A stretch of DNA of 64,000 nucleotides from Vulcanimicrobiota bacterium (GTDB taxonomy: Bacteria > Vulcanimicrobiota > Xenobia > Xenobiales > JADMJV01), in assembly GCA_050250895.1 (NCBI GenBank), contig JBFWNU010000006.1, positions 215,513-279,512 on the forward strand, written 5' to 3'. Both the position numbers and the translations under genes were made by a program. The notes under the pieces are model-generated. The model was not told where the DNA came from and made no database searches. It saw only the letters and a program-made list of their open reading frames with translations. Below are positions 1-64,000 of this stretch, piece after piece. The stretch's first letter is position 1, and each line of letters starts with the position of its first letter.

Positions 1-264
1 GGTGACGCCATCCGCTGGCTGTTCTCGGCTGGCCAGGTGGGCGGGGCCGGCGGGCTTAACAGCACGCTTTTCTATCTGCGCACCACCGGCGAGGGCGACC
101 AACGGGTGCTCGAGGTGGTCGGCGGCGGCTGGGGGCACGGGGTGGGAATGTGCCAGGAGGGCGCGGCCGGCCGGGCTCGAGGAGGTCAGAAATACCCCGA
201 GATTCTGACCCATTACTACCCCGGCACTCGTCTCGAGGGAGCCGCCCCGGCCATCATCCGCTAG
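1..264 (+). CDS. SpoIID/LytB-domain protein, C-terminal part (5' truncated by window)
   Basis: Frame +1 gives GGGWGHGVGMCQEGAAGRARGGQKYPEILTHYYPG, the typical SpoIID/LytB C-terminal motif. Confidence 0.85.
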   Translation, partial: GDAIRWLFSAGQVGGAGGLNSTLFYLRTTGEGDQRVLEVVGGGWGHGVGMCQEGAAGRARGGQKYPEILTHYYPGTRLEGAAPAIIR

Positions 265-343
265 GCACCGGTTTGGGCTCGCGAGATAGAAACCGCCCAG
301 ACGCGAAGGCGTCGAGGGTTGGTGTGCGAGCGATATGCGACGG

Positions 344-706
344 CTAGCTCCCTGGCTGAGTGAGTGTGAAACCACCCTCTATCCGCTTCCGGTCTCTCGA
401 CACATCCACTGCCAGGCCCATTCGAACATACACAAAGGTCAGCGAGTGGGCCGGGGAATGATCTTGGTCAAGAACAACGTCGGGGGCACCGCAAATTTCC
501 TGCAAAGACTGCACGCCATCCTGACTGCTTAGCCCTCCCCGCGGGGTGGACAAACTCAAGCCGTAGATTCCTACCACATGTCCTGCCTCGACATCGAGGG
601 TGATCAGGCAGCCTCCGTTGCCAAAGACAGACGAGAGATCGACCCGCGCGCAGTGACATCATGGCACCCCCAGCCCGTCCATCAGACCATCGGTCGTCAT
701 CCTCAT
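344..706 (-). pseudogene. Small hypothetical gene interrupted by an in-frame TGA (661-659)
   Basis: ATG at 706 reads MRMTTDGLMDGLGVP*CHCARVDLSS... and continues in frame into the 344..577 ORF. Confidence 0.4.
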
Positions 707-729
707 GGGCTCGTTACGCCGGGCTCGGC

Positions 730-1116
730 CTATCTCAGTCTGGCCTTGAGATACTCCAGGTCGGCGCTGGCTTCGGTTAAGGGCAGAACCCGGTTGAGGT
801 AGCTGTCGGCTCGCAAGTCGTCGTTGAGATAGAAGAGCAGTTGTTGGCCTTCCTTAAAGAGCCGGGCCGGATAAGTGGGGCCACCGTGGCCGTCGACCTT
901 GACCTTGCCCTTGAGCTTGCCTTTGTAGAGCTGGTCGACCTGAACGGTGGCCAGCGAAGGATAGCCGTACTTGTCTTTGTTTACCGCCACCACCGTACCC
1001 ACGAAGACCTGCGACGAACGGGCGAAGGCGGCCGGGGCGTCGGCAGGGGGAGTGCCGGTTGGGACTTCGGCCAGGGCGGGGAGCAGCAGGAGTAAGACGA
1101 GCAAGAAGGGTTTCAT
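730..1116 (-). CDS. Secreted hypothetical protein, possible NTR/TIMP-like beta domain
   Basis: Signal peptide MKPFLLVLLLLLPALA; AFARSSQVFVGTVVAV...ATVQVDQLYKG pattern; CAAGCT 6 nt before ATG 1116. Confidence 0.7.
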   Translation of the reverse strand: MKPFLLVLLLLLPALAEVPTGTPPADAPAAFARSSQVFVGTVVAVNKDKYGYPSLATVQVDQLYKGKLKGKVKVDGHGGPTYPARLFKEGQQLLFYLNDDLRADSYLNRVLPLTEASADLEYLKARLR

Positions 1117-1264
1117 TTCCAAAGCTTGGCCGGACCATCGCCATTCCCCTTCGTCGCTGGCCCGCCTAACTAGCCCAACCAGACAGGGCCTCCATTCTGC
1201 TCATCGTCCCTCGCTGCGTCTCGAGAGGACCCCGCGCTTCGCCTTAGCGACCAGCCACCACCCG

Positions 1265-1714
1265 TCAGGTCTTGTTGTAGTTGAAGGTGACCCGGTTGGA
1301 CTTGGTCAGGTAGCGGCCCTCGGTGTAGATGCCCAACTCGAAGGATAGGTCGGTGTTGCCGCTGGCCATGTGCAGCTGGTCGTACGGCATGAAAAGGGTC
1401 AAGTCGTTGAAACGAGCGCTGGGGTAGGCGGGCACGAAGTCGCGATTGATGCTGACGTAGCCGTCGACGTCCTTGTATTGTCCGTCGAAATCCTTCAGGG
1501 CCTGTCCGTTGGCGTAGTAGAAGTGCGAGGTCAGCAGGCAGGGCACGTTGAGGTGGTTGTTGACCGTGAAGCGAGCGTGAATCTTGAGTCCTTTCACGCC
1601 GTTTTCCCAGACGTTGTGTTCCAACCAGACGTTTTCGAAGTTGGCCTGAGGTTGCGCCTGGGCGCCCGCCGCCAGCAGCAGCATCAGGGCAACGAAGATG
1701 AGTTTTCGGTTCAT
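1265..1714 (-). CDS. Secreted hypothetical protein (149 aa, beta-rich)
   Basis: Signal peptide ending AQA; GGAGG RBS; TATACT -10 at 1746-1741. Confidence 0.85.
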   Translation of the reverse strand: MNRKLIFVALMLLLAAGAQAQPQANFENVWLEHNVWENGVKGLKIHARFTVNNHLNVPCLLTSHFYYANGQALKDFDGQYKDVDGYVSINRDFVPAYPSARFNDLTLFMPYDQLHMASGNTDLSFELGIYTEGRYLTKSNRVTFNYNKT

Positions 1715-1740
1715 GATACCCTCCAGATCTCAGTCTCTAG

Positions 1741-1808
1741 AGTATAGCCGGCAACCCGCCGATTCCGCGTCGTTAGCGACAAGCGGCAATCCGCGGGCGA
1801 TGAACGGC
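1741..1808 (-). promoter_or_regulatory. Promoter with LytTR-type direct repeat for the 1265..1714 gene
   Basis: Minus strand: GCCGTTCAT(1808-1800)-N12-GCCGCTTGT(1787-1779)-N32-TATACT(1746-1741). Confidence 0.7.
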
Positions 1809-1809
1809 T

Positions 1810-3744
1810 CTATTTGAGGTCCACCCAGAGAACCTCGCGGGCCACGTAGGCCTGGGGCTCTTTGATGGTAGGCCGGCCAGCACGGGTGCCCTGCATGACA
1901 TTCTCCATCAACTTGCCGAAGGGACCCGCCACGGTGGCCGAAGGGTCCGACGACGAGCGCTGTTTGCCCTGGCTCTCGAGAAAGAGCAGATCGACCTCTT
2001 GCGACGTGCCGATGACTTTGAAGCCTTCTCGACCGCTACCCCCGTCGAAGGCCAGATCGACCGTCAGGGTCTGGCCGGGAGAGACCTTTTTCTGGGCCTC
2101 GATGCCATAGGGATACAGCACCTTGACGCCGCCGTCAGCCAGGAAGTTGAGGACCGAGACATAGAGCGGGGATTGGCTTTTGTTGGTGATCTTGAGCAGT
2201 GCCTCCTGGCCTTTGGCGAAGGCGAACAGACCATTGGGCCCGGCCGTGTGAGACGGGTCGGGCTGGAAGCTCTCGATGCTGCCCGAGAATTTGCCGGGCA
2301 CCATTTCCACCTCGAGGCTCTGCGGCTGGTTGACCATGCGCTGCAGGTAGAGACGACGCGCCTCGCCTTTGAGGGCGCGGTGAATCAAGGCCGGTTCCCT
2401 GGTGGGGGAGAGGATGACCTCACCGGTGGCCCGCTCGAGCCGCAGATTGCCATTGTCGTTCCAGGCCAGCACCTCGGCTCCGGCCCCACGCTCGACTTTC
2501 TTGACCACGGGATCGTTCAGGAGCCCCAGCGCTTCGGCCTGAGGATCGACGAAGACCTCTACGGCCACCTCGCCGAAATTTTGTTCCATGACGAAACCCA
2601 CCGCCGAGCGCAGGTCCTCGAGCGAGGCCGAGCCCTGCAGGGCGGCGTTGGCGCGATAGAGGTCGGTGCCGGTTTCGCCGACCACGGCCTCGCAAAGCTT
2701 CTTGGATTGGTCGTCCGGACTGCGGGTGCCGACTCGATAGAGAGCCACGCGGCTGCCGGGGGTCACTCCCAGCAGCCGACCGCGGTCGAGGATGACCGAT
2801 GTGGGGGTAGCGCTCACCACCGACAGAGTTTCTTGGCGAGGGATGGCTTTGCCGCCTAGCAGCGAGAGCTTGAGATCGCCTTCGCCCATCGGGGTCTGGT
2901 CGTAGAAGAAGGTGTTGGCGCCCACCAGACGCAGCAGGTCGAGATAAGAGGAGTCGGGTCCCAGGCGAGGGTCTTCCAGGCCACTGACCAGGGCGTGCGT
3001 GAAGTCTCCGCCGTGGGTGGGATCTTCTTTGGCGGTCTGATGGGCCTGGCAGGCCGAGAGGACGACCCAACCCTGGCCGCCCGCGGCGTGACGCGAGGCG
3101 GTCAGAGTGGCGTCGCTACGGGCCTGTTGCCGGCAGCTGCCGCCGGTGCGAATTTTCTTGCCCAGGGTGCTGGCCGAGCGACTGATCGTGCCCGAATGGC
3201 AGCTATCAAAGATAAAGACTACCGAGCCCTGCTGGCCGCCCGAGCGAACTTTGGCGATGAGTTGCTGCAAAGCCGTCTCGATAAAGTCGTCGCGCACCAC
3301 GCTGTCGGCGAAGGTCGGGTCGTTGGGGCCGGGGGCATCGATGGGGATGATGCACTCGTCGAGGCCGTCGTCCTCGGGGTCGTTCTTTTCCCAGCTATCA
3401 GCGTTAGGGGGCTCGCGATTGGGAACGGCGCAGCCGTGACCGGCGTAGAAGAAGATGACCGTCTCGCCCGGCTGGGCCTCGGTGACGAGCTTCTTCATGG
3501 CGCCTTCGAGGCCGGCTCGGGTGGCCTGCTCCTGGGTGACGATGGTGAGCTTGGCCGGGTCGGCCTTGAACCGGTCCACGAGCGCCTTCTTGATCTTTTC
3601 GACATCACCCGGAGGACCCTCGAGAGGTTCCCAGGCCCCGGTGTTTTGATAGGCCCCCACTCCGACCATCACAGCCCGGATGTCGGGGCCGTCGGCCCAG
3701 CCCAGGCTGCTGAGCATGAGGGCCAAGAGAAGCAGTTTCTTCAT
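1810..3744 (-). CDS. Secreted caspase-family (peptidase C14) protease with C-terminal DUF4384-like domain
   Basis: Signal peptide MKKLLLLALMLSSLGWA; catalytic FFYAGHG and FDSCHSG; LSACQAHQTAKE; C-terminal LKITNKSQSPLYVSVLNFLADGGVKVLYP; ATG overlaps the CHAT gene stop (ATGA 3744-3741). Confidence 0.9.
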   Translation of the reverse strand: MKKLLLLALMLSSLGWADGPDIRAVMVGVGAYQNTGAWEPLEGPPGDVEKIKKALVDRFKADPAKLTIVTQEQATRAGLEGAMKKLVTEAQPGETVIFFYAGHGCAVPNREPPNADSWEKNDPEDDGLDECIIPIDAPGPNDPTFADSVVRDDFIETALQQLIAKVRSGGQQGSVVFIFDSCHSGTISRSASTLGKKIRTGGSCRQQARSDATLTASRHAAGGQGWVVLSACQAHQTAKEDPTHGGDFTHALVSGLEDPRLGPDSSYLDLLRLVGANTFFYDQTPMGEGDLKLSLLGGKAIPRQETLSVVSATPTSVILDRGRLLGVTPGSRVALYRVGTRSPDDQSKKLCEAVVGETGTDLYRANAALQGSASLEDLRSAVGFVMEQNFGEVAVEVFVDPQAEALGLLNDPVVKKVERGAGAEVLAWNDNGNLRLERATGEVILSPTREPALIHRALKGEARRLYLQRMVNQPQSLEVEMVPGKFSGSIESFQPDPSHTAGPNGLFAFAKGQEALLKITNKSQSPLYVSVLNFLADGGVKVLYPYGIEAQKKVSPGQTLTVDLAFDGGSGREGFKVIGTSQEVDLLFLESQGKQRSSSDPSATVAGPFGKLMENVMQGTRAGRPTIKEPQAYVAREVLWVDLK

Positions 3745-6700
3745 CGCCAGTCTCCTATCATGGTAAAGGCAGCCCAGTGGAAGGGATGCCGGGTTGCGGG
3801 GTCGGCCAGCAGAGCCTGCTGGGCTTCTTGCAGGGCCTGGGCGGGGGACTTCTTGGCCAGCAGGCCGGTGTAGAACTTCTCCATCAGCGAACGAGTCGAG
3901 TCGTCCGAGACCTTCCACAGGCTGGCCACCACGGTTGGGCAACCGGCAAAGCCGAAGGCATCGGCCAGGCTGGTCAATTCGGAAGTGTCCTGGGCCGACT
4001 CGCCCAGAGCGGTCTCACAGGCCGACAGGGACACCAGCCGGGTCTGGTCGAGTTGCAGACCGGCGATGTCGCTGATGGCCAGCTTTTGCTGGTTGGCCAG
4101 CACCAGAAAGCTCGAGTTGGGGTCACGAGCATTGAGCACACCGTGAGTAGCCAGGTGGATATATTCGTTGTCGGCGAGTGATTGTAGCCGATCCAGGGTG
4201 GCTTCACCGCCCAGCAGCACCGTGGCTTCGGGAAACTGCCGGCCGATGCTTTTGGCTTCTTCGGCCGCGGCTGGTAGCGAGCCGTCGGGATTGCCGATCG
4301 CGAACAGACGGCGGTTGCCGGTCGGGATGGCCGAGGCCAGGTGCTCGAGGTCACTCGACTTGAGCAGACTCACCACTTGCTTGCGTTCGATGAGAAACTC
4401 GAGCCGGTCGTCTTTGAGGCGGGCCACGCAACTCAGCGGCAGAGTCATCAGGCTGCCCGAGGGGATGAAGGCCAGCACTTTCTTGTCGGCGATGTCTGGC
4501 TCGACCGGGTCGATCAATAGCTTGTGCAGGTGCAGCAAGGCCTCTTCCAAGCCTTCGACCGGATTGGAAGGGGCCTGGGCCACGGCCCGACCGGCCCGCA
4601 CCATCTGGCTAGCCTGGGTGGCCAACAGAGCCCGCCGGGTTTGCTTGACCAGGCTGTCCAGTTCGTTGCGGCTGACGGCAACCTGCCGAATCTTGAGTGA
4701 TTCTCGGGTCAGTACGAACAAATAGAGCGAGTCTTTGGTCGGCAGGGTCTGCAGCACGACCGCATCGGCCGGAACCTGGGATTGAATGCGGGCGAAGTTG
4801 ACCGGTCGAATCGACAAGAACTGGCCATAACCGGGATGCTGGCGCCGGATTTCGCCCAGGGCGGTGTAGAATTCTTGGCGATTGGCGGCTACCAGGCCTT
4901 CGGCCTTTTTGCCGCCCCGGGTTTGTTCGCTTTGCAGCGCCTGGCCCCGATCGCGCAGTTCGTCGAGGGCGCGCGTCGCCGAGCGCAGCTTGGGATCCGA
5001 CTGAGCCAGGGCCTCGGCCTGGCCGCTCATCAAGCTCTCGGCCTGGCCCAGGCGGGCCAGGGTCTCGAAGGCTTCTGGCTGTTTGCCGGCCTCGAGCAAC
5101 AGCTCGGCCTGAAGCTCATAGGCCCGGCGAAAGCGCTGGCGCAGATGAGCTGAGCCGCCGGCCTCGGTGAGGTAGTCCTCGACCAGGGTGACGGCTCGCT
5201 GACATGCCTTGAGGGCTCGTTCTTTTTGGCCCAGGGCCCGATCGACCTCGGCCAGTCGGATCAAAGCCACGATGATGCCGGGGCGATGATGGTGGGACTC
5301 GCTCTCTTTGAGAAGGGTCGCCGCCGTCGGGCGGGCGAGCTTTGCCCAGCCGGCCGGCTGTTTGGCGGCGAGCCGTTCCAGCTGGGTGAAGCGAGCGTCC
5401 TCCAGTCCCAGGTAGCCGACTCCAGAACGGGCGTCGTTCTGATAGACGAGCGCTTCTTCCAGGGCTTGCTCGTCATCTTCCAGTTGGGCCTTCTCGAGCT
5501 TGTAGAGGGCCACCACCCGAGCCACGTCACCCTGGGTCCAGGGGAACTCGTTGGGACTGCCCATATTGGCCAGTTGATAGGCCAGACCGGTCTCGCGAAT
5601 GGCTTGCCAGGTGGCCTCGACCGGGGCAGCCAGCTCGCGCAGCAGAAGCAGCGCCTCGGCTTTGCGACCCTGCAACCGCCAGGTGCGCACGACTTGCAGC
5701 TCGAGGGCCTGGCTGGCCAACAAGAACTCGGGGTTCCAGACCCTGACGAAGGTGGCCAGGTCGGTCGGGTGCAGGCTCATGTCCATCTGCCCGGCCGCCA
5801 GGCGACGCAGGCGGCGCAGGTCTTCCCACACCACATAGTAGAGCTGGGCGTAGACCGGGAATTCGTTGGTCTCCGACGACATCTGGCGCAGCGCCGCGCT
5901 AATCCAGACGCTGGCCCCTTCACCAACCCAGCGGCCCAGACCGCCCTCGAGCGGTTGGCGCTCGAGGTTGTCGAGCTTGGACCAGGTAGCAGTGTGGCGG
6001 GCTAGCCATTGAGCTGGCGGCAAGTCGGGATTCTTCTGCAGTTCGCGTTCCAGGGCCAGGCTTTCGACCACGAATCCCTCCAGGGGGGCGGTCGGAAGTT
6101 GGGCCAGAGCGACTAGTTGGCGGTCGAGCACTTCGGGTCGTTCGGCTTTGTGGGCGGCAGTCGCCACGGCCAGTCTCACGAAGACCTCATCGCGGGGGGA
6201 GAGACCGGTCACCATTGTTTCGCCGCGCTCGATGGCTTCATCCCAGAGTCCGCCGCCTTCGAGGGCAACCAGTTCGAGCTTGGCCACCTGGAGGGGGTCG
6301 TGGGACTCGGCCTTCAACCGGGCGAGCAGGCCAGGCAAATAGGTCTGGTTGCCCACCCGAATGGCCAGGGTGGCGGCCGCCAGGCCCTGTTGCGCCGGCG
6401 GAGCGGCGGGCTGAGCCGGCATGACCGTGGCCATCGTTCCTCGGGTATCGATCGCCTCGTCCGCTTCGAACAGGGTGCCCCGCCAGCGGGTCACGGCCCA
6501 AAGCATACCCTTCTCCTTTAGCAACTGCTCGGGTTCGCCATAGCCTTCCATGCGAAAGGCCCGGGCGATGGTGTTGAGCCACTCGACCCGGTCGGGCTGC
6601 TGGGCCAGCACCTGGTCAAAGGCGGGGCGGGCCACCTCGGGATAGAGGCGAACCCCCTGCACGATCTTGATCAATTCGCCTGCTTGGCGCCACTGTTCGG

Positions 6701-6797
6701 TGCGGTTGAGGAACGTCTCGACATCGACCGGCTGGGCCCAGAGCGGGGCGGTGAGCAGCATCAGCCAGACGGCCAGAGCTTTCGGGATAGAAATCAT
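3741..6797 (-). CDS. Secreted CHAT-domain protease with helical/TPR-like region
   Basis: Signal peptide MISIPKALAVWLMLLTAPLWA; CHAT motifs YIHLATHG, VSLSACETALG, VVASLWKVSD, HPFHWAAF. Confidence 0.9.
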   Translation of the reverse strand: MISIPKALAVWLMLLTAPLWAQPVDVETFLNRTEQWRQAGELIKIVQGVRLYPEVARPAFDQVLAQQPDRVEWLNTIARAFRMEGYGEPEQLLKEKGMLWAVTRWRGTLFEADEAIDTRGTMATVMPAQPAAPPAQQGLAAATLAIRVGNQTYLPGLLARLKAESHDPLQVAKLELVALEGGGLWDEAIERGETMVTGLSPRDEVFVRLAVATAAHKAERPEVLDRQLVALAQLPTAPLEGFVVESLALERELQKNPDLPPAQWLARHTATWSKLDNLERQPLEGGLGRWVGEGASVWISAALRQMSSETNEFPVYAQLYYVVWEDLRRLRRLAAGQMDMSLHPTDLATFVRVWNPEFLLASQALELQVVRTWRLQGRKAEALLLLRELAAPVEATWQAIRETGLAYQLANMGSPNEFPWTQGDVARVVALYKLEKAQLEDDEQALEEALVYQNDARSGVGYLGLEDARFTQLERLAAKQPAGWAKLARPTAATLLKESESHHHRPGIIVALIRLAEVDRALGQKERALKACQRAVTLVEDYLTEAGGSAHLRQRFRRAYELQAELLLEAGKQPEAFETLARLGQAESLMSGQAEALAQSDPKLRSATRALDELRDRGQALQSEQTRGGKKAEGLVAANRQEFYTALGEIRRQHPGYGQFLSIRPVNFARIQSQVPADAVVLQTLPTKDSLYLFVLTRESLKIRQVAVSRNELDSLVKQTRRALLATQASQMVRAGRAVAQAPSNPVEGLEEALLHLHKLLIDPVEPDIADKKVLAFIPSGSLMTLPLSCVARLKDDRLEFLIERKQVVSLLKSSDLEHLASAIPTGNRRLFAIGNPDGSLPAAAEEAKSIGRQFPEATVLLGGEATLDRLQSLADNEYIHLATHGVLNARDPNSSFLVLANQQKLAISDIAGLQLDQTRLVSLSACETALGESAQDTSELTSLADAFGFAGCPTVVASLWKVSDDSTRSLMEKFYTGLLAKKSPAQALQEAQQALLADPATRHPFHWAAFTMIGDWR

Positions 6798-6856
6798 GAC
6801 CCGTCTTCTCCCAATTCGGAAAGGGGCGTTCGAAAGGGCGGCCTTTGGATCCTGGC

Positions 6857-7588
6857 TCACCATCCGGTAGCCTCCTTAAACCCTGGCACGAAGCGTCTCG
6901 AGAGGGGCACCTGAGAACCGTCTTCCAACACCAGGGTGTAGGAACCCGAAAACCACGAATTGACCTCGCGGATCTTCTGAAGGTTGACCAAAAAGGCTTT
7001 GTGGATTCTCAGAAAGCCGTGCTCGGCCAGCCGCTCTTCGAGCTCTTTGAGAGTGTGCCGGACCCGCAGGGGTGGGTGTTCCTGGGTGTGTAGATAGACC
7101 TTCTTCTCGCGAGCCTGGACCGACTGCAGTTGGGAGTAGTCGAGCAGAATCCAGCGTTCTTCGGCGGCCTCGCCCCAGAGCTTGGTGGCCTGCTGATGCC
7201 AGAGAAGCTTGCCCACGGACTCGTGCTGGTTGACCGGAATCTTGAGCCGGGCGACGGTCTGGGCTAGCCGGTCCTCGCGAAAAGGCTTGACCACATAGTC
7301 GACGGCGCTCAGCCGGAAGGCTTCGGCGGCGTGCTCGGAATAGGCCGTCGCAAAGACGATGCGCGGGGCCCCGCCGCGCTCGAGCAGGCGGGCGGCCACG
7401 GTCAGGCCGTCGTCACCCGGCATGTTGATGTCGAGGAACACTACGTCGAAGCTGTCGTTGGCCGTGCGCTCGAGCACATCGATTCCGTTTTCGGCCTCGG
7501 CAAATTCGGCGCTGGGCAGTAGCTCGTTGAGCATGTAGCGCAGTTCCTGGCGGGCAGGTCTCTCATCGTCGGCGATCAGGATCTTCAT
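6857..7588 (-). CDS. LytTR-family response regulator (REC + LytTR)
   Basis: ILIADDE, VFLDINMPG, VFATAY, DYVVKP; LytTR FLRIHKAFLVN...VPLSRR; ATGA overlap with the upstream kinase. Confidence 0.95.
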   Translation of the reverse strand: MKILIADDERPARQELRYMLNELLPSAEFAEAENGIDVLERTANDSFDVVFLDINMPGDDGLTVAARLLERGGAPRIVFATAYSEHAAEAFRLSAVDYVVKPFREDRLAQTVARLKIPVNQHESVGKLLWHQQATKLWGEAAEERWILLDYSQLQSVQAREKKVYLHTQEHPPLRVRHTLKELEERLAEHGFLRIHKAFLVNLQKIREVNSWFSGSYTLVLEDGSQVPLSRRFVPGFKEATGW

Positions 7589-8184
7589 GGCGTCAGTTTC
7601 CATTCATAGCTGGTGGTCTCGCCCCGGCCGCAGGTCAAACCGGCCACCTGATGTGAGAGTTGGGCGGGGGCGCCATCGGCTTCGATGAGCAGCCGTCCGG
7701 GTTCCAGCGTGAGCAAGATGGTTCCACCCTGGGCGCGAGCGGCCAGTTCGCGGACTACACCACGCAGCAGCGCGCCGATCACCCTGGCCTCGACGATGCC
7801 ATCCAGGCCTCGTTCATCGATGCGCTCGATGACCTCGAGGCGTTCGCCCAAACGGGCTTGCTCCAGGCGCAGATAGGCTCGAGCGGCCTCGATCTCTTCG
7901 CGCAGGCGCGCTTCGGTCTCGCTACCGAGGGCCGATTGGAGAACGGTAGACAGGTCGAGCAGAAGCTCTCGGGCCATCGCAGGCTCGGTGCGCACGAAAT
8001 AGCGCACCGTGTTGATGGCGTTAAACAGAAAGTGGGGGTTGAGTTGGTGGCGCAGTTGGTCGGCCTGGACCTGCACTCGGTCGAGTTCGGTTCGCAATAG
8101 TTGCTCTCGTTGAAGAGCCGCTTTGGTAGAGCCTTTCCATTTTAGGTAAAGGGCCACGACCAGGCCCAGCAGGATCCAGTTCAC
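7585..8184 (-). CDS. LytS/YehU-type histidine kinase homolog with degenerate ATP-binding domain
   Basis: One N-terminal TM; H-box QLNPHFLFNAIN and EEI..ARAYLRLEQARLGERL retained; no ENAxKH, DxGxG or GxGL boxes. Confidence 0.85.
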   Translation of the reverse strand: MNWILLGLVVALYLKWKGSTKAALQREQLLRTELDRVQVQADQLRHQLNPHFLFNAINTVRYFVRTEPAMARELLLDLSTVLQSALGSETEARLREEIEAARAYLRLEQARLGERLEVIERIDERGLDGIVEARVIGALLRGVVRELAARAQGGTILLTLEPGRLLIEADGAPAQLSHQVAGLTCGRGETTSYEWKLTP

Positions 8185-8191
8185 AGGCCCT

Positions 8192-8332
8192 ATTTTGTCA
8201 TATTCGCGCGCCTTCCCGCCTGCTCGCACGATAAGTGGTCGAATCCGCCCGACAAGCGGTCGCGGCCCCTCGTCGGGGGTTCGTGACCGCTTGTCGGGAC
8301 TCGAGGGCAGAACCGGTTACAGGTGCTAGGAT
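8192..8332. promoter_or_regulatory. Divergent promoters, each with a LytTR-type 9-12-9 direct repeat
   Basis: Minus: ACCGCTTGT(8260-8252)-N12-ACCACTTAT(8239-8231)-N33-CAAAAT(8197-8192). Plus: GCCCCTCGT(8265-8273)-N12-ACCGCTTGT(8286-8294)-N32-TAGGAT(8327-8332). Confidence 0.75.
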
Positions 8333-8350
8333 GAGGCCCGGGGAGGAGCG

Positions 8351-8677
8351 ATGCGCAAGTTTGCCGTGGTGATGATCTTGATGGGGTGCTTGACCGCGCT
8401 GGGTTGGTCGCGCCAGGTCAGCGTCTGGCGCTCTTCTTCGGGCTCGACCGTCAAGCTCGACGGAACCGAAAAGGAACAGTTCGCGGTGATCATGGTCGGG
8501 CCGGACGGAAGTCGTCGGGTCTTTCCCGGGCAGTGGGTCGAGGTCAGGAATTCGTTCACCTATTTCGTGGCCGGTCGGAGCCACTATTGCACCTTTTCGA
8601 GAGGCGGCTATTCCATCCAGGTCCGCAGCCCGGTAGGCAGCGACGAATGGAGTTTCGTGGGTTGGGAATCTCGCTAG
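8351..8677 (+). CDS. Small secreted hypothetical protein (108 aa)
   Basis: GGAGGAG RBS; signal peptide MRKFAVVMILMGCLTALG; beta-strand-like mature part. Confidence 0.75.
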   Translation: MRKFAVVMILMGCLTALGWSRQVSVWRSSSGSTVKLDGTEKEQFAVIMVGPDGSRRVFPGQWVEVRNSFTYFVAGRSHYCTFSRGGYSIQVRSPVGSDEWSFVGWESR

Positions 8678-8704
8678 AAGGATTCGAGGGAATGCCGCGC
8701 TGGA

Positions 8705-11383
8705 TTGACGAAAGCCGCGAGCGACTTGAAAGGGCACTCGGTCAATACGCTGGCCTTTCTGCTGGGGGCGGTTCTGGTGCTGGTCGTGGTGGCCGACTAT
8801 CGCGCCTCGCTGCTCCAGGCGCGCCAGAATTTCTGGAACGAGAGTCACAACCTGGCCCGGGGCGACAGCCAGAGAATGCGCCAGTCGTTGGGTTGGATCA
8901 CCGCCACCCTCGACCTGGTGAAAAGCGATCAGATCCTCTCCACCTTCGTAGCCGCCGACGTTGCCCTTCCGCGTTCGAGTCGGGCTCGGGTCGAGCCGGC
9001 CTTTCGCTTGTTGGCTCAGCGAGCCGATGTGGTCAGCCTGCAGTTGCTCAGCAACTCGGGGCCCAAGCCTCGCGTCTTGATGAGCTTCGAGACGGGCACC
9101 GACCAGCCCGCCGAGGTCGGGCAGGCCGAGACTCGACTGGCAGGGTTGGCCGAACTCTTCAAGGCGAACCAGGCACCTTATCTAGTCAGCCCAACGTTGC
9201 CCATGGCCAGTAGGCGGCAGGCTTTCTACTATGCGGCCCCGCTTTATCATCGAGAGTTGCCTCTGGGCATGGTAACCTGCCTGGTCCTTTCCCAGGAGTT
9301 GCGCCGGGGGACCTCGCCCCAATTCGACCGCGTCCGCGAGGTTCGCTCGGGGCTGCTCATCGAGAGCGTGCCGCCCGCTCGCGAGGCTGGCAGCTATTAT
9401 CACGAAGTGCTCGACCTGGGGCAGGGTTGGAAGCTCGAAGAGAGCCGCCCCGACAGCGACTATTGGGCTCGTCACGACGTCAGGAGCGCTCATCGCTCGT
9501 TAGCCCTGGGGCTGACCGCCGTGGTGTTGGCTATGTTGGCCGCCTGGAGTTTGGCGCTGCGCCGTTCGGCCCAGGCCGCCAGCCGGGCCAAGAGCGAATT
9601 CATGGCTAGCGTGAGTCATGAGATCCGGACCCCGCTCAATGGAATTCTGGGCATGACCAACCTGGCCCTCAAGACCCGCTTGAGCGTGGTGCAGAGCGAG
9701 TATCTGCGCACCGCCTCTTCGTCGGCCGAGTCGGTGCTCGGTCTGATCAACGATATCCTCGACTTTGCCAAGATCGAGGCCGGAGCGCTCGATATCTCGC
9801 CCATTCCCGTCGAGCTTCGCCAGTTACTGCACCAGGCACTCAAAACGCTGGCGCACAAGGCCGCCGAAAAGGAGGTCGAACTGGTGCTCTGGGTCGACCC
9901 GCGCGTGCCGCGCCGGGTATTGGCCGACCCTGTGCGCCTGCGTCAAGTCGTGTTGAATTTGGTTTCGAACGCGGTCAAGTTCACGGCCGAAGGAGAGATC
10001 CTGGTCAAAGTCCGACCACGCCTGGACAAGCTGCACTTTTCGGTCCGAGACACCGGCATCGGCATCGCCGCCGACCGCCAGCGGGCCATCTTCGAGCTTT
10101 TCACCCAGGCCGATTCTACCACCACCCGTCGCTACGGAGGGACCGGCCTGGGTCTATCGATCAGTCGCGAGCTGGTCGGTCGAATGGGGGGCGAGATCTG
10201 GGTCGAGAGCGAGCCCGAGCGCGGCAGCGTGTTTCATTTTACGGCCGACCTTTCCACGCTCGAGCCCATGCCCGAACCGGCGGATTTCAAGGGCCGGCAG
10301 GCCCTCGTGGTCGAGCCCAATCCTACCGCGCGGGGCCTGCTCGAGATGTTGCTTTCCGAGTGGAATTTTCGGGTCGAATCGTTGAGTGAAGCCGAAGTCT
10401 ACGAGCGGGTTCGTCCGGGGGCAGTGGTGCTGATTCCCGCCGCCCGGGTCGAGGATTTTCGTCAACTCCAGGGGGTGAGGCTGATCGGTTTGGCTTCGCG
10501 CACGGAAGAGCTCGAGGTGGAAGGGGCCGATGCGGTGGTGGCCAAGCCGATTCTGCCCAGCGAGCTGTTGGCCCGCCTGGCCGGTGAGGAACCGTCCCAG
10601 ACGCGATTGACTACCCTGCCGAGCCTGAAGTTGTTGCTGGCTGACGATAGCCCCATCAATCGCAAGATTGGCACCCTGATGCTCGAAGAGCAGGGCCATT
10701 CGGTGGTGGTGGCGCGGGACGGGGCCGAGGCGGTCGAACTGGCTCTGGGCGATGCCTATGACCTGATTCTGATGGACATGCAGATGCCCGGAGTCGACGG
10801 ATTGGAGGCCTGTCGCCAGTTGCGCCGGCGGGGCTCGAAGGTACCCATCATCGCCCTCACCGGCAACGCTCTGCGCGAAGACCAGAAGCGTTGTCTCGAG
10901 GCTGGCATGAACGGGCACGTGGTCAAGCCCATCGACGAGCGTCGCCTGAATCTGGCCATGGAGCGGGTTTTGACCGGCCGAAAGCTGGCCGCGCCCCGGG
11001 TGCCCGGGGATCGCCGGTCTTCTCGGCCCTGGGACGGCCGGGTGTTTCGCGCCGACGTGAGCCTGGAGCGGGTGGGCGGCGACCCGCGGAACCTGAACAC
11101 CGTGATGGTGATGTTTCTCGAACTCGCCGACCAGCATGTCGAGGCCGTTCGAGGCGCCCTCAAGGCGTGTGACCCGGAGGGTTTATCCCTGGCCGTCCAC
11201 GCGCTCAAAGGCACCGTGGCGGCCTTTGACGCGCTGGCCGTGGTGCGCGTGCTCAGACGCCTGAGCGAGCGCGCCCGGGCGGGGGTGGCCGAGCCCCACG
11301 ATCCCCTCCTGGAAGAACTCGAACTAGAAGTAGAGAAGCTAAAGGACGCCTTTCGGCAGTTTATTTCGGAGCCCGAAAAATGA
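8705..11383 (+). CDS. Hybrid sensor histidine kinase (TM sensor, HisKA, HATPase, two REC, Hpt)
   Basis: SHEIRTPLNG, NLVSNAVKFT, DTGIG, GGTGLGL, LILMDMQMP, Hpt AVHALKG; exact start uncertain. Confidence 0.95.
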   Translation: MTKAASDLKGHSVNTLAFLLGAVLVLVVVADYRASLLQARQNFWNESHNLARGDSQRMRQSLGWITATLDLVKSDQILSTFVAADVALPRSSRARVEPAFRLLAQRADVVSLQLLSNSGPKPRVLMSFETGTDQPAEVGQAETRLAGLAELFKANQAPYLVSPTLPMASRRQAFYYAAPLYHRELPLGMVTCLVLSQELRRGTSPQFDRVREVRSGLLIESVPPAREAGSYYHEVLDLGQGWKLEESRPDSDYWARHDVRSAHRSLALGLTAVVLAMLAAWSLALRRSAQAASRAKSEFMASVSHEIRTPLNGILGMTNLALKTRLSVVQSEYLRTASSSAESVLGLINDILDFAKIEAGALDISPIPVELRQLLHQALKTLAHKAAEKEVELVLWVDPRVPRRVLADPVRLRQVVLNLVSNAVKFTAEGEILVKVRPRLDKLHFSVRDTGIGIAADRQRAIFELFTQADSTTTRRYGGTGLGLSISRELVGRMGGEIWVESEPERGSVFHFTADLSTLEPMPEPADFKGRQALVVEPNPTARGLLEMLLSEWNFRVESLSEAEVYERVRPGAVVLIPAARVEDFRQLQGVRLIGLASRTEELEVEGADAVVAKPILPSELLARLAGEEPSQTRLTTLPSLKLLLADDSPINRKIGTLMLEEQGHSVVVARDGAEAVELALGDAYDLILMDMQMPGVDGLEACRQLRRRGSKVPIIALTGNALREDQKRCLEAGMNGHVVKPIDERRLNLAMERVLTGRKLAAPRVPGDRRSSRPWDGRVFRADVSLERVGGDPRNLNTVMVMFLELADQHVEAVRGALKACDPEGLSLAVHALKGTVAAFDALAVVRVLRRLSERARAGVAEPHDPLLEELELEVEKLKDAFRQFISEPEK

Positions 11384-11961
11384 AGAAGATAGCGATTCTA
11401 TTGGTTTTGCTCTGTGCCCTGGCCCAGGCCGACGATGATTGGCGCCGGGGCAAGGCGCTCTCGCGTCAAGACGCCGAGCAGCTGCATGCCTTTCTCCTCT
11501 CGGGAGAACTGCTGGACTTCGCCCATCGCTGTGGGTCGGCTCGCTCCTACCTGCTGGCCGCCCAATTGCGTCTGGATTATCCCACCAAACCGTTCGAGCC
11601 GGGGCCTGTGCTTGAACTATGTCGCCAGGCGCGGGCGGTCATGGGTGACGACAGTCTGGCTCGGGGTTGGGCCGAGGAACTCGAGAATCGGGCCCGCAAG
11701 CACCCTCGAGGCGCGGCCGGTCCCCTCGAGGCTCGCGAAGGGGAGCTGCCGGCCGGCGGGTCCCTGACGCTGGCGGCTCAGTGGATGGCTGTCCGCGGCG
11801 ACGGGAACTTTCAGCTCGAGCGTCTAGACCCCGCGGGAAAGGTGTTGGAGCGCACAGCGATCGGCGGAGAACTGTTTCTCACCACCGAGCCGGGTCAGCG
11901 AATTCGCCTGGTCAATCGCGGCGAAGGTGCCGGGTACTGGTTGCTGTGGCGGGGTCCCTAA
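11380..11961 (+). CDS. Secreted hypothetical protein (helical N-part, RGAxG linker, beta-sandwich-like C-part)
   Basis: Signal peptide ending AQA; ATGA overlap with the kinase; KHPRGAAGP...VRGDG. Confidence 0.7.
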   Translation: MKKIAILLVLLCALAQADDDWRRGKALSRQDAEQLHAFLLSGELLDFAHRCGSARSYLLAAQLRLDYPTKPFEPGPVLELCRQARAVMGDDSLARGWAEELENRARKHPRGAAGPLEAREGELPAGGSLTLAAQWMAVRGDGNFQLERLDPAGKVLERTAIGGELFLTTEPGQRIRLVNRGEGAGYWLLWRGP

Positions 11962-12287
11962 AGGCAGAACCAGACCAGGGCCGTGGAGAGGGTGGCCAAC
12001 ACCAGGGACACCAAGACGATACGCACGGACTTGCGCTGCAGTTGAGCCTTGATGCGTTCATCGAGCCGGGCCCCCGTGGCCACCAGGAATACGCAAGTCT
12101 CTTCCTGGGCCTGGAGGATCCCGATGTAGCCGAAGAAAAACGGAAAGAAGGTCATCAGACGGACCCAGTCCGGCGGGTGCGTCGTGCGGATCATGACCAC
12201 CATTAGCAAGGCCGCCGCGAACCCGATGACTCCGCCCAGACGGCGTCTAGCAATCTCCTTTTCGTCTAGATTGCCGCACTGGCTCAT
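11958..12287 (-). CDS. Small membrane protein (about 3 TM)
   Basis: CGNLDEKEIARRR followed by hydrophobic segments and LQAQEETCV; ATGA overlap with the upstream gene. Confidence 0.75.
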   Translation of the reverse strand: MSQCGNLDEKEIARRRLGGVIGFAAALLMVVMIRTTHPPDWVRLMTFFPFFFGYIGILQAQEETCVFLVATGARLDERIKAQLQRKSVRIVLVSLVLATLSTALVWFCL

Positions 12288-12955
12288 CGCCACATTCTTC
12301 CGCTGCCGCTACAGGCCTGACATTTCTTGCTGCCGTCGCAAACCACGCACAGCATGATGTAGCCGGCCCCACCGCAACTGCCGCATTTGCCCCGGCCGCA
12401 CAGGTTGCAGCCGGCTCCGGAGCAGTTGGTGCAGAGCTTGCCGCCGTGGCAGTTACCGCAGATTTTCTTGCCCAACCCCTGGCAGCCCTGACAGACTCCC
12501 GAGCCGTTGCACACTCGGCAGGCCACGCCCTCGGGTGGGGGTGGCTCGGCGGGTGCCGCCTGAGCTGGGGCCGCCTGAGCCTTTGGCACCATGGCGCCCT
12601 TGAGGATGACGCTGAACTTTCGCTGCTGGATGGCAAAACTGTAGGCAGGCGGAGGAGAGCCGGGCGCGACTTTCATCGTTTCTGAGCTCAGGGCCTGATA
12701 GCCGGTTACCTGGTCGAGCAACTTGTGGTCGATGACCAGGGTGCGGTCAGGCTCGAGATGGGCCGCGACCGAGAGTCGCAGGCCGTGGGCCTCGTACGGG
12801 ATTGGCTGCGCGTCTACCCAGAGCTTGACGGTCTCGGCATGATGCACGCCAGCATCGTCCTCGACGCAAAGTAGTTCGAGAAAAAATCGGTCCGAGGCCT
12901 GGGCGCTTAGCGCCCCCAAAAAAAGGAGAATGAAAATGGCGCGAGCTAGTCTCAC
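12284..12955 (-). CDS. Signal-peptide protein with DnaJ-like CxxCxGxG zinc-finger repeats
   Basis: Hydrophobic leader ending AQA; eight CxxC motifs at the C-terminus; TATGGT 6 nt before GTG 12955. Confidence 0.75.
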   Translation of the reverse strand: MRLARAIFILLFLGALSAQASDRFFLELLCVEDDAGVHHAETVKLWVDAQPIPYEAHGLRLSVAAHLEPDRTLVIDHKLLDQVTGYQALSSETMKVAPGSPPPAYSFAIQQRKFSVILKGAMVPKAQAAPAQAAPAEPPPPEGVACRVCNGSGVCQGCQGLGKKICGNCHGGKLCTNCSGAGCNLCGRGKCGSCGGAGYIMLCVVCDGSKKCQACSGSGRMWR

Positions 12956-12988
12956 TCCTTCACCATAGCCCGTGACGACGCAAAAGAT

Positions 12989-14026
12989 GTGAACAAGCCG
13001 TTTCAATTCGATAGTGAGGCCCGTTTTGACTGTTCTGGCTGCACCAAGTGTTGCCGGGCACGCTGGAATATCCGGGTCGATGAAGAGCGGTTCGAGCGCC
13101 TCAAGGGCAGCCGATTAGCCCTGGAACTCGAGCTTCGGGACGGACGTTCGCCCTTCTACGAGAAAGCCAGCGGAGCGGTGGTCACCCACCGTCGCCAGGG
13201 AGCCTGCGCCTTTCTCGAGGAGAACCTCTGCTCGATCCACGCCCGCCACGGGGGATTGGCCAAGCCGCTCACCTGCCAGCTCTTTCCCTTCGTCATTCAA
13301 GAGACGCCCGAAGCCCTGGTGGTCGGGGTGTCGCACTACTGCAGCGCCGTGGCGCGGGGGGAGGGAAGGCCCCTGGCAGCTCATCTCGATGGTCTCGAAC
13401 GCCTGCGGCCAGAACTCGAGATGACCCCCCTCGGGGGAGCCCCTATCGTGGTGGCCGTCCAGCTGAGGCTAGATTGGAGCGGCTACCTCCAGTTAGAGGC
13501 GGGACTGATAGAACGGCTAGGAAAGGGTCCGGCCGAGGCCGTTCTGCTGGGGCTGATCGAAGGCCTCGGCCAGTGGCTCGAAACGGGCCAGCAGCCCCCT
13601 TTGGAGCATCTTCTGGTGGGCGGGCGACCCTGGCTTGACGAGGCGATGCTCGAGGCTGGCGCGGTGGCCCTGGTGACCTGGGCCGAGAGCCGCAAGAGCG
13701 AGCAGCGGCTGGAGTTGTCGGCTCAGCTGCGTCGACGTGAGGCTGTCCTTTTACCCAGTAGCGGGGTGGCGGTTGATTATCAGGGCAAAGCCCCCCAACC
13801 GGAGTTGCTCGCCTATCTACGCAGTTTGATTTTTCGCAAGTTTCTGGTGCGTCGCGAGCCGCTCTTGACAGCCCTGATTGCGCTGGCCTGTCTGGAGCGG
13901 GCACTGGGCTATTACGGAACCGCTTTCTCGGCCGGATTGGATGCGCTCGAGCTGCTCCTGAGCCACGGAGACGGCGGGCACGAGGCGCTCACTCCCCTTA
14001 CCGAGTTAGCCCTGGCTCAATCGTAG
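12989..14026 (+). CDS. YkgJ-family cysteine-cluster protein (FliB-like)
   Basis: CSGCTKCC...CAFLEENLCSIH...KPLTCQLFPF...HYC. Confidence 0.85.
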   Translation: MNKPFQFDSEARFDCSGCTKCCRARWNIRVDEERFERLKGSRLALELELRDGRSPFYEKASGAVVTHRRQGACAFLEENLCSIHARHGGLAKPLTCQLFPFVIQETPEALVVGVSHYCSAVARGEGRPLAAHLDGLERLRPELEMTPLGGAPIVVAVQLRLDWSGYLQLEAGLIERLGKGPAEAVLLGLIEGLGQWLETGQQPPLEHLLVGGRPWLDEAMLEAGAVALVTWAESRKSEQRLELSAQLRRREAVLLPSSGVAVDYQGKAPQPELLAYLRSLIFRKFLVRREPLLTALIALACLERALGYYGTAFSAGLDALELLLSHGDGGHEALTPLTELALAQS

Positions 14027-15747
14027 ACGAGTTCGGCTCCGGCCTCGGCGATGGCCCCCCAGTTCTGGTCGGGTCGGGCCAGGATGCGCACTTTCAGTTG
14101 GCCCGAGGCGATGGCCTGGGCAAAACCGGGAAGGCGCTCCGAGGTGTAGGCGTGGCTGCCGGTTCGGCGCAGGGCCGGCGCGCCGGGCATGAACACGAAG
14201 GCTTGGCGAGCATCCACCTCGAGTTCGGGCAGTTTGCGTTCCAGCGCCAGGCCAGCCGCCCACACCACCAGGTGCCACTGGTGGCGCAGCCAGTTGCGGT
14301 TCTGGATGGTCAGTTTGAGTTGGCGCGGAAAGTAGCGCAGCCCCTGCTGGGCTCGATTCTGGGCCCACTGGTCGAAGGTCGCTTTGAGGCGGCTGGTGAG
14401 ACGGTGAAAATCGTGGTAGACGCGATCAGGGCGCTGATGGGTCTGATGGCAACCGTACGGGTGAGGCAGGTTGGGATCGTAGGTCTGATTGTGAATGCGC
14501 TCACGGCTGTGAAACGAACTGCGGGTGAAGGCCAGGTAGTCGTCAAAGGTCTTGCGCGTCACCACCATGCCGTATTTGTCGGGGTCCCGGTCCATCAGAG
14601 CGCCGGGCTCGATCGAGAGGGGCGTCACGGCCAGTTCGCCGATGGCCGGTCCGAAAGTGCTGAGTAGATGGCCGATCCAGGCCTCCGCTTCGAGCACGTG
14701 CTGGGGCTCTTCAGTAGGTAGACCGAGAATGCCGTACAGGCCGGCGTCGAGGTTGGGATGCGAGGCGATGGCGGCCAGGACTTCTTCGAAGGCCGAATTG
14801 GGGGCATAGGGCTTTAGCTGGCGACGCTCGGCCAGCCGCTGGCGAACTTCCTGGCTCAAGGACTGGGCGTCGAGCGAAATAAAAGCGCTGGCGAAACGGT
14901 CCGCCAGAAAGTGCACGAACTCGACTTCGGGCAGTGACCAGAAATAGAAGGCCACGTGGTAGCGACCTCGAGGCAGTTGCTCGAAGAGCTGGCGGTAATA
15001 GTCGCCTTTGCCCGGGTCGGCGATGGGGTCGAAGTCGAACAGGTAGGTCCCTTTCGACCACGGTTCGAGCACCTGCATGTCGTGGAGCACATCGTCGAAG
15101 GGTCGATAGAGATACCCTTTGCGGCCAAACATTCGCTTGTGGCCCAGAGCGCTGCCGGCGCAGAACATGCAGGTACAGCGGCAGCCCTTGCCGGTCCAGA
15201 TGAAGGGAGCGTTAAAACCGATCATCTCGAGCACGTCAGGGTCGGCGAGGGCGGTCAGGTCGTCGGCCAGACGCAGGTTTTGGCCGTCATCGTTTTGCTG
15301 GACATAGGTGGTGGGCAGCACTGCTTCGGCGCTGGTCAGGTTGCAGCTGGGGGCTCCCAGAGCATAATCGAGCAACGGTTTCTCTCCATCACCCCGGACT
15401 ACGGCGTCGAACTGGGTTCGGGCCACCAGTTCGGGAGCGAACGAGGTGGCCGTCTGGCCGCCGCTCACCAGCCGGGCCGGGGGGTGGTAGCGCCGCACCA
15501 ACCGGGCCACCTCGGTGGCTCCATAGAGGGTATCCCACCATTTGCAACTGACGGCCACCGTGTCGGGCCGATAGTCCTCGAGTACCTGGATCATCTTGTC
15601 GATCCAGTAGGGGCCGTCGAGAGGCTCGGTGCGAGCCTCGACCCCCCCTCGTTGCAAGAAGCTCGCCAGGGTCAGGGTGGCGTTGTTGAACAACGTCTGA
15701 GCTCCATCGGCTCGGCGAGGAGGGTTAAAGAACATGACTTTGGCCAC
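14017..15747 (-). CDS. Cobalamin-binding radical SAM protein
   Basis: N-terminal B12-binding-like region (KVMFFNPP, SGGQTAT, VVRGDGE); GKGCRCTCMFC = CxxxCxxC; ILGLPTE. Confidence 0.85.
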   Translation of the reverse strand: MAKVMFFNPPRRADGAQTLFNNATLTLASFLQRGGVEARTEPLDGPYWIDKMIQVLEDYRPDTVAVSCKWWDTLYGATEVARLVRRYHPPARLVSGGQTATSFAPELVARTQFDAVVRGDGEKPLLDYALGAPSCNLTSAEAVLPTTYVQQNDDGQNLRLADDLTALADPDVLEMIGFNAPFIWTGKGCRCTCMFCAGSALGHKRMFGRKGYLYRPFDDVLHDMQVLEPWSKGTYLFDFDPIADPGKGDYYRQLFEQLPRGRYHVAFYFWSLPEVEFVHFLADRFASAFISLDAQSLSQEVRQRLAERRQLKPYAPNSAFEEVLAAIASHPNLDAGLYGILGLPTEEPQHVLEAEAWIGHLLSTFGPAIGELAVTPLSIEPGALMDRDPDKYGMVVTRKTFDDYLAFTRSSFHSRERIHNQTYDPNLPHPYGCHQTHQRPDRVYHDFHRLTSRLKATFDQWAQNRAQQGLRYFPRQLKLTIQNRNWLRHQWHLVVWAAGLALERKLPELEVDARQAFVFMPGAPALRRTGSHAYTSERLPGFAQAIASGQLKVRILARPDQNWGAIAEAGAELVYD

Positions 15748-15816
15748 GCCCCAATGTAACACACCGAGGGGGAAAAAATCACGGCGAGCGGCAGCCGGTT
15801 CGGTTACGATCAGGCC

Positions 15817-16386
15817 ATGAACAAACCGATCGTCGTGATGCTGTGGGGAGCCCCCGCCTCTGGAAAGACTACTATCGCCGCCGGATTACGGCCGCGGCTC
15901 GAGCAAGAGTACGGGCTGCCCGTCTGCCATCTGAGCCCCGACACCCTCAACCAGGCCATCGTCGGAGACCGCTTCCTGGCCTCGATTCGCGAGGCACTCT
16001 ACCAGGGCGCCATGGCCATGCTCGAGGCGATGCTCAACAGCCAGCACCTGGTTTTGCTCGACGGCACCTTTCTCTCGAGAGACCTGCGCCAGCGCGTGGC
16101 CGGCCTGGCCAGGGAGCGGGGAGCCACGCTGGTGTCGGTCCATATCACTTGCTCGTATCCGTCGCGGGCGGCCCGCAATGCCGGCCGGCCCGACAGCGCG
16201 CGGGTGCGAGCGGAATGGATGCGCAAGGCCCACTATCAGGCGCTGGCCGCCCGGGCCGAGGCCGATCTCGTCATCGACACCGAGCGGTGCCCGGCCCCCG
16301 AGGCCGTCGAATCGGTGTTGAACTATCTGGTTCACCGGCTGGAGTTGAATGAAGGGGTTTATCAAGGAAGTTGGGTTCTCGTATAA
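15817..16386 (+). CDS. P-loop kinase (AAA_33/adenylylsulfate-kinase-like)
   Basis: GAPASGKT Walker A; VLLDGTF; ARNAGR lid; DLVIDT. Confidence 0.85.
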   Translation: MNKPIVVMLWGAPASGKTTIAAGLRPRLEQEYGLPVCHLSPDTLNQAIVGDRFLASIREALYQGAMAMLEAMLNSQHLVLLDGTFLSRDLRQRVAGLARERGATLVSVHITCSYPSRAARNAGRPDSARVRAEWMRKAHYQALAARAEADLVIDTERCPAPEAVESVLNYLVHRLELNEGVYQGSWVLV

Positions 16387-16393
16387 TGGGTGG

Positions 16394-16927
16394 ATGGAGA
16401 TCGAGCGCCAGGAAGGTTGGCCGCGCCAGTTCGCAATTTTGTTGTTGCTCCTGAGCCTTGGCGCTATCCCGCTCACGGCTTGGAAGGTCGGCCTCGACGG
16501 TGTCTGGCCGGGATGGTGGGGGGCGGCCCTGACCCTCAGTCTGCCCTTGCTGATGTGGCGCCGCGGCGTTCGCATCGACCCCCAGGCTCGTTTGTTGTGG
16601 CCCTGGTGGGGATTGAGGTGTCCCGGTCTGGGTCTTTGGAAGTTTCGCGAAGGAGAGTCGCGAAGCACGGCCGGCTTCGAACACGTCGAGGTCGAGGCCC
16701 TCGACCGCGGAGAGCACTATAAGAACAAGCCCATGGCGCGGGTTTTGCTGGGATGCGCCGGGCATCCTCTCCAGCGAGAGATTGTCGACGACGAGTATGC
16801 CGACATCGAGGCGGCCAGGCGTTGCGCCGAGCGGGTTTCTCAATGCCTGGGGTTGGAGCTACAGGGCTTTTGCCCACCGGAGAGAATCGGGTGCGATGGC
16901 CACGGGCAAGACGCAGACAGCCGCTAA
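16394..16927 (+). CDS. Membrane hypothetical protein (2 TM)
   Basis: Two hydrophobic segments; TATAAT 6 nt upstream of ATG 16394. Confidence 0.65.
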   Translation: MEIERQEGWPRQFAILLLLLSLGAIPLTAWKVGLDGVWPGWWGAALTLSLPLLMWRRGVRIDPQARLLWPWWGLRCPGLGLWKFREGESRSTAGFEHVEVEALDRGEHYKNKPMARVLLGCAGHPLQREIVDDEYADIEAARRCAERVSQCLGLELQGFCPPERIGCDGHGQDADSR

Positions 16928-19274
16928 GAGCCTGCTGATGGTTGGATTTTCTCCCGAGGTACGCGGAGAGATCGAGCCGCTTGTGCCGGGCCTGGTGGTG
17001 GAGGTGTGTCCCCGCTCGCAGGCAGTGGCGCTGGTGAGCGCGGGTGTGTATTCGTTCGTTCTGTTCGAGGGGAAGGACCACTCCAGCGAGCTACCCGAGT
17101 TGGTAAACGACGTTCGTAAGCACGCCCAGGCTCCGCCGCCCGTCATGGCTGCCATCCTGGCCTATCAGGATAAGGCCTTTCTGTTCGAGCTGGTCAGTCG
17201 CGGTATCGCCAGGCTGTTCTACCAGCCGATCGAGATCGACGAACTGGGGCGGCAGCTGTCCTGGATGTTGGGCCTCGAGAAGCCGTCCTTGCGGCTATTC
17301 GCACCGACCGCCGAGCCCAAGGAGGGCTCGGACACGCTGCGCCAGGCCCTGGTGGCTGAGGCCACCCGCCAACTGCAGGAGATGGCGCGCTCGGTGCGCG
17401 AGCACAGTTTCGAGCCCCGCCGCGCCGAGCACCGCGAGCGCCTACGAAAGCTGGTGGGCAGTCTGGGGTCGTTCGGCTTCGTCGATTGCTCGGCCCTGGT
17501 TCGCCGTCTCGAGAATCTATTGCGTCTGGAGCGCGCACTCACGGCCGAGCAAGACGAGCATTTCTTGTCTTTGACCGCAGAAGTGTTGGAATTGTTGGTG
17601 GCGCCCACCCCCGACAATCCTATCGTGGCGCAGGCATCGTCGCTACCCACCATTCTGGTGAGCTCGCACGACACCAGCTTGCGGACGCAGCTGGCGGCCG
17701 AGGCCTCGTCGCATCGCCTGCGGGTGCTCGACGTGCCGCCCGCCCAGTTGGAAGGGGTGTTGGCCGGGACGGCTCCGGACGGTCTGATTGTGGATTTTAG
17801 CCGCTTCTCGTCTCAAGAGGTGGCGGACATCGGTCCCCGCCTCAAGGCAGCCGGGTGCCCTATTCTCGGCCTGGCCGAGCAACCCCGGCTGCAAGAGCGG
17901 GCCGAGATCGCCTCGGCCGGCGTGACCGCCCTGCTGGAGAAGCCGGTGGAAGCCAGCCATCTGCTCGAGAAGCTTCAAGAGCTCCTGACCATTCCGGCTT
18001 TCACCCGCATCGTGGCCATGGACGATGACCCCGTTTTTCTGGCCAGCCTCGAAGCCATGCTGATGCCGCTGCGGGCCCACTTTACGCCGGTGTCGACCGA
18101 CCAGGCTCTGTGGGAGGCAGTCGAAACCAAGAACCCCGACCTGGTCATTTTGGACATCGGCGTACCCGGGACCGACGGCATCAAGCTCTGCCGCACGCTG
18201 CGAGCCGACCCTCGTTTTGCCGAACTAGCGGTCATCTTGATTTCGGCCAACGTCACGGCCGAGGCCCGGCGCCGCACCTACGAGGCCGGAGCCGACGATT
18301 GCGTCTCGAAGTCGATCGGCACGGTCGAACTCCGGACCCGCATCGCTACCCGGTTGCGGCGGGCCAAAGCCAGCCGCAAGCTCGAAGTCGATGAGTTGAC
18401 CCAGGTCATGACCCGAGCCCCGGCCATCAAGGCCTTGCGGCACCTCTTGACTTTAGGCCGCCGCCGGATGTTTCCGGTGTCGCTTGCGATCATCGACCTC
18501 GATCACTTCAAGCAGGTCAACGATACCCACGGGCATCCGGTGGGTGACCAGGTGCTGCGCGGCACCGCCCGGATTCTCAAGCAATCTTTCCGGGCCGAGG
18601 ATGTGGTCTCTCGCTGGGGAGGCGAAGAGTTCGTGGTGGGCATGCTGATGATGACCCGAGCCCAGGCGGCCCGCCGCATGCGAGACGTGCTCGAGCGATT
18701 GCAGCTAGAGAATTTTCACGGCCAGGACGGTAGCGAATTCAAGGTCAGTTTCAGTTGCGGAGTGGCCCAGTTTCCAGAAGACGGTATGGAGTTGGAAAGC
18801 CTTTATCGAGAGGCCGATCGCGGCCTTTATCTGGCCAAGGAAGGCGGTCGTTGTCAGGTGGTCGAGTCGATGCCTGAACAGCCACTGCCGACCACCGACC
18901 GCTTTGACGTCGTGCTGGTCGAAGAGGACCATCCCCTGGGCACCGTGGTCGCCGACTCCCTCGAGGGCCTGGGCTTGAGTGTTCACTGGATTCGCGAAGG
19001 TCGAGCCGTGCTCGAGTCGTTAGCCGGGCCCATTCCCAAGGTGCGCGGTAGGGTGATCGTGCTCGATAACGACCTGGCCGACGGGGGTGGGCTGGAGTTG
19101 CTGGCCAAACTGGCCCAGGATCAGGTGGTCGAGCAGTCGCAGGTGATCACCCTCAGCGGACAGATGAATGAAAAAGATGTGGTGGCGGCTTTCGAGATGG
19201 GCGTCCAGGACCATGTGTCCAAGCCGTTCATCCTACCCGTGCTGGTGCGGCGCATCGAGCGTGCTCTCGGCTAA
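16896..19274 (+). CDS. Multi-receiver diguanylate cyclase (REC-like, Hpt-like, REC-like, REC, GGDEF, REC)
   Basis: DLDHFKQVNDTHGHPVGD, RAED I-site, RWGGEEF; REC motif LVILDIGVPG. Confidence 0.92.
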   Translation: MATGKTQTAAKSLLMVGFSPEVRGEIEPLVPGLVVEVCPRSQAVALVSAGVYSFVLFEGKDHSSELPELVNDVRKHAQAPPPVMAAILAYQDKAFLFELVSRGIARLFYQPIEIDELGRQLSWMLGLEKPSLRLFAPTAEPKEGSDTLRQALVAEATRQLQEMARSVREHSFEPRRAEHRERLRKLVGSLGSFGFVDCSALVRRLENLLRLERALTAEQDEHFLSLTAEVLELLVAPTPDNPIVAQASSLPTILVSSHDTSLRTQLAAEASSHRLRVLDVPPAQLEGVLAGTAPDGLIVDFSRFSSQEVADIGPRLKAAGCPILGLAEQPRLQERAEIASAGVTALLEKPVEASHLLEKLQELLTIPAFTRIVAMDDDPVFLASLEAMLMPLRAHFTPVSTDQALWEAVETKNPDLVILDIGVPGTDGIKLCRTLRADPRFAELAVILISANVTAEARRRTYEAGADDCVSKSIGTVELRTRIATRLRRAKASRKLEVDELTQVMTRAPAIKALRHLLTLGRRRMFPVSLAIIDLDHFKQVNDTHGHPVGDQVLRGTARILKQSFRAEDVVSRWGGEEFVVGMLMMTRAQAARRMRDVLERLQLENFHGQDGSEFKVSFSCGVAQFPEDGMELESLYREADRGLYLAKEGGRCQVVESMPEQPLPTTDRFDVVLVEEDHPLGTVVADSLEGLGLSVHWIREGRAVLESLAGPIPKVRGRVIVLDNDLADGGGLELLAKLAQDQVVEQSQVITLSGQMNEKDVVAAFEMGVQDHVSKPFILPVLVRRIERALG

Positions 19275-19952
19275 GGAGTTGAGCAAGTTCTGTTCGGCGC
19301 CCAGCCTGGCCAGCATGCCCCTCAATCGCCCCGGCAAGGCAGCTGTGAATTGGCGGACTCGCTGGCGATAGGGCAGCTCGAGTCGCCAGGAATGGAGCAG
19401 CAGTCGCGATATTCCCAGGTGCGTCTCGAAGAGCCGGTTGTGCTCCTTGTCGCCGTGTTGGCCGTCACCCAGGACGGGGAAGCCGGCACTTCTGAGGTGG
19501 CGACGGATTTGGTGATGGATCCCGCGTTCGGGATAGGCCACGATCAGGGCGTAGCGAGCCGTGGCGAACCGCTGGTTAGGCCACGGCTGTTCGAACCTGG
19601 CCAGCGTTTCGGTGCGAGTTACGGCGGTTTTTTGGTCGAGCAGAGCGTCGATGCTGAGGGGCTCGGGCCAACCTCGAACCAGCGCTAAATAGGTCTTGGT
19701 TACCTGTTGATTCTGGAAAGCCAGGCTCAGTTCGCGAGCAGCCTCACGAGTGCGGCCGAGTACGATTACCCCGGAAGTGCCGCGGTCAAGACGGTTGACC
19801 GGGAAGACCGGGCCGTGTAGTTGCTGCTTGAGGCAGTCTAAGAGGGTGTAAGAGTCGCGGGCTTGTTGGGAGCGGTGAATGACCAGCCCCGAAGGCTTAT
19901 CCACCACCAGCAGGTCGTCGGTCGAGCAGAGAATCTTGATGGTTCTCGGCAT
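19233..19952 (-). CDS. RluA-family pseudouridine synthase (TruC-like)
   Basis: VVDKPSGLVIH, NRLDRGTSG, HQIRRHL, LGDGQHG, LLLHS. Confidence 0.9.
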   Translation of the reverse strand: MPRTIKILCSTDDLLVVDKPSGLVIHRSQQARDSYTLLDCLKQQLHGPVFPVNRLDRGTSGVIVLGRTREAARELSLAFQNQQVTKTYLALVRGWPEPLSIDALLDQKTAVTRTETLARFEQPWPNQRFATARYALIVAYPERGIHHQIRRHLRSAGFPVLGDGQHGDKEHNRLFETHLGISRLLLHSWRLELPYRQRVRQFTAALPGRLRGMLARLGAEQNLLNSLAESTLDAPHQHG

Positions 19953-20106
19953 GCTCGCTCAAGCCCGCCGAACAGCCGGACGATCAGGCCTCGAGCGGTT
20001 TCCAGCCGGCGGCTTCGAGCACACAAAGAGCGTCGGGGGTGACGAACCGGAAAACTTTCACCAGTCCGCTGAGGTTCTTCATCGTCAAATCTCTCATGGC
20101 TCGACT

Positions 20107-21879
20107 CTATGTCGCTGCCCGCGCGCTCGGGTTTCCGTTTTGTAAACAGGTGTCGGATCGGCTATGACCGTCGAGCTGCTCGGCCAGTTCCAGGACGTCG
20201 CACGGCCAGAGAAAGCGCGGGCGCGGGTGCACGATTCCACTGGCTTTGGAGTGGGCTCGACTGGTGAGCACGGCCGACAACCAGCCCGGGGCCACCGCTT
20301 GGCGGCCACCGAACGCCCCTAGCAAAGCCCCGGCGATGGCCGCATTGGTGTCGGCGTCGCCACCTTGGCGGGCGGTGTCGACGAGGGCCTCCATCAGAGG
20401 GCGACCACTCATCAACTGATAGAAGGCGTTGTGAAACGCGATTTTGATCCAACCGGCCTGGTGGAGATAGGTGGGCGGGGGGCCGACCAGGGCCGCGTCG
20501 AGCAGTTCGCGCACGGGGTAATCGGCCACCCCGTAGGCTTGGTCTAGAGCCTGCGCAGGGTTGGCCCCCTCGAGGCCCGCCGCCAGCGCCGTCAGGTAGG
20601 CCGCGCAGCACTCTCCACAGAGCGGATTGGCGTGGGTCAAGGCCGAGTCGAGGCGGGCTTGCTGGCCCAGTTGGTCGCCGCGATAAGCCAGGGCCAGCGG
20701 GCTACAGCGCATCAGCGAGCCGTTGGCCTGAGAATCGACGCTGACGAGGCCCAGCTTCAAAGCCGAATAGGTCGTACGTCCGATGTCGAAGGGGCGCGAC
20801 TCATACCAGTATTGATAAGCAAGCGAGGCCGTGGTTCCCCCAATGAGGGCGCGGGCCAGGCACAGAGCCATCTCGGAGTCGTCGGTGGGTTGCCCCGCCA
20901 GCAGAGAGAAGGGACCTTTGCCGTCCACTGGACGGCCCGGCCCGTCGGGAAAATCGCGGGCAATCTGCTGGGGGGTGGAGAATTCGGTTTGAGAGCCCAG
21001 CGAGTCGCCGACCAGTTGACCCAGCATTGCCCCCTGGAGCCGCGAGAGACGGTCGGGATCGCTGACCCGATGATGGGCCCGCACCGGGTAGGGTAGGGGA
21101 GACTGGTTGGGCCGGGTTTGGAAGACCGTTGTCCAGGGGCGGCGGGAGAGTTCTTGGCGGCCCGCAAACAACCAGCCGGATCGCGAACGGGCTTGAGTGT
21201 CGTAGCTGACGACCTGGCCGTCCTGGTTGTAGAGTTCGAGCCCGGCGGCCCGCAGTAGCGCGTGGCAAGCGGCGTAGTCGTGGGCCTGAGTCGGGCTCAG
21301 CGAGACCCCGGCGGTGCCCTCGCCAGCGGCCACCAGGGCGAAACGATAGGCTACGCTCGGCATGGTGCGGTAGCGTCCTCCATCGAGGCAGTCGAGATTG
21401 GCCTCGACGTTCTCGTCGCCTGCCTGCGAGATCAGGGTGACCGAGTGCGGAGGGCGCACCAGCGGGCCGGGCCACCGCTGCAACTGCTGGCCCCGAGCCC
21501 AGCTGATGAGGTCGCCGCGGTCGTCGGGGTAGGTGGGCGAGAAGACCACGCCCAGAACCGGCTCTCGATCCTCGATCAGGGCCACGGCCACCGAGCTGCC
21601 GCGATAGCCGGCCAGGAAGGCGGCCGTCCCGTCTTGCGGGTCGATGACCCACCAGCGCTTGGGGTGGCGAGGATTGCACAGCTCCCCAAGCTCCTCGCCC
21701 CGGAGGCTGCAATCGCCATCGAGCTCCAGCAGGCGGTCGCGCAGAAAGCGTTCCACCTCGACATCGATGGCGGCTTTGTCGCCGCTGCCGCGAGGGCCCC
21801 CCGGGCGGTGAAACTCGGCTCGGATCATGGCGCCCGCCTGGCGGACTGCCTCGATAACTCCATCCAGTAGTGGTTTCAT
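20107..21879 (-). CDS. Inositol monophosphatase-family / ADP-ribosylglycohydrolase fusion
   Basis: N-terminal GEE, WVIDPQDGTAAF, HDYAA; C-terminal GDSLG, PTDDSEM, NGSLMR, LTH, GGDADTNAAIAGALLGA. Confidence 0.92.
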   Translation of the reverse strand: MKPLLDGVIEAVRQAGAMIRAEFHRPGGPRGSGDKAAIDVEVERFLRDRLLELDGDCSLRGEELGELCNPRHPKRWWVIDPQDGTAAFLAGYRGSSVAVALIEDREPVLGVVFSPTYPDDRGDLISWARGQQLQRWPGPLVRPPHSVTLISQAGDENVEANLDCLDGGRYRTMPSVAYRFALVAAGEGTAGVSLSPTQAHDYAACHALLRAAGLELYNQDGQVVSYDTQARSRSGWLFAGRQELSRRPWTTVFQTRPNQSPLPYPVRAHHRVSDPDRLSRLQGAMLGQLVGDSLGSQTEFSTPQQIARDFPDGPGRPVDGKGPFSLLAGQPTDDSEMALCLARALIGGTTASLAYQYWYESRPFDIGRTTYSALKLGLVSVDSQANGSLMRCSPLALAYRGDQLGQQARLDSALTHANPLCGECCAAYLTALAAGLEGANPAQALDQAYGVADYPVRELLDAALVGPPPTYLHQAGWIKIAFHNAFYQLMSGRPLMEALVDTARQGGDADTNAAIAGALLGAFGGRQAVAPGWLSAVLTSRAHSKASGIVHPRPRFLWPCDVLELAEQLDGHSRSDTCLQNGNPSARAAT

Positions 21880-22421
21880 AGCTTCCTCACATAGGCCACC
21901 GGAACCCGGTCGGTTAGATACACATTGTTTTCGGAACGATAAAAGACGAAGCCCTGAGCGTGCATCCGCCCGGCGTCGACTGCCAGCACCAGCAGCGTCT
22001 CGCGACGGTGGCGACTGCCCACGTTGCGGGCGGTAGCCACCTCGGTCGAAAGGTGGACGTGGTGGCGAGCCATCGGTAAGAGGGCGCCGCTTTGTTGAAT
22101 CCGCTCGAAGCGTTGCTCGGTGGTGCCGTGATAAAGGCTTGGGGGCGGGATGACCGGGGTGGGGTCGAAGGCCCTCACCTCGACCGAATGACCCTGATTG
22201 GCTCGGATTTTCCCCTCTCGTAGCGAATAACGGCCTTTGTCGTCAGCTTCCACCAGCTGTTCCAAGCCGCGGCGGTCGAGTTCCCATCCTTTGACCACTT
22301 TGAGTTGCTCGAGCAGATAGGCCGCGTCGGTCCAACCGTGCTCGTCGAGTTCGATTCCCAGGTCATCGGGTCGGTGACGCAGAGCGTAAGCGAGATATTT
22401 AGCGAGGGCGTGGCGAGTCAT
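21876..22421 (-). CDS. kptA: RNA 2'-phosphotransferase (Tpt1/KptA)
   Basis: ALRHRP, DDKGRY, IRANQGHS, LYHGT, RHHVHLS, SENNVYL. Confidence 0.95.
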   Translation of the reverse strand: MTRHALAKYLAYALRHRPDDLGIELDEHGWTDAAYLLEQLKVVKGWELDRRGLEQLVEADDKGRYSLREGKIRANQGHSVEVRAFDPTPVIPPPSLYHGTTEQRFERIQQSGALLPMARHHVHLSTEVATARNVGSRHRRETLLVLAVDAGRMHAQGFVFYRSENNVYLTDRVPVAYVRKL

Positions 22422-22457
22422 GGTGTATATGATACACTATTTGGAAATCCATGGCAA
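22422..22457 (-). promoter_or_regulatory. Sigma70-type promoter for kptA, probably leaderless
   Basis: TTGCCA(22457-22452)-N17-TATCAT(22434-22429)-N7-ATG. Confidence 0.7.
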
Positions 22458-22572
22458 CCCGTTGGAGATTTACATCAAGTTCATACTCCCTGCCTGCTTC
22501 CATCATACGTTGAGGGCGACCCAAGACGCCAAACATCGTCGGGCCGACGATTTCACCGAGGAGATAGAACCC

Positions 22573-24267
22573 ATGCAGGCTTTGCAGTCCGTCCAGCCTT
22601 CGCTCGCTTTCACCAGTCACCGCGCGGTGGCCCCCGCCCGGGTAGAAACCCCTGCCGAGAACGGCGACACCTTCCGTCCCGCCGACGATCAGCAGCCCCC
22701 GCCACCCCCTCCGCCGCCGGCGAACATCAGTCACTATTACTACAGCCAGGACAGCCTGGCCGAGCAGCTCAAGACCGACCAGTTCCCGGCCGCCGGTATC
22801 GAAGCCGGGCCGTCCAACTCGCGCCTGCGAGTGGTCGACAGCGAGCACGAGACGGCTGCCCCTGATGAGCAGGGCAACATGCTTTATCTGCCCAACGACC
22901 CGCGCTTCAACCAGGTGCAGAGCTTCGTAGCTGCCAATCGCGCCCAGAGCTTCTTCACCGAGATGCTGGGCCGCGAGCCCGAGTGGGCTTTCGGCTCGCC
23001 GCAGCTCGATATCAACCCCTTTGGCGGCGATATGCTCAACGCCTACTACAGTCGGAGTGACGGCTCGGTCAACTTCTTCCAGCATTTCGACGCTCGCATG
23101 AACAAGACGGTCGACTCTGGCCTATCGGCCGAGGTCGTCTACCACGAGCTGGGCCACGCTTTGCTCGACGCCGTCCGTCCGGGCTGGATCAGCTCCTACC
23201 GTGGCGCCACCGGCGGCATTCATGAGGGCTTCGGCGATATGCTGAGCATCATGGTCGGCTTGCGTGACGAGCGCAACCTCGACAAGGTCATCGCCGAGAC
23301 CGGCGGCGACCTGTGGAAAGACAACTCCATTTCGCGTCTGGCTGAAGAGCTGGGCCGCGCCATCTGGGATGAGACCGGCACCGAGCGCCCCCACCACGAC
23401 TATCTGCGCAACGCTCGCAACGGCCTCATCAACGCCGATCCCTCCACCTTGCCCTGGCGTCCGCCCGCCGAAGATCAACTGGGCGCCGAGCCGCACAACT
23501 ATTCACGAGTGGCTTCCGCCGCCGTCTACGACGTGCTGGCTTCGCTCAACCAGCAGTTCCAGGCTCAGGGCTTCGGAGTCCGCGAGTCGATCGAAAAGGC
23601 CCGGGACATCACCGCCAAGATGGTGATCAAAGGCTTCGAATTCTGCCCGCCCGGCAGTCTTCCCAGCTACGGTCACTTTGCAGCCGGAATGCTGGCCGTT
23701 GACGCCAGCGAGTTCGGGGGCAAATACCACGACACCGTGGCCAACATGATGGCCGCTCGTAACATCATTCCTCCCGCTCCCGAGCCCCCGCCGCAGGGCA
23801 TCGCCCTGCCCGAGAACGTCAACGCTGCCAGCGCCCAGGCGCTGCTCGAGGACAAGCGCGAGGCGCTGGGCGTGCCGGCCGGCTTGAACCTGGCGGTGGA
23901 GAAGATCAAGACCAACGAAGAGGGCCAGACCTTCGTGACCTACACCTACTCCAAAGACATCGATGTGGCTGAGGCCTCTGGGGTCGAGAACGCCATCGTC
24001 AAAGAGCAGGGGGGATTGACCCTGGCCTTCGACGCCGACGGCAAGCTCTTCTTCAAGACCCTCAACGAGATCAAGCCTCAAGATGAAGCCGAGATCCGCG
24101 AGTCGGTCAAGAAGAACGTCGAAGAGGGTGCCATCCACACCCACTCGATCTTCAATTCGCTGCCCGGCACCAGCAAGCTCTTCAAGAGCCAGCACGTTCC
24201 TTTCCGCGGCTATGTTGCCCACGAGAACGGCCAGGTCGTGCTCAAGAAGTCGCCTATTATCGACTAG
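22573..24267 (+). CDS. Zinc metalloprotease, M4/M36 (gluzincin) type
   Basis: LNAYYS, VYHELGHA, IHEGFGD, EPHNYS; GAGGAG RBS; no Sec signal peptide. Confidence 0.88.
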   Translation: MQALQSVQPSLAFTSHRAVAPARVETPAENGDTFRPADDQQPPPPPPPPANISHYYYSQDSLAEQLKTDQFPAAGIEAGPSNSRLRVVDSEHETAAPDEQGNMLYLPNDPRFNQVQSFVAANRAQSFFTEMLGREPEWAFGSPQLDINPFGGDMLNAYYSRSDGSVNFFQHFDARMNKTVDSGLSAEVVYHELGHALLDAVRPGWISSYRGATGGIHEGFGDMLSIMVGLRDERNLDKVIAETGGDLWKDNSISRLAEELGRAIWDETGTERPHHDYLRNARNGLINADPSTLPWRPPAEDQLGAEPHNYSRVASAAVYDVLASLNQQFQAQGFGVRESIEKARDITAKMVIKGFEFCPPGSLPSYGHFAAGMLAVDASEFGGKYHDTVANMMAARNIIPPAPEPPPQGIALPENVNAASAQALLEDKREALGVPAGLNLAVEKIKTNEEGQTFVTYTYSKDIDVAEASGVENAIVKEQGGLTLAFDADGKLFFKTLNEIKPQDEAEIRESVKKNVEEGAIHTHSIFNSLPGTSKLFKSQHVPFRGYVAHENGQVVLKKSPIID

Positions 24268-24272
24268 TCGTC

Positions 24273-24303
24273 AGACGGTAGTCTAGAGACGGTAGACGGT
24301 TAG
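24273..24303 (+). repeat. Heptamer repeat (TAGACGG)-like
   Basis: AGACGGT at 24273, 24287 and 24294 in period-7 register. Confidence 0.7.
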
Positions 24304-24305
24304 GG

Positions 24306-24340
24306 AAGGTGCCAGTCCTCGGACTGGCGCCTTTCTTTTT
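24306..24340 (+). terminator. Rho-independent terminator after the metalloprotease
   Basis: AAGGTGCCAGTC-CTCG-GACTGGCGCCTT followed by TCTTTTT. Confidence 0.85.
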
Positions 24341-24609
24341 GGACGGTGCCCTGGCGCGTGATAGATACCGCCGAGATCGCCAAGCGCCCACTGGCGAGCC
24401 ACCTCGAGCCGCCTCACGACAGGCCACCCAACCTCAAAGATGCCCCCGCCCAGCGACTCATACAACCTCGGCGCCTCGGCGCCTTTGCGGTTTTCCAAAA
24501 GGCGCCACCGAACGCCCGGAGCACGATTCTATAGGAAAATCCTAACCGTGCGTTTACACGGGCGGGGACGACTTGTAACAAGTTTGTAATGTTTCCAAGC
24601 AGCCCTCCA

Positions 24610-24637
24610 TAAACGATTCCAACTTGCGGGCCGACAA
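24610..24637 (+). promoter_or_regulatory. Sigma28 (FliA/SigD)-like promoter
   Basis: TAAA(24610-24613)-N16-GCCGACAA(24630-24637), close to consensus TAAA-N15/16-GCCGATAA. Confidence 0.6.
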
Positions 24638-24671
24638 TGGAATTAATAATAACGCGAGCGGAGTGATCGGT

Positions 24672-25403
24672 TTGAACTTTGGAATGAACAACATCGGGGG
24701 CGGCTTCATGCCCCAGATGAATGGAATGAATAACAATCCCTTCGGCCAGATGTTCCAACTGGTGATGGGCCTCTTGATGGGGATGCTCACCGGCGGACTG
24801 ATGGGCGGATTGATGGACCCCCGTAACGGCGGGGCCTTTGCCCCGGGGATGAACCCTGGATTTGGGGGGCCGGGCGGCTGCGGTTGCCCCGGCTCGGGAG
24901 GCCTGGGCAACAACCTGGGCTCGTTTCTGGGTGGGCCTGGCGGCAACTTCGGGGGGCCGGGCGGCAACTACGGCGGCCCCGGCGGCAACTACGGCGCACC
25001 CAACGCCAACCCCAATACCCAGATCCCGAACTACGGACCCAATGCGTCCAAGCAGCAGATTGGCCAGATGCTCGATGCGGCCGCGGCCAAGTACGGCATC
25101 CCTCCTAACATCCTCAAAGCGGTCGCCTATCAAGAAAGTGGCTGGCGAACCAACGCTCGTTCGTTCGATGGGGGTCACGGTAAGGGAGTGATGCAGATCG
25201 ACGACCGCTTCCACCAGTTTGCCCGGACCAATGCGGTCTTCGACCCGGCCCAGAACATCGATTACGGCGCCAAGTTCCTGCGCAGCCTGTACGACAAGAC
25301 CGGTTCGTGGGAGGCTGCTCTCAAGCGCTACAACGGCGGCTCGTCCTATCCGCCCAAGATCATGTCGCTGGCCCAGCGGCAGCCCTGGCGTCAGTGGGGC
25401 TAA
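24672..25403 (+). CDS. Lytic transglycosylase (SLT domain) with Gly/Met/Asn-rich N-terminus
   Basis: AVAYQESGW, GVMQI, FDPAQNIDYGAKFL, ALKRYNGG; start may be TTG 24672 or ATG 24684. Confidence 0.9.
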   Translation: MNFGMNNIGGGFMPQMNGMNNNPFGQMFQLVMGLLMGMLTGGLMGGLMDPRNGGAFAPGMNPGFGGPGGCGCPGSGGLGNNLGSFLGGPGGNFGGPGGNYGGPGGNYGAPNANPNTQIPNYGPNASKQQIGQMLDAAAAKYGIPPNILKAVAYQESGWRTNARSFDGGHGKGVMQIDDRFHQFARTNAVFDPAQNIDYGAKFLRSLYDKTGSWEAALKRYNGGSSYPPKIMSLAQRQPWRQWG

Positions 25404-26839
25404 GGTCCCGATTTCAGCCAGGGTCGAATCTTGCGCATCAGAGTCAGCCTCAGGTCGACGCGGCCGGCCAGGTCGAACTGGGATTCCACCACGTAGCGTC
25501 GGGCTGAACCCAGGTGACGAAGCGCGCAAGAGTAGCTGATCTCGACCCCGTCTGCGTCGAGCAGGCGCAACCCGTCTAAAGCCGGCTCGAGCAGGCGGGG
25601 GTGAGCTTCGAGGCCCTCGATCAGGATCGACACGGCCCGATCCGGGCAGTCAGCGTCGTCAGGCTCGACTCGGGTGATGACGACGTTTTCTTCAGCTAAC
25701 CGAAGGTTGCCGAGAGGCTGGTCCAGCGAGCAAGCCAGCACATCCTCGAACAGATAGGTTTCGGGCTCGAGTTCGGCGTCCTCCAGCTCGAGTTCGCCAC
25801 TGCCCAGACGCTGGTAAAGCTGTTCGAGATAGGCGGCCAGTCCCGAGGCCATGACCCGCCGATGAGAGCAGTCGAAGTCGACCTCGATCACCTGGCCCAC
25901 GGTTCCCTCCGGGGTGGGGTCGAGGTCCAGGCAGATCAGATTGCCGCTGTGATCGTGGGCGATGGGCAGCCAGAGAGGGCTGGCGTAGAGCGGTTTGACC
26001 GGCCCCTCGCATTCGAGCCAGTCCAGTCGGACCTCGCCCAGGCGAGCCGTGTCGAGCATCGTTTCATAGTGGGACGCGATTTCGTCCAGATTTAGCAAGC
26101 TCCAGCCCTCGAGCAGGCCGCAGGGCGAGCTGTCATCCTGGCCCCCCTGCCAGCCAAAGAATTCCCGGACAGCCGGCGGTGGCTCCAGCCCGAGTTGGCG
26201 AAAGAACAACCTCAGCCGCGCCTCCGGGGCTCCCGGCGACAGGCTCTGGTGGACTCGCGGCGAGTTATGCTCGAGCCACTCGACCAGTCTCTCCCAGGCG
26301 GCTAAGGCGGAGGGCAGGTCTGGCCCCGATGGCAAAGGCCGTTGGTCCATCAGTTCAACCAGGAAGTCCTCCAGACTGGCGGCCACCACCTTGCGAGTGC
26401 TGCCACTTAGATCGACCTCGACCAGTTGGCCTTCAACCCCACCCTCGGCTGGCTCGAGGTCAAAGCAAAGTAGACGCGAGATGCCGTGGCGAGCCATCGG
26501 AACCCAGCCTCTAAGACCGAGCGCCGGCCGCAGAGGGCCCTGGCACTCGAGCTGCTCCCGAGGTAGGGCCTGGCCCGAGGCCAGGTTGCCCATGCGTGTC
26601 CAACATTCGAGGCTCTCTTGAAAAGAAAGCGACCACCAGTCGCCGAGCAGAGGTTGGCTGGCCGTCTCGGCCTGGCCCTGTTGCAGCGAGAAAAATTCTC
26701 GCATGGTCGGGGGAAAGCGAAAGCCGAAGCCGTTCTCCATGTATTCGATTTCGTCCGGCCTGGCCCCGGGACGCAGCTGAAGCCGCTCGCTGGAGGAGTT
26801 TTCGAGTAATCGATTCCACAGCTGCGAGAACCCGGTCAT
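25400..26839 (-). CDS. Tandem SMI1/KNR4 (SUKH) domain protein
   Basis: Two repeats: LRPGA..E/WVPMA/LCFDLEP..G..GQLV and LSPGA..E/WLPIAHDHSGNLICLDLDPTPEGTVGQVI. Confidence 0.88.
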   Translation of the reverse strand: MTGFSQLWNRLLENSSSERLQLRPGARPDEIEYMENGFGFRFPPTMREFFSLQQGQAETASQPLLGDWWSLSFQESLECWTRMGNLASGQALPREQLECQGPLRPALGLRGWVPMARHGISRLLCFDLEPAEGGVEGQLVEVDLSGSTRKVVAASLEDFLVELMDQRPLPSGPDLPSALAAWERLVEWLEHNSPRVHQSLSPGAPEARLRLFFRQLGLEPPPAVREFFGWQGGQDDSSPCGLLEGWSLLNLDEIASHYETMLDTARLGEVRLDWLECEGPVKPLYASPLWLPIAHDHSGNLICLDLDPTPEGTVGQVIEVDFDCSHRRVMASGLAAYLEQLYQRLGSGELELEDAELEPETYLFEDVLACSLDQPLGNLRLAEENVVITRVEPDDADCPDRAVSILIEGLEAHPRLLEPALDGLRLLDADGVEISYSCALRHLGSARRYVVESQFDLAGRVDLRLTLMRKIRPWLKSGP

Positions 26840-26872
26840 CCGGGCAGCTTCGCGATTAACGCTTGTGATCCC

Positions 26873-27907
26873 TCAGTCGGGCCGCCACTCGAAGAAGCTG
26901 ACCATCTCGCGGTAGACATCCGAGTCGTTGGGCAGATTGCCGTGGTGCTTGTAGCCTTTGCCCGGCAGCAATTTGACCGGCACCCCCGGCATCTCGAGGC
27001 TGGAGGCCTCGACCATCCCGTCGCCGCCGGCCATTGGCCACCAACCGGCCGAGGCGGTGGGCAGGTCTTTGCCACCCACGATTTCGAGCGACTCGGTCTG
27101 GGCTACCTGGTGGGACCAGTGGTCGTTGAGCGCGGCCAGGTGAGGATTGTCACGACCGTCGCGGTCCGAGGCCCCCATCCATTCCATGGCCGGCAGATGA
27201 GCGGGGGTGAGCCCGGCCATGCCCATGGCCCACTGGATATCCCGGGCGATCAAGCGGGCTCCCAATTTGCCCAGGCGCGAGCCTTTGTTGCCGGTTCCCA
27301 GCAGCATGACCTTGCCCACGCGTTCGGGATACTCGTCTAGATAGACGCGGGTGGCCAGTCCTCCCATGCTATAGCCTAAGAGGTCGAGGCGTTCGCTGCC
27401 GGTGGCCTGGCGAACCGCTCGGAAGGCCCTATCGAGTTGGGGAGCCGTGCGGTCGGGCGGCGAGAGGACATCGTCGAAAACGACCACGAAGACCCTGGCC
27501 TGGGCATCGACGTGAGCGGCCGGTTGGCTGCACTCTTTGTCGACAAAGATGGAGCCGTCTTTGACATAGTAGGCGTGCCCACCGTTGCGACCGTCGCTGG
27601 TCAAGCGAGCCACCAGCGCGTCGAACTTTTCGGGGCGGGTGGTCCAACCCGGCACAATCACATAAGGACGGTCGATCAACACGTTGCCCACGTCTTGCAG
27701 GGGGGGTCGTTCGGCTTTCAGGCGGGCCGCTTCGGCCGCGCCCATCTCGTAGAGCTTGCCGGCACCCAAGATTTGGCTGACATTGACCATGTCGTCGACC
27801 CAGGGACCGAGCGGGCCGGACTCGACGGTCGATTCGCTGATGACCTGGCGTCGCACGCGGCCCGGGTCGTAGTTGTTTGTCGCGCTAGCTCGCATCGGGC
27901 TAACCAT
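26873..27907 (-). CDS. Alpha/beta hydrolase (lipase/PGAP1-like)
   Basis: IVPGW oxyanion segment, GYSMGG nucleophile elbow, GDGMV, HHGNL. Confidence 0.85.
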   Translation of the reverse strand: MVSPMRASATNNYDPGRVRRQVISESTVESGPLGPWVDDMVNVSQILGAGKLYEMGAAEAARLKAERPPLQDVGNVLIDRPYVIVPGWTTRPEKFDALVARLTSDGRNGGHAYYVKDGSIFVDKECSQPAAHVDAQARVFVVVFDDVLSPPDRTAPQLDRAFRAVRQATGSERLDLLGYSMGGLATRVYLDEYPERVGKVMLLGTGNKGSRLGKLGARLIARDIQWAMGMAGLTPAHLPAMEWMGASDRDGRDNPHLAALNDHWSHQVAQTESLEIVGGKDLPTASAGWWPMAGGDGMVEASSLEMPGVPVKLLPGKGYKHHGNLPNDSDVYREMVSFFEWRPD

Positions 27908-27952
27908 GAGACTAGCATAAGGCCAGCTCGGGACCCACTTGCTACAGCCAGG

Positions 27953-30076
27953 TTAATTGGTCGTCGCCGTCAGGGCCCGATACCTGCCTTGACTGATGAC
28001 CACCACGTAGGCTTTGCGCGCGTTGAGGTTCTTGCTGGGTGCAAAGGTGCCGCCCACCCCGGAGTAGGGCGGTCGCGTGCGCCCGAACGAATCCAGGTAG
28101 TCGCGCATGGCGTCTCGCGTCCGGCACTCGGCCAGTCCATCGACCACCAGGTTGGTGGCGTCATAGGCGTCGGCGATGACGTGGGAGGGAAACTCTTGCT
28201 CGAAGGTACGCCGATAACGGTCGATGAATTGGACCACCCGGGGGTCCCGAGAGTCGGCCGGAAAATAGCCGGAAAGGACCATCCCGTCGACGGCCTGGGC
28301 ATCTTGGCCGAGCAGTTCGGGCGTGAAGGGCACCGCCTGCGAGGCCAGAGCCACCTTGACCCCGGCTGCCCGCAGTCTGGTGGCCAGGCCGGTCACCACC
28401 GAGGGACGGAAGTCGGCGATAAAGATGAAGTCGAGGTTGCTAGCCAGGATCTCGCTCGGCTCCCAATTTTTGATCGGAGTGGAGTAGGCCTGGCTGCTCA
28501 CCAGCTCACCGCCTTTCTCCTCGAGCTGCCGCGCCATGACCCGCATCATCGACTCGGAAAGGATGATTTTGTCGTCGTAGAGGACCCCGGCCTTGAGCTT
28601 GCCTTCGGACGCGAAGTGATTCACCAGCACCTGCAATCGTCCGGTCTGGGTGTCGGCCCCCGAGAATAGATACGAGCTGGCCTCGAACACCCGCGGGTCC
28701 GAGGCCGTGGGAGCCAACAACGGGAACTTGGTGTCGCTCAGGCGGGGTACCAGGCTCAAAGCGGATTGGGAAGTGAGCGGACCGATGGCCACCAGAATCT
28801 CGGAGTCATGAGAGAATTGGTCGAAGGCGGCCTGGCAACCCTCAGAAGTAGAGTGGTCGTCGTAGACGTCAAGAATCAGGTTGCGACCCTCGACCCCGGG
28901 GCCCTGGTTGAGTTCTTGCTGGGCCAGCACGATGCCGGCCAGCATGTCCTTGCCGTTCGAGGCGTCGATGCCGGTGAGCGAGGTAACCACGGCCAGTTTG
29001 AGCGTGGGTGCGTTGACCAGGTGGGCCAGGCAGTTCTGTCTGAGCACGTGGGCTTCGGGGTCGTCCGGGTGGCGGGTGACCAGGTCGTCGAGCAGGCTGA
29101 TCGCCTCGGTCCACTTCTGTCGCTCCATCAAGCTTCGGGCCTTGATCTTCGGGTCGGATCCGATAGGATCGAAATGCAGGTCGGCCGGCAGGAAGACCAC
29201 CATGACCCCGGCCATGAAGAAGAGGGTTGCGAGAGTCATCAGCCAACCTAGCCAGGCGCGGGCCGCTGGGGCCGCTGGAGTCACCCCCTCGTCGACTCGC
29301 TGGCGGGGCGACAGGGCTTCGAGCCGGGCCGCCAGTCGCTCGGCCGCTTCGTGCGAGGTTTTGACCCTTTGATCGGGGTCAGGATTCATGAGGTCGCGGA
29401 GCAGGTCCTTGCTTGGCGCCGACAGGCTGTCCGGCAGGGGCGCCTCGGCCTGGTTACGATAGATAGCCCGGGGATGCTGGCCGGTGAAGAGAAAATATAG
29501 CGTCGCGCCCAGGCCGTAGACATCGGTGCTCTCGGTATCGGGCAGGTCCGAGCGCCATTGTTCCGGGGGGGCGTAGCCGATGGAACCGGCGCCTTCCTCG
29601 TCGGTGGCGTCGGCGGCTCGGCGAGCCAGGCCAAAATCGATCAGCTTGAGTTCACCGCTTTCGTCGACCAGCATATTGTCGGGCTTGAGGTCTCGGAACA
29701 AGACCTGCTGGGCGTGAAGATACTCGAGCACGCGGGCGATGCTCAAGCCCCATTTGAGCGATTTGACCTCTTGCGGGGGTCCGTTCTCTTCCACAAAGGC
29801 AGTGAGGGTTGGTCCGGGAACATACTCCATGACCAGAAAGAGGCCGTCCTCCTGATGGAAGTAGTCGATGATCAAGGGCAGGTTGGGGTGGCGCAGCCCG
29901 GCCAGGATCGAAGCCTCGCGCTGGAAGTCCTCCGCGCTGCCCGAATGGAGTTGCTTGACCGCCCGCTGCTGACCCCCCACCCGCCGGTCGAAGCACAGAT
30001 AGACCGAACTGGCACCGCCACGACCTAATAGACTGACCACCTCATAGCGGTCTTTGAGAACCCGCCCCCGGTCCAT
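27953..30076 (-). CDS. Ser/Thr kinase with TM, TPR and extracytoplasmic LIV-type binding domain
   Basis: LGRGG, AVK, RDLKPDN, DFG; TM segment; AIGPLTS, AYDATNL. Confidence 0.9.
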   Translation of the reverse strand: MDRGRVLKDRYEVVSLLGRGGASSVYLCFDRRVGGQQRAVKQLHSGSAEDFQREASILAGLRHPNLPLIIDYFHQEDGLFLVMEYVPGPTLTAFVEENGPPQEVKSLKWGLSIARVLEYLHAQQVLFRDLKPDNMLVDESGELKLIDFGLARRAADATDEEGAGSIGYAPPEQWRSDLPDTESTDVYGLGATLYFLFTGQHPRAIYRNQAEAPLPDSLSAPSKDLLRDLMNPDPDQRVKTSHEAAERLAARLEALSPRQRVDEGVTPAAPAARAWLGWLMTLATLFFMAGVMVVFLPADLHFDPIGSDPKIKARSLMERQKWTEAISLLDDLVTRHPDDPEAHVLRQNCLAHLVNAPTLKLAVVTSLTGIDASNGKDMLAGIVLAQQELNQGPGVEGRNLILDVYDDHSTSEGCQAAFDQFSHDSEILVAIGPLTSQSALSLVPRLSDTKFPLLAPTASDPRVFEASSYLFSGADTQTGRLQVLVNHFASEGKLKAGVLYDDKIILSESMMRVMARQLEEKGGELVSSQAYSTPIKNWEPSEILASNLDFIFIADFRPSVVTGLATRLRAAGVKVALASQAVPFTPELLGQDAQAVDGMVLSGYFPADSRDPRVVQFIDRYRRTFEQEFPSHVIADAYDATNLVVDGLAECRTRDAMRDYLDSFGRTRPPYSGVGGTFAPSKNLNARKAYVVVISQGRYRALTATTN

Positions 30077-30080
30077 CGAC

Positions 30081-31421
30081 TTAAGTCCGCGCTTCTTCGG
30101 CCACCGGCGCCTTCAGCTCGATGGTGAACTTGGCTCCGCCTTCCTCGCTTTCACCGATGGAGACGTTGCCTTGATGCTTGCGCACCACTTCCTTGCAGAT
30201 GGCCAACCCTAAGCCGGTGCCGTGGCCCACATCTTTGGTCGTGAAGAACGGCTCGAAGATACGAGCCCGGATGTCCTTGGGAATACCGGGGCCGTTATCG
30301 CTGACCTCGACTTTGATCATGTCGTCATGACAGCCGGAGCGAATCTTGATGGTGGGACGGTTCACCCCGGTGTTTCGTAGCGCATCGCGGGCGTTGACCA
30401 GCAGATTGTTGAATACGTGTGACCACTGGGTCGAGTTGGCCCTGAAGGTAGGCAGAGGAGAAAGGTCGGTCTCGATGGCGATCTCGTCTTGCGCAAAGCT
30501 TTCGCGTAGCAATTCGACGGTGTTCTCGATGACCTTGTTGAGGTCGGTCTCGGAGCGCACGAAACGCGAGAAGGTCAGGCCCTGTTCGGTTTCGACCGGG
30601 GCCCTCGAGTAGACCAGCAGCTTCTGGATGATGGCCTTGCACTTCTCCACCGCCTCTTTGACGATGTTCATGCGCTTGGCCTTGTCGGCGCTGTCCTCTT
30701 TGCGCAACAGGCTGGAGACCATGGCCAGAACCGCGCCCAGAGGAGTGTTGAGTTCGTGGGCGACACCGGCCGCCAGGCGGCCGACGCTGGCCAGATGGCT
30801 CTCTTCGCCGAGTTCGGCTTGTAGCGTCTGGATCTCTGCTCGGGCCTGGGCTTGTAGGCGCTCGATTTCCGCCTGGGCCTCGGCCAGCGCCCCCTGTCCA
30901 TAGAATCTCGGGGCCAGCACCGAGGCGGCCGTAGCCACCACATCGATCAACCCCCGCTGGGCGGCCCCCGGAGGCGCGAGCTCGTCCCAGAAGAGCAAGA
31001 GGGCTCCGCCCCCTTCATGTCCCGACCACACCGGCACGGCCATGATGAAACGCCCGCCGTGGCTGGCTTCGGTGGGCTCGCTGTTGCGATACGCCTGTTC
31101 TAGCAGGTCTTTGACCACGCCCGGTCCGGTGGCTTCGGCCGAGAGACCGGTCTGAGCCGCCCGCCGAAAGCCGCTCTCTTCACCGCCCGGCTGGAGATAG
31201 AGGGACACGCCCTGGGCGCCCGTCTCGGCAGCGCAGGTCTGACATAGACCCAGAGCCTGAGCTTCGACCTCGGTCTGCTCGGGGATCGATTGAAGAATAC
31301 GAAGCAGGCTGTCGATATGACGGTCGCGCTGGCGTAGCTGATAATAGCACGCCCACCCCCCCGCCAGCGCCAACCCCGTACTGACCGCCCAGAGCCCATA
31401 GACCAAGCTGGATGTGTCCAC
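30081..31421 (-). CDS. Sensor histidine kinase (TM, GAF-like, HisKA, HATPase)
   Basis: [36 protein letters not shown]. Confidence 0.93.
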
Positions 31422-31538
31422 CGGTGGGCATTTTGCACGGCGGCGGGGGTATCCTCCCGGGGCCTGCCTCTAACCTTGAAGGACATTAGAATTCTTCAGG
31501 GAAGTCTGCGCCAAAGTAAGGGGAGGTCAGGGTGTTAC

Positions 31539-33989
31539 GTGCCTGAAAACATACTGGTAGTCGAAGACGATCCTTTGATGCTGGCAGCCCTGGAGATTCT
31601 GCTCGAGGACGAAGGTTACAACGTGACCACGGCTTCGTCGGGTCTCGAGGCGATTGAACGCGCAAAGGAAACGGAGTTCGATCTGGTGGTCAGCGATGTG
31701 CGGATGGCCGAGATGGATGGTATCGAGACCATCTCCAACGTCAAGCAACAGCAGCCTGATACCCGTTCGATCGTGATCACGGGTTACGCCAGTCCCGACG
31801 TTCCCATCCAGGCCATCAAGATGGGCGTCGACGACTATATCATGAAGCCGTTCGACGACCGCCAGTTCGTCGCCAGCGTCAAGCGCTGCCTCGAGAGTTT
31901 CAAGCTGCAGAAGGCCTACACTTCGGGTCTACAAGCCCAATGGCGCGATTTCGCCTCGATCATCAAGCTGCTTTCAGAAGGGGTAGAAGAGCGAGACCCC
32001 CACTTTGCCGGGCACTCCCGTCGAGTGGCCGAGACCTCGCTCAAAGTGGCCAGGAAATTAGGCTTTAGCCGGGACCGGCTCGAGGTGCTCGAGCTGGCCG
32101 CCTATCTGCATGACATTGGCAGTATCGGCCAAAAGAAAGCCCTGCTCGACAAGACCGCAGAGCTGGTCGAAGAAGAGGTCGGCCAGATTCAAAGCGCGGC
32201 CACCGAAAAGTCGAAGTCGCTGTTTTCTAACGTTTCTTCGCTGCGCGAAGTGTTTCGGGTCATTTTGCACCACCATGAATGGTTTGACGGCACTGGTTAT
32301 CCGGCGGGCCTCAAAGGCGAAGATATTCCGGTCGAGTCGCGCGTCCTTTGCGTAGCCGAGGCTTTCGACGCCATGACCAGCCAGCGTCCGCACCGTCCGC
32401 CTTTGGGGCACGCCGACGCCCGAGCGGTCTTGCAGAAAGAAGCCGGCACTCATTTTGACCCCCACGTGGTCAAGCAGTTCTTGGAAGCCATCCAAGATAC
32501 CGGCGACGACGAGAGTGAAGATGTCAAAGAGGTCACCCTGTCGCGCGACCGCCAGGTCGAGCTGATGCTGGGCATCGCCGGCACTTATCTGTCAGCCGGC
32601 GATCTCGAGACCGCCGGCAAAGGCTTCTCTGAGGCCGTCGACCTGTTAGGCGAAGAGGGCTCTGGTCGTCTGCGCGCCAGCGCCCTCGAGGGTCTGGCCC
32701 TGTCTTTTCTTCACCGCGGCAAGGTTGATGAGGCGCGGGGCCACGCCGAGAAAGCCCTCGAGGCTTCGGTGGGCGAAAGCCAACTGATTCGGGGCCGGGC
32801 CAAGTTGGTGCTGGGTCTGGTGCGCGGTCTTCAGGAAGAGTTCGACCAGGGTCTGGCCGACCTCGATGAGGCGGCCGAAAGCTTCGAGATCTGGGAAGCT
32901 CATCACGAAAGAGCGACCTGCTCGCTCTATCGCGGGCGGGTGCTCAAGAAGGCCGGCAAGGTCGAGGAATCGCGCGAAGCCGTGCGAGCCGCGGTGCAGC
33001 TCATCGATGACTACGAGTTAATGCAGGTGTTAAAGCAAGAACGCCATCTGGCCGTTCCTCTGTTGCTGAGCCTGGCTGGTCAGCCCGAGGACACTCCCAG
33101 TTGCGACCGCTTGCTGTTGTGGCTGGGCTGGGATGCCGTCTCGCCCTTCATCGCCGAGGTCGAACCGGGGGCCCGCGAGCGGGTGATGGAGCTGCTTTCC
33201 CCTCGCGAAGGCGCCGGCCAGAGTCAGGCTCCACCCCTGTCCCTGTATGGATTCGGCAAGTTTCGCGTCTTTGCCGGCGGCAACGAAGTTCACGACAAGC
33301 TTTGGAAGACCAGAAAATCGAAGTATCTGTTCGCCTATCTGGGTGTGCACTCGGGCCGAGACGTTCCCGACGAAAAGATCATGGATGTCTTCTGGCCTGA
33401 CCACGCTCCTGAAAAGGCGCGCCAGAGCCTTTACGCCGCCCTGTCCCACATGCGCAAAGCCCTCGAGGCTGGCGAAACGGGCGAGAACGAGCGGGTGGTC
33501 CTGGCCCGCAAAGGCTTTTATCGGTTTAACACCGACCGTCCCTGGTTCTTTGATGTGAGCGAGTTCGAGCGACTCTATGACGCCGGTCAAGCGCGCTTTC
33601 GCGACGGCCGCGAAGACGAGGCGATGATCAGCTATCAAAAGGCCGAGTCGCTTTACACCGGCGAGTTCATGGAAGGCTATTACTCCGACTGGGCCCTCTA
33701 TATTCGAGAAGAGCTGCAGATGAAGTATACCGAGATTCTCGAACGGCTCATGATGCACTTCTTCGACAAAGAGCGCTTCGAAGTGGCCTGCGACTACGCC
33801 CAACGCCTGCTCAAGATCGACAACTGTCACCAAGAGGCCCATTATACCTTGATGAAGAGCTTCGTCGAGCAGGGCAAGCCGTCGCAGGCGGCCCGCCAGT
33901 ATCAACAGTGTTCCCAGGTTTTCAAAGACGAACTCAACATGTCGGCCCCGCCCGAGATGACCGAACTCTATCTAGAAATCACGGCCTGA
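31539..33989 (+). CDS. Response regulator fusion REC-HD-GYP-TPR-wHTH/BTAD
   Basis: VVEDD, VSDVRM, MKP; HSRRVA, LHDIG, HHEWFDGTGYP; FGKFRV, DVFWP, DVSEFE, LYTGEFMEG. Confidence 0.9.
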   Translation: MPENILVVEDDPLMLAALEILLEDEGYNVTTASSGLEAIERAKETEFDLVVSDVRMAEMDGIETISNVKQQQPDTRSIVITGYASPDVPIQAIKMGVDDYIMKPFDDRQFVASVKRCLESFKLQKAYTSGLQAQWRDFASIIKLLSEGVEERDPHFAGHSRRVAETSLKVARKLGFSRDRLEVLELAAYLHDIGSIGQKKALLDKTAELVEEEVGQIQSAATEKSKSLFSNVSSLREVFRVILHHHEWFDGTGYPAGLKGEDIPVESRVLCVAEAFDAMTSQRPHRPPLGHADARAVLQKEAGTHFDPHVVKQFLEAIQDTGDDESEDVKEVTLSRDRQVELMLGIAGTYLSAGDLETAGKGFSEAVDLLGEEGSGRLRASALEGLALSFLHRGKVDEARGHAEKALEASVGESQLIRGRAKLVLGLVRGLQEEFDQGLADLDEAAESFEIWEAHHERATCSLYRGRVLKKAGKVEESREAVRAAVQLIDDYELMQVLKQERHLAVPLLLSLAGQPEDTPSCDRLLLWLGWDAVSPFIAEVEPGARERVMELLSPREGAGQSQAPPLSLYGFGKFRVFAGGNEVHDKLWKTRKSKYLFAYLGVHSGRDVPDEKIMDVFWPDHAPEKARQSLYAALSHMRKALEAGETGENERVVLARKGFYRFNTDRPWFFDVSEFERLYDAGQARFRDGREDEAMISYQKAESLYTGEFMEGYYSDWALYIREELQMKYTEILERLMMHFFDKERFEVACDYAQRLLKIDNCHQEAHYTLMKSFVEQGKPSQAARQYQQCSQVFKDELNMSAPPEMTELYLEITA

Positions 33990-33993
33990 GTCG

Positions 33994-34116
33994 CGACAGG
34001 GAGCAGCGGCTGCGCCGCTGAGATTTCGGCCGCTGGCCGACAGGGAGCGCCGACTGCGTCGGCGGGAAGGAGCCGGCGCTCCGCGCGGAGTGAGATGGTT
34101 CCGGCTGCTAGCGCTT
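33994..34116. repeat. REP-like palindromic repeats between convergent genes
   Basis: CGACAGGGAG + 7-bp stem + TGC loop at 33994 and 34038, then a further GC-rich hairpin. Confidence 0.6.
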
Positions 34117-34145
34117 TGCGCGCAGACTCAAGCCGTTCCTAACAT

Positions 34146-34215
34146 CCACCATCCACCGACTATCAACTACCGTCTACCGTCTACCGTCTACCGTCTGAAC
34201 TCTACCGTCTAACAC
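34146..34215 (-). repeat. Heptamer tandem repeat (TAGACGG)n
   Basis: CTACCGT on plus strand at 34167, 34174, 34181, 34188 and 34202, with degenerate flanking units. Confidence 0.85.
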
Positions 34216-35035
34216 TAACACGGGGCCAGCGCGCAATGAGGCTGTTGAGTTCTTCCAGCGAGCGGGCGGCGATACCTAGATAGTGGTGGCCGGCCGGCGT
34301 GGGGGGCAATTCGTGGTCGTGGGCCTCGTGGGGGCGACCTTCACTGCAGGCCTTGCAGAGCAGACGCAGTGACGTCGTCCAATCTTCGAGATAGATCTCA
34401 TGCTCGGACAAATGAGCAGCCAGGTCGTCGATGGCCCGCTCGTCGGCGGCCTCGACTTCGAGTTCATAGGTTTGGTAGGTCGAGGCTTCCAGCAGTTCCA
34501 GTTCATTGAAGATGGGGACCTCACGGCCCCGATACTGGCGATAGCCGCGGGGTTCGCCGTCATTGAGCAAAAGATCGCCGTAACGCCTTCCCGAGTCAGG
34601 CAAAGGCACGTTAACGATGCGCGCCCGCACGGGGTCCAGCCGGTCGCACCAGACCACCTCGCCACTTTCCTCAGGGTTGATGCGGATCGGCACCAGACCC
34701 AGTTCCAGGTCCCATGGACCCGGCCCGTTGGGCACTTCCAGCCCGATGGCCCGAAAGGCCATGCCGGCTTCCTCCCAGCGACCCAGGGCGACGGCCGCGA
34801 TGGCCATGTTCCAGACGGTGGGGTCGTCGTCGGGGTCGAGGCGATAGGCAGCCAGGTTGGCCTCGAGCGATTCGGCCCAGCGACGGGCGAACTTGTGAGT
34901 TAGCCCCAGATTGTAAAACGGGGTTGGCCAGTCGGGGGCCAGGCTGGTGGCACCGGTAAAAAAGTGGGCGGCCTGATCCAGCTCGCCTTGATGGAGCGCC
35001 TCGCGCCCGGCCTCGTTGAGTTCGTCAGCGGTCAT
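34202..35035 (-). CDS. TPR protein with C-terminal CxxC/His motif
   Basis: TPR-like PFYNLGLTHK, VWNMAIAA; CKACSEGRPHEAHDH; start taken as ATG 35035. Confidence 0.8.
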   Translation of the reverse strand: MTADELNEAGREALHQGELDQAAHFFTGATSLAPDWPTPFYNLGLTHKFARRWAESLEANLAAYRLDPDDDPTVWNMAIAAVALGRWEEAGMAFRAIGLEVPNGPGPWDLELGLVPIRINPEESGEVVWCDRLDPVRARIVNVPLPDSGRRYGDLLLNDGEPRGYRQYRGREVPIFNELELLEASTYQTYELEVEAADERAIDDLAAHLSEHEIYLEDWTTSLRLLCKACSEGRPHEAHDHELPPTPAGHHYLGIAARSLEELNSLIARWPRVSVRR

Positions 35036-35107
35036 GCTGGATTCTTGAAGGTGGAAGGTTAACTTTCCTGTAACCGCTGGTCCCGCCACGGTGACCACAA
35101 TACCAGG

Positions 35108-36976
35108 GTGAGTTCTTCGGTCGCTCTCAACGACGCCGTCCGCGCCTACGGCCAGCCCAGCGCCCGCTACCGGCAAGTCTTCAACCAGACAGCCGAAAAG
35201 ATGGGCCATCCTTTCCGTTGGCTCGAAGACGAGCAAAATCCCAATGCCATCGATCCCGGCGAATTGGCCATTGGCGACGGTTTTCGTCCCAGCGAGTTCG
35301 ACGCCGAGTTGCGGAGCAACCTGACCGATGTGCTCAAAGCGGTCGAGACCCACCGCCTGGCGGTGGTAGAGAAAAGCGCCTTGCACCATCGGCGCATCCC
35401 CTTTCGGGCGCCGCTCGAGTCGCTGAGCCCGGTCGAGCGCCGCGCCGTCGAGATGCTGGCTCGGCGGGTGAAGCCTATTCTCAGTCGGCTCGAGGCGCTG
35501 CAGAACGACCCGGCCGCCCGGGAAGAAGAGGCCTGGATGGCTCAGCACGGCGACTTCTATTCGCGCCAGCTTTTTGGTCGTTATCATCGCGACCAGTTGG
35601 CCGGGCCGGCCGCCCACGACCCCACCGCCAGTCTGTTTCCGTTTTTTCCCGATCAGCCCGAGCTCAACGCGATGATCGGGCCCGGTATCAGTCTTGAGGA
35701 TTTTCGTCAGATGGCCGCCGAACTGCCGCGCGGAGCCGACGAGTTGAGACCCACCACGGCTTTGTATCGCAACGCTGAGGGTGGCATCGCCACCCGGGCC
35801 TGGCAGGGCGATCCGGCGGTGGCCGAAGACCACCAGCGGCTGGCCAAAGAGCTTGACCAGGTAGCCCGTCTCGAGGTCGAAGGGCAAGCGCTCGAGCCCG
35901 CCCTGCGCAAGCAGCTGCATGCCTGGGCCAGATTCTTTCGTTATGGCTCGCGCCAGGCCGAACAAGAAGCTGCCCAGGCCACCATCGACGCCGGCGATGC
36001 CCCGGGGCTCTTGCGTCTCCACCTCGGCCCCAGCGAATCCTATTGGCCCGATAACACCAAGTTCCCGTATTTGATGCAGGTGGGCATTCGCGAGCCGGAG
36101 ATGGGCGAACGGATGAAGGCCTGGCAGGGAGCCTTCCTACCGGTCGAGCAGTCGCTATCCGACGTTCCTCACTACCGACCTCGCCAGCTTTCCTTGCGGG
36201 GAGGCTTTGCCGAGCCGATGTTTCAGGCCGTCACGGGAGGTTTCGTCGAAACCTACTCGGGTCGCGAGCCTCGCGGCAATAACTTTCCCAACTACGACTA
36301 CGGAGTGGAAGGCAGCAATCGCTTTATCCTGATGGAAACGCTGCCACCCCTGGTCGAGCAGAGCCGTCAGGTCCTCGATACCGTGCTGGCTCGCCAGGTG
36401 ACCACCCAAGAATTCGATTCGAACGTGGTGCTGTTCGCCTGCGGCCACGAGTCAGGGCATCTGATCGGTCCTCAGCGTGACCACCTGACGCCCCGGGGCA
36501 AACTGGGGGCCGTGTTCGGCTCGCACTGGGCCGAAGCCGAAGAGCCCAAGGCCGATCTGACTGCCCTGGAGATGGTCGACCATCGCTTTCGGAGCGGCGA
36601 GATCGATCGGTCCACCCGAGATGGCATTCTGACCTCGAGCCTGGGTTACATGTTGACGCTCTATCCCGGGCTGGCGGCCTTTGAACAAGAACCGGTGGCC
36701 CCTCACCGCTTTGGCTATGCTCTCGAGTTGGGTTGCTATCTCGCGTCGGGGGCACTGGCCCTGGAGGGCGACCACTTGACCGTGAATTACGACCTGATGG
36801 CCGCCACCTCTCATGAACTCTGGCGTCGCCTGATAGCGTTCCAGGCGGCCGGCCAGGTCGAGGAGTTTCGCGAGTTCGCCCGGGCCAGGATCCGGGCTAT
36901 CCCGGCCGAGGTTGACCGCCTCATCCGCCAAGCTCAGGGCATGGACCCGGACTACTACGTCGAGCGCTATCTCTAG
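35108..36976 (+). CDS. Peptidase M49 (DPP III-like) family protein
   Basis: GNNFPN, GHESGH (HExxH) and EEPKAD second zinc motif. Confidence 0.75.
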   Translation: MSSSVALNDAVRAYGQPSARYRQVFNQTAEKMGHPFRWLEDEQNPNAIDPGELAIGDGFRPSEFDAELRSNLTDVLKAVETHRLAVVEKSALHHRRIPFRAPLESLSPVERRAVEMLARRVKPILSRLEALQNDPAAREEEAWMAQHGDFYSRQLFGRYHRDQLAGPAAHDPTASLFPFFPDQPELNAMIGPGISLEDFRQMAAELPRGADELRPTTALYRNAEGGIATRAWQGDPAVAEDHQRLAKELDQVARLEVEGQALEPALRKQLHAWARFFRYGSRQAEQEAAQATIDAGDAPGLLRLHLGPSESYWPDNTKFPYLMQVGIREPEMGERMKAWQGAFLPVEQSLSDVPHYRPRQLSLRGGFAEPMFQAVTGGFVETYSGREPRGNNFPNYDYGVEGSNRFILMETLPPLVEQSRQVLDTVLARQVTTQEFDSNVVLFACGHESGHLIGPQRDHLTPRGKLGAVFGSHWAEAEEPKADLTALEMVDHRFRSGEIDRSTRDGILTSSLGYMLTLYPGLAAFEQEPVAPHRFGYALELGCYLASGALALEGDHLTVNYDLMAATSHELWRRLIAFQAAGQVEEFREFARARIRAIPAEVDRLIRQAQGMDPDYYVERYL

Positions 36977-37073
36977 CCTACAGGGGCTGGAGGGGGAATC
37001 TGCTCCCTCTCGAATCCCTTCCATGGACCAATTGTTATAGGTGCAGTGGTAACGGCATCAAACGATTGGCAGC

Positions 37074-40000
37074 GTGAGGGGCAAAGAAAGTGACGCGGTC
37101 TTGGTGAACACAGCCGAGGGGCTTACCGGCCAGGTTATTGACGGTAAGCTCGAGGTCAAGGAACTGATCGGCGAGGGCGGCATGGGCGCCGTCTATCGCG
37201 TTCGCCATTGGGAGTGGAACGTCGACCTGGCTCTCAAATCGGCCCATCCCCAACTCCTGGCCACTGCGGCCGACCGCGAACGCTGGATCAACGAAGCCCA
37301 CACCTGGGTCGACCTCGGTCTCCATCCCAATATCGTGCCCTGCTGGTTCGTTCGCGAGTTTCGCGGCATTCCCGTGCTGTTGCTCGATTATTTGCCGGGC
37401 GGCAGCCTCAAGGAGCTGATGGAGCAGGGCCGGATCGGCCGTGATGATTGGGACCGCATTCTCGACCTGATGATTCAGGCCTCAGACGGGTTGGGCTATG
37501 CCCATGAGCGCGATCTGGTCCACCGCGACGTCAAGCCGGCCAATATGCTCATCGACAGCAAAGGCAATCTTTGCGTCACCGACTTCGGGTTGGCTAAGGC
37601 CCACCAGGATCGCAGTCCGTCCAACAACGGGGGGGCCCTGCCCGCGCACGATCTGGGTCGTCGTCAGGGGTTGTCGCTGACCGCTACGGGCACCCTGATG
37701 GGCACACCTCACTATGCCGCTCCCGAACAATGGATGAATGGCCACGTAGGCAAGCACGCCGACATCTACGCTCTGGGCGTGCTCTTCTACGAACTGGCCA
37801 CCGGACGGCACCCCTTCGTCGAGCCCGGCGTCGAGGCCGGCCTGGGCGAACTGGTGACCGGCCACCTGCAGACTATCCCAAAGCCTCCCAAAGAACTCAA
37901 TCCTCGCGTTCCCAGCGGTTTTAACGACTTGATTCTCGAATGTCTGGCCAAGGATGCCGGCCAGCGGCCCGAGTCGCTGCGCGTGGTGCGCGAACGATTG
38001 GCCGAGGTCTATCAACAGGTTACCGGCAAGGCCTACGGTCGTCCCATTCCCCAGGCCGCTACCGAGCGGGCCGACGCGCTCAACAACAAAGCCGTCTCGC
38101 TGTGGAGTCTGGGCGAGCGTCAGCAGGCTTTTAGCGCCTGGAGCGAGGCTTCGGCCCTGGATTCTCTTCACCCCGAGACCAACTACAATCGCTCGGTGGC
38201 GCACTGGACGCTGGGTCGGCTATCGCCCCTGGAAGTGGAGCGAAAGCTAGCCCACGTGCGGGCAACTCACCGGCGGGCCGGCGCTTACCTGGGTTATTTT
38301 CGCCTGGCTCGCTGCCAGGCCAGTGGGGCGGTCGAGGAGTTCGAGCGAGCCCTGGAAGACCCGACCCTGGCCAGTGACGGCGCTATTTGGAAGGCGCTGG
38401 GTGACGCCCGCATGAGCCTGTGCGAGTTTGACAAAGCCGAAGAGGCTTACAGCCGGGCCCTGGAGAGGATTCCCGAAGACCGCGATAGCCAGAAGCGTCT
38501 CGAGATGGCCAGGGCCCATCAGCGCGAAGACCTGGGACAGCTAGTCTTTCCTCTGGACCGGCCCAGCCACGAGTTCCATCACTACGGCGGAGAACTCATG
38601 GTCGGGGATAGCGAGGCCGTGGCCCTGGCTGGCGAAGGCCGGTTGGAGAAGTTCGATCTGACCACCGGGCTCAGCCTATGGGCCATCGCCCTCGAGGGGC
38701 CGCTGGGCCGGCTCGAATTGCACGGCGATGTGCTGGCTCACGTGCAAACCAGTAGCGGCTGTCTACTTTGCTGGAAAACCGGGCGCCTCTACGGAGCACT
38801 CAGAGACGGCACCAAGCTTTACGCCATGGTCGACGAGTGGCGCGGTGTCGCCGGTCAGGTATCCCTGAAGGTGATCGATATTCGTTCCGGCGCCTCCCAG
38901 GCCAACCTGCTGGGCCACGAAAAGCAGGTTGGGGCGGCCGCCGTGAGCCGCGACGGCAGTTTTATCGTGAGCGGCAGCTTTGACCGCACGGCCCGCCTGT
39001 GGAAGACCTCGAACGGCCAATGTCTGTCGGTCTTTCGCGGTCACACTCACTTCGTCGATGCGGTGGCCGTCAAGTCCCACGGAGCCCTCACCCTTACCGG
39101 GGGCCGGGACCGCTCGTTGAGATTGTGGCTACCGACCGGCGAGTGCGTGGGCGTGCTGCCAGATCATCCGGCGCCCATCGTGGACATCCGGCTGACCCAT
39201 GATGAACAGTTGGCTCTGGTCAGCTGCCGAGACGAGGGTAGCGAACACTGCGTGGTCTGGGAGTTGACCAATCGCACTCAGGTGTTGTCACGGCCCGGAC
39301 GATTGGTCCACCACAGCGCCGAGCGACTCTGGCTGGCCAACGAGGAGTTGGTCTCTCTTTGGGGTTTGCCGGGTGGCGTCCAACACCGCGAACTGGGACC
39401 CAACCCCCAGGGGGTGCTCTCGGTAGCCGGCGAAGGACGCCTGGCGGTGGCTTCGAGAGACGGCAAAGTGCGCGTCTGGGAGTTGCCCCCCAAGGTGGCC
39501 GCCCCGCCGATGATCATCACCCGCAGTTCGAGCTTCAAAGAGGCCGAGGCGGCCCGGGAACAGTTCACCGGTCACTTCCAGGCGGCCCGCCGCCTGATCG
39601 AGCAGGGCCAGCACCGCAAAGCCCACCAGGAATTGACCCACGCCCGTCAGGTGCCTGGCTATGAGAGCGACCCCGGAGCGCTGACCCTGCAGGCCGAACT
39701 TATGGCGGCTCTCCCACGTACAGCCGTGGATCGCATCTGGGAACGCCAGCGAGTGGAAGAGCCGGGTCGCGTCGGCATTCGAGCCCTATCTCTGAGTGCC
39801 GACGGCTGCCAGGTATTGAGCGTGGCCGGTCGTTCCATCCGGGTTTGGAACATGACCTCCGGCTCGTGCTTGCGGGGACTCAACGGACACCGAGGCGAGG
39901 TGTATTGCGTGGCTGTCTCGGATGATGTCGAGGTGGCCATCTCGGGCGGCTCGGATCGCACCCTGCGAGTTTGGAAGCCGGCCACCGGGCAGTGTCTGAA

Positions 40001-40706
40001 GGTCTATAGTGAAGCCACCGATTCGGTGGTCGGAGTCGCCCTGACGCCAGATGGCAGGCTGGCCGCGGCTTCGGACAAGAGCGGCCGCACGCGAATTTAT
40101 GACCTCGAGGCCGGTACCTGCCGCTGGGTCTTCAAGACTCCCGGCGTCGAATCGCCCAGCCTGAGCCTGGATGGCTCTCGTCTGCTGACTCTGGCCGGTA
40201 AGGGCCAGGTGTGGGACACGGTGGAAGGCAGGCCTCTCGAGCTTTGTCATGTGCCCCGTGGAGACCTGGGGTTGGTGACCTCGGAAGGTCGCTTCGTCCT
40301 CACCGCCGACGCCTCGGGTTCGATTTATCTATGGGACTATCTCGAGAGCGGTATGGTGCTCGAGCTCGAGGGTCACGAGGGACCGGTGGTCGCCCTGGCA
40401 GCCTCGCGCGACGGTTTGACTCTGGCCACGGCCGGTCGCGATCGGACCATCAAGATTTGGGATGTGGCCCAGAAGAAATGTCTGCGCACGATGTCGGTAT
40501 CGACCTTCGAGCCCACCGTGCTGGCCTTGTCTCCCGAGGGTCGGGTGCTGATCGCCGGCGACGCGGCCGGCGGGATTCGCCAGTGGGAGTTCGATTGGAC
40601 TCTGGAAGCCGGGCGCAAGGTCGAACTCGAGCGCCTCTTTCCTCCGCCGGGTCCCATCAAGCGTTTCTTGCGTCGTCTGGGTGGCAACAAAGCGCGGCGT
40701 GCCTGA
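37074..40706 (+). CDS. Ser/Thr kinase with TPR and WD40 repeats
   Basis: GEGGMG, HRDVKPAN, DFG, APEQW; multiple GH...W[DK] repeats. Confidence 0.93.
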   Translation: MRGKESDAVLVNTAEGLTGQVIDGKLEVKELIGEGGMGAVYRVRHWEWNVDLALKSAHPQLLATAADRERWINEAHTWVDLGLHPNIVPCWFVREFRGIPVLLLDYLPGGSLKELMEQGRIGRDDWDRILDLMIQASDGLGYAHERDLVHRDVKPANMLIDSKGNLCVTDFGLAKAHQDRSPSNNGGALPAHDLGRRQGLSLTATGTLMGTPHYAAPEQWMNGHVGKHADIYALGVLFYELATGRHPFVEPGVEAGLGELVTGHLQTIPKPPKELNPRVPSGFNDLILECLAKDAGQRPESLRVVRERLAEVYQQVTGKAYGRPIPQAATERADALNNKAVSLWSLGERQQAFSAWSEASALDSLHPETNYNRSVAHWTLGRLSPLEVERKLAHVRATHRRAGAYLGYFRLARCQASGAVEEFERALEDPTLASDGAIWKALGDARMSLCEFDKAEEAYSRALERIPEDRDSQKRLEMARAHQREDLGQLVFPLDRPSHEFHHYGGELMVGDSEAVALAGEGRLEKFDLTTGLSLWAIALEGPLGRLELHGDVLAHVQTSSGCLLCWKTGRLYGALRDGTKLYAMVDEWRGVAGQVSLKVIDIRSGASQANLLGHEKQVGAAAVSRDGSFIVSGSFDRTARLWKTSNGQCLSVFRGHTHFVDAVAVKSHGALTLTGGRDRSLRLWLPTGECVGVLPDHPAPIVDIRLTHDEQLALVSCRDEGSEHCVVWELTNRTQVLSRPGRLVHHSAERLWLANEELVSLWGLPGGVQHRELGPNPQGVLSVAGEGRLAVASRDGKVRVWELPPKVAAPPMIITRSSSFKEAEAAREQFTGHFQAARRLIEQGQHRKAHQELTHARQVPGYESDPGALTLQAELMAALPRTAVDRIWERQRVEEPGRVGIRALSLSADGCQVLSVAGRSIRVWNMTSGSCLRGLNGHRGEVYCVAVSDDVEVAISGGSDRTLRVWKPATGQCLKVYSEATDSVVGVALTPDGRLAAASDKSGRTRIYDLEAGTCRWVFKTPGVESPSLSLDGSRLLTLAGKGQVWDTVEGRPLELCHVPRGDLGLVTSEGRFVLTADASGSIYLWDYLESGMVLELEGHEGPVVALAASRDGLTLATAGRDRTIKIWDVAQKKCLRTMSVSTFEPTVLALSPEGRVLIAGDAAGGIRQWEFDWTLEAGRKVELERLFPPPGPIKRFLRRLGGNKARRA

Positions 40707-40762
40707 ATTTTCGACAGGGCTGGACTCGCACGTGTCAAACCTGTGCCACACAGGAGGCTGCT

Positions 40763-41824
40763 GTGAAGAAAGACGCGCGAGAATTTCTCCAAGGATTGGT
40801 TGAGTCCCACGGGACCCCGGGTTATGAAGAAGGGGTCCAGAAGCTCTTTCGAAATCGCATCGCGCCGGTTTGCAGCGAGGTGCGAACCGACGTGCTCGGC
40901 TCGGTTATCGGCGTGCGAAACCCCGGCAAGAAGCCCCGCATTCTCTTCGATGGGCACAGTGACGAGATCGGTTTTCTGGTTCGGTATATCGACGATAACG
41001 GCTTTCTGTTCGTGGCTCCCTCGGGAGGCTGGGACGCTGAGGTTGTGGTCAGTCAACGGGTGCTGGTGCATACCGCCAAAGGACCACTGTCGGGGGTCAT
41101 TGGCAAAAAGGCTATCCACCTGATGGATGCCGAGGAGCGCAAGAAGAAGTCCGAGCTACATCAACTCTGGATCGACCTTGGCGCCGCCGACGGCGAGCAA
41201 GCCAAAAAGCTTGTCGAGATCGGCGATTTCGTCACCATGGACGCTCCCTTCACCGAAGTTCTCGAGGGACGCGCGGTAGCCAAGTCGTTTGACAATCGAG
41301 CCGGGATCTTCGTGGTGGCCGAGACTTTGCGAGGCCTGAACAAGTCGCTCAAAGCCAGCGTCTATGGGGTGTCGGCCGTGCAGGAAGAGATCGGGCTGCG
41401 CGGCGCCAAGGCGGCCGCCTATGCGGTCGACCCCGATATCGGCATTGCCATCGATGTGACCCACGCCGTCGATCACCCCGACGCCAACAAGCGCAAAGTG
41501 GGTGATCTGCGTCTAGGTAAAGGGCCCGTCATCTGTCGGGGACCCAACATCAACCCCAAGGTGTTCGCCCGGTTGGTGGAAGTGGCCAGGAAGAAGAAGA
41601 TTCCCTATCAGGTCGAGGCCGACGGCCGCGGGACCGGCACCGACGCCAACGTGATCCAGTTGACCCGCGGCGGCGTGGCGACCGGCCTGGTCTCGATCCC
41701 GCTACGCTACATGCACAACCCGTGCGAGATGTTGGCGCTCGACGACCTCGACAACACCGTCAAACTGCTGGTAGCCTTCGCGCAGTCGGTCAGCCCCGAG
41801 GACGACTGGACTCCTGGAACCTAG
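40763..41824 (+). CDS. M42-family aminopeptidase
   Basis: GHSDEIG, FDNRAG, VQEEIG, IDVTH, GTDA, RYMH; AGGAGG RBS. Confidence 0.93.
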   Translation: MKKDAREFLQGLVESHGTPGYEEGVQKLFRNRIAPVCSEVRTDVLGSVIGVRNPGKKPRILFDGHSDEIGFLVRYIDDNGFLFVAPSGGWDAEVVVSQRVLVHTAKGPLSGVIGKKAIHLMDAEERKKKSELHQLWIDLGAADGEQAKKLVEIGDFVTMDAPFTEVLEGRAVAKSFDNRAGIFVVAETLRGLNKSLKASVYGVSAVQEEIGLRGAKAAAYAVDPDIGIAIDVTHAVDHPDANKRKVGDLRLGKGPVICRGPNINPKVFARLVEVARKKKIPYQVEADGRGTGTDANVIQLTRGGVATGLVSIPLRYMHNPCEMLALDDLDNTVKLLVAFAQSVSPEDDWTPGT

Positions 41825-43510
41825 ATGCTGCTAGAACTCGAAGTCGACAACTTTGCCCTGGTCGAGCATCTGACCCTGTGCTTCGAGGCGGGCCTGACGG
41901 TTCTCACTGGCGAGACCGGGGCCGGCAAATCGATCGTGCTCGACTCGATCAGCTTCCTGTTCGGCGGCACCCCGCGGGAAGAGGGGCCGCCCCGGGACCG
42001 ACCCCGCCGCGTCTCGGGACGCTTCGCCATCGACGCCAAAGCCCGCCAGCGTTTGCTCGAATGGGAATTCGACTGCGAAGAAGACGAAGTGTTGCTCAGC
42101 CGCGAACTCAAGCCCTCGGGGCGAACCAGTTGCCGCATCAACTCGCGCCTGATGACGGTGGCCAACCTGCGCGAGTTGGGCGAGCTCCTGATCGACCTCC
42201 ACGGTCAACATCAGAGTCACTCGCTGCAAAAGCCGTCGCGCCATCTCGAGTTGTTGGATCGGGTGGCCGGTAAGGCTCATCTCGAGCAGGTGGCTGCGTA
42301 CGAACAGCTCTATCGCCAGGCTCAAGTCTGTCAGGCCGAGCTTGACCAGTTGAGAGGGGCCGAGCGGGAACGCGTTCGCGAGTTGGAATGGTTGACTCGC
42401 GATCTTGACGAGATTCGTGACAAGGCCCCGGTGGTCGATGAGGAAGAAGAGTTAGAACAAGAGTTTCGTCGCCTGTCGGCGGCCGAAGAGCTGGCCGAGG
42501 CAAGCTCTCGCGTGGCCGATGGTCTCGGGCGCGACGGGGGGTGTTTGGACACGCTGGCGGCGGCTTCGCGGCGCTTGCTGAGTCTGACCAGTCACGACGC
42601 ATGTCTGGAAGAGTTCGCCAACCGGTTGGGCGAAGCCGAGATCGTGCTCAGCGAGTTGCAGCGCGATCTGGTCAGTTATCGCGAGCAACTGGTGGCCGAC
42701 CCGGTTCGTCTCGATGCCGTGCAGAGCCGTCTCGAGGTGCTCAAAGGGTTGCGGCGCAAATATGGGGCCACGCTGGCTGATGTGCTCGACTATGCCCGGG
42801 AGGCCGAGGCGAAGCTAGAACAGTTGTCCGAGGCCGACCGTCGCTGCGAGGCTCTCGAGGCCCGTCGAGAAAAGCTCTGGAGCGAGGTGGTGGCAGCCGC
42901 AAAAGGCTTGACCGCTAATCGTCACCAGGCGGCTCGAGCTCTCGAGGCGGAGGTGGTGAAAGAGCTGGCCGGCCTGGGGATGGCCCGCACGACTTTCGTG
43001 GTGCGCTTCGAGAACCCACCAGAGCCCGGTCTGGCTGGAGCCGAGACGGCCGAGTTCTTGATGTCGCCAAATCCCGGCCAGGACCCCAAGCCGCTGGCTC
43101 GGGTGGCCTCGGGGGGAGAATTGTCGCGAGTGATGCTGGCCCTGGTCGCCCTGTTTGCGCGCTACGATGCCGTGCCGACCCTGATCTTTGACGAGATCGA
43201 TGTGGGCCTCGGCGGCCGCGCAGCCGAGGCAGTGGCCGCCAAGCTCAAGAGTCTGGCCCGGCATTCGCAGGTCATCTGCGTCACCCATCTGGCCGTGGTG
43301 GCCGCGGCCGGTCATCAGCATGTTCGGGTCCACAAGGCCATCCACCAGCAGAAGACACTGATCTCGGTAGAGTCTCTCGACCCGCCCGGACGGGTTCTGG
43401 AAGTGGCTCGGATGATCAGCGGCGATGCCTCTCCCGAGACGGCGCTGCGTCACGCCGAGGAGTTGCTGCGCGGGGCCGGGGCAGGGATGGCAATGGGGGC
43501 GGAGAACTAG
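41825..43510 (+). CDS. recN: DNA repair protein RecN
   Basis: TGETGAGKS, HGQH, ASGGELSR, IFDEIDVG, CVTHL. Confidence 0.96.
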   Translation: MLLELEVDNFALVEHLTLCFEAGLTVLTGETGAGKSIVLDSISFLFGGTPREEGPPRDRPRRVSGRFAIDAKARQRLLEWEFDCEEDEVLLSRELKPSGRTSCRINSRLMTVANLRELGELLIDLHGQHQSHSLQKPSRHLELLDRVAGKAHLEQVAAYEQLYRQAQVCQAELDQLRGAERERVRELEWLTRDLDEIRDKAPVVDEEEELEQEFRRLSAAEELAEASSRVADGLGRDGGCLDTLAAASRRLLSLTSHDACLEEFANRLGEAEIVLSELQRDLVSYREQLVADPVRLDAVQSRLEVLKGLRRKYGATLADVLDYAREAEAKLEQLSEADRRCEALEARREKLWSEVVAAAKGLTANRHQAARALEAEVVKELAGLGMARTTFVVRFENPPEPGLAGAETAEFLMSPNPGQDPKPLARVASGGELSRVMLALVALFARYDAVPTLIFDEIDVGLGGRAAEAVAAKLKSLARHSQVICVTHLAVVAAAGHQHVRVHKAIHQQKTLISVESLDPPGRVLEVARMISGDASPETALRHAEELLRGAGAGMAMGAEN

Positions 43511-43569
43511 GAGCCCGGCCGGAGCCGGGTTTTGTGGCCACGGGCTTTGGGTCACGGAAGCGAAGGTAT

Positions 43570-44871
43570 ATGGTTAAGAGCACGGTTCTGGAGAACGGTC
43601 TTCAGATAGTCACCGAGAGAATTCCCGAATTTCGATCTTGCACACTTGGCATCTGGATCGGGACCGGTTCACGCCACGAGCAAGAGAGCGAGGCCGGCAC
43701 CTCTCACTTCCTCGAGCACCTGCTGTTCAAGGGCACCAGCACTCGCAGCGCCTACGATATCGCCAAGACGATGGACGGGGTAGGGGGGCAGCTCAACGCC
43801 TTTACCGAGAAAGAACGCACCTGCTACTATGCCCGTGTGATGGCCGATCATGTGACGCTGGCGGTCGATTTGCTGGTGGACATGGTGGCTCATTCTCTGC
43901 TCGACCCGGCGGAGGTCGAGCGCGAGAAGGGCGTGATTCTCGAAGAGATCAAGATGTTCGAAGACTCGCCCGACGATCAGGTGGCCCATCATTTTACCCG
44001 TCGCGTCTGGGCTCGTCACGCCCTGGGGCGTCCCATCATCGGCACCCGTCAGGTGGTGGCCGGCATGTCTCGCGAGCTCCTGCTCGAATACATGCAGCGC
44101 CGCTATCGGACCTCGAACATCATGGTCGCCGCCGCTGGCCAGGTCGATCACGACCTGCTGGTGGGCGAGGTCAAGCGCCGGTCCGATCAGCTGCTGCAGG
44201 GCGCCACCTCGCAAACCTTGACTCCACCGGCCTCTTCCCGGCGCTCGGTGGTCTATTTCAAGGACTGCGAACAGGTCTACGTTTGCTATGGCTGCCCGGG
44301 CCTGTCGGCCATCGATCCCCGGCGCTACCAGATGATGGTGCTCGACAGCGTGTTGGGGGGTTCGATGTCCTCGCGCCTGTTCCAAGAAATTCGCGAGAAG
44401 CGGGGGCTGGTCTATTCGGTGGGAACCTTCCAGAATTCGTACCGGGATTGTGGATTGTTCGGCATCTACGCCGGTACGGGCAGCGACCGAGTCGAGCAGG
44501 TGATCGATATCACCCGCGACATTCTCACCGATATTCGCAACCACGGCATTACCGACGAAGAATTATCTCGCGCCAAAGAGTTGCTCAAGGGCAACCTGGC
44601 CCTGGCTATGGAGAGCACCTCGGCCCGAATGTTGAGACTGGCCCGGTCGGTGTTCTATCACGGTCGATTGGTTCCCATCGGCGAAGTCTTATCCGAGGTT
44701 GAAAAGACCGACCACGAGAATATTCGCGCGCTGGCGGATTGGCTGCTCGATATCGACAACTATTCTCTGGCTGTGCTCGGGCCGGTGGAATCGGTGGACG
44801 GCATTTCGGCGCAGCCCGTCGAGAGCCTGTCCTCGGTGGACCAGGCGGCCTTTTGCGGAGGAAGAAGCTAG
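43570..44871 (+). CDS. M16-family zinc peptidase
   Basis: HFLEHLLFKGT, NAFT, MSSRLFQEIREKRGLVYSV. Confidence 0.95.
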   Translation: MVKSTVLENGLQIVTERIPEFRSCTLGIWIGTGSRHEQESEAGTSHFLEHLLFKGTSTRSAYDIAKTMDGVGGQLNAFTEKERTCYYARVMADHVTLAVDLLVDMVAHSLLDPAEVEREKGVILEEIKMFEDSPDDQVAHHFTRRVWARHALGRPIIGTRQVVAGMSRELLLEYMQRRYRTSNIMVAAAGQVDHDLLVGEVKRRSDQLLQGATSQTLTPPASSRRSVVYFKDCEQVYVCYGCPGLSAIDPRRYQMMVLDSVLGGSMSSRLFQEIREKRGLVYSVGTFQNSYRDCGLFGIYAGTGSDRVEQVIDITRDILTDIRNHGITDEELSRAKELLKGNLALAMESTSARMLRLARSVFYHGRLVPIGEVLSEVEKTDHENIRALADWLLDIDNYSLAVLGPVESVDGISAQPVESLSSVDQAAFCGGRS

Positions 44872-45681
44872 GTGGAACCCGAGGACCGAATCAAAGTAGT
44901 GGTGGTCGGGGCCAACGGCCGTATGGGCCGACAAACGGTCGAAACGGTCTTGCAACAGGTCGACCTCGAGCTGGTCGCGGCCGTGGGTCACGCCCGCGAG
45001 TTGGGTGAAGACGTTGGTGTCTTGACCACCGGCGAAGCCTGCGGCATCACCCTGACCAATGACCTGGAAGCAGCTGTTGCAGCGGCCAGCGGAGGGGTAT
45101 TGGTGGATTTTAGCCTGGGCCACGCAGTCAAGCACACGGTGCTGGCCGCCCTGGCCCGCGACGTAGCCTGCGTGGTGGGGGCTACCGCCATCCCCGGCAC
45201 CGACGAGTCGGAAATGGTCGAGGCGGCTGGCAAGACGCCGGTGTTGATCGCGCCCAACTTCGCTCTGGGAGCGGTGCTGATGATGCAGTTCGCCCGCCAG
45301 GCTTCCAAGTATTTTCGGTGGGCCGAGATTATCGAGTTTCACCACGAGAAGAAGGTGGACGCTCCCTCGGGCACGGCCCGTCGCACCGCCGACTTGATGC
45401 GGCGGGCCCGTTCAGACGGCTTTCGAGCCGCCCCCGAGGGCGACGAGAGTCTCAAAGACTGTCGCGGAGGGTCGATCGGGGGGATACGCATCCACTCGGT
45501 GCGTCTGCCCGGGCTGCTGGCCCATCAAGAGGTGATTTTCGGAGCTCAAGGCGAGACGTTGTCGATTCGCCACGACGCCCGTTCGCGCGAGTCGTACATG
45601 CCGGGGGTTCTGCTGGCAATACGCAAAATTCGCAGTCTGACCGGCTGCGTCATCGGATTGGAGAATTTGGTCGATTCGTGA
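44872..45681 (+). CDS. dapB: 4-hydroxy-tetrahydrodipicolinate reductase
   Basis: GANGRMG, APNFALG, EFHHEKKVDAPSGTA. Confidence 0.97.
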   Translation: MEPEDRIKVVVVGANGRMGRQTVETVLQQVDLELVAAVGHARELGEDVGVLTTGEACGITLTNDLEAAVAAASGGVLVDFSLGHAVKHTVLAALARDVACVVGATAIPGTDESEMVEAAGKTPVLIAPNFALGAVLMMQFARQASKYFRWAEIIEFHHEKKVDAPSGTARRTADLMRRARSDGFRAAPEGDESLKDCRGGSIGGIRIHSVRLPGLLAHQEVIFGAQGETLSIRHDARSRESYMPGVLLAIRKIRSLTGCVIGLENLVDS

Positions 45682-46688
45682 GTAAGAGGTATTGTGTAGC
45701 GGTGGTCGGAGCCACCGGGGCGGTGGGTTCGACCATGCTCACCGTGCTTGAAGAACAGAATTTTCCCGTGGCCAGGTTGCGCCCCGCGGCGACCTCGCGT
45801 TCGGCCGGCACCGAGGTCGAGTTTCAGGCCCAGAAATGGGTGGTCGAAGACATCGATCAGATGAGCTTCGAAGGGGTCGATGTGGCGCTCTTTGCTGGCG
45901 GCGAGATCGCTTCCGAAAAGTATGCCGAGGCCGCTCGTCAGGCGGGCGCGGTGGTGATCGACAATTCCGCCACCTTTCGCATGCACCCCGACGTGCCGCT
46001 GGTGGTGCCCGAGGTCAACCCCGACGATCTGGCCGAGCACGGCGGGATCATCGCCAATCCCAACTGCTCCACCATCCAGATGGTGGTGGCCCTGGCTCCG
46101 CTGCGTGAGGCCGGTTTGAAGCGGGTGATCGTGTGCACCTATCAGTCGGTCTCGGGCACGGGCAAGCCGGCCATCGACGAACTCGAGAACCAGACCCGAA
46201 ACTGGGCGGCCGGCCAGGATTATGGCCCGGCCGAGGTCTATCCCAGCACCATCGCTTTCAACTTGCTGCCTCATATCGGTTCGTTCTTGGAAGACGGCTA
46301 TACCGGCGAGGAACGCAAGATGATTCTCGAGACGCGCAAGATTATGGGGTTGCCCGATCTGGCCGTGACCGCGACTTGCGTGCGCGTGCCCACGCGCTAC
46401 GCCCACGCCGAGTCGGTCTACATCGAGACCGAGCGCGAGTTGACGGTCGAGCGGGCGGTCGAACTTCTGTCTGCCGCTCCCGGAATCAAGGTCTTTGCCG
46501 AGGCTGCCGACTATCCGACTCCCCTGTCGACTGAAGGACAAGACCTGACCATGGTGGGCAGAATTCATCGCGATGTATCGGTGAAATACGGTCTGCACCT
46601 TTGGGTAGTGGCGGACAACCTGCGCAAGGGGGCCGCCACCAACGCGGTCCAGATTGCTCAGACCCTGATCGCACGCGGTCAACTTTAA
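45678..46688 (+). CDS. asd: Aspartate-semialdehyde dehydrogenase
   Basis: VGATGAVG, IANPNCST, QSVSGTG, DNLRKGAA. Confidence 0.97.
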   Translation: MSKRYCVAVVGATGAVGSTMLTVLEEQNFPVARLRPAATSRSAGTEVEFQAQKWVVEDIDQMSFEGVDVALFAGGEIASEKYAEAARQAGAVVIDNSATFRMHPDVPLVVPEVNPDDLAEHGGIIANPNCSTIQMVVALAPLREAGLKRVIVCTYQSVSGTGKPAIDELENQTRNWAAGQDYGPAEVYPSTIAFNLLPHIGSFLEDGYTGEERKMILETRKIMGLPDLAVTATCVRVPTRYAHAESVYIETERELTVERAVELLSAAPGIKVFAEAADYPTPLSTEGQDLTMVGRIHRDVSVKYGLHLWVVADNLRKGAATNAVQIAQTLIARGQL

Positions 46689-47897
46689 ATGCTGAAGGTC
46701 GTGGTCCAGAAGTTCGGTGGGACTTCGGTGGCCAGCCCCGAGGGTCGTCGGCAAGTGGCCGAGCGAGTGCGCGCGGCGCTCGAACGGGGCCTTAACCCGG
46801 TGTTGGTACTATCGGCCATGGGCCGCTCTCCCGAGCCGTATGCCACCGACTCTCTGTTGGAACTGGTCAAGCCGTTCTCGGCACACGCCGATACTCGCGA
46901 GCTTGACCTGCTGATGGGTTGTGGCGAGATCATCTCGTGCGTGCTGATGAGCCACTATCTGCGCAGCCTGGGTTACCGCAGTTCCGCCCTGGATGCTTAC
47001 GGTGCCGGGATTCGTGCCGACGGACGCCACGGCGACGCCCGCATCGTCTCGATCGATCCCAGGCTGATGTTGGCCCTGGTGAGCAACGGCGGTATTCCTG
47101 TGGTGGCGGGGTTTCAGGGGGTCAACCAGGATAACTCCTTGACGACCCTCGGACGCGGGGGGAGTGACACGACGGCAGTGGCCGTCGGAGCGGCCCTGAG
47201 AGCCCACTACGTGGAGATCTACACCGACGTCGATGGAGTGATGACCGCCGACCCACGGGTGTTGCCCGAGGCGCAGATCCTCTCCGAGATCAACTTCGAA
47301 GAGATGGGCGAATTGGCGGGGGAGGGGGCCAAGGTCGTCCACCCGCGGGCGGTCGAGTTGGCGGACGATCACGGCATCCCTCTATGGATCAAGAATACCT
47401 TCGGCGACTTTTACGGCACCTACCTGTCCCGGGCCGTGCCCAAAGACAGCTACGAGCGCACTCGGATCATCACGGGGCTGGCCCATGTGCTCGGATTAAG
47501 CCAGGTGGTCATCGAGGTCACCCAGCCGGCCGACAAGGCTCGTTGCCTGGATCGCCTGGCCGGTGAGGGCGTCAATCTCGACCTCATCAACGTGACCACT
47601 GACCGTCTCTACTGTATCGTTCGCAGCGAGCCGTTCGAACAGACGGCGCGCCAGGTGCTCGAGTCGCTCGGACTCGAGTTTGCCATTCGCTCGAACTGCG
47701 CCAAGCTTTCGGTAGTGGGGGCAGGCATGCGAGGCACGCCCGGCGTGATGGCGCGGGTCTACGGTTGTTTGATCGAGGCCGGGGTGGACGTGCTGCATTC
47801 CACCGACTCGAACATCACCATTTCGTTTCTGATACCGGCCGCTCAGATCAGCTCGGCCGTGGCCGCGCTGCATAGCCGGTTTATCGCTTGTACTTGA
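46689..47897 (+). CDS. Aspartate kinase (DapG/LysC-like)
   Basis: VQKFGGTSV, TLGRGGSDTTA, YTDVDG, ACT domains. Confidence 0.95.
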   Translation: MLKVVVQKFGGTSVASPEGRRQVAERVRAALERGLNPVLVLSAMGRSPEPYATDSLLELVKPFSAHADTRELDLLMGCGEIISCVLMSHYLRSLGYRSSALDAYGAGIRADGRHGDARIVSIDPRLMLALVSNGGIPVVAGFQGVNQDNSLTTLGRGGSDTTAVAVGAALRAHYVEIYTDVDGVMTADPRVLPEAQILSEINFEEMGELAGEGAKVVHPRAVELADDHGIPLWIKNTFGDFYGTYLSRAVPKDSYERTRIITGLAHVLGLSQVVIEVTQPADKARCLDRLAGEGVNLDLINVTTDRLYCIVRSEPFEQTARQVLESLGLEFAIRSNCAKLSVVGAGMRGTPGVMARVYGCLIEAGVDVLHSTDSNITISFLIPAAQISSAVAALHSRFIACT

Positions 47898-49560
47898 GCA
47901 TCATGGCCCGGCGCTGATAATCGGTCGAGCCGGCATAGTCGCCCAGGCCGTCGTAGATCTTGCCCAGCAGCTTGAGATAGTTCACGCTCTCTTTGCAGTC
48001 GACTCCGTGAGCGCGCTCGACCAGTTCGAGAGCTTCTTTGGCCACCGGTTCGGCCTCGGTGAGCATCTTCTGCCGGGTATAGATGTCGGCCAGCCCAAAG
48101 AGCGACTCGGCCAACTTCAGGGGTTGCTCGGCTGCGAAGGCGCGCCGCATCGCCACCGCCCGGCGATAGAACAGTTCTGCCTTGGCGTGGCGATGCTCGC
48201 GACAAACTTCGGCGAAGTCGTGATACTTGTCCCCCAGCACAGGATCGTCGGGGGCCGAGATCCGTTCCAGCAGTTCCAGGGCCCGCAAACGGGTCTCGAT
48301 GCCTTCTTTGTAGCGATGTTTGGCCAGGTGATTCTGAGCCTCACCATCCCAAACGGGAATAATCCGACGATAGATCTCGGCGGCGCCCTCTTCGTCGCCG
48401 CGAGCGTGTAGCAGATCGGCTAGCCGCAACCGACTCTCCATCAACTGGCTGTCGGTCGGGCGCAATTGAGCCTCGCGCACGGCCAGGCTCTTACGATAGA
48501 GAGCCTCGAGCACGGCCGGTTCGGCCGTTTTGAGCGCCAATTCGTCGACTAGCGCGGCCGCCTCGAGCTGTTGCGGTTGAGGCAGCCTTTCGAGGTTCTC
48601 GAACAGATTCTGAGCCATCTGCTCGAACTCGCGGCGCAGGCCCTCTAGAAGGGCTTGAAAGGCCTGGTCGTTGGCGGGGGCCGAGCCGTCGTCGTTGAGG
48701 GCGAGAGCCGCACTGACCACCACGGCCCGGGCGCCGTGAAAGCCCAGATTGTGGGGGGCCGGATAGGTCACGCCGTGGATGACCACCTCGAGGCCGACGG
48801 ACTCCTCCGACCGGGGCAGGATGCCCATGGCGGCGGAAAATGCGCCCGGTGAGGGTTGCTCGTCGCTCAGCCCCGTAGTAGGCCGGGTTGGCCTGAAGCC
48901 GGGTTCCCCCTGGCTGCGAGTCAAGCAGCGATAGGTCAGGCAGGGCCCCAATTCGATGTTCTCGTCGAGCACTCGGCCGTTGACCTTGATGGTCGCCGGG
49001 GCACAGCGGCAACGCTGCCAGATGACGGCCGCTTCGGGCAACATGCCCGAAAACTTGCTGACGAACTTGGTGACCTTTCTCAATCGCCCTCGTTCGCGCA
49101 GCCGCACTCTGACATTCACCTCGGGATTGTTGGAAAAGTGCTTCGAAAGGGCTTTCAGGACGGGGGCCGAGGGGGTTGCCGACAGCGCGTACCCGTGCTC
49201 GCCCAGCCAACTTTCTACCACCACGGCCTCGGCGTTGGCTTTAAAGGCAGCCCCCAGGCCCACCGCGAGCAGGCGCAGCGGTTGGGGAGCGTGGGCCGGG
49301 ATGAGACCACCGGAAAGAACCGACAGATCGCGCTCTGAGAAAGGGCGCCCGTTGTATTCGAGGATGAAGTCGTCGGCGTCGTTGCGGACATCGACGAAGG
49401 TGGCCCCCGAGGCGATGGCAGCCGCCACGAAGCGCAAGACATAGGCGCTCGGATCGCCGAGGTTGATGTTTTCGAGGCCGCGCCGCGCTAGATCGACACC
49501 CATCTCGCTGACCTGGTCGAGGGCATTGGTCAAAAAGCCCAGGTCTTGTTTTTCCGCCAT
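47881..49560 (-). CDS. Protein with degenerate GHKL-like N-terminus and C-terminal TPR repeats
   Basis: VLRFVAAAIASGA..VDV resembles a decayed GHKL N-box; KLC-like TPRs at the C-terminus. Confidence 0.7.
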   Translation of the reverse strand: MAEKQDLGFLTNALDQVSEMGVDLARRGLENINLGDPSAYVLRFVAAAIASGATFVDVRNDADDFILEYNGRPFSERDLSVLSGGLIPAHAPQPLRLLAVGLGAAFKANAEAVVVESWLGEHGYALSATPSAPVLKALSKHFSNNPEVNVRVRLRERGRLRKVTKFVSKFSGMLPEAAVIWQRCRCAPATIKVNGRVLDENIELGPCLTYRCLTRSQGEPGFRPTRPTTGLSDEQPSPGAFSAAMGILPRSEESVGLEVVIHGVTYPAPHNLGFHGARAVVVSAALALNDDGSAPANDQAFQALLEGLRREFEQMAQNLFENLERLPQPQQLEAAALVDELALKTAEPAVLEALYRKSLAVREAQLRPTDSQLMESRLRLADLLHARGDEEGAAEIYRRIIPVWDGEAQNHLAKHRYKEGIETRLRALELLERISAPDDPVLGDKYHDFAEVCREHRHAKAELFYRRAVAMRRAFAAEQPLKLAESLFGLADIYTRQKMLTEAEPVAKEALELVERAHGVDCKESVNYLKLLGKIYDGLGDYAGSTDYQRRAMMLKYKR

Positions 49561-49933
49561 GTTTCCACTTTTGCTGCTGCTTCCAGGCTTCCCTTCCGTC
49601 TCAGCCTGGCATTCTCTGTTGGGGTGAGCGAGATTCTTTACTTCGCGTATCGAGGACACGATAAAAATTTCTCCGAGAGACAAGTGGCTAAGTGGACTGA
49701 CTAGAACTGACCACTCCCATCGGCTACGTTTCGGGCTTCACACCAGGAAAGGCTCTTTGTGACCGTCTCGATTCTTTTATGCAGCTGGAGGTGGATGATT
49801 TTTCACTTTGTTGATTAGTTGGACTCGGCCGCTTGGTCGTCTGTTTTTCGAGTTTTAACCGGACGTGGGTGAAGTGGTTCTGACTGTGAGTTATCCAGGG
49901 ATACTTGTTCGTTTGGTAAATGAGGATCGTTGG

Positions 49934-49962
49934 TTTACAGCCATGGGGTTTTGGCGTATACT
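49934..49962 (+). promoter_or_regulatory. Sigma70-type promoter for the PilZ gene
   Basis: TTTACA(49934-49939)-N17-TATACT(49957-49962). Confidence 0.65.
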
Positions 49963-49985
49963 GCCGATGGGGGATTGGAAATTGT

Positions 49986-50330
49986 ATGCAGAACGTTAGT
50001 GAAAAACGGCTTTTCTCGCGCATTGGCTGCGGGCTCGACTTGACTCTTCGCCGGTCGCTCGGCGACCAGTACTGCTCGGTGTCTTGTCGCGACCTCAGTC
50101 TGTCCGGGCTCGGCCTACGGCAAGCCAGAGACATTCAAGTGGGAGAAGAGGTCCAGGTCACCCTGGAGGGGTTTCCGCCTGTCAAGGCTCAGGTGAAATG
50201 GCTCAGTGAACGAGGGGCCGGACTAAGCTTTCAGGGCAGCCTGGGCCAGATCGCCGACACCTGGGTGGGAGAGGTTCTCGCTGCCCACGGCATTCGTGTG
50301 AAAGACCTGTTGGAAAAGGTCGCGGGCTAG
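49986..50330 (+). CDS. PilZ-domain protein
   Basis: RLFSR (RxxxR) and DLSLSG (DxSxxG), VKW, GLSF. Confidence 0.85.
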   Translation: MQNVSEKRLFSRIGCGLDLTLRRSLGDQYCSVSCRDLSLSGLGLRQARDIQVGEEVQVTLEGFPPVKAQVKWLSERGAGLSFQGSLGQIADTWVGEVLAAHGIRVKDLLEKVAG

Positions 50331-50335
50331 CTCTC

Positions 50336-51145
50336 TTGCCGGCATCGGCCAGGCTTGGCGTCGATCTGGGAGCTTCCCGGGTTCGCTGTTATCAGGTGTT
50401 GTCTGACTACAGTCTGGGTGAGATTCGAGCTGAGCGAGGGTTCAGTCCGTTCGTTCCCCCGGCTCGCGAGTTCCAGCTTCAGAACGGGGCCCACTCGAAG
50501 GCTGAGCAAGTCGCCGCCCAGGAACGGGTCGAGCGAATCGCGGCAACCATTAACGAATGTCTCAATGGGCTGGAGAGGCCCGAGGCTACCCTGGCCGTGG
50601 CCGCTCCCGGTCTCAAGAACGAGGCTCGCGACAGCATCGTGGTCAGTGTCAACGGCCCACGGATCGAGGCTTTGACCACGCGCCTGACAGAGTTGACGGG
50701 GTTGCCTTGTGGACCCCTGGGCGACGACTCGGTGATGGCGGCGCTGGCCGAGCAAGTCGCTCCCGGCGGTCAGTTGCGGGGGGTGTCCAACGCCTACTAC
50801 GTCGGGCCGGGCACCGGCCTGGCCGAGGCTATTCTCCAGGACGGGCGCTGGCTTGTTTCAGGGGACTATTCCCGGGCGTGGGAGCTTGGCCTCGAGATGG
50901 GCCTTCGCGGTCAGGCCTGGCTGGCCGACCCTCACGGTTCGCGACATCGCCTGTTAGGGCTCATCGAGTTGCGGCTCGACGAATTTACCCTCGAGCGGGT
51001 GGTGCTGGGCCAACGCTTGAGCGGCCAACCCGAGGTGGCCGATTGGCTGGCGCAGCAGCTGCCCCTGGATGTGGTCTGTTCCCGACTGATCGGCGCGGCT
51101 GCCATTGGGGCTGTTCACAGTTTGGGTCGAACGCTCACGGCATAG
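50336..51145 (+). CDS. Divergent ROK-family (sugar-kinase-like) protein
   Basis: LGVDLGASRV, AVAAPG, DDSVMAALAE, GPGTGLA, AAAIGA. Confidence 0.7.
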   Translation: MPASARLGVDLGASRVRCYQVLSDYSLGEIRAERGFSPFVPPAREFQLQNGAHSKAEQVAAQERVERIAATINECLNGLERPEATLAVAAPGLKNEARDSIVVSVNGPRIEALTTRLTELTGLPCGPLGDDSVMAALAEQVAPGGQLRGVSNAYYVGPGTGLAEAILQDGRWLVSGDYSRAWELGLEMGLRGQAWLADPHGSRHRLLGLIELRLDEFTLERVVLGQRLSGQPEVADWLAQQLPLDVVCSRLIGAAAIGAVHSLGRTLTA

Positions 51146-51588
51146 GATTGTCGCCATCGGTCGAGAACCCCCATGGCGTGAGTGAAGAGCGTTTGCCTGA
51201 ACTCCCATCCCGTTTCGAGTTCCTGCTAGAAGGGTTACGAAGCCGGCAGGCTTTCGCCCTGGCCCGGGCTAGGGGAGGACCTTTTCGTTATGCGTCCAGC
51301 CGCAACGTCACGCCCGAGCCGGGCGAGACCGGCCGGACCGGTGGAGCTAGCTGGGATCAGGGAGCTACCCATAGCGGCGACCGGCCTTTGCGCGAAGACA
51401 ACACCCGTCGTTGGAAGGTTCAGGGCCAGGCTGTCGATGGTCGCTTCAAGACCTACCTGCGGTCGGGCCCGGGGGGTGAAACCAAGCCCAAGCTTCCCCT
51501 CGACCGGGGCGCCCGCGATCTGGCCAGCCAGCGCCAGTCGCTTCTGACCCGCCATCAGAGCTTGCGTCGGCACACTCAGTGCAAAGGC

Positions 51589-52212
51589 TTGTCGATAGCC
51601 GTGGAAGGGCATCCTCTGCTCTATCCTCGGGCTTTTATGACCACCTTTCCGGCCGCTTTGAGCGAGCTGAGGACCTCGCCGGAGGTCATCAACATGCTGG
51701 CCATCACCCCCCCCGATCGACCCGACACCCGCCAGGCCGTGCGCGACCTGTTGCGCCACGGAGGCTTCAAGCCCAGCGGACGAAGCAAGCCCGCCTGGGA
51801 GTTTCTCGACAAGGCCTGCGCCGACGGACGCTTAGGTTCGATCAACCTGGCGGTCGATTTCTGTAACGCCTTTTCGCTTCACGCCGGCATCCCCATCAGC
51901 GTGCTCGACTTCGAGCGCATGGTCCCACCTCTGCGTATTGCCGTGGGTCAAGCTGGGGAGTCCTACGTGTTCAATCCATCCGGGCAAGTGCTCGAACTGA
52001 CAGGCCTGCTCACCCTCTATGACGCCAATGGCCCCTGCGGTGGTCCGGTCAAGGACTCGCAACGCACCAAGACCCACGAAGGCACGACCCGCACCCTCAC
52101 GGTAGTCTGGGGATGCGAAGAGTTTCACGCCCTGGTCGACGATCTCTTCCAGAGCTATTGCGCGGCGCTGCTTGATTGCGGAGCCATCGTCGAGGAGGTG
52201 CGATGCGGGTAA
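51589..52212 (+). CDS. B3/B4-domain protein (PheRS editing-like)
   Basis: FKPSGRSKPAWEFL, INLAVDFCNAFSL, PISVLD, DSQRTK; start uncertain because the frame is open back to 50557. Confidence 0.85.
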   Translation: MSIAVEGHPLLYPRAFMTTFPAALSELRTSPEVINMLAITPPDRPDTRQAVRDLLRHGGFKPSGRSKPAWEFLDKACADGRLGSINLAVDFCNAFSLHAGIPISVLDFERMVPPLRIAVGQAGESYVFNPSGQVLELTGLLTLYDANGPCGGPVKDSQRTKTHEGTTRTLTVVWGCEEFHALVDDLFQSYCAALLDCGAIVEEVRCG

Positions 52213-53384
52213 GTCGGGTCGTGAGCCAGGCTCGAGACATCGCCCAACAGATCGACCGGATCCCCTACGAAGAGCAACCGGACGCTTTCTTCGAAGCCGT
52301 GCGCGCTAGCGATATCCCTTTTCTGTCTTGTGCTCTAAGCCATCGACCAGGCAAGCTCTTCGAGTTGACCTTCGAATGTCTCTACTGGCTTTCTCGCGCG
52401 TCGCTACCTCTCACGGTAGGATTGACCATGCATTCCTATATGCTCGCAGGCCTGGCCACCGCCCCCGTTGCAGCTCCCACACCCCTGGCTCAAAAGCGCA
52501 CGGAATTACTGGAGCGTATCCATCAGGAGCGCTTGCTGGTAGCGGTGTCGAGCTTCGGAGATCGCATCAAGGCTGCCGGTCAGCCCCGCCACGAGATTCG
52601 CCTCGAGCCCGATGGCGACGGATTCTTGGCCCGCGGGCGCAAGATGTTCCAGTCGATGGCGAGCTACGCCGATTGGATCACTTTCGCGGCCGACCTCGAC
52701 GAGGTGGGTCTGTGCTTTTTCATCACACCTCTCAAAGGCGTTCCCGAACTGGTCCTGGGGGACCGCCTCTTCGGTGGCGCCATGGCTCACACGGACACGC
52801 GGATTCTCGACTACAACGACCTCAAGGTGGGCCCCGAGAAGATCTTGTGCTTGGAGAACGACGCCACTTTCGACCTGCTACACTACGCGACTGCCTGGTT
52901 CGAGGGACTGGTGGGCGGAGCCTATCTAGGAGCCGTCTCCCGGGCCCTGGAAGAAGCGCGCGTCTTTGCCAATCAGGTGCGTACCCCCCAGGGCTTGACC
53001 CTGGCCGAACTCGACGGCGTGGTCGTCGATGTCGGCAAACTGGCCCTGCGCCACCGAGCCGCCCTGGAGCTGGGTCGCCACTTTCAAGCGCAGCTCGAGT
53101 TGGTCAAAGTCCAGAATTTCAGACCTGCCAGCCTGTCGTTGCTCGAATCCTCGTCGGGTATCAAGCACCATTGTGCTGAGGCCGTCAACGAGGTCATGGG
53201 TGGGGTACGAGCCCTGATCGGGACCCGCACCATGAGCCCGGGCAGCCTGCTGCATCGCCTCAATGAGCAGGTAGTGTTTTGCCAACTGCACCCCATGATG
53301 GCGGCCACCATCGAGCGCGATTTCGGGGCGCAGCTGCTCAATGACAACGAGTTTCTCGGACTCGACGAACCCAACCAGGGATAG
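52203..53384 (+). CDS. Acyl-CoA dehydrogenase-family flavoprotein
   Basis: GLTMH, GRKMFQS, YLGAVSRALE; GAGGAGG RBS. Confidence 0.8.
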   Translation: MRVSRVVSQARDIAQQIDRIPYEEQPDAFFEAVRASDIPFLSCALSHRPGKLFELTFECLYWLSRASLPLTVGLTMHSYMLAGLATAPVAAPTPLAQKRTELLERIHQERLLVAVSSFGDRIKAAGQPRHEIRLEPDGDGFLARGRKMFQSMASYADWITFAADLDEVGLCFFITPLKGVPELVLGDRLFGGAMAHTDTRILDYNDLKVGPEKILCLENDATFDLLHYATAWFEGLVGGAYLGAVSRALEEARVFANQVRTPQGLTLAELDGVVVDVGKLALRHRAALELGRHFQAQLELVKVQNFRPASLSLLESSSGIKHHCAEAVNEVMGGVRALIGTRTMSPGSLLHRLNEQVVFCQLHPMMAATIERDFGAQLLNDNEFLGLDEPNQG

Positions 53385-53425
53385 ATGCCGGCCACTCAGA
53401 AGGTGCCCGCCTTGGAGGCTACGCG

Positions 53426-54349
53426 ATGACGAACCGTTTCGGACTAATGGCCACGGCCATGGTGACCCCTTTTACCGATAACCTCGAGGTAGACTACGAT
53501 AAAGCCGCCAAACTGGCGGTGAAGCTGGTCGAGGAGGGTAACGATTCGCTGGTGGTGTGCGGCACGACCGGAGAATCCCCCGTGCTCAGCTCAGACGAAA
53601 AGGTCAAGCTCTTCAAAACCGTCAAAACGGCCGTGGGACCGAAGGTTCCGGTCATCGCCGGCACCGGCTCTTACGATACGAAAGCTACCATCAAGTTGTC
53701 CCTGCAGGCGGCCGAAGCCGGGGCCGACGCCCTGCTGCTGGTGGCTCCTTACTATAACAAGCCTTCGCAAGAGGGTCTGTACCAGCACTTCCAGGCGATC
53801 TTCGAGGCAGTAGAACTGCCGGCCATGCTCTACAACATCCCCGGCCGAACCGGGGTCGAGATCCTCCCCGAGACGTTGGCCCGATTGGCCGAGCACCCAC
53901 GCGCCGTGGCCGTGAAGCAGTCGCTGCTTTCGGTCGATCCCATCAGCGACCTTTCCGCTCGCCTCTCGCGGGTCAAGGTCGGGGCCGGAGCGTCCGGAGC
54001 CGGCGAGGCCTCGATGGCCATCTATAGCGGTGATGACTCCAACATCTTGCCTCACCTGTCGGTCGGCGGAAAGGGCGTGGTCAGTGTGGCCGGCCACGTG
54101 GCCGCTCGACCTATCAAGCAGATGCTCGAAGCCTTCGTGGCCGGGCGGGTGCAAGATGCCATCGACCTGCACCTGCGCCTGTTCCCCCTCTTCAAGGTGT
54201 TGTTCGTGACCAGCAACCCGGCTCCGGTGAAGGCGGCCCTGGCCCTTCAGGGCTTTCCGGTGGGTGGCGTCCGACTGCCGCTGGTGGCGGCCAACGCCGA
54301 CGAGGTGGCCCAGGTGAAAGCCGTGATGAGCGAGGCCGGCTTGCTCTAA
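53426..54349 (+). CDS. dapA: 4-hydroxy-tetrahydrodipicolinate synthase
   Basis: TAMVTPF, GTTGES, PYYNKP, YNIPGRTG, AVKQS, YSGDD, NPAPVK. Confidence 0.97.
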   Translation: MTNRFGLMATAMVTPFTDNLEVDYDKAAKLAVKLVEEGNDSLVVCGTTGESPVLSSDEKVKLFKTVKTAVGPKVPVIAGTGSYDTKATIKLSLQAAEAGADALLLVAPYYNKPSQEGLYQHFQAIFEAVELPAMLYNIPGRTGVEILPETLARLAEHPRAVAVKQSLLSVDPISDLSARLSRVKVGAGASGAGEASMAIYSGDDSNILPHLSVGGKGVVSVAGHVAARPIKQMLEAFVAGRVQDAIDLHLRLFPLFKVLFVTSNPAPVKAALALQGFPVGGVRLPLVAANADEVAQVKAVMSEAGLL

Positions 54350-55642
54350 GTGGAGATCGTCGTTTCGCCCGGCGGCGTCTGGGACACTACCATTGCCGTG
54401 CCTGGCGACAAGTCGCTCAGTCACCGCGCCCTCATGTTCGCGGCCATGGCCGAAGGCCAATCGGCGGTGCGCGGCCTTTCGCCCGGGGCCGACGTGCGCT
54501 CGACAGCCCGCTGCTTGCGTCAACTGGGTGCCTCGTTCTCTAAACTCGACGCCGACCTGGTCAAATGTCGAGGTTGGGGCAAAGCTGGCCTTCGCGAGCC
54601 TCAGACGGTGCTCAACTGCGGCAACTCGGGCACCAGCATGCGTCTTTTAGCCGGGATGTGCAGCTCGCGCTCGGGCCTGAAGATCCTGACCGGCGACAAG
54701 TCGCTGAGCGCCCGGCCGATGGGTCGCATCATCGAGCCCTTGACCCACATGGGCGCCCAGGTGCGAGCTCGTCAGGGCGATCGACTGCCCCCCCTGGTGG
54801 TGCTGGGTGCTCGACTCAAGGCCATCGACTATGCCCTGCCGGTGGCCAGCGCTCAGGTGAAGTCGTGTGTGATGCTGGCCGCTCTGGCCGCCGAGGGGAC
54901 TACACGCTTGCGCGAGCTGGCTCCTACTCGCGATCACACCGAACGCATGCTGGCCAGCCTGGGGGTGCCGGTGCGCCAGAATGGCGACTGGCTCGAGGTT
55001 GACCCGGTCGAGTGTCTGCCCAACTTCGAGTTCACCGTGCCCGGGGACGTTTCGTCGGCCGCTTTTCTGCTGGCCGCCACCCTGGTCACTCCGGGCGCCC
55101 ACACGGTGGTCCAGGGGGTTGGTCTCAATCCCGGTCGCACCGGCTTTCTCGACATTCTCAAACGCATGGGAGCCCGGCTCGAGGTACGCCAGACCGGCCA
55201 GGAAATGGGCGAGCCGGTGGGCGAGGTCGAGGCCTTCGGCTCCGAGCTCAAAGCCGTCGAGGTGGGACCCGACGAGGTGCCGGGAGCCATCGACGAGTTG
55301 CCCTTGCTGGCCGTGGTGGCCTGTCAGGCTCAGGGCATCACTCGCTTGCACGGGGCCGAGGAACTGCGCCACAAAGAGAGCGATCGCATCGCCGCCACCG
55401 TGGGCGAACTGGCGCGCATGGGGGCTCGTATCAGCGAGCAACCCGACGGCTTCACCATCGAGGGGCCGTGCCAGCTGACCGGGGCCGTGGTGGGCTGCCA
55501 CCACGATCATCGCCTCGAGATGGGACTGGCCGTGGCCGCGCTCTCGGCCCGCGGAGAGACCCGGCTCAAAGGAGCCGGCTGGGCGGCTGTCTCGTTTCCT
55601 AACTTCTGGGAATTGTTTCCCGGAAAATCCAGCCAGCGATGA
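54350..55642 (+). CDS. aroA: 3-phosphoshikimate 1-carboxyvinyltransferase
   Basis: PGDKSLSHR, GNSGTSMR, SAQVKS, RDHTERM, KESDRI, DHR. Confidence 0.97.
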   Translation: MEIVVSPGGVWDTTIAVPGDKSLSHRALMFAAMAEGQSAVRGLSPGADVRSTARCLRQLGASFSKLDADLVKCRGWGKAGLREPQTVLNCGNSGTSMRLLAGMCSSRSGLKILTGDKSLSARPMGRIIEPLTHMGAQVRARQGDRLPPLVVLGARLKAIDYALPVASAQVKSCVMLAALAAEGTTRLRELAPTRDHTERMLASLGVPVRQNGDWLEVDPVECLPNFEFTVPGDVSSAAFLLAATLVTPGAHTVVQGVGLNPGRTGFLDILKRMGARLEVRQTGQEMGEPVGEVEAFGSELKAVEVGPDEVPGAIDELPLLAVVACQAQGITRLHGAEELRHKESDRIAATVGELARMGARISEQPDGFTIEGPCQLTGAVVGCHHDHRLEMGLAVAALSARGETRLKGAGWAAVSFPNFWELFPGKSSQR

Positions 55643-56463
55643 CCCCCGCCACCCGCAGCCTCTGGCTGTTGGGTCACCCGGTGGCCCATTCCCTCTCGCC
55701 AGCCATGCATCGAGCCGCCTACGCGGCCATGGGCCTGGACCTGGTCTATCTGGCCGCCGACCTCGAGCAAAATCAGCTTGGGGCTGCCCTGGCCGGCCTG
55801 GGGGCCCTGGGTGCCCTGGGAGCCAACCTGACCGTGCCTCACAAGGAGGCGGTGCTGGAGCTGGTCGACGAGCTTTCTCCCGAGGCGCGGGCCATCGGCG
55901 CGGTCAACACGCTGGTTTTCACTGGCCAGGGTGTGAAGGGTCACAATACCGATGCGAGTGGGTGGCTGGCCAGCTGGGATGAGGAGATCGGTCTTCCTCT
56001 CCAGGAGCGAGCGGCGATCGTGCTGGGCGCGGGAGGAGCGGCCAGGGCCATCTGTTGGGCTCTAGCCTCGCGCGGTGTCAAAGAACTGACCGTGCTCAAT
56101 CGCACTCCCGCTCGGGCTCAGACGATGCTCGATTCTCTGGGTCTGGCGGCTCGGGTCGGAACGCTCCAGCAGTTTGACCAGTTGGTGACCGACGGCGTGC
56201 TGGTGGTCAACACCACCAGCCTGGGTCTGGCCTCTCAACCCGGTAGCCCCGTCGGCTGGCCCTCGGGCCTGGACGAGGTCGTGGCCTGCGACCTGATCTA
56301 CAATCCCGACCCCACTGCCTTTCTAGCTCAGGCCCCTGGCCGGCGCCTGGGAGGCCTCGGCATGCTGGTGCACCAGGCCGCCCTGGCGATCGAACTGTGG
56401 ACGGGCCAGCGGCCCCCGGTGGGCCTGATGCGTGCCGCGGCCCTGTCGGCCCTGGGCGGCTAA
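55639..56463 (+). CDS. aroE: Shikimate dehydrogenase
   Basis: HSLSPAMH, NLTVPHK, GAVNT, NTD, GAGGAA, GMLVHQA. Confidence 0.96.
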   Translation: MTPATRSLWLLGHPVAHSLSPAMHRAAYAAMGLDLVYLAADLEQNQLGAALAGLGALGALGANLTVPHKEAVLELVDELSPEARAIGAVNTLVFTGQGVKGHNTDASGWLASWDEEIGLPLQERAAIVLGAGGAARAICWALASRGVKELTVLNRTPARAQTMLDSLGLAARVGTLQQFDQLVTDGVLVVNTTSLGLASQPGSPVGWPSGLDEVVACDLIYNPDPTAFLAQAPGRRLGGLGMLVHQAALAIELWTGQRPPVGLMRAAALSALGG

Positions 56464-56491
56464 GGTCCGCGGCAGCGGCGGTTCTAGGGGT

Positions 56492-57058
56492 TCAGAGCAA
56501 CTCGATGGGATCTTCGATCTCCATTTCGAGCAGGCTGGTGCGGCCTTTGAGGCGCTCGTGAATCTTGCGGGCGGCCACCATCGGGGTCAGGTTGGTGGTG
56601 TCCATGCGCACCTTGACCTTGCCATAAATGTTCTTGCGCTCTTCCATCAGGCGGTCGACCTTGTCGGCCACGCCAGAGGGGCTCTGGGCTTTGAGCAGGG
56701 GGCGCTTGTCGGTGCGCTGCAGGCGGCTGACCAGGTCGTCGCGGTCGGTGTAGAGGCAGATTAGCAGGCCGCTCTGGTTGAACAGGTCGAAGACCTCGGG
56801 ATTGACGATGGTGCCGCCCCCGGTGGCAACCACCTTGTTGCGGGTGGCCGCCAACTCTTCGGCCAGCTCTTTTTCGAGGTTGCGAAAGAACTCTTCACCG
56901 TGGGTGGCAAAAATCTCGTTAACGGTCATTCCCATGCGCCGTTCGAGTTCGAGGTCGACATCGATGAACTTGCGCCCCATCGCCCGGCTGAGTTCGCGGC
57001 CAATGGTCGTTTTGCCGGTGCCCATGAACCCCACCAGATATACGTTGCGGTGCTTCAC
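56492..57058 (-). CDS. aroK: Shikimate kinase
   Basis: GFMGTGKT, FRNLE, ATGGG, RPLL; AGGAGG RBS before GTG 57058. Confidence 0.95.
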   Translation of the reverse strand: MKHRNVYLVGFMGTGKTTIGRELSRAMGRKFIDVDLELERRMGMTVNEIFATHGEEFFRNLEKELAEELAATRNKVVATGGGTIVNPEVFDLFNQSGLLICLYTDRDDLVSRLQRTDKRPLLKAQSPSGVADKVDRLMEERKNIYGKVKVRMDTTNLTPMVAARKIHERLKGRTSLLEMEIEDPIELL

Positions 57059-57145
57059 CGATCGCCTCCTGTCTTCGATTTTCGGGTCGGGAGCAGGGTT
57101 TCCTCTGCAAAGGGGCCCGCTGGGGCCGAGACGAACCTCGGGGCG

Positions 57146-58726
57146 ATGAGTAGCAACCTCTATCAGCACGTTTCCCAGGCTCCCACCAGACCGACCCCCG
57201 GCCAGGTGCGCAAGACCTTCGACGTGGCCGACCTCTACGTCGGCCCGGCGGTGAGCCAGCCAGTGGGCGTCGACGCCGATCTGCCGCTCGACGAGAAGCT
57301 GCGGCAGGCCTATTTCTGGATCGTCAATCACGCGATCATCAGCCCCCACTACGACATCGAATATCAAGATGGTCCCTCGGCCACCTTCGAATTTGGCGAC
57401 CTCAAGAGCCGCCTGGTCTTGCCTTCGGCCCAGAGCTACTCGAGCTTCGTGTTGATTCCGCTGCTGAACTTCGCGGTGCGCCAAAGGTGTCTGCTGGTGG
57501 GCGGTCCCGGGCGAGGCAAGACGGCCACCGCTATCTTGATGGGGATCCTGGCGGGCTATTCGCTGCAGGAGGTTCGTCGAGCCGTTCAACATGGCCAACC
57601 GCAGATGACCATTTCAGACCTTTTGGGCAACCCGCTGCCGGCCGACCTGATCGGGGCTCAGAAGATGGAGGACATCCGCATCTCATGGAGGCGCTGGCTG
57701 TCGATGCGGGTCAAGATCATCGACGAGTACAACCGCATTCCTACCAGGACCCAGTCGGCCCTGCTGACGGTGCTGGCGGATAACTACGCCGAGATTCTCG
57801 ATCACCTTTACGAGTGTCCCAAGGCGGCCTGGTTCTTGACCGCTAACGACGACCAGGGAGGCGGCACCTATCAGGTCATCGAGGCTTTGCGTGACCGCAT
57901 CGATGTGGTGGTCCGGGCTTTGCACTTCAACAGTCGCTTCTTCCACGAGTTGCTCACGCGGATCGAAGAAGGTATCGCCCCCGAAGAGGTGGTGCCATCG
58001 CAACTGATCTTTTGCGCCGACCAGATGGAGCAGGTTCATCAAGAGATCCTGGCTGTGGCCTTGCCGCGAGCCTTGCGCCGGCGACTCGAGTTCTTTTCGA
58101 GCCAGTTCGAGTTCTTCGAGCCCGGTGGTCTGCAGTTGGAATACAAGACCAAAGACAATCTGAAGCTGTCGGGTGTGGCTCGCCATCTGCTAGGCGATGA
58201 AAGCGGCAAGGACAAACTCAAAGACCTGGGCGTGCAGACCTCAAACGGTCTGTCGGTGCGGGCCATGTTGGGGCTGTTGACCTTTGTGAAGGCCATGGCC
58301 TACTTTCGCGGCAACCGCGAGGTCGAACTCGAGGATATACGCCAGATCTTGCCATTCTGCTTGCATGACAAGCTGGTGCCGGAGCCCGACGCCCCTTTCT
58401 TCGAGGTGCCTGGCAACCAGGTCTTGCGGGTGGATCGGGTGAGCTGGATTCGACGTTTGTGGGATCTGTCTTGCGCTGACTACGACCGTCTCAATCTCGA
58501 CTCCGACGACCCGGTCGCCGAACTCGAAAGCGAGTTCCAGGCGGGTCTTGAGGGGTTGGGCGAACCCGAGGTGAAAAAGCGTCTGGTCAAGATCGAGCGC
58601 CTGCTCAAGGAGTGGAGTCGTGGTCGCAAACTCTACGGCCCGATGTATGACGACATCCTGATGCTCAAGTATCTCCATCAGCGCTACACCAACTATTTGC
58701 ACTGGCTGCGCTGGAGTCAAGCGTGA
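57146..58726 (+). CDS. MoxR-type AAA+ ATPase
   Basis: GGPGRGKT, IIDEYNR, QSALL, TAN, EALRDRID. Confidence 0.9.
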   Translation: MSSNLYQHVSQAPTRPTPGQVRKTFDVADLYVGPAVSQPVGVDADLPLDEKLRQAYFWIVNHAIISPHYDIEYQDGPSATFEFGDLKSRLVLPSAQSYSSFVLIPLLNFAVRQRCLLVGGPGRGKTATAILMGILAGYSLQEVRRAVQHGQPQMTISDLLGNPLPADLIGAQKMEDIRISWRRWLSMRVKIIDEYNRIPTRTQSALLTVLADNYAEILDHLYECPKAAWFLTANDDQGGGTYQVIEALRDRIDVVVRALHFNSRFFHELLTRIEEGIAPEEVVPSQLIFCADQMEQVHQEILAVALPRALRRRLEFFSSQFEFFEPGGLQLEYKTKDNLKLSGVARHLLGDESGKDKLKDLGVQTSNGLSVRAMLGLLTFVKAMAYFRGNREVELEDIRQILPFCLHDKLVPEPDAPFFEVPGNQVLRVDRVSWIRRLWDLSCADYDRLNLDSDDPVAELESEFQAGLEGLGEPEVKKRLVKIERLLKEWSRGRKLYGPMYDDILMLKYLHQRYTNYLHWLRWSQA

Positions 58727-59685
58727 GCCGCTTGCGCGAGGCCTTGCTGGCTCGCCGCGAGCGCTACAACACGGCCTTTGCGGTGGCCCGTCGGGCCAGA
58801 CCCTCGCTTTGCCCAGAGGTCTTCTCGGAGCACCTTCTGGAAGTGCTCGACCCCATCGTCGAGGCCCTCGAGCCCTCGAGTGGGAACGATTCGATCGAGC
58901 AACTTTACGACCTGTCGCTCGACCTGGTGGGCAGCGAGTTGTTGGGAGCAAACAGCCGTCATCCCGCGGTGGTGGCCGGGTGGGAGAAGTTATTACCGCG
59001 ACTGGGAAGGCTACTCTCGCTGCAGCCCCGGCGTCTGGCCGCCGAGTTGTCTAACGCTCTTTATCATCTCTCGGCCACTCCCGGGGCCCGTCCGCTTTTC
59101 TGGCTGGGTCGGATGCAGGACTACGCCGCCCGCTTTCGCGACCCCGACGAGTTGCGAGCGGTCGGTCAGGTGCTGGCCTGGATGGCAGGTCTGGCCCACT
59201 ATCGCGAGGGAGCCCTGCAGGTGCTGGCGAGTCTCGACGAGAGTTGGGCTCGCGAGTTGCTCGGTTGCGACTTGACCCAATTAAAGCAGTTGGCCGGCCG
59301 GCCCTGGACCGACCCCGAGACGGGGCCGCGCGACCGCCTCGAGATCGTGGCGCTCGTGGGGGCTTTTCGCGGCTTTGGGGGCCTATTCGTGCGTCCGCCC
59401 AGGGTGACTTCGGCCGGCCAGGACCGATTCATCCTCGACGACGGAGAGGCCCGCTTTTTGCTTTGTGCCGATCATTTCGGGGCTACCTTTCACCGCCTCG
59501 GCGAGTCGCTCAAGCACGAGGGGCCCGTGGCCAAGTTCAGTCTTTGGGAAGGGGTGCTGACCGTCGAGGGTCAGCACCTGGTCGACCCGGCCTTTCAACA
59601 GGTGATGTCGACGGCGGCCGGTCCCACCACCGTGGCGATCACCCGGGCCAACAGTCATTCCGTCTTGTTGGCGGCCGTGCGGTGA
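58723..59685 (+). CDS. Hypothetical protein in MoxR-VWA operon
   Basis: 320-aa ORF with GTGA overlaps at both ends; helical N-part, GAFRGFGG, beta-rich C-part. Confidence 0.8.
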   Translation: MSRLREALLARRERYNTAFAVARRARPSLCPEVFSEHLLEVLDPIVEALEPSSGNDSIEQLYDLSLDLVGSELLGANSRHPAVVAGWEKLLPRLGRLLSLQPRRLAAELSNALYHLSATPGARPLFWLGRMQDYAARFRDPDELRAVGQVLAWMAGLAHYREGALQVLASLDESWARELLGCDLTQLKQLAGRPWTDPETGPRDRLEIVALVGAFRGFGGLFVRPPRVTSAGQDRFILDDGEARFLLCADHFGATFHRLGESLKHEGPVAKFSLWEGVLTVEGQHLVDPAFQQVMSTAAGPTTVAITRANSHSVLLAAVR

Positions 59686-61376
59686 CCGACGGCGAGCGCC
59701 TGGCGGTGTGGCAGGCGGCCTGGCCCAGGGCGCTTGATCTCTGGAGCCGCTATACCCGCTTGAGCGAACCTCGCTGGTGCCTGGACGCGGCCCAGGAGAA
59801 GGCCCAGGGAATGGGCGACAGCATCGCCATGATCCGGCTAAACGATCAGGCGATTTGTGTTTCCTTTCCGCAGATCCAGCGCTTTGACCTGGACCGTTAC
59901 GCCCTGGTGATTCTGGCCCACGAGATCGGGCATCACGTCTATACACCCGGAGATCTCATCGATATGGGGCGTAGCCTGGCCCGAGTACGGGCCGCCTTGC
60001 CGACCCTGGAAGAGGCCGCTCCTATGGTCTGCAACATCTATGAAGACCTGCTCATCAACGACCGCCTCCATCGCTTTCATGACCTCGATGTGGCCGGGGT
60101 CTACCAGGCTATCAATCGGGTCAATGGCGGCGATGGGCGGTTATGGAACCTGATGATGCGCATCTTCGAGATTCTGTGGAGCCTGCAACGGGGCACCCTG
60201 GCCCGCGGCGTCGAGGATCAGATGGAGGGGGATGCCCAACTGGGAGCGCGTTTGATCCGCAACTATGCCCAGGACTGGGTCGAGGGAAGCGGTTCCTTCG
60301 GGTTGCTTTGCTTGCCCTATCTGCTCGAGGACAAGGAGGCCAATCGGGCTCAGGAGCAGGCTTTGATGGATGCCCTGAAAGCGGGGGCCGGAGCCGAGAT
60401 CCCCGGGGGACTGATCGTATCCGAGGGGGCGGTGGCAGTGCACCCCGCCGAACTCGACCAGGCCGAAGCCCAAGCCATTCGCACTGGTGAGGGCCAGTGT
60501 CGAGAACCCTTTGAATACGGTGCTCTACTCCGCGCCCTGGGCATGCAGCTTAGCGATGAAGAGGTGGCGGCTCGCTACTACCGCGAGCGGGCGCTGCCCT
60601 ACTTAATACCTTTTCCTACTCGCCAGCGCCCCGAAACGGCCGAGCCGTTGCTGGAGGGGCTCGAGAGTTGGGACATCGGTTTTCCCCTGGAAGACGTCGA
60701 TTGGCTCGAATCGGTGATGGTCAGCCCCAGGGTCGTGCCGGGGGTGACCACGGTGCAGCGGGTTTGGGGAACGATGGACGGCGTTCTTCCCGAGCCCGAA
60801 CCCATCGACCTCGATCTGTACGTCGACTGTTCGGGCTCGATGCCCGACCCTCGTCAGCGGGTGTCTTATTTGACGCTGGCCGGGGCCATCGTGGCCATCT
60901 CGTGTCTACGAGCCGGAGGCCGGGTCCAGATCACGCTGTGGAGTGGGCCGATGCAGTTCATCGCCAGCGACGGCTTTCTCCGCAACGAGAAAGAAATCAT
61001 GGCCACCCTGACGAGGTATCTGAGTGGCTCGACGGCCTTTCCCCTGCACATGTTTCGCCGGACCTATAGCCAGCGAAAGGCCCACGAGCGGCCGGTCCAT
61101 ATCTTGATTATCTCTGACGACGGGGTCGACACCATCGACCAGCCTGACGAACTGGGCAACCCGGGCCTGGAGTTGGCCCGGATGGCCCTCGAGAAAGCCG
61201 GCGCCGGTGGCACGATGGTCTTATACCTGTGGGCCAACCAGCGCGAGCGGCCGTTCTTTTCCACGGTCGAGCAGATGGGTTGGCGTATCTTCCAACTCAG
61301 GCAGTGGGAAGACCTGGTGGCCTTCGCGCGCGACTTCGCCAGAGAGCGGTTCGAAATAGCCGGATCGGCTCGTTGA
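59682..61376 (+). CDS. HExxH metallopeptidase-like + VWA domain protein
   Basis: AHEIGHH...NIYED; MIDAS DCSGSM, SGST, IISDD. Confidence 0.88.
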   Translation: MTDGERLAVWQAAWPRALDLWSRYTRLSEPRWCLDAAQEKAQGMGDSIAMIRLNDQAICVSFPQIQRFDLDRYALVILAHEIGHHVYTPGDLIDMGRSLARVRAALPTLEEAAPMVCNIYEDLLINDRLHRFHDLDVAGVYQAINRVNGGDGRLWNLMMRIFEILWSLQRGTLARGVEDQMEGDAQLGARLIRNYAQDWVEGSGSFGLLCLPYLLEDKEANRAQEQALMDALKAGAGAEIPGGLIVSEGAVAVHPAELDQAEAQAIRTGEGQCREPFEYGALLRALGMQLSDEEVAARYYRERALPYLIPFPTRQRPETAEPLLEGLESWDIGFPLEDVDWLESVMVSPRVVPGVTTVQRVWGTMDGVLPEPEPIDLDLYVDCSGSMPDPRQRVSYLTLAGAIVAISCLRAGGRVQITLWSGPMQFIASDGFLRNEKEIMATLTRYLSGSTAFPLHMFRRTYSQRKAHERPVHILIISDDGVDTIDQPDELGNPGLELARMALEKAGAGGTMVLYLWANQRERPFFSTVEQMGWRIFQLRQWEDLVAFARDFARERFEIAGSAR

Positions 61377-61381
61377 AGCCG

Positions 61382-61861
61382 TTATTTCTTGCCGATGTTC
61401 GTCAGAGCGGCGCTAATCCCGGCGGCGGCCAGGCCGGCTCCCGTGGCTAGAATGCCTCCCGCCAGCGGGTTGGCCGAGAGCGCGCCCACCGCGGCGCCGG
61501 CGGCGGTGCCGAGCACCCCCCCCGTGATGGCGGCGGGGAGGCTATTGTTGCTATTGCTCATGATGCCGCCCATGACATCGGCCCACATCCCCACGGCTCC
61601 CAGGGCGGTGGCTCCGAACAGTCCACCCGCTGCTGCGCCGGCCAGGGTATGAGTCAGGCCCGTGCCGGTGCCGGCGTAGAACCCCAGCGCCCCCGCTCCG
61701 GCGGCGGCGCCCAGGGTCAAGACCCATTTTCCGATCTTGGTCGGAAGGGGTGTGGTGGGTTCAAAGCCGTCACCGGGCTGCGTCGGTTCGGGGGAAGGTT
61801 GGGGGTTGGTTGCGGCCCGAGGCGTGATGGATGGCGTGGTTTGAAAAGGCTTGATCTGCAT
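61382..61861 (-). CDS. Glycine-zipper-like membrane protein with P/T/Q-rich leader
   Basis: AGGAG RBS; repeated GxxxG/AxxxG hydrophobic segments. Confidence 0.75.
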   Translation of the reverse strand: MQIKPFQTTPSITPRAATNPQPSPEPTQPGDGFEPTTPLPTKIGKWVLTLGAAAGAGALGFYAGTGTGLTHTLAGAAAGGLFGATALGAVGMWADVMGGIMSNSNNSLPAAITGGVLGTAAGAAVGALSANPLAGGILATGAGLAAAGISAALTNIGKK

Positions 61862-61977
61862 TGTGAATTCTCCTACTCGCCGAGTCTAGATTGGCCGTCT
61901 GAACCTACCCTGAAAACTTAAGCCAATCTTCAGGTTTGTCCCAGACTTGCTTCAGGCTGCTGGGCTAGGATCGGCTG

Positions 61978-63330
61978 GTGAGATTGTTGTTCAGAACATG
62001 GCTGCTGGTGTCGCTCCTGGGGCTACCGACGCTGGCCCAGGAGGCGCCACCTCAACTCACCGTGAGCGAGGCTGTGGCCACCGCCCTCGAAAACAACCAC
62101 GGTTTTCGTTCGGCCAACAAGACGGCCGAGGCCGCCGGCTATCGCAAAGATCAGGCCTATTCGTCCTACTATCCGAGCCTGGACCTCAGTTCCACCTTTC
62201 AGCACTCCGAGTCGCTCAGTTCGTCAGGCCGAAGCAGTGGGGGAGTGGCCGTCCAGCAAGGCGGGGTGTTCGTGGTCAGCAACTCCAACAGCAACGTGCG
62301 AGACAACCTGGGAGTGTCTCTCAACACTCGCTATGACCTTTTCAACGCCGTCCGCGGTCACAACACCGAGGCGGCCGAGAAGAGCTATGAGGCTGCCTTG
62401 TTCGACCTGGAGGGCACTCGCCTGGACCTGGCTCTGCAGGTGCGGCAGCTTTTCTACACCGCCTATCTCGATCAACAGTTGCTCGAGATTCGTGACCAGG
62501 AAGTATCCAACCGCGAGCGCCATCTCGAGCAGGCCGAGGGATTTCACCAATCCGGCCTCAGAGCCCGTAACGAGGTGGCCAGGGCCGAGGCGGATCTAGC
62601 TCAATCCAAGCTCGCCCAGGCCCGGGCTCGAGCTACCCTCGAGACCGATTGGATTGCCCTCAACGTAGCCATGGGTCGGCCCCAATCCGATCCTTATCAA
62701 CTGGTGCTCGACGAGGCCGACTCGGTGGTTCCGGAGGTGGCGACCGAAACGTTGGTCGAGGCCGCTTTCCAGCGCCGTCCCGAACTGCAGGGCCTGCTGG
62801 CCAGGCTGCAAGCCCAGTTCGCCCGGGTGGCGGCGGCCCGGGCCGGGCGCTATCCCAGTCTGGGCGTGAGCGCTGGTTACAACCTCAACGGCCAGCCGAC
62901 TCCCTTCGACCCCGCGTGGAACGTGGGTCTCTCGCTGAGCGTCCCGCTCTTTGACGGCTTTCTCGACGAGTATACGGCCAAAGAGGCCCAGGCTACGGCC
63001 GAGGCCATCTCTGAGGACTTCGAGCAGCAGCGGGATGTGGTTTATCGCGAGATCGCCAGTTTGATGGCCACCGTGCGTCAGACCCAGGTCCAGCTCGACA
63101 CGGCCCGCGTGGGCATTAGGGCCGCTGAAGAGAACTATCGACTGGCTTCAGAGCGCTACAAGGTCGGGGTAGGTACCGACCTGGAGTTGTCCGATGCCGA
63201 ACTGGCTCTCACCCAGGCTCGCTCTGAACTGGTTTCGGCCGAGAGCGCCCTTTTTCAGGCCCGGGCCCAGTTGGCCCGGGCGGTGGGGGTGTTCGACCTG
63301 GCCAACCTCGATCTGGAAGGTGATTCGTGA
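61978..63330 (+). CDS. TolC-family outer membrane protein
   Basis: Signal peptide; LTVSEAVATALENN, YYPSL, RYPSL, ERYKVG. Confidence 0.92.
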   Translation: MRLLFRTWLLVSLLGLPTLAQEAPPQLTVSEAVATALENNHGFRSANKTAEAAGYRKDQAYSSYYPSLDLSSTFQHSESLSSSGRSSGGVAVQQGGVFVVSNSNSNVRDNLGVSLNTRYDLFNAVRGHNTEAAEKSYEAALFDLEGTRLDLALQVRQLFYTAYLDQQLLEIRDQEVSNRERHLEQAEGFHQSGLRARNEVARAEADLAQSKLAQARARATLETDWIALNVAMGRPQSDPYQLVLDEADSVVPEVATETLVEAAFQRRPELQGLLARLQAQFARVAAARAGRYPSLGVSAGYNLNGQPTPFDPAWNVGLSLSVPLFDGFLDEYTAKEAQATAEAISEDFEQQRDVVYREIASLMATVRQTQVQLDTARVGIRAAEENYRLASERYKVGVGTDLELSDAELALTQARSELVSAESALFQARAQLARAVGVFDLANLDLEGDS

Positions 63331-64000
63331 AAAAGTTATTGATGGCTTTGATGGTGCTGCTGGTGGCCCTGGCCGTGTGGTGGTTTCTACCCACCAAAGC
63401 CAGCGCCCCCAGATATCGAACGGCCGAGGTGGAAGTGGGCGACGTGGCCCGCAAGGTCAGCGCCACCGGAACTTTGCAGGCCGTCACCCGCATCGATGTG
63501 GGTAGCGAGGTTTCAGGTCGCATCGCTAGCCTCGAGGTCGGATTCAATTCCACCGTAAAGCGTGGCGATGTGCTGGCTCGCCTGGATCCAGCCACGTTTC
63601 AGGCCCAGCTCGAACAGGCTCAGGCCAGCGTAAACAACGCCACCTCGGGCCTCAACAGTGCGGTGGCCGATGCGGGTAACGCGGCCGCCAACGTGCGCAC
63701 TGCCGAGGCCGCTATCAAGACAGCCCAGAGCAAGATCTTGCAGGCCCAGGCCAACGTCGCCAACGCCCGCGCCTCGGTGCACTCGGCCGAAGCGGCGGTG
63801 GCCAAGGCCAAAGCCGATTGGGTGGTGGCTTCGCGCAACAGTGAGCGCATGACCGAGTTGGCCGGCCGCGATCTGGTGGCCTTATCCGAGGCCGAGCAGG
63901 CGGTGGCTACCGGCCAGGGTTCGCAGGCCGGCGTCGAGACCGCCCAGGCGCAACTCGAGGGGGCTCAAGCCAATCTGCTTTCGAACCAGACCAACGTCGA
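63327..64000 (+). CDS. Efflux periplasmic adaptor (MacA/HlyD-like), 3' truncated by window
   Basis: From GTG 63327: KKLLMALMVLLVALAVWWF...VSATGTLQA...VGSEVSGRI...VKRGDVLARLDP, then coiled coil. Confidence 0.9.
   Translation, partial: MKKLLMALMVLLVALAVWWFLPTKASAPRYRTAEVEVGDVARKVSATGTLQAVTRIDVGSEVSGRIASLEVGFNSTVKRGDVLARLDPATFQAQLEQAQASVNNATSGLNSAVADAGNAAANVRTAEAAIKTAQSKILQAQANVANARASVHSAEAAVAKAKADWVVASRNSERMTELAGRDLVALSEAEQAVATGQGSQAGVETAQAQLEGAQANLLSNQTNV

Follow-up and report, generated by a model that had tools for sequence, protein, structure and literature searches.

The window analysed here, a stretch of 64,000 nucleotides from a bacterium of a little-studied lineage (Vulcanimicrobiota), carries on its minus strand genes for a short membrane protein whose only Pfam domain is His_kinase (kin, 7585..8184), a REC-LytTR regulator (rr, 6857..7588), a CHAT protein (chat, 3741..6863) and a metacaspase-like C14 protein (casp, 1810..3744). 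The domain assignments come from a Pfam scan of the nine proteins encoded between positions 730 and 11961. A preliminary description of this DNA had already noted that the four genes are co-oriented and that ATGA overlaps join kin to rr and chat to casp; both observations were confirmed, the overlaps lying at 7588-7585 and 3744-3741 of the minus strand. In addition, rr is joined to the longer of two possible chat starts by ATGGTGA. The unit reaches beyond the four genes to a divergent hybrid kinase operon which extends up to 11961 and in which the hybrid sensor kinase gene hybHK (8705..11383, plus strand) is joined by ATGA to sp193 (11380..11961, plus strand), coding for a secreted-type protein of 193 amino acids. 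Two further small proteins flank the genes: sp149 (1265..1714, minus strand), a secreted-type protein of 149 amino acids, and sp108 (8351..8677, plus strand), a protein of 108 amino acids of secreted or lipoprotein type whose family is not assigned.

The protein kin had been called a LytS-type kinase. This single-pass membrane protein has the His_kinase domain (PF06580, E 4.4e-20), but HATPase_c and the LytS membrane sensor are missing: the ATPase domain is a truncated remnant without the Asn, and in an alignment with PDB 6swj kin stops about 60 residues short of the full catalytic domain. Its length is 199 amino acids in the public gene call, which starts from a GTG at 8184, and the longest open reading frame reaches 8229. 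About 20 similar short proteins are found in metagenomes. The gene order recalls the "unorthodox" systems AlgZ(FimS)/AlgR and LytS/LytR, in which, according to a published account (PMC4064291), a PF06580 gene also lies just upstream of a REC-LytTR gene. In AlgZ, as described there, the G1, F, and G2 boxes of the ATP lid are likewise not recognisable, but the N-box Asn is present and the sensor domain is of the multi-pass type, whereas kin, with about 199 amino acids, has a single membrane segment and no N-box Asn. The regulator rr, scanned as the reading frame 6857-7603, combines a Response_reg domain (E 3.5e-23) with a LytTR domain (E 7.9e-26); its best NCBIfam matches, LytR and BtsR, are both below cut-off. 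Within the 9.5-Mb genome rr is the only LytTR gene and kin the only PF06580 gene. A candidate phosphodonor for rr is hybHK, which has the domain order HisKA-HATPase_c-REC-Hpt in Pfam and is BarA-like in NCBIfam. In the related genome G009, too, hybHK lies divergently next to kin-rr, with a 46%-identical sp193 orthologue beside it, and this arrangement is partly present in the related genome G014.

It had further been proposed that sp149, sp108, and the four-gene operon share an operator. We regard the 10-mer CCGCTTGTCG as part of such a putative operator. Its exact sequence occurs three times in the window, each time between genes, at 1777-1786 (minus), 8250-8259 (minus), and 8287-8296 (plus). 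What is unusual about the 10-mer is its clustering and not its number: the genome contains 19 copies in 9.5 Mb (22 and 44 for the control pattern), three of which fall in this cluster, and there are nine one-mismatch matches in the window with 8.5 expected. The divergent control region between kin and sp108 (8230..8296) comprises the plus-strand direct repeats GATAAGTGGTCG (8230) and GACAAGCGGTCG (8251) and the minus-strand repeats GACAAGCGGTCA (8296) and GACGAGGGGCCG (8275), each pair 21 nt apart, which together make up a 25-nt inverted repeat, I2. This spacer holds the two best motif pairs genome-wide at a spacing of 20-22 nt and is a presumed binding site. The putative promoter/operator of sp149 (1741..1810, minus strand) consists of the 10-mer (1786-1777), 30 nt and the hexamer TATACT (1746-1741); its plus-strand reading is GACAAGCGGCAA, with a weak partner 21 nt on, GATGAACGGCTC, that has mismatches at five of 11 positions. 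Exactly 30 nt separate the 10-mer from a -10-like hexamer in front of sp149 (TATACT) as well as sp108 (TAGGAT), and the motif copies differ in orientation relative to their genes. A consensus scan of the region 600-9000 found no sigma-70-type promoter.

Both proteases carry the intact dyads claimed for them. The product of chat has 1,018-1,040 amino acids, depending on whether translation starts at 6863, which has an AAGGAGG ribosome site, or at 6797. Its CHAT domain (Pfam, residues 776-1038, E 2e-65) contains HLATHG at 903 and LSACE at 946, which align with the catalytic His and Cys of Csx29 (phmmer against PDB) and are invariant in the four orthologue rows. The domain is preceded by a lineage-specific region of about 730 amino acids, where a TPR_2 match below threshold (E 0.0079) was all that was seen; the region is present in five of 79 loci, namely four family loci and a weak match from Chthonomonadaceae (L087). 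The 644-amino-acid product of casp is an exported-type metacaspase-like protein (orthocaspase) with a Peptidase_C14 domain at residues 23-275 (E 5.5e-22). Its matches in PDB (phmmer) are metacaspases, its best Foldseek matches are metacaspase 9, Yca1, and GSU0716, and its motifs YAGHG at 100 and DSCH at 180 align with the His and Cys of Arabidopsis metacaspase 4. Two alignments of casp were made, one of seven and one of 33 rows, and the dyad is invariant in all 33. The C-terminal part consists of beta domains, one of them DUF4384-like; the DUF4384 domain assigned earlier stays below the Pfam cut-off (24.7 bits vs 27), and 13 of the 33 subfamily members match DUF4384 at E<=0.001. Several reports describe orthocaspases and metacaspases that carry accessory domains, DUF4384 among them (PMC7475262; PMC6426788; 10.1101/2022.08.17.504292), and casp resembles these proteins in its p20-type His-Cys dyad, its DxCHSG motif, and its C-terminal DUF4384-like domain. 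One of these reports proposes that cyanobacteria have exported (Tat-like) pseudo-orthocaspases (PMC6426788); casp differs from them by its intact dyad, its Sec-like N-terminus, and its translational coupling to an exported-type CHAT gene.

The pair of CHAT and C14 genes is tightly linked in four related genomes (G001, G003, G009, and G014), which contain full-length orthologues with 58-62% identity and chat immediately upstream. More widely, of 79 loci from many phyla, 39 have a CHAT gene within 10 kb of the C14 relative; when the family is left aside, the figure is 34 of 74. CHAT genes are thereby enriched approximately 36-fold around C14 relatives: one and the same HMM gave 53 ORF hits in 1.25 Mb and 11 in the 9.5 Mb of this genome. 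Thus comparison of gene neighbourhoods supports that the two proteases form a unit, with the relatives being close kin and the co-occurrences few independent events. On the other hand, the whole combination did not recur: the four-gene operon form was found in this genome only. The short kin-rr module occurs in three of 41 genomes (G000, G009, and G014), each time beside chat-casp, the two gene pairs being convergent in G009 and G014. G001 has kept the protease pair, and its only LytTR regulators are two proteins 37-39% identical to rr, without a close match; G003 has also kept the pair, and no LytTR gene was found in this genome, which is 92% complete.

The motif is present ahead of kin in all three genomes, exactly in G014 and with one mismatch in G009. 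Upstream of chat, G009 has an exact GAYAANCGGTC, accompanied by a partner 21 nt further on, and G001 has a copy with one mismatch; in these rearranged relatives chat and the regulator gene are not transcribed together. No motif with up to one mismatch was found upstream of chat in G003. The motif ahead of chat in two rearranged relatives favours LytTR control, and we consider such control of the pair plausible because the sole LytTR and PF06580 genes of the genome lie here and because the motif stands upstream of kin and of the relatives' chat. It is rather unlikely, but the most serious of the alternatives, that the proteases are instead an independent pair with a housekeeping or nutrient-scavenging function, that the adjacency to the LytTR gene is family synteny and that the motif belongs to another regulator or is a structural palindrome. 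Such independence would agree with the presence of the pair in G001 and G003, with the varying orientation between genomes and with the chance-level genome-wide frequency of the 10-mer. Classical LytTR sites are direct repeats, and I2 is an inverted one; however, within each arm direct pairs with a spacing of 21 nt are formed as well. An independent pair is also difficult to reconcile with a motif that tracks the chat upstream region in G009 and G001 and was not found in G003, where no LytTR gene was seen either, and with short kin-rr adjoining chat-casp in every genome that has it.

We favour, by a small margin over doubt, the interpretation that a signal controls this locus as a regulon and that two caspase-fold cysteine proteases acting outside the cytoplasm are its output. 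In the proposed scheme rr is probably phosphorylated via the Hpt domain of hybHK, and the ATPase-less kin would not be an autokinase but a partner or phosphatase. Judging from motif conservation, rr may bind the GAYAANCGGTC-type repeats with 21-nt spacing in 8230-8296 and the related site before sp149, and would thus drive three units: kin-rr-chat-casp, sp108-hybHK-sp193, and sp149. By analogy, this regulon logic resembles that of Fsr-GelE/SprE from Enterococcus faecalis, where, according to a published report, gelE-sprE and ef1097 are controlled by FsrA, a LytTR regulator, and a small Sec-exported pre-protein under the same LytTR site is trimmed by gelatinase (PMC5454873). There, too, an autoregulating LytTR regulator adjoins an operon that encodes two secreted proteases, and a separate small secreted protein has a site of its own. 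The Fsr proteases, according to the same report, differ in family, one being a metalloprotease and the other a serine protease, and the AgrC-type kinase senses a cyclic peptide that AgrB has processed. Here, the sensor side comprises a hybrid kinase and an ATPase-less His_kinase protein, and Pfam found no AgrB, AgrD, or C39 gene among the proteins scanned (730-11961).

A different role for the proteases, distinctly less probable than the independent pair, is that the exported CHAT protein is the input which gates the phosphorelay by sensing or processing a protein outside the cytoplasm, such as sp193, sp108, or the periplasmic domain of hybHK, with the C14 protein as second step or substrate. 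The precedent is DdvA, a periplasmic TPR-CHAT protein that, according to its description (PMC11506125), is tied to signalling; in it, likewise, a CHAT domain with a His-Cys dyad comes after a large helical region and lies outside the cytoplasm. The large lineage-specific N-terminal region of chat would suit a sensor or scaffold, kin has no ATPase domain and almost no external sensor, and small secreted proteins lie on both sides of the sensor kinase. DdvA is, by the same description, anchored in the membrane, carries a cytoplasmic zinc anti-sigma domain and has an ECF sigma factor as partner, whereas chat is apparently soluble behind its signal-like N-terminus, has no membrane tether and is paired with a C14 protease; chat has no anti-sigma domain, and no sigma-factor domain was seen in the nine proteins at 730-11961 (Pfam). 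Furthermore, G001, G003, and other phyla have the pair but not this two-component system. DdvA was not retrieved with chat by phmmer against PDB at E<=0.01.

To return to the favoured regulon with two proteases as its output, joint action outside the cytoplasm would require export via N-terminal signal peptides. The Sec-type signal peptides attributed to both proteases were indeed seen as signal-like N-termini, judged by eye and hydropathy: MKKLLLLALMLSSLGWA before DG in the C14 protein and ...AVWLMLLTAPLWA before QP in the CHAT protein. Those of the small proteins are ...LLLAAGAQA before QP in sp149 and MRKFAVVMILMGCLTALGW in sp108. We therefore regard export of CHAT and C14 as plausible; the N-termini of the proteases could also be membrane anchors. 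In 27 of 79 C14 relatives the N-terminus is hydrophobic, and in seven loci of other phyla, outside the family (L049, L071, L087, L090, L092, L100, and L103) this holds for the C14 relative and the nearby CHAT protein. Many CHAT-linked C14 relatives without a signal-like N-terminus are probably cytoplasmic, and therefore the CHAT-C14 pairing itself is uninformative on location. That the N-termini are miscalled starts or inward anchors, and the pair a cytoplasmic cell-death or defence module like SAVED-CHAT/PCaspase or caspase-gasdermin, is very improbable: the majority of the CHAT and C14 systems that have been characterised work in the cytoplasm (10.1101/2023.06.23.546230), 52 of the 79 C14 relatives have no hydrophobic N-terminus and 27 of these 52 still have a CHAT neighbour, and the generic 'caspase' model of PADLOC gives a match (E 5.3e-20), but small-residue (AXA-type) cleavage motifs end both N-termini and are kept in the readable orthologues despite sequence divergence, the C14 domain begins directly behind the predicted cleavage site (Pfam), the proteins at 730-11961 are without SAVED, NTPase, gasdermin, or CRISPR genes in Pfam, and the PADLOC matches of chat are weak and confined to the catalytic core (E 7e-5 and, for SAVED_CHAT, 6e-4).

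The model of casp may give a hint how two exported proteases could act together. A disordered, Arg/Lys-rich linker (residues 183-221, pLDDT below 50) follows Cys182, its residue R189 is invariant in all 33 rows, and in the model it looks zymogen-like. By analogy, one protease would most likely process the other at this basic linker and release an Arg- or Lys-specific protease; the direction of any cascade is suggested by analogy only. The analogy is to the type III-B CRISPR locus of Haliangium ochraceum, where, according to a published report (10.1101/2023.06.23.546230), SAVED-CHAT cleaves and activates PCaspase, a protease of broad specificity inhibited by a small neighbouring protein, PCi. 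A CHAT gene adjoins a C14-type gene there as well, and the same three-part logic had been inferred for the present locus. That system is, in the same report, cytoplasmic, switched by cyclic triadenylate via SAVED and placed within CRISPR/CBASS; here, no SAVED domain is present (Pfam), both proteins have signal-like N-termini, control is apparently transcriptional, and the C14 protein has extra beta domains. With a CHAT-to-caspase cascade, a periplasmic TPR-CHAT protein and a LytTR regulon of two secreted proteases already published, to call the locus a novel system, as was done before, is too strong; it has a familiar circuit layout with unusual parts.

Of the autoregulated extracytoplasmic two-protease cascade put forward in the preliminary description, the protease unit, plausible export and plausible LytTR control stand, whereas the roles of the small proteins as co-regulated substrates, inhibitors, or signals are not supported. 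Neither sp149 nor sp108 has a counterpart at the related loci, and a word-indexed search with sp108 retrieved itself and one 82%-identical metagenomic relative only. The protein sp149 has a single copy in its genome and no Pfam or NCBIfam match; its AlphaFold2 model (pLDDT 94.9) is one beta-sandwich domain and indicates a folded binding-type domain and not an obvious substrate or signal. The domain belongs to an unnamed, widespread family (1,712 representative proteins at E<=0.001, HMMER) and is elsewhere fused to C14, CHAT, and other proteases, and therefore sp149, as a free-standing copy of a protease-fused module, would more likely be an accessory for binding or targeting than a substrate. 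Among 120 scanned relatives from the best 150, a protease domain was found in 23: S8 in seven, Trypsin_2 in five, C14 in four, C1, M48, and astacin/M10 in two each, and CHAT in one.

The region 1265–8677 contains five co-directional genes on the minus strand: kin (7585–8229, or 7585–8184 in the public gene call, P0154), rr (6857–7588), chat (3741–6863, or from 6797), casp (1810–3744), and sp149 (1265–1714). On the plus strand sp108 (8351–8677) diverges from kin, followed by hybHK (8705–11383), whose product is a hybrid kinase in which Pfam recognizes HisKA, HATPase_c, REC, and Hpt, and by sp193 (11380–11961), which is joined to the hybrid kinase gene via an ATGA overlap. The four co-oriented genes recognized in the preliminary description are real, but the unit is bigger than claimed and comprises 1265–11961. 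The ATGA overlaps claimed at kin/rr and chat/casp are both present, and the chat start at 6863 has an AAGGAGG ribosome site and, if used, would overlap with the stop codon of rr. In Pfam, kin matches His_kinase (PF06580) only, rr matches Response_reg and LytTR, chat matches CHAT at residues 776–1038, and casp matches Peptidase_C14 at residues 23–275; sp149 belongs to no Pfam family. The domains proposed before were found in this way with the exception of DUF4384 (PF14326), which stays under the cut-off in casp (24.7 bits vs. 27, E 2.6e-5, profile positions 8–53 of 81) and is matched at E ≤ 0.001 in 13 of the 33 members of the casp subfamily. By its REC and LytTR domains rr is a response regulator of the LytS/LytR type; its best NCBIfam models are LytR and BtsR, both under their equivalog cut-offs. 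A consensus promoter scan of 600–9000 gave no promoters, and a terminator scan of the same region gave 10 terminator-like sites with 6.8 expected, none of them informative. In a search of sequencing runs a single DNA metagenome came up, with a word share of 0.06, and no RNA data set. At the window edge, an open-ended ORF on the plus strand (1–264) ends in ...GGGWGHGVGMCQEGA..., a putatively SpoIID/LytB-like sequence; its 87-aa fragment has no Pfam match at E ≤ 0.001.

Both proteases appear catalytically intact. The CHAT domain of chat (PF12770) scores 221.5 bits, and the motifs HLATHG and LSACE align with the catalytic dyad region of Csx29 and are invariant in all four orthologue rows. The protease casp is metacaspase-like: Peptidase_C14 (PF00656) is matched at 79 bits (cut-off 21.4) and is likewise matched in 33 of 33 aligned relatives, in Arabidopsis metacaspase 4 the motifs in register with YAGHG and DSCHSG are SGHG and DSCHSG, and H103 and C182 are invariant in all 33 alignment rows. 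The His/Cys dyads reported for the two proteins are therefore confirmed. Modelled with AlphaFold2 (mean pLDDT 76.6), casp has the caspase-hemoglobinase fold, with metacaspase 9, the Candida and yeast metacaspases, and GSU0716 as top Foldseek matches (E ∼1e-11 to 1e-10). Directly after Cys182, residues 183–221 are disordered in the model and rich in Arg and Lys. Zymogens of the caspase family are processed in the stretch behind the catalytic Cys. Orthocaspases cleave after basic residues (PMC6426788). The 731 N-terminal residues of chat have a single sub-threshold TPR_2 match (E 0.0079, 16.7 bits vs. 27), and two chat orthologues have no TPR_2 match in this region. This region of ∼730 residues is confined to the lineage: it was found at five of 79 loci, namely four family loci and, with a weak match, one Chthonomonadaceae locus (L087).

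Export of the proteins was assessed from the sequence by eye and by hydropathy. At the N-termini of chat, casp, sp149, sp108, sp193, and the ORF at 730–1122, a few charged residues precede a hydrophobic core that is followed by a motif of small residues. In the chat and casp orthologues these signal-like N-termini are retained although the residues differ, which argues against a chance hydrophobic stretch. Both proteases appear to be exported, and the Sec-type signal peptides ascribed to them find support to this extent, although the segments may instead be membrane anchors. A Tat signal of chat, considered because of the RRR before the hydrophobic stretch at the 6863 start, was dropped, as the orthologues of G001 and G009 have short Sec-like N-termini.

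The protease pair itself is conserved. Among 41 related genomes searched, full-length casp orthologues with 58–62% identity are present in G001, G003, G009, and G014, with chat directly upstream of casp in all four, and more distant full-length relatives are present in G008 and G040. For a wider survey, C14 relatives were collected with one genome per species, giving 79 loci from Acidobacteriota, Gemmatimonadota, Chloroflexota, Armatimonadota, Planctomycetota, Verrucomicrobiota, Cyanobacteria, and Gammaproteobacteria. A CHAT HMM built from the 10 CHAT domains of the own genome matched 53 ORFs in 39 of these 79 loci (34 of the 74 outside the family), that is 53 matches in 1.25 Mb at C14 loci vs. 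11 in the 9.5-Mb own genome. The N-terminus is hydrophobic in 27 of the 79 C14 relatives, and seven loci from outside the family combine a C14 relative and a neighboring CHAT protein that each have such an N-terminus. It follows that the pairing is general, whereas pairs with both partners exported recur but are in the minority, with similar doubly signal-bearing pairs in at least seven loci from other phyla. Two further arrangements were seen among the related genomes. G009 has a second CHAT paralogue of 966 aa with a signal-like N-terminus ∼7 kb from its chat–casp pair (L031 104–823, corresponding to L045 14651–17548; 49% identity within the CHAT domain). In G008 (L033, 2706–11371) a distant C14 relative with 33% identity adjoins a CHASE2-guanylate cyclase protein, and its neighbors also include a secreted-type protein of 300 aa and a TPR-CHAT protein of 1,384 aa whose N-terminus is signal-like; here the two protease types are paired in another signaling context.

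The link to the regulator is more restricted. The own genome has 11 CHAT loci and four C14 loci but only a single LytTR and a single PF06580 gene, both of which are located at the chat–casp locus. Of the 41 genomes, only G009 and G014 have an orthologue of the short kin; matches elsewhere lie in frames of 503–998 aa. In G009 and G014 kin–rr adjoins chat–casp, but the two gene pairs are convergent. There, kin–rr is followed by same-direction genes for a leucine-rich-repeat protein (281–286 aa, LRR_8 E 2e-30) and a pilin-like protein with an N_methyl motif (L031 7807–9138 in G009, L029 1912–3182 in G014), and chat–casp runs towards them; both genes are absent from the window. In G001 chat–casp is present and LytTR regulators elsewhere in the genome are only 37–39% identical to rr; in G003 (92% completeness) chat–casp is present and no LytTR was found. 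Given the convergent arrangement in G009 and G014 and the lack of a close regulator in G001 and G003, the four-gene operon is peculiar to the own genome. The neighborhood comparison thus upholds the CHAT–C14 pair in four relatives and at 39 of 79 loci but not the operon.

LytTR operators consist of paired imperfect direct repeats about two helical turns apart. The 10-mer CCGCTTGTCG has three exact copies in the window, all intergenic, and 19 copies across the whole genome, a total at chance level. In the kin/sp108 spacer its copies lie within two diverging direct-repeat pairs with 21 nt between the repeats (8230/8251 on the plus and 8296/8275 on the minus strand), which together form a 25-nt inverted repeat and are the two best pairs at 20–22-nt spacing in the genome. 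Pairs are also found in G009 and G014, and the orientation is inconsistent. In addition, at both sp149 and sp108 a −10-like hexamer (TATACT and TAGGAT, respectively) follows the 10-mer at a distance of exactly 30 nt. The degenerate form GAYAANCGGTC has 21 exact copies in the genome. Upstream of kin it is exact in G014 and has one mismatch in G009; upstream of chat it is exact in G009 (∼85 nt upstream, with a 7/11 partner 21 nt on), has one mismatch in G001, and finds no site at ≤1 mismatch in G003. This arrangement supports one regulator that would act on kin–rr–chat–casp, sp108–hybHK–sp193, and sp149. The evidence for a regulon is weaker than it appears, because the genomes are close kin and the copies have no common orientation. 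LytTR control of the apparently exported protease pair is probable. An exact motif at window position 44930 was taken as chance; it falls within an ORF of 269 aa and lacks a good partner. All 19 other exact copies in the genome are under long open frames, which is non-discriminating in a GC-rich genome. When paired motifs were sought genome-wide at loose settings (≤2 and ≤4 mismatches), period-three coding noise was dominant, and only the tightest pairs were used. On contig C12 of the own genome (∼15471–20493), the loose scan also matched one sequence pair four times, spaced exactly 1,674 nt apart, which points to tandem repetition of a unit of 1,674 nt, probably a large repetitive gene.

The label LytS-type kinase does not hold for kin. 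This protein of 199–214 aa has one hydrophobic segment near the N-terminus and neither a sensor domain nor a multi-pass membrane sensor of the LytS type. Its phospho-acceptor motif is NPHFLFN, and Pfam finds no HATPase_c domain. Compared with PDB 6swj and with a 531-aa paralogue-type kinase of G001, kin stops ∼60 residues before the complete catalytic domain; in the alignment to 6swj it reaches only about residue 160 of the 218 in the chain, with R-G in place of E-N of the N-box. The N-box Asn is missing from the G009 and G014 orthologues as well. Among the best 120 kin relatives listed, ∼20 are short PF06580-only proteins of 191–226 aa without an ATPase domain (P0155–P0173 and P0176), some of them on contigs up to 1.1 Mb, so the short form is a conserved type and not a broken gene. 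The G boxes are likewise missing from Pseudomonas AlgZ (PMC4064291). The adjacent Hpt-terminated hybrid kinase would be the obvious phosphodonor for rr. These very short His_kinase proteins, which lack an ATPase domain, form a family that is a by-product of possible use.

Three described systems resemble the module in part. In Enterococcus, the LytTR regulator of the Fsr regulon controls a pair of secreted proteases together with a small pre-protein, which is exported via Sec and trimmed by one of the two (PMC5454873). The logic is the same here, with a LytTR regulator, two secreted-type proteases, and a small secreted-type protein. However, no AgrB/AgrD-like or C39-exporter peptide genes of the Fsr/Agr type were found among the nine proteins scanned with Pfam, and sp149 is a folded domain of 129 aa. 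The second system is cytoplasmic and CRISPR-linked and comprises a cascade from CHAT to caspase with a small inhibitor (10.1101/2023.06.23.546230). Unlike this SAVED-CHAT/PCaspase system, the module has no SAVED domain in Pfam, and its neighbors are signaling and secreted proteins, not CRISPR or CBASS genes; PADLOC SAVED_CHAT matches chat at residues 896–1033 only (E 6e-4), and PADLOC gave no system-level match. The third is DdvA, a periplasmic TPR-CHAT protein (PMC11506125), from which the present case differs in that no membrane anchor, zinc anti-sigma domain, or ECF sigma partner was found in chat or the nine proteins at 730–11961. The distinctive features are the combination of a CHAT and a C14 protease that are both apparently exported, the ATPase-less kinase partner together with the hybrid kinase, and the lineage. 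Full-text literature searches, outside subscription journals, found no description of a gene pair for an exported CHAT and an exported C14 protease or of its LytTR control.

Overall, the LytTR-controlled, exported module put forward before stands in part: a predicted exported protease pair with probable LytTR control, but in the four-gene operon form only in the own genome. A bolder reading is speculative and in our opinion rather unlikely. CHAT paired with C14 proteases of the DUF4384 type would form a general bacterial initiator–executioner cascade with cytoplasmic and extracytoplasmic versions; here, in the extracytoplasmic version, the orthocaspase zymogen would be cut at its basic linker by the CHAT protease, either in the periplasm or outside the cell, and the cascade would be auto-induced via a phosphorelay ending on the LytTR regulator with the ATPase-less "kinase." To our knowledge, bacterial caspase-fold proteases such as CHAT proteases and orthocaspases have been studied almost wholly as cytoplasmic defense or cell-death enzymes. 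Here two intact-looking proteases of this fold are apparently co-exported under a signal-responsive regulator. If the initiator–executioner reading were true, a caspase-type cascade would be a regulated secreted function and not cell suicide. A cascade outside the cytoplasm would carry the published CHAT-to-caspase principle into a new compartment and to a new purpose, and would offer a tractable case of two proteases, one regulator, and one putative operator.

Whether the small proteins act as substrate, inhibitor, or signal is a matter of guesswork, and neither sp149 nor sp108 is conserved with the protease module. Word-indexed searches returned for sp108 only itself and one metagenomic relative with 82% identity, and for sp149 only near-identical proteins. 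The 130-aa ORF directly downstream of sp149 (730–1122, minus strand), with its signal-like N-terminus, has no family and no motif copy upstream. HMMER found 1,712 relatives of sp149 at E ≤ 0.001 among 1.84 billion representatives; it lacks a model in both Pfam and NCBIfam, and the protein atlas has unnamed clusters only. For sp149 AlphaFold2 predicts a beta-sandwich with high confidence (pLDDT 94.9) and a folded domain of 129 aa. Foldseek gave no match at E ≤ 0.001 in the PDB, and VIA-align gave Z ∼10 to GH2 Ig-like domains and the Wzt carbohydrate-binding domain, similarities that are generic and indicate no specific function. The domain is present in a single copy in the own genome and absent from all 79 C14 loci. 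When 120 of the best 150 relatives were scanned with Pfam, 23 contained a protease domain (S8 seven, Trypsin_2 five, C14 four, C1 two, M48 two, astacin or M10 two, CHAT one), five had TIR_2, five had a Ser/Thr kinase domain, and several had BACON, PEGA, or Sel1. These fusions mark sp149 as a putative extracytoplasmic binding module that often accompanies proteases, which fits its position right after casp. In the relatives (P0003–P0151) the domain has ∼125 aa with the consensus VWVDHNV...KGMRIH...LFMPYDELH and often occurs in 2–4 tandem copies. It is a candidate new domain family, and this unnamed, widespread beta-sandwich on many protease, TIR, and kinase proteins is a second by-product of possible use.
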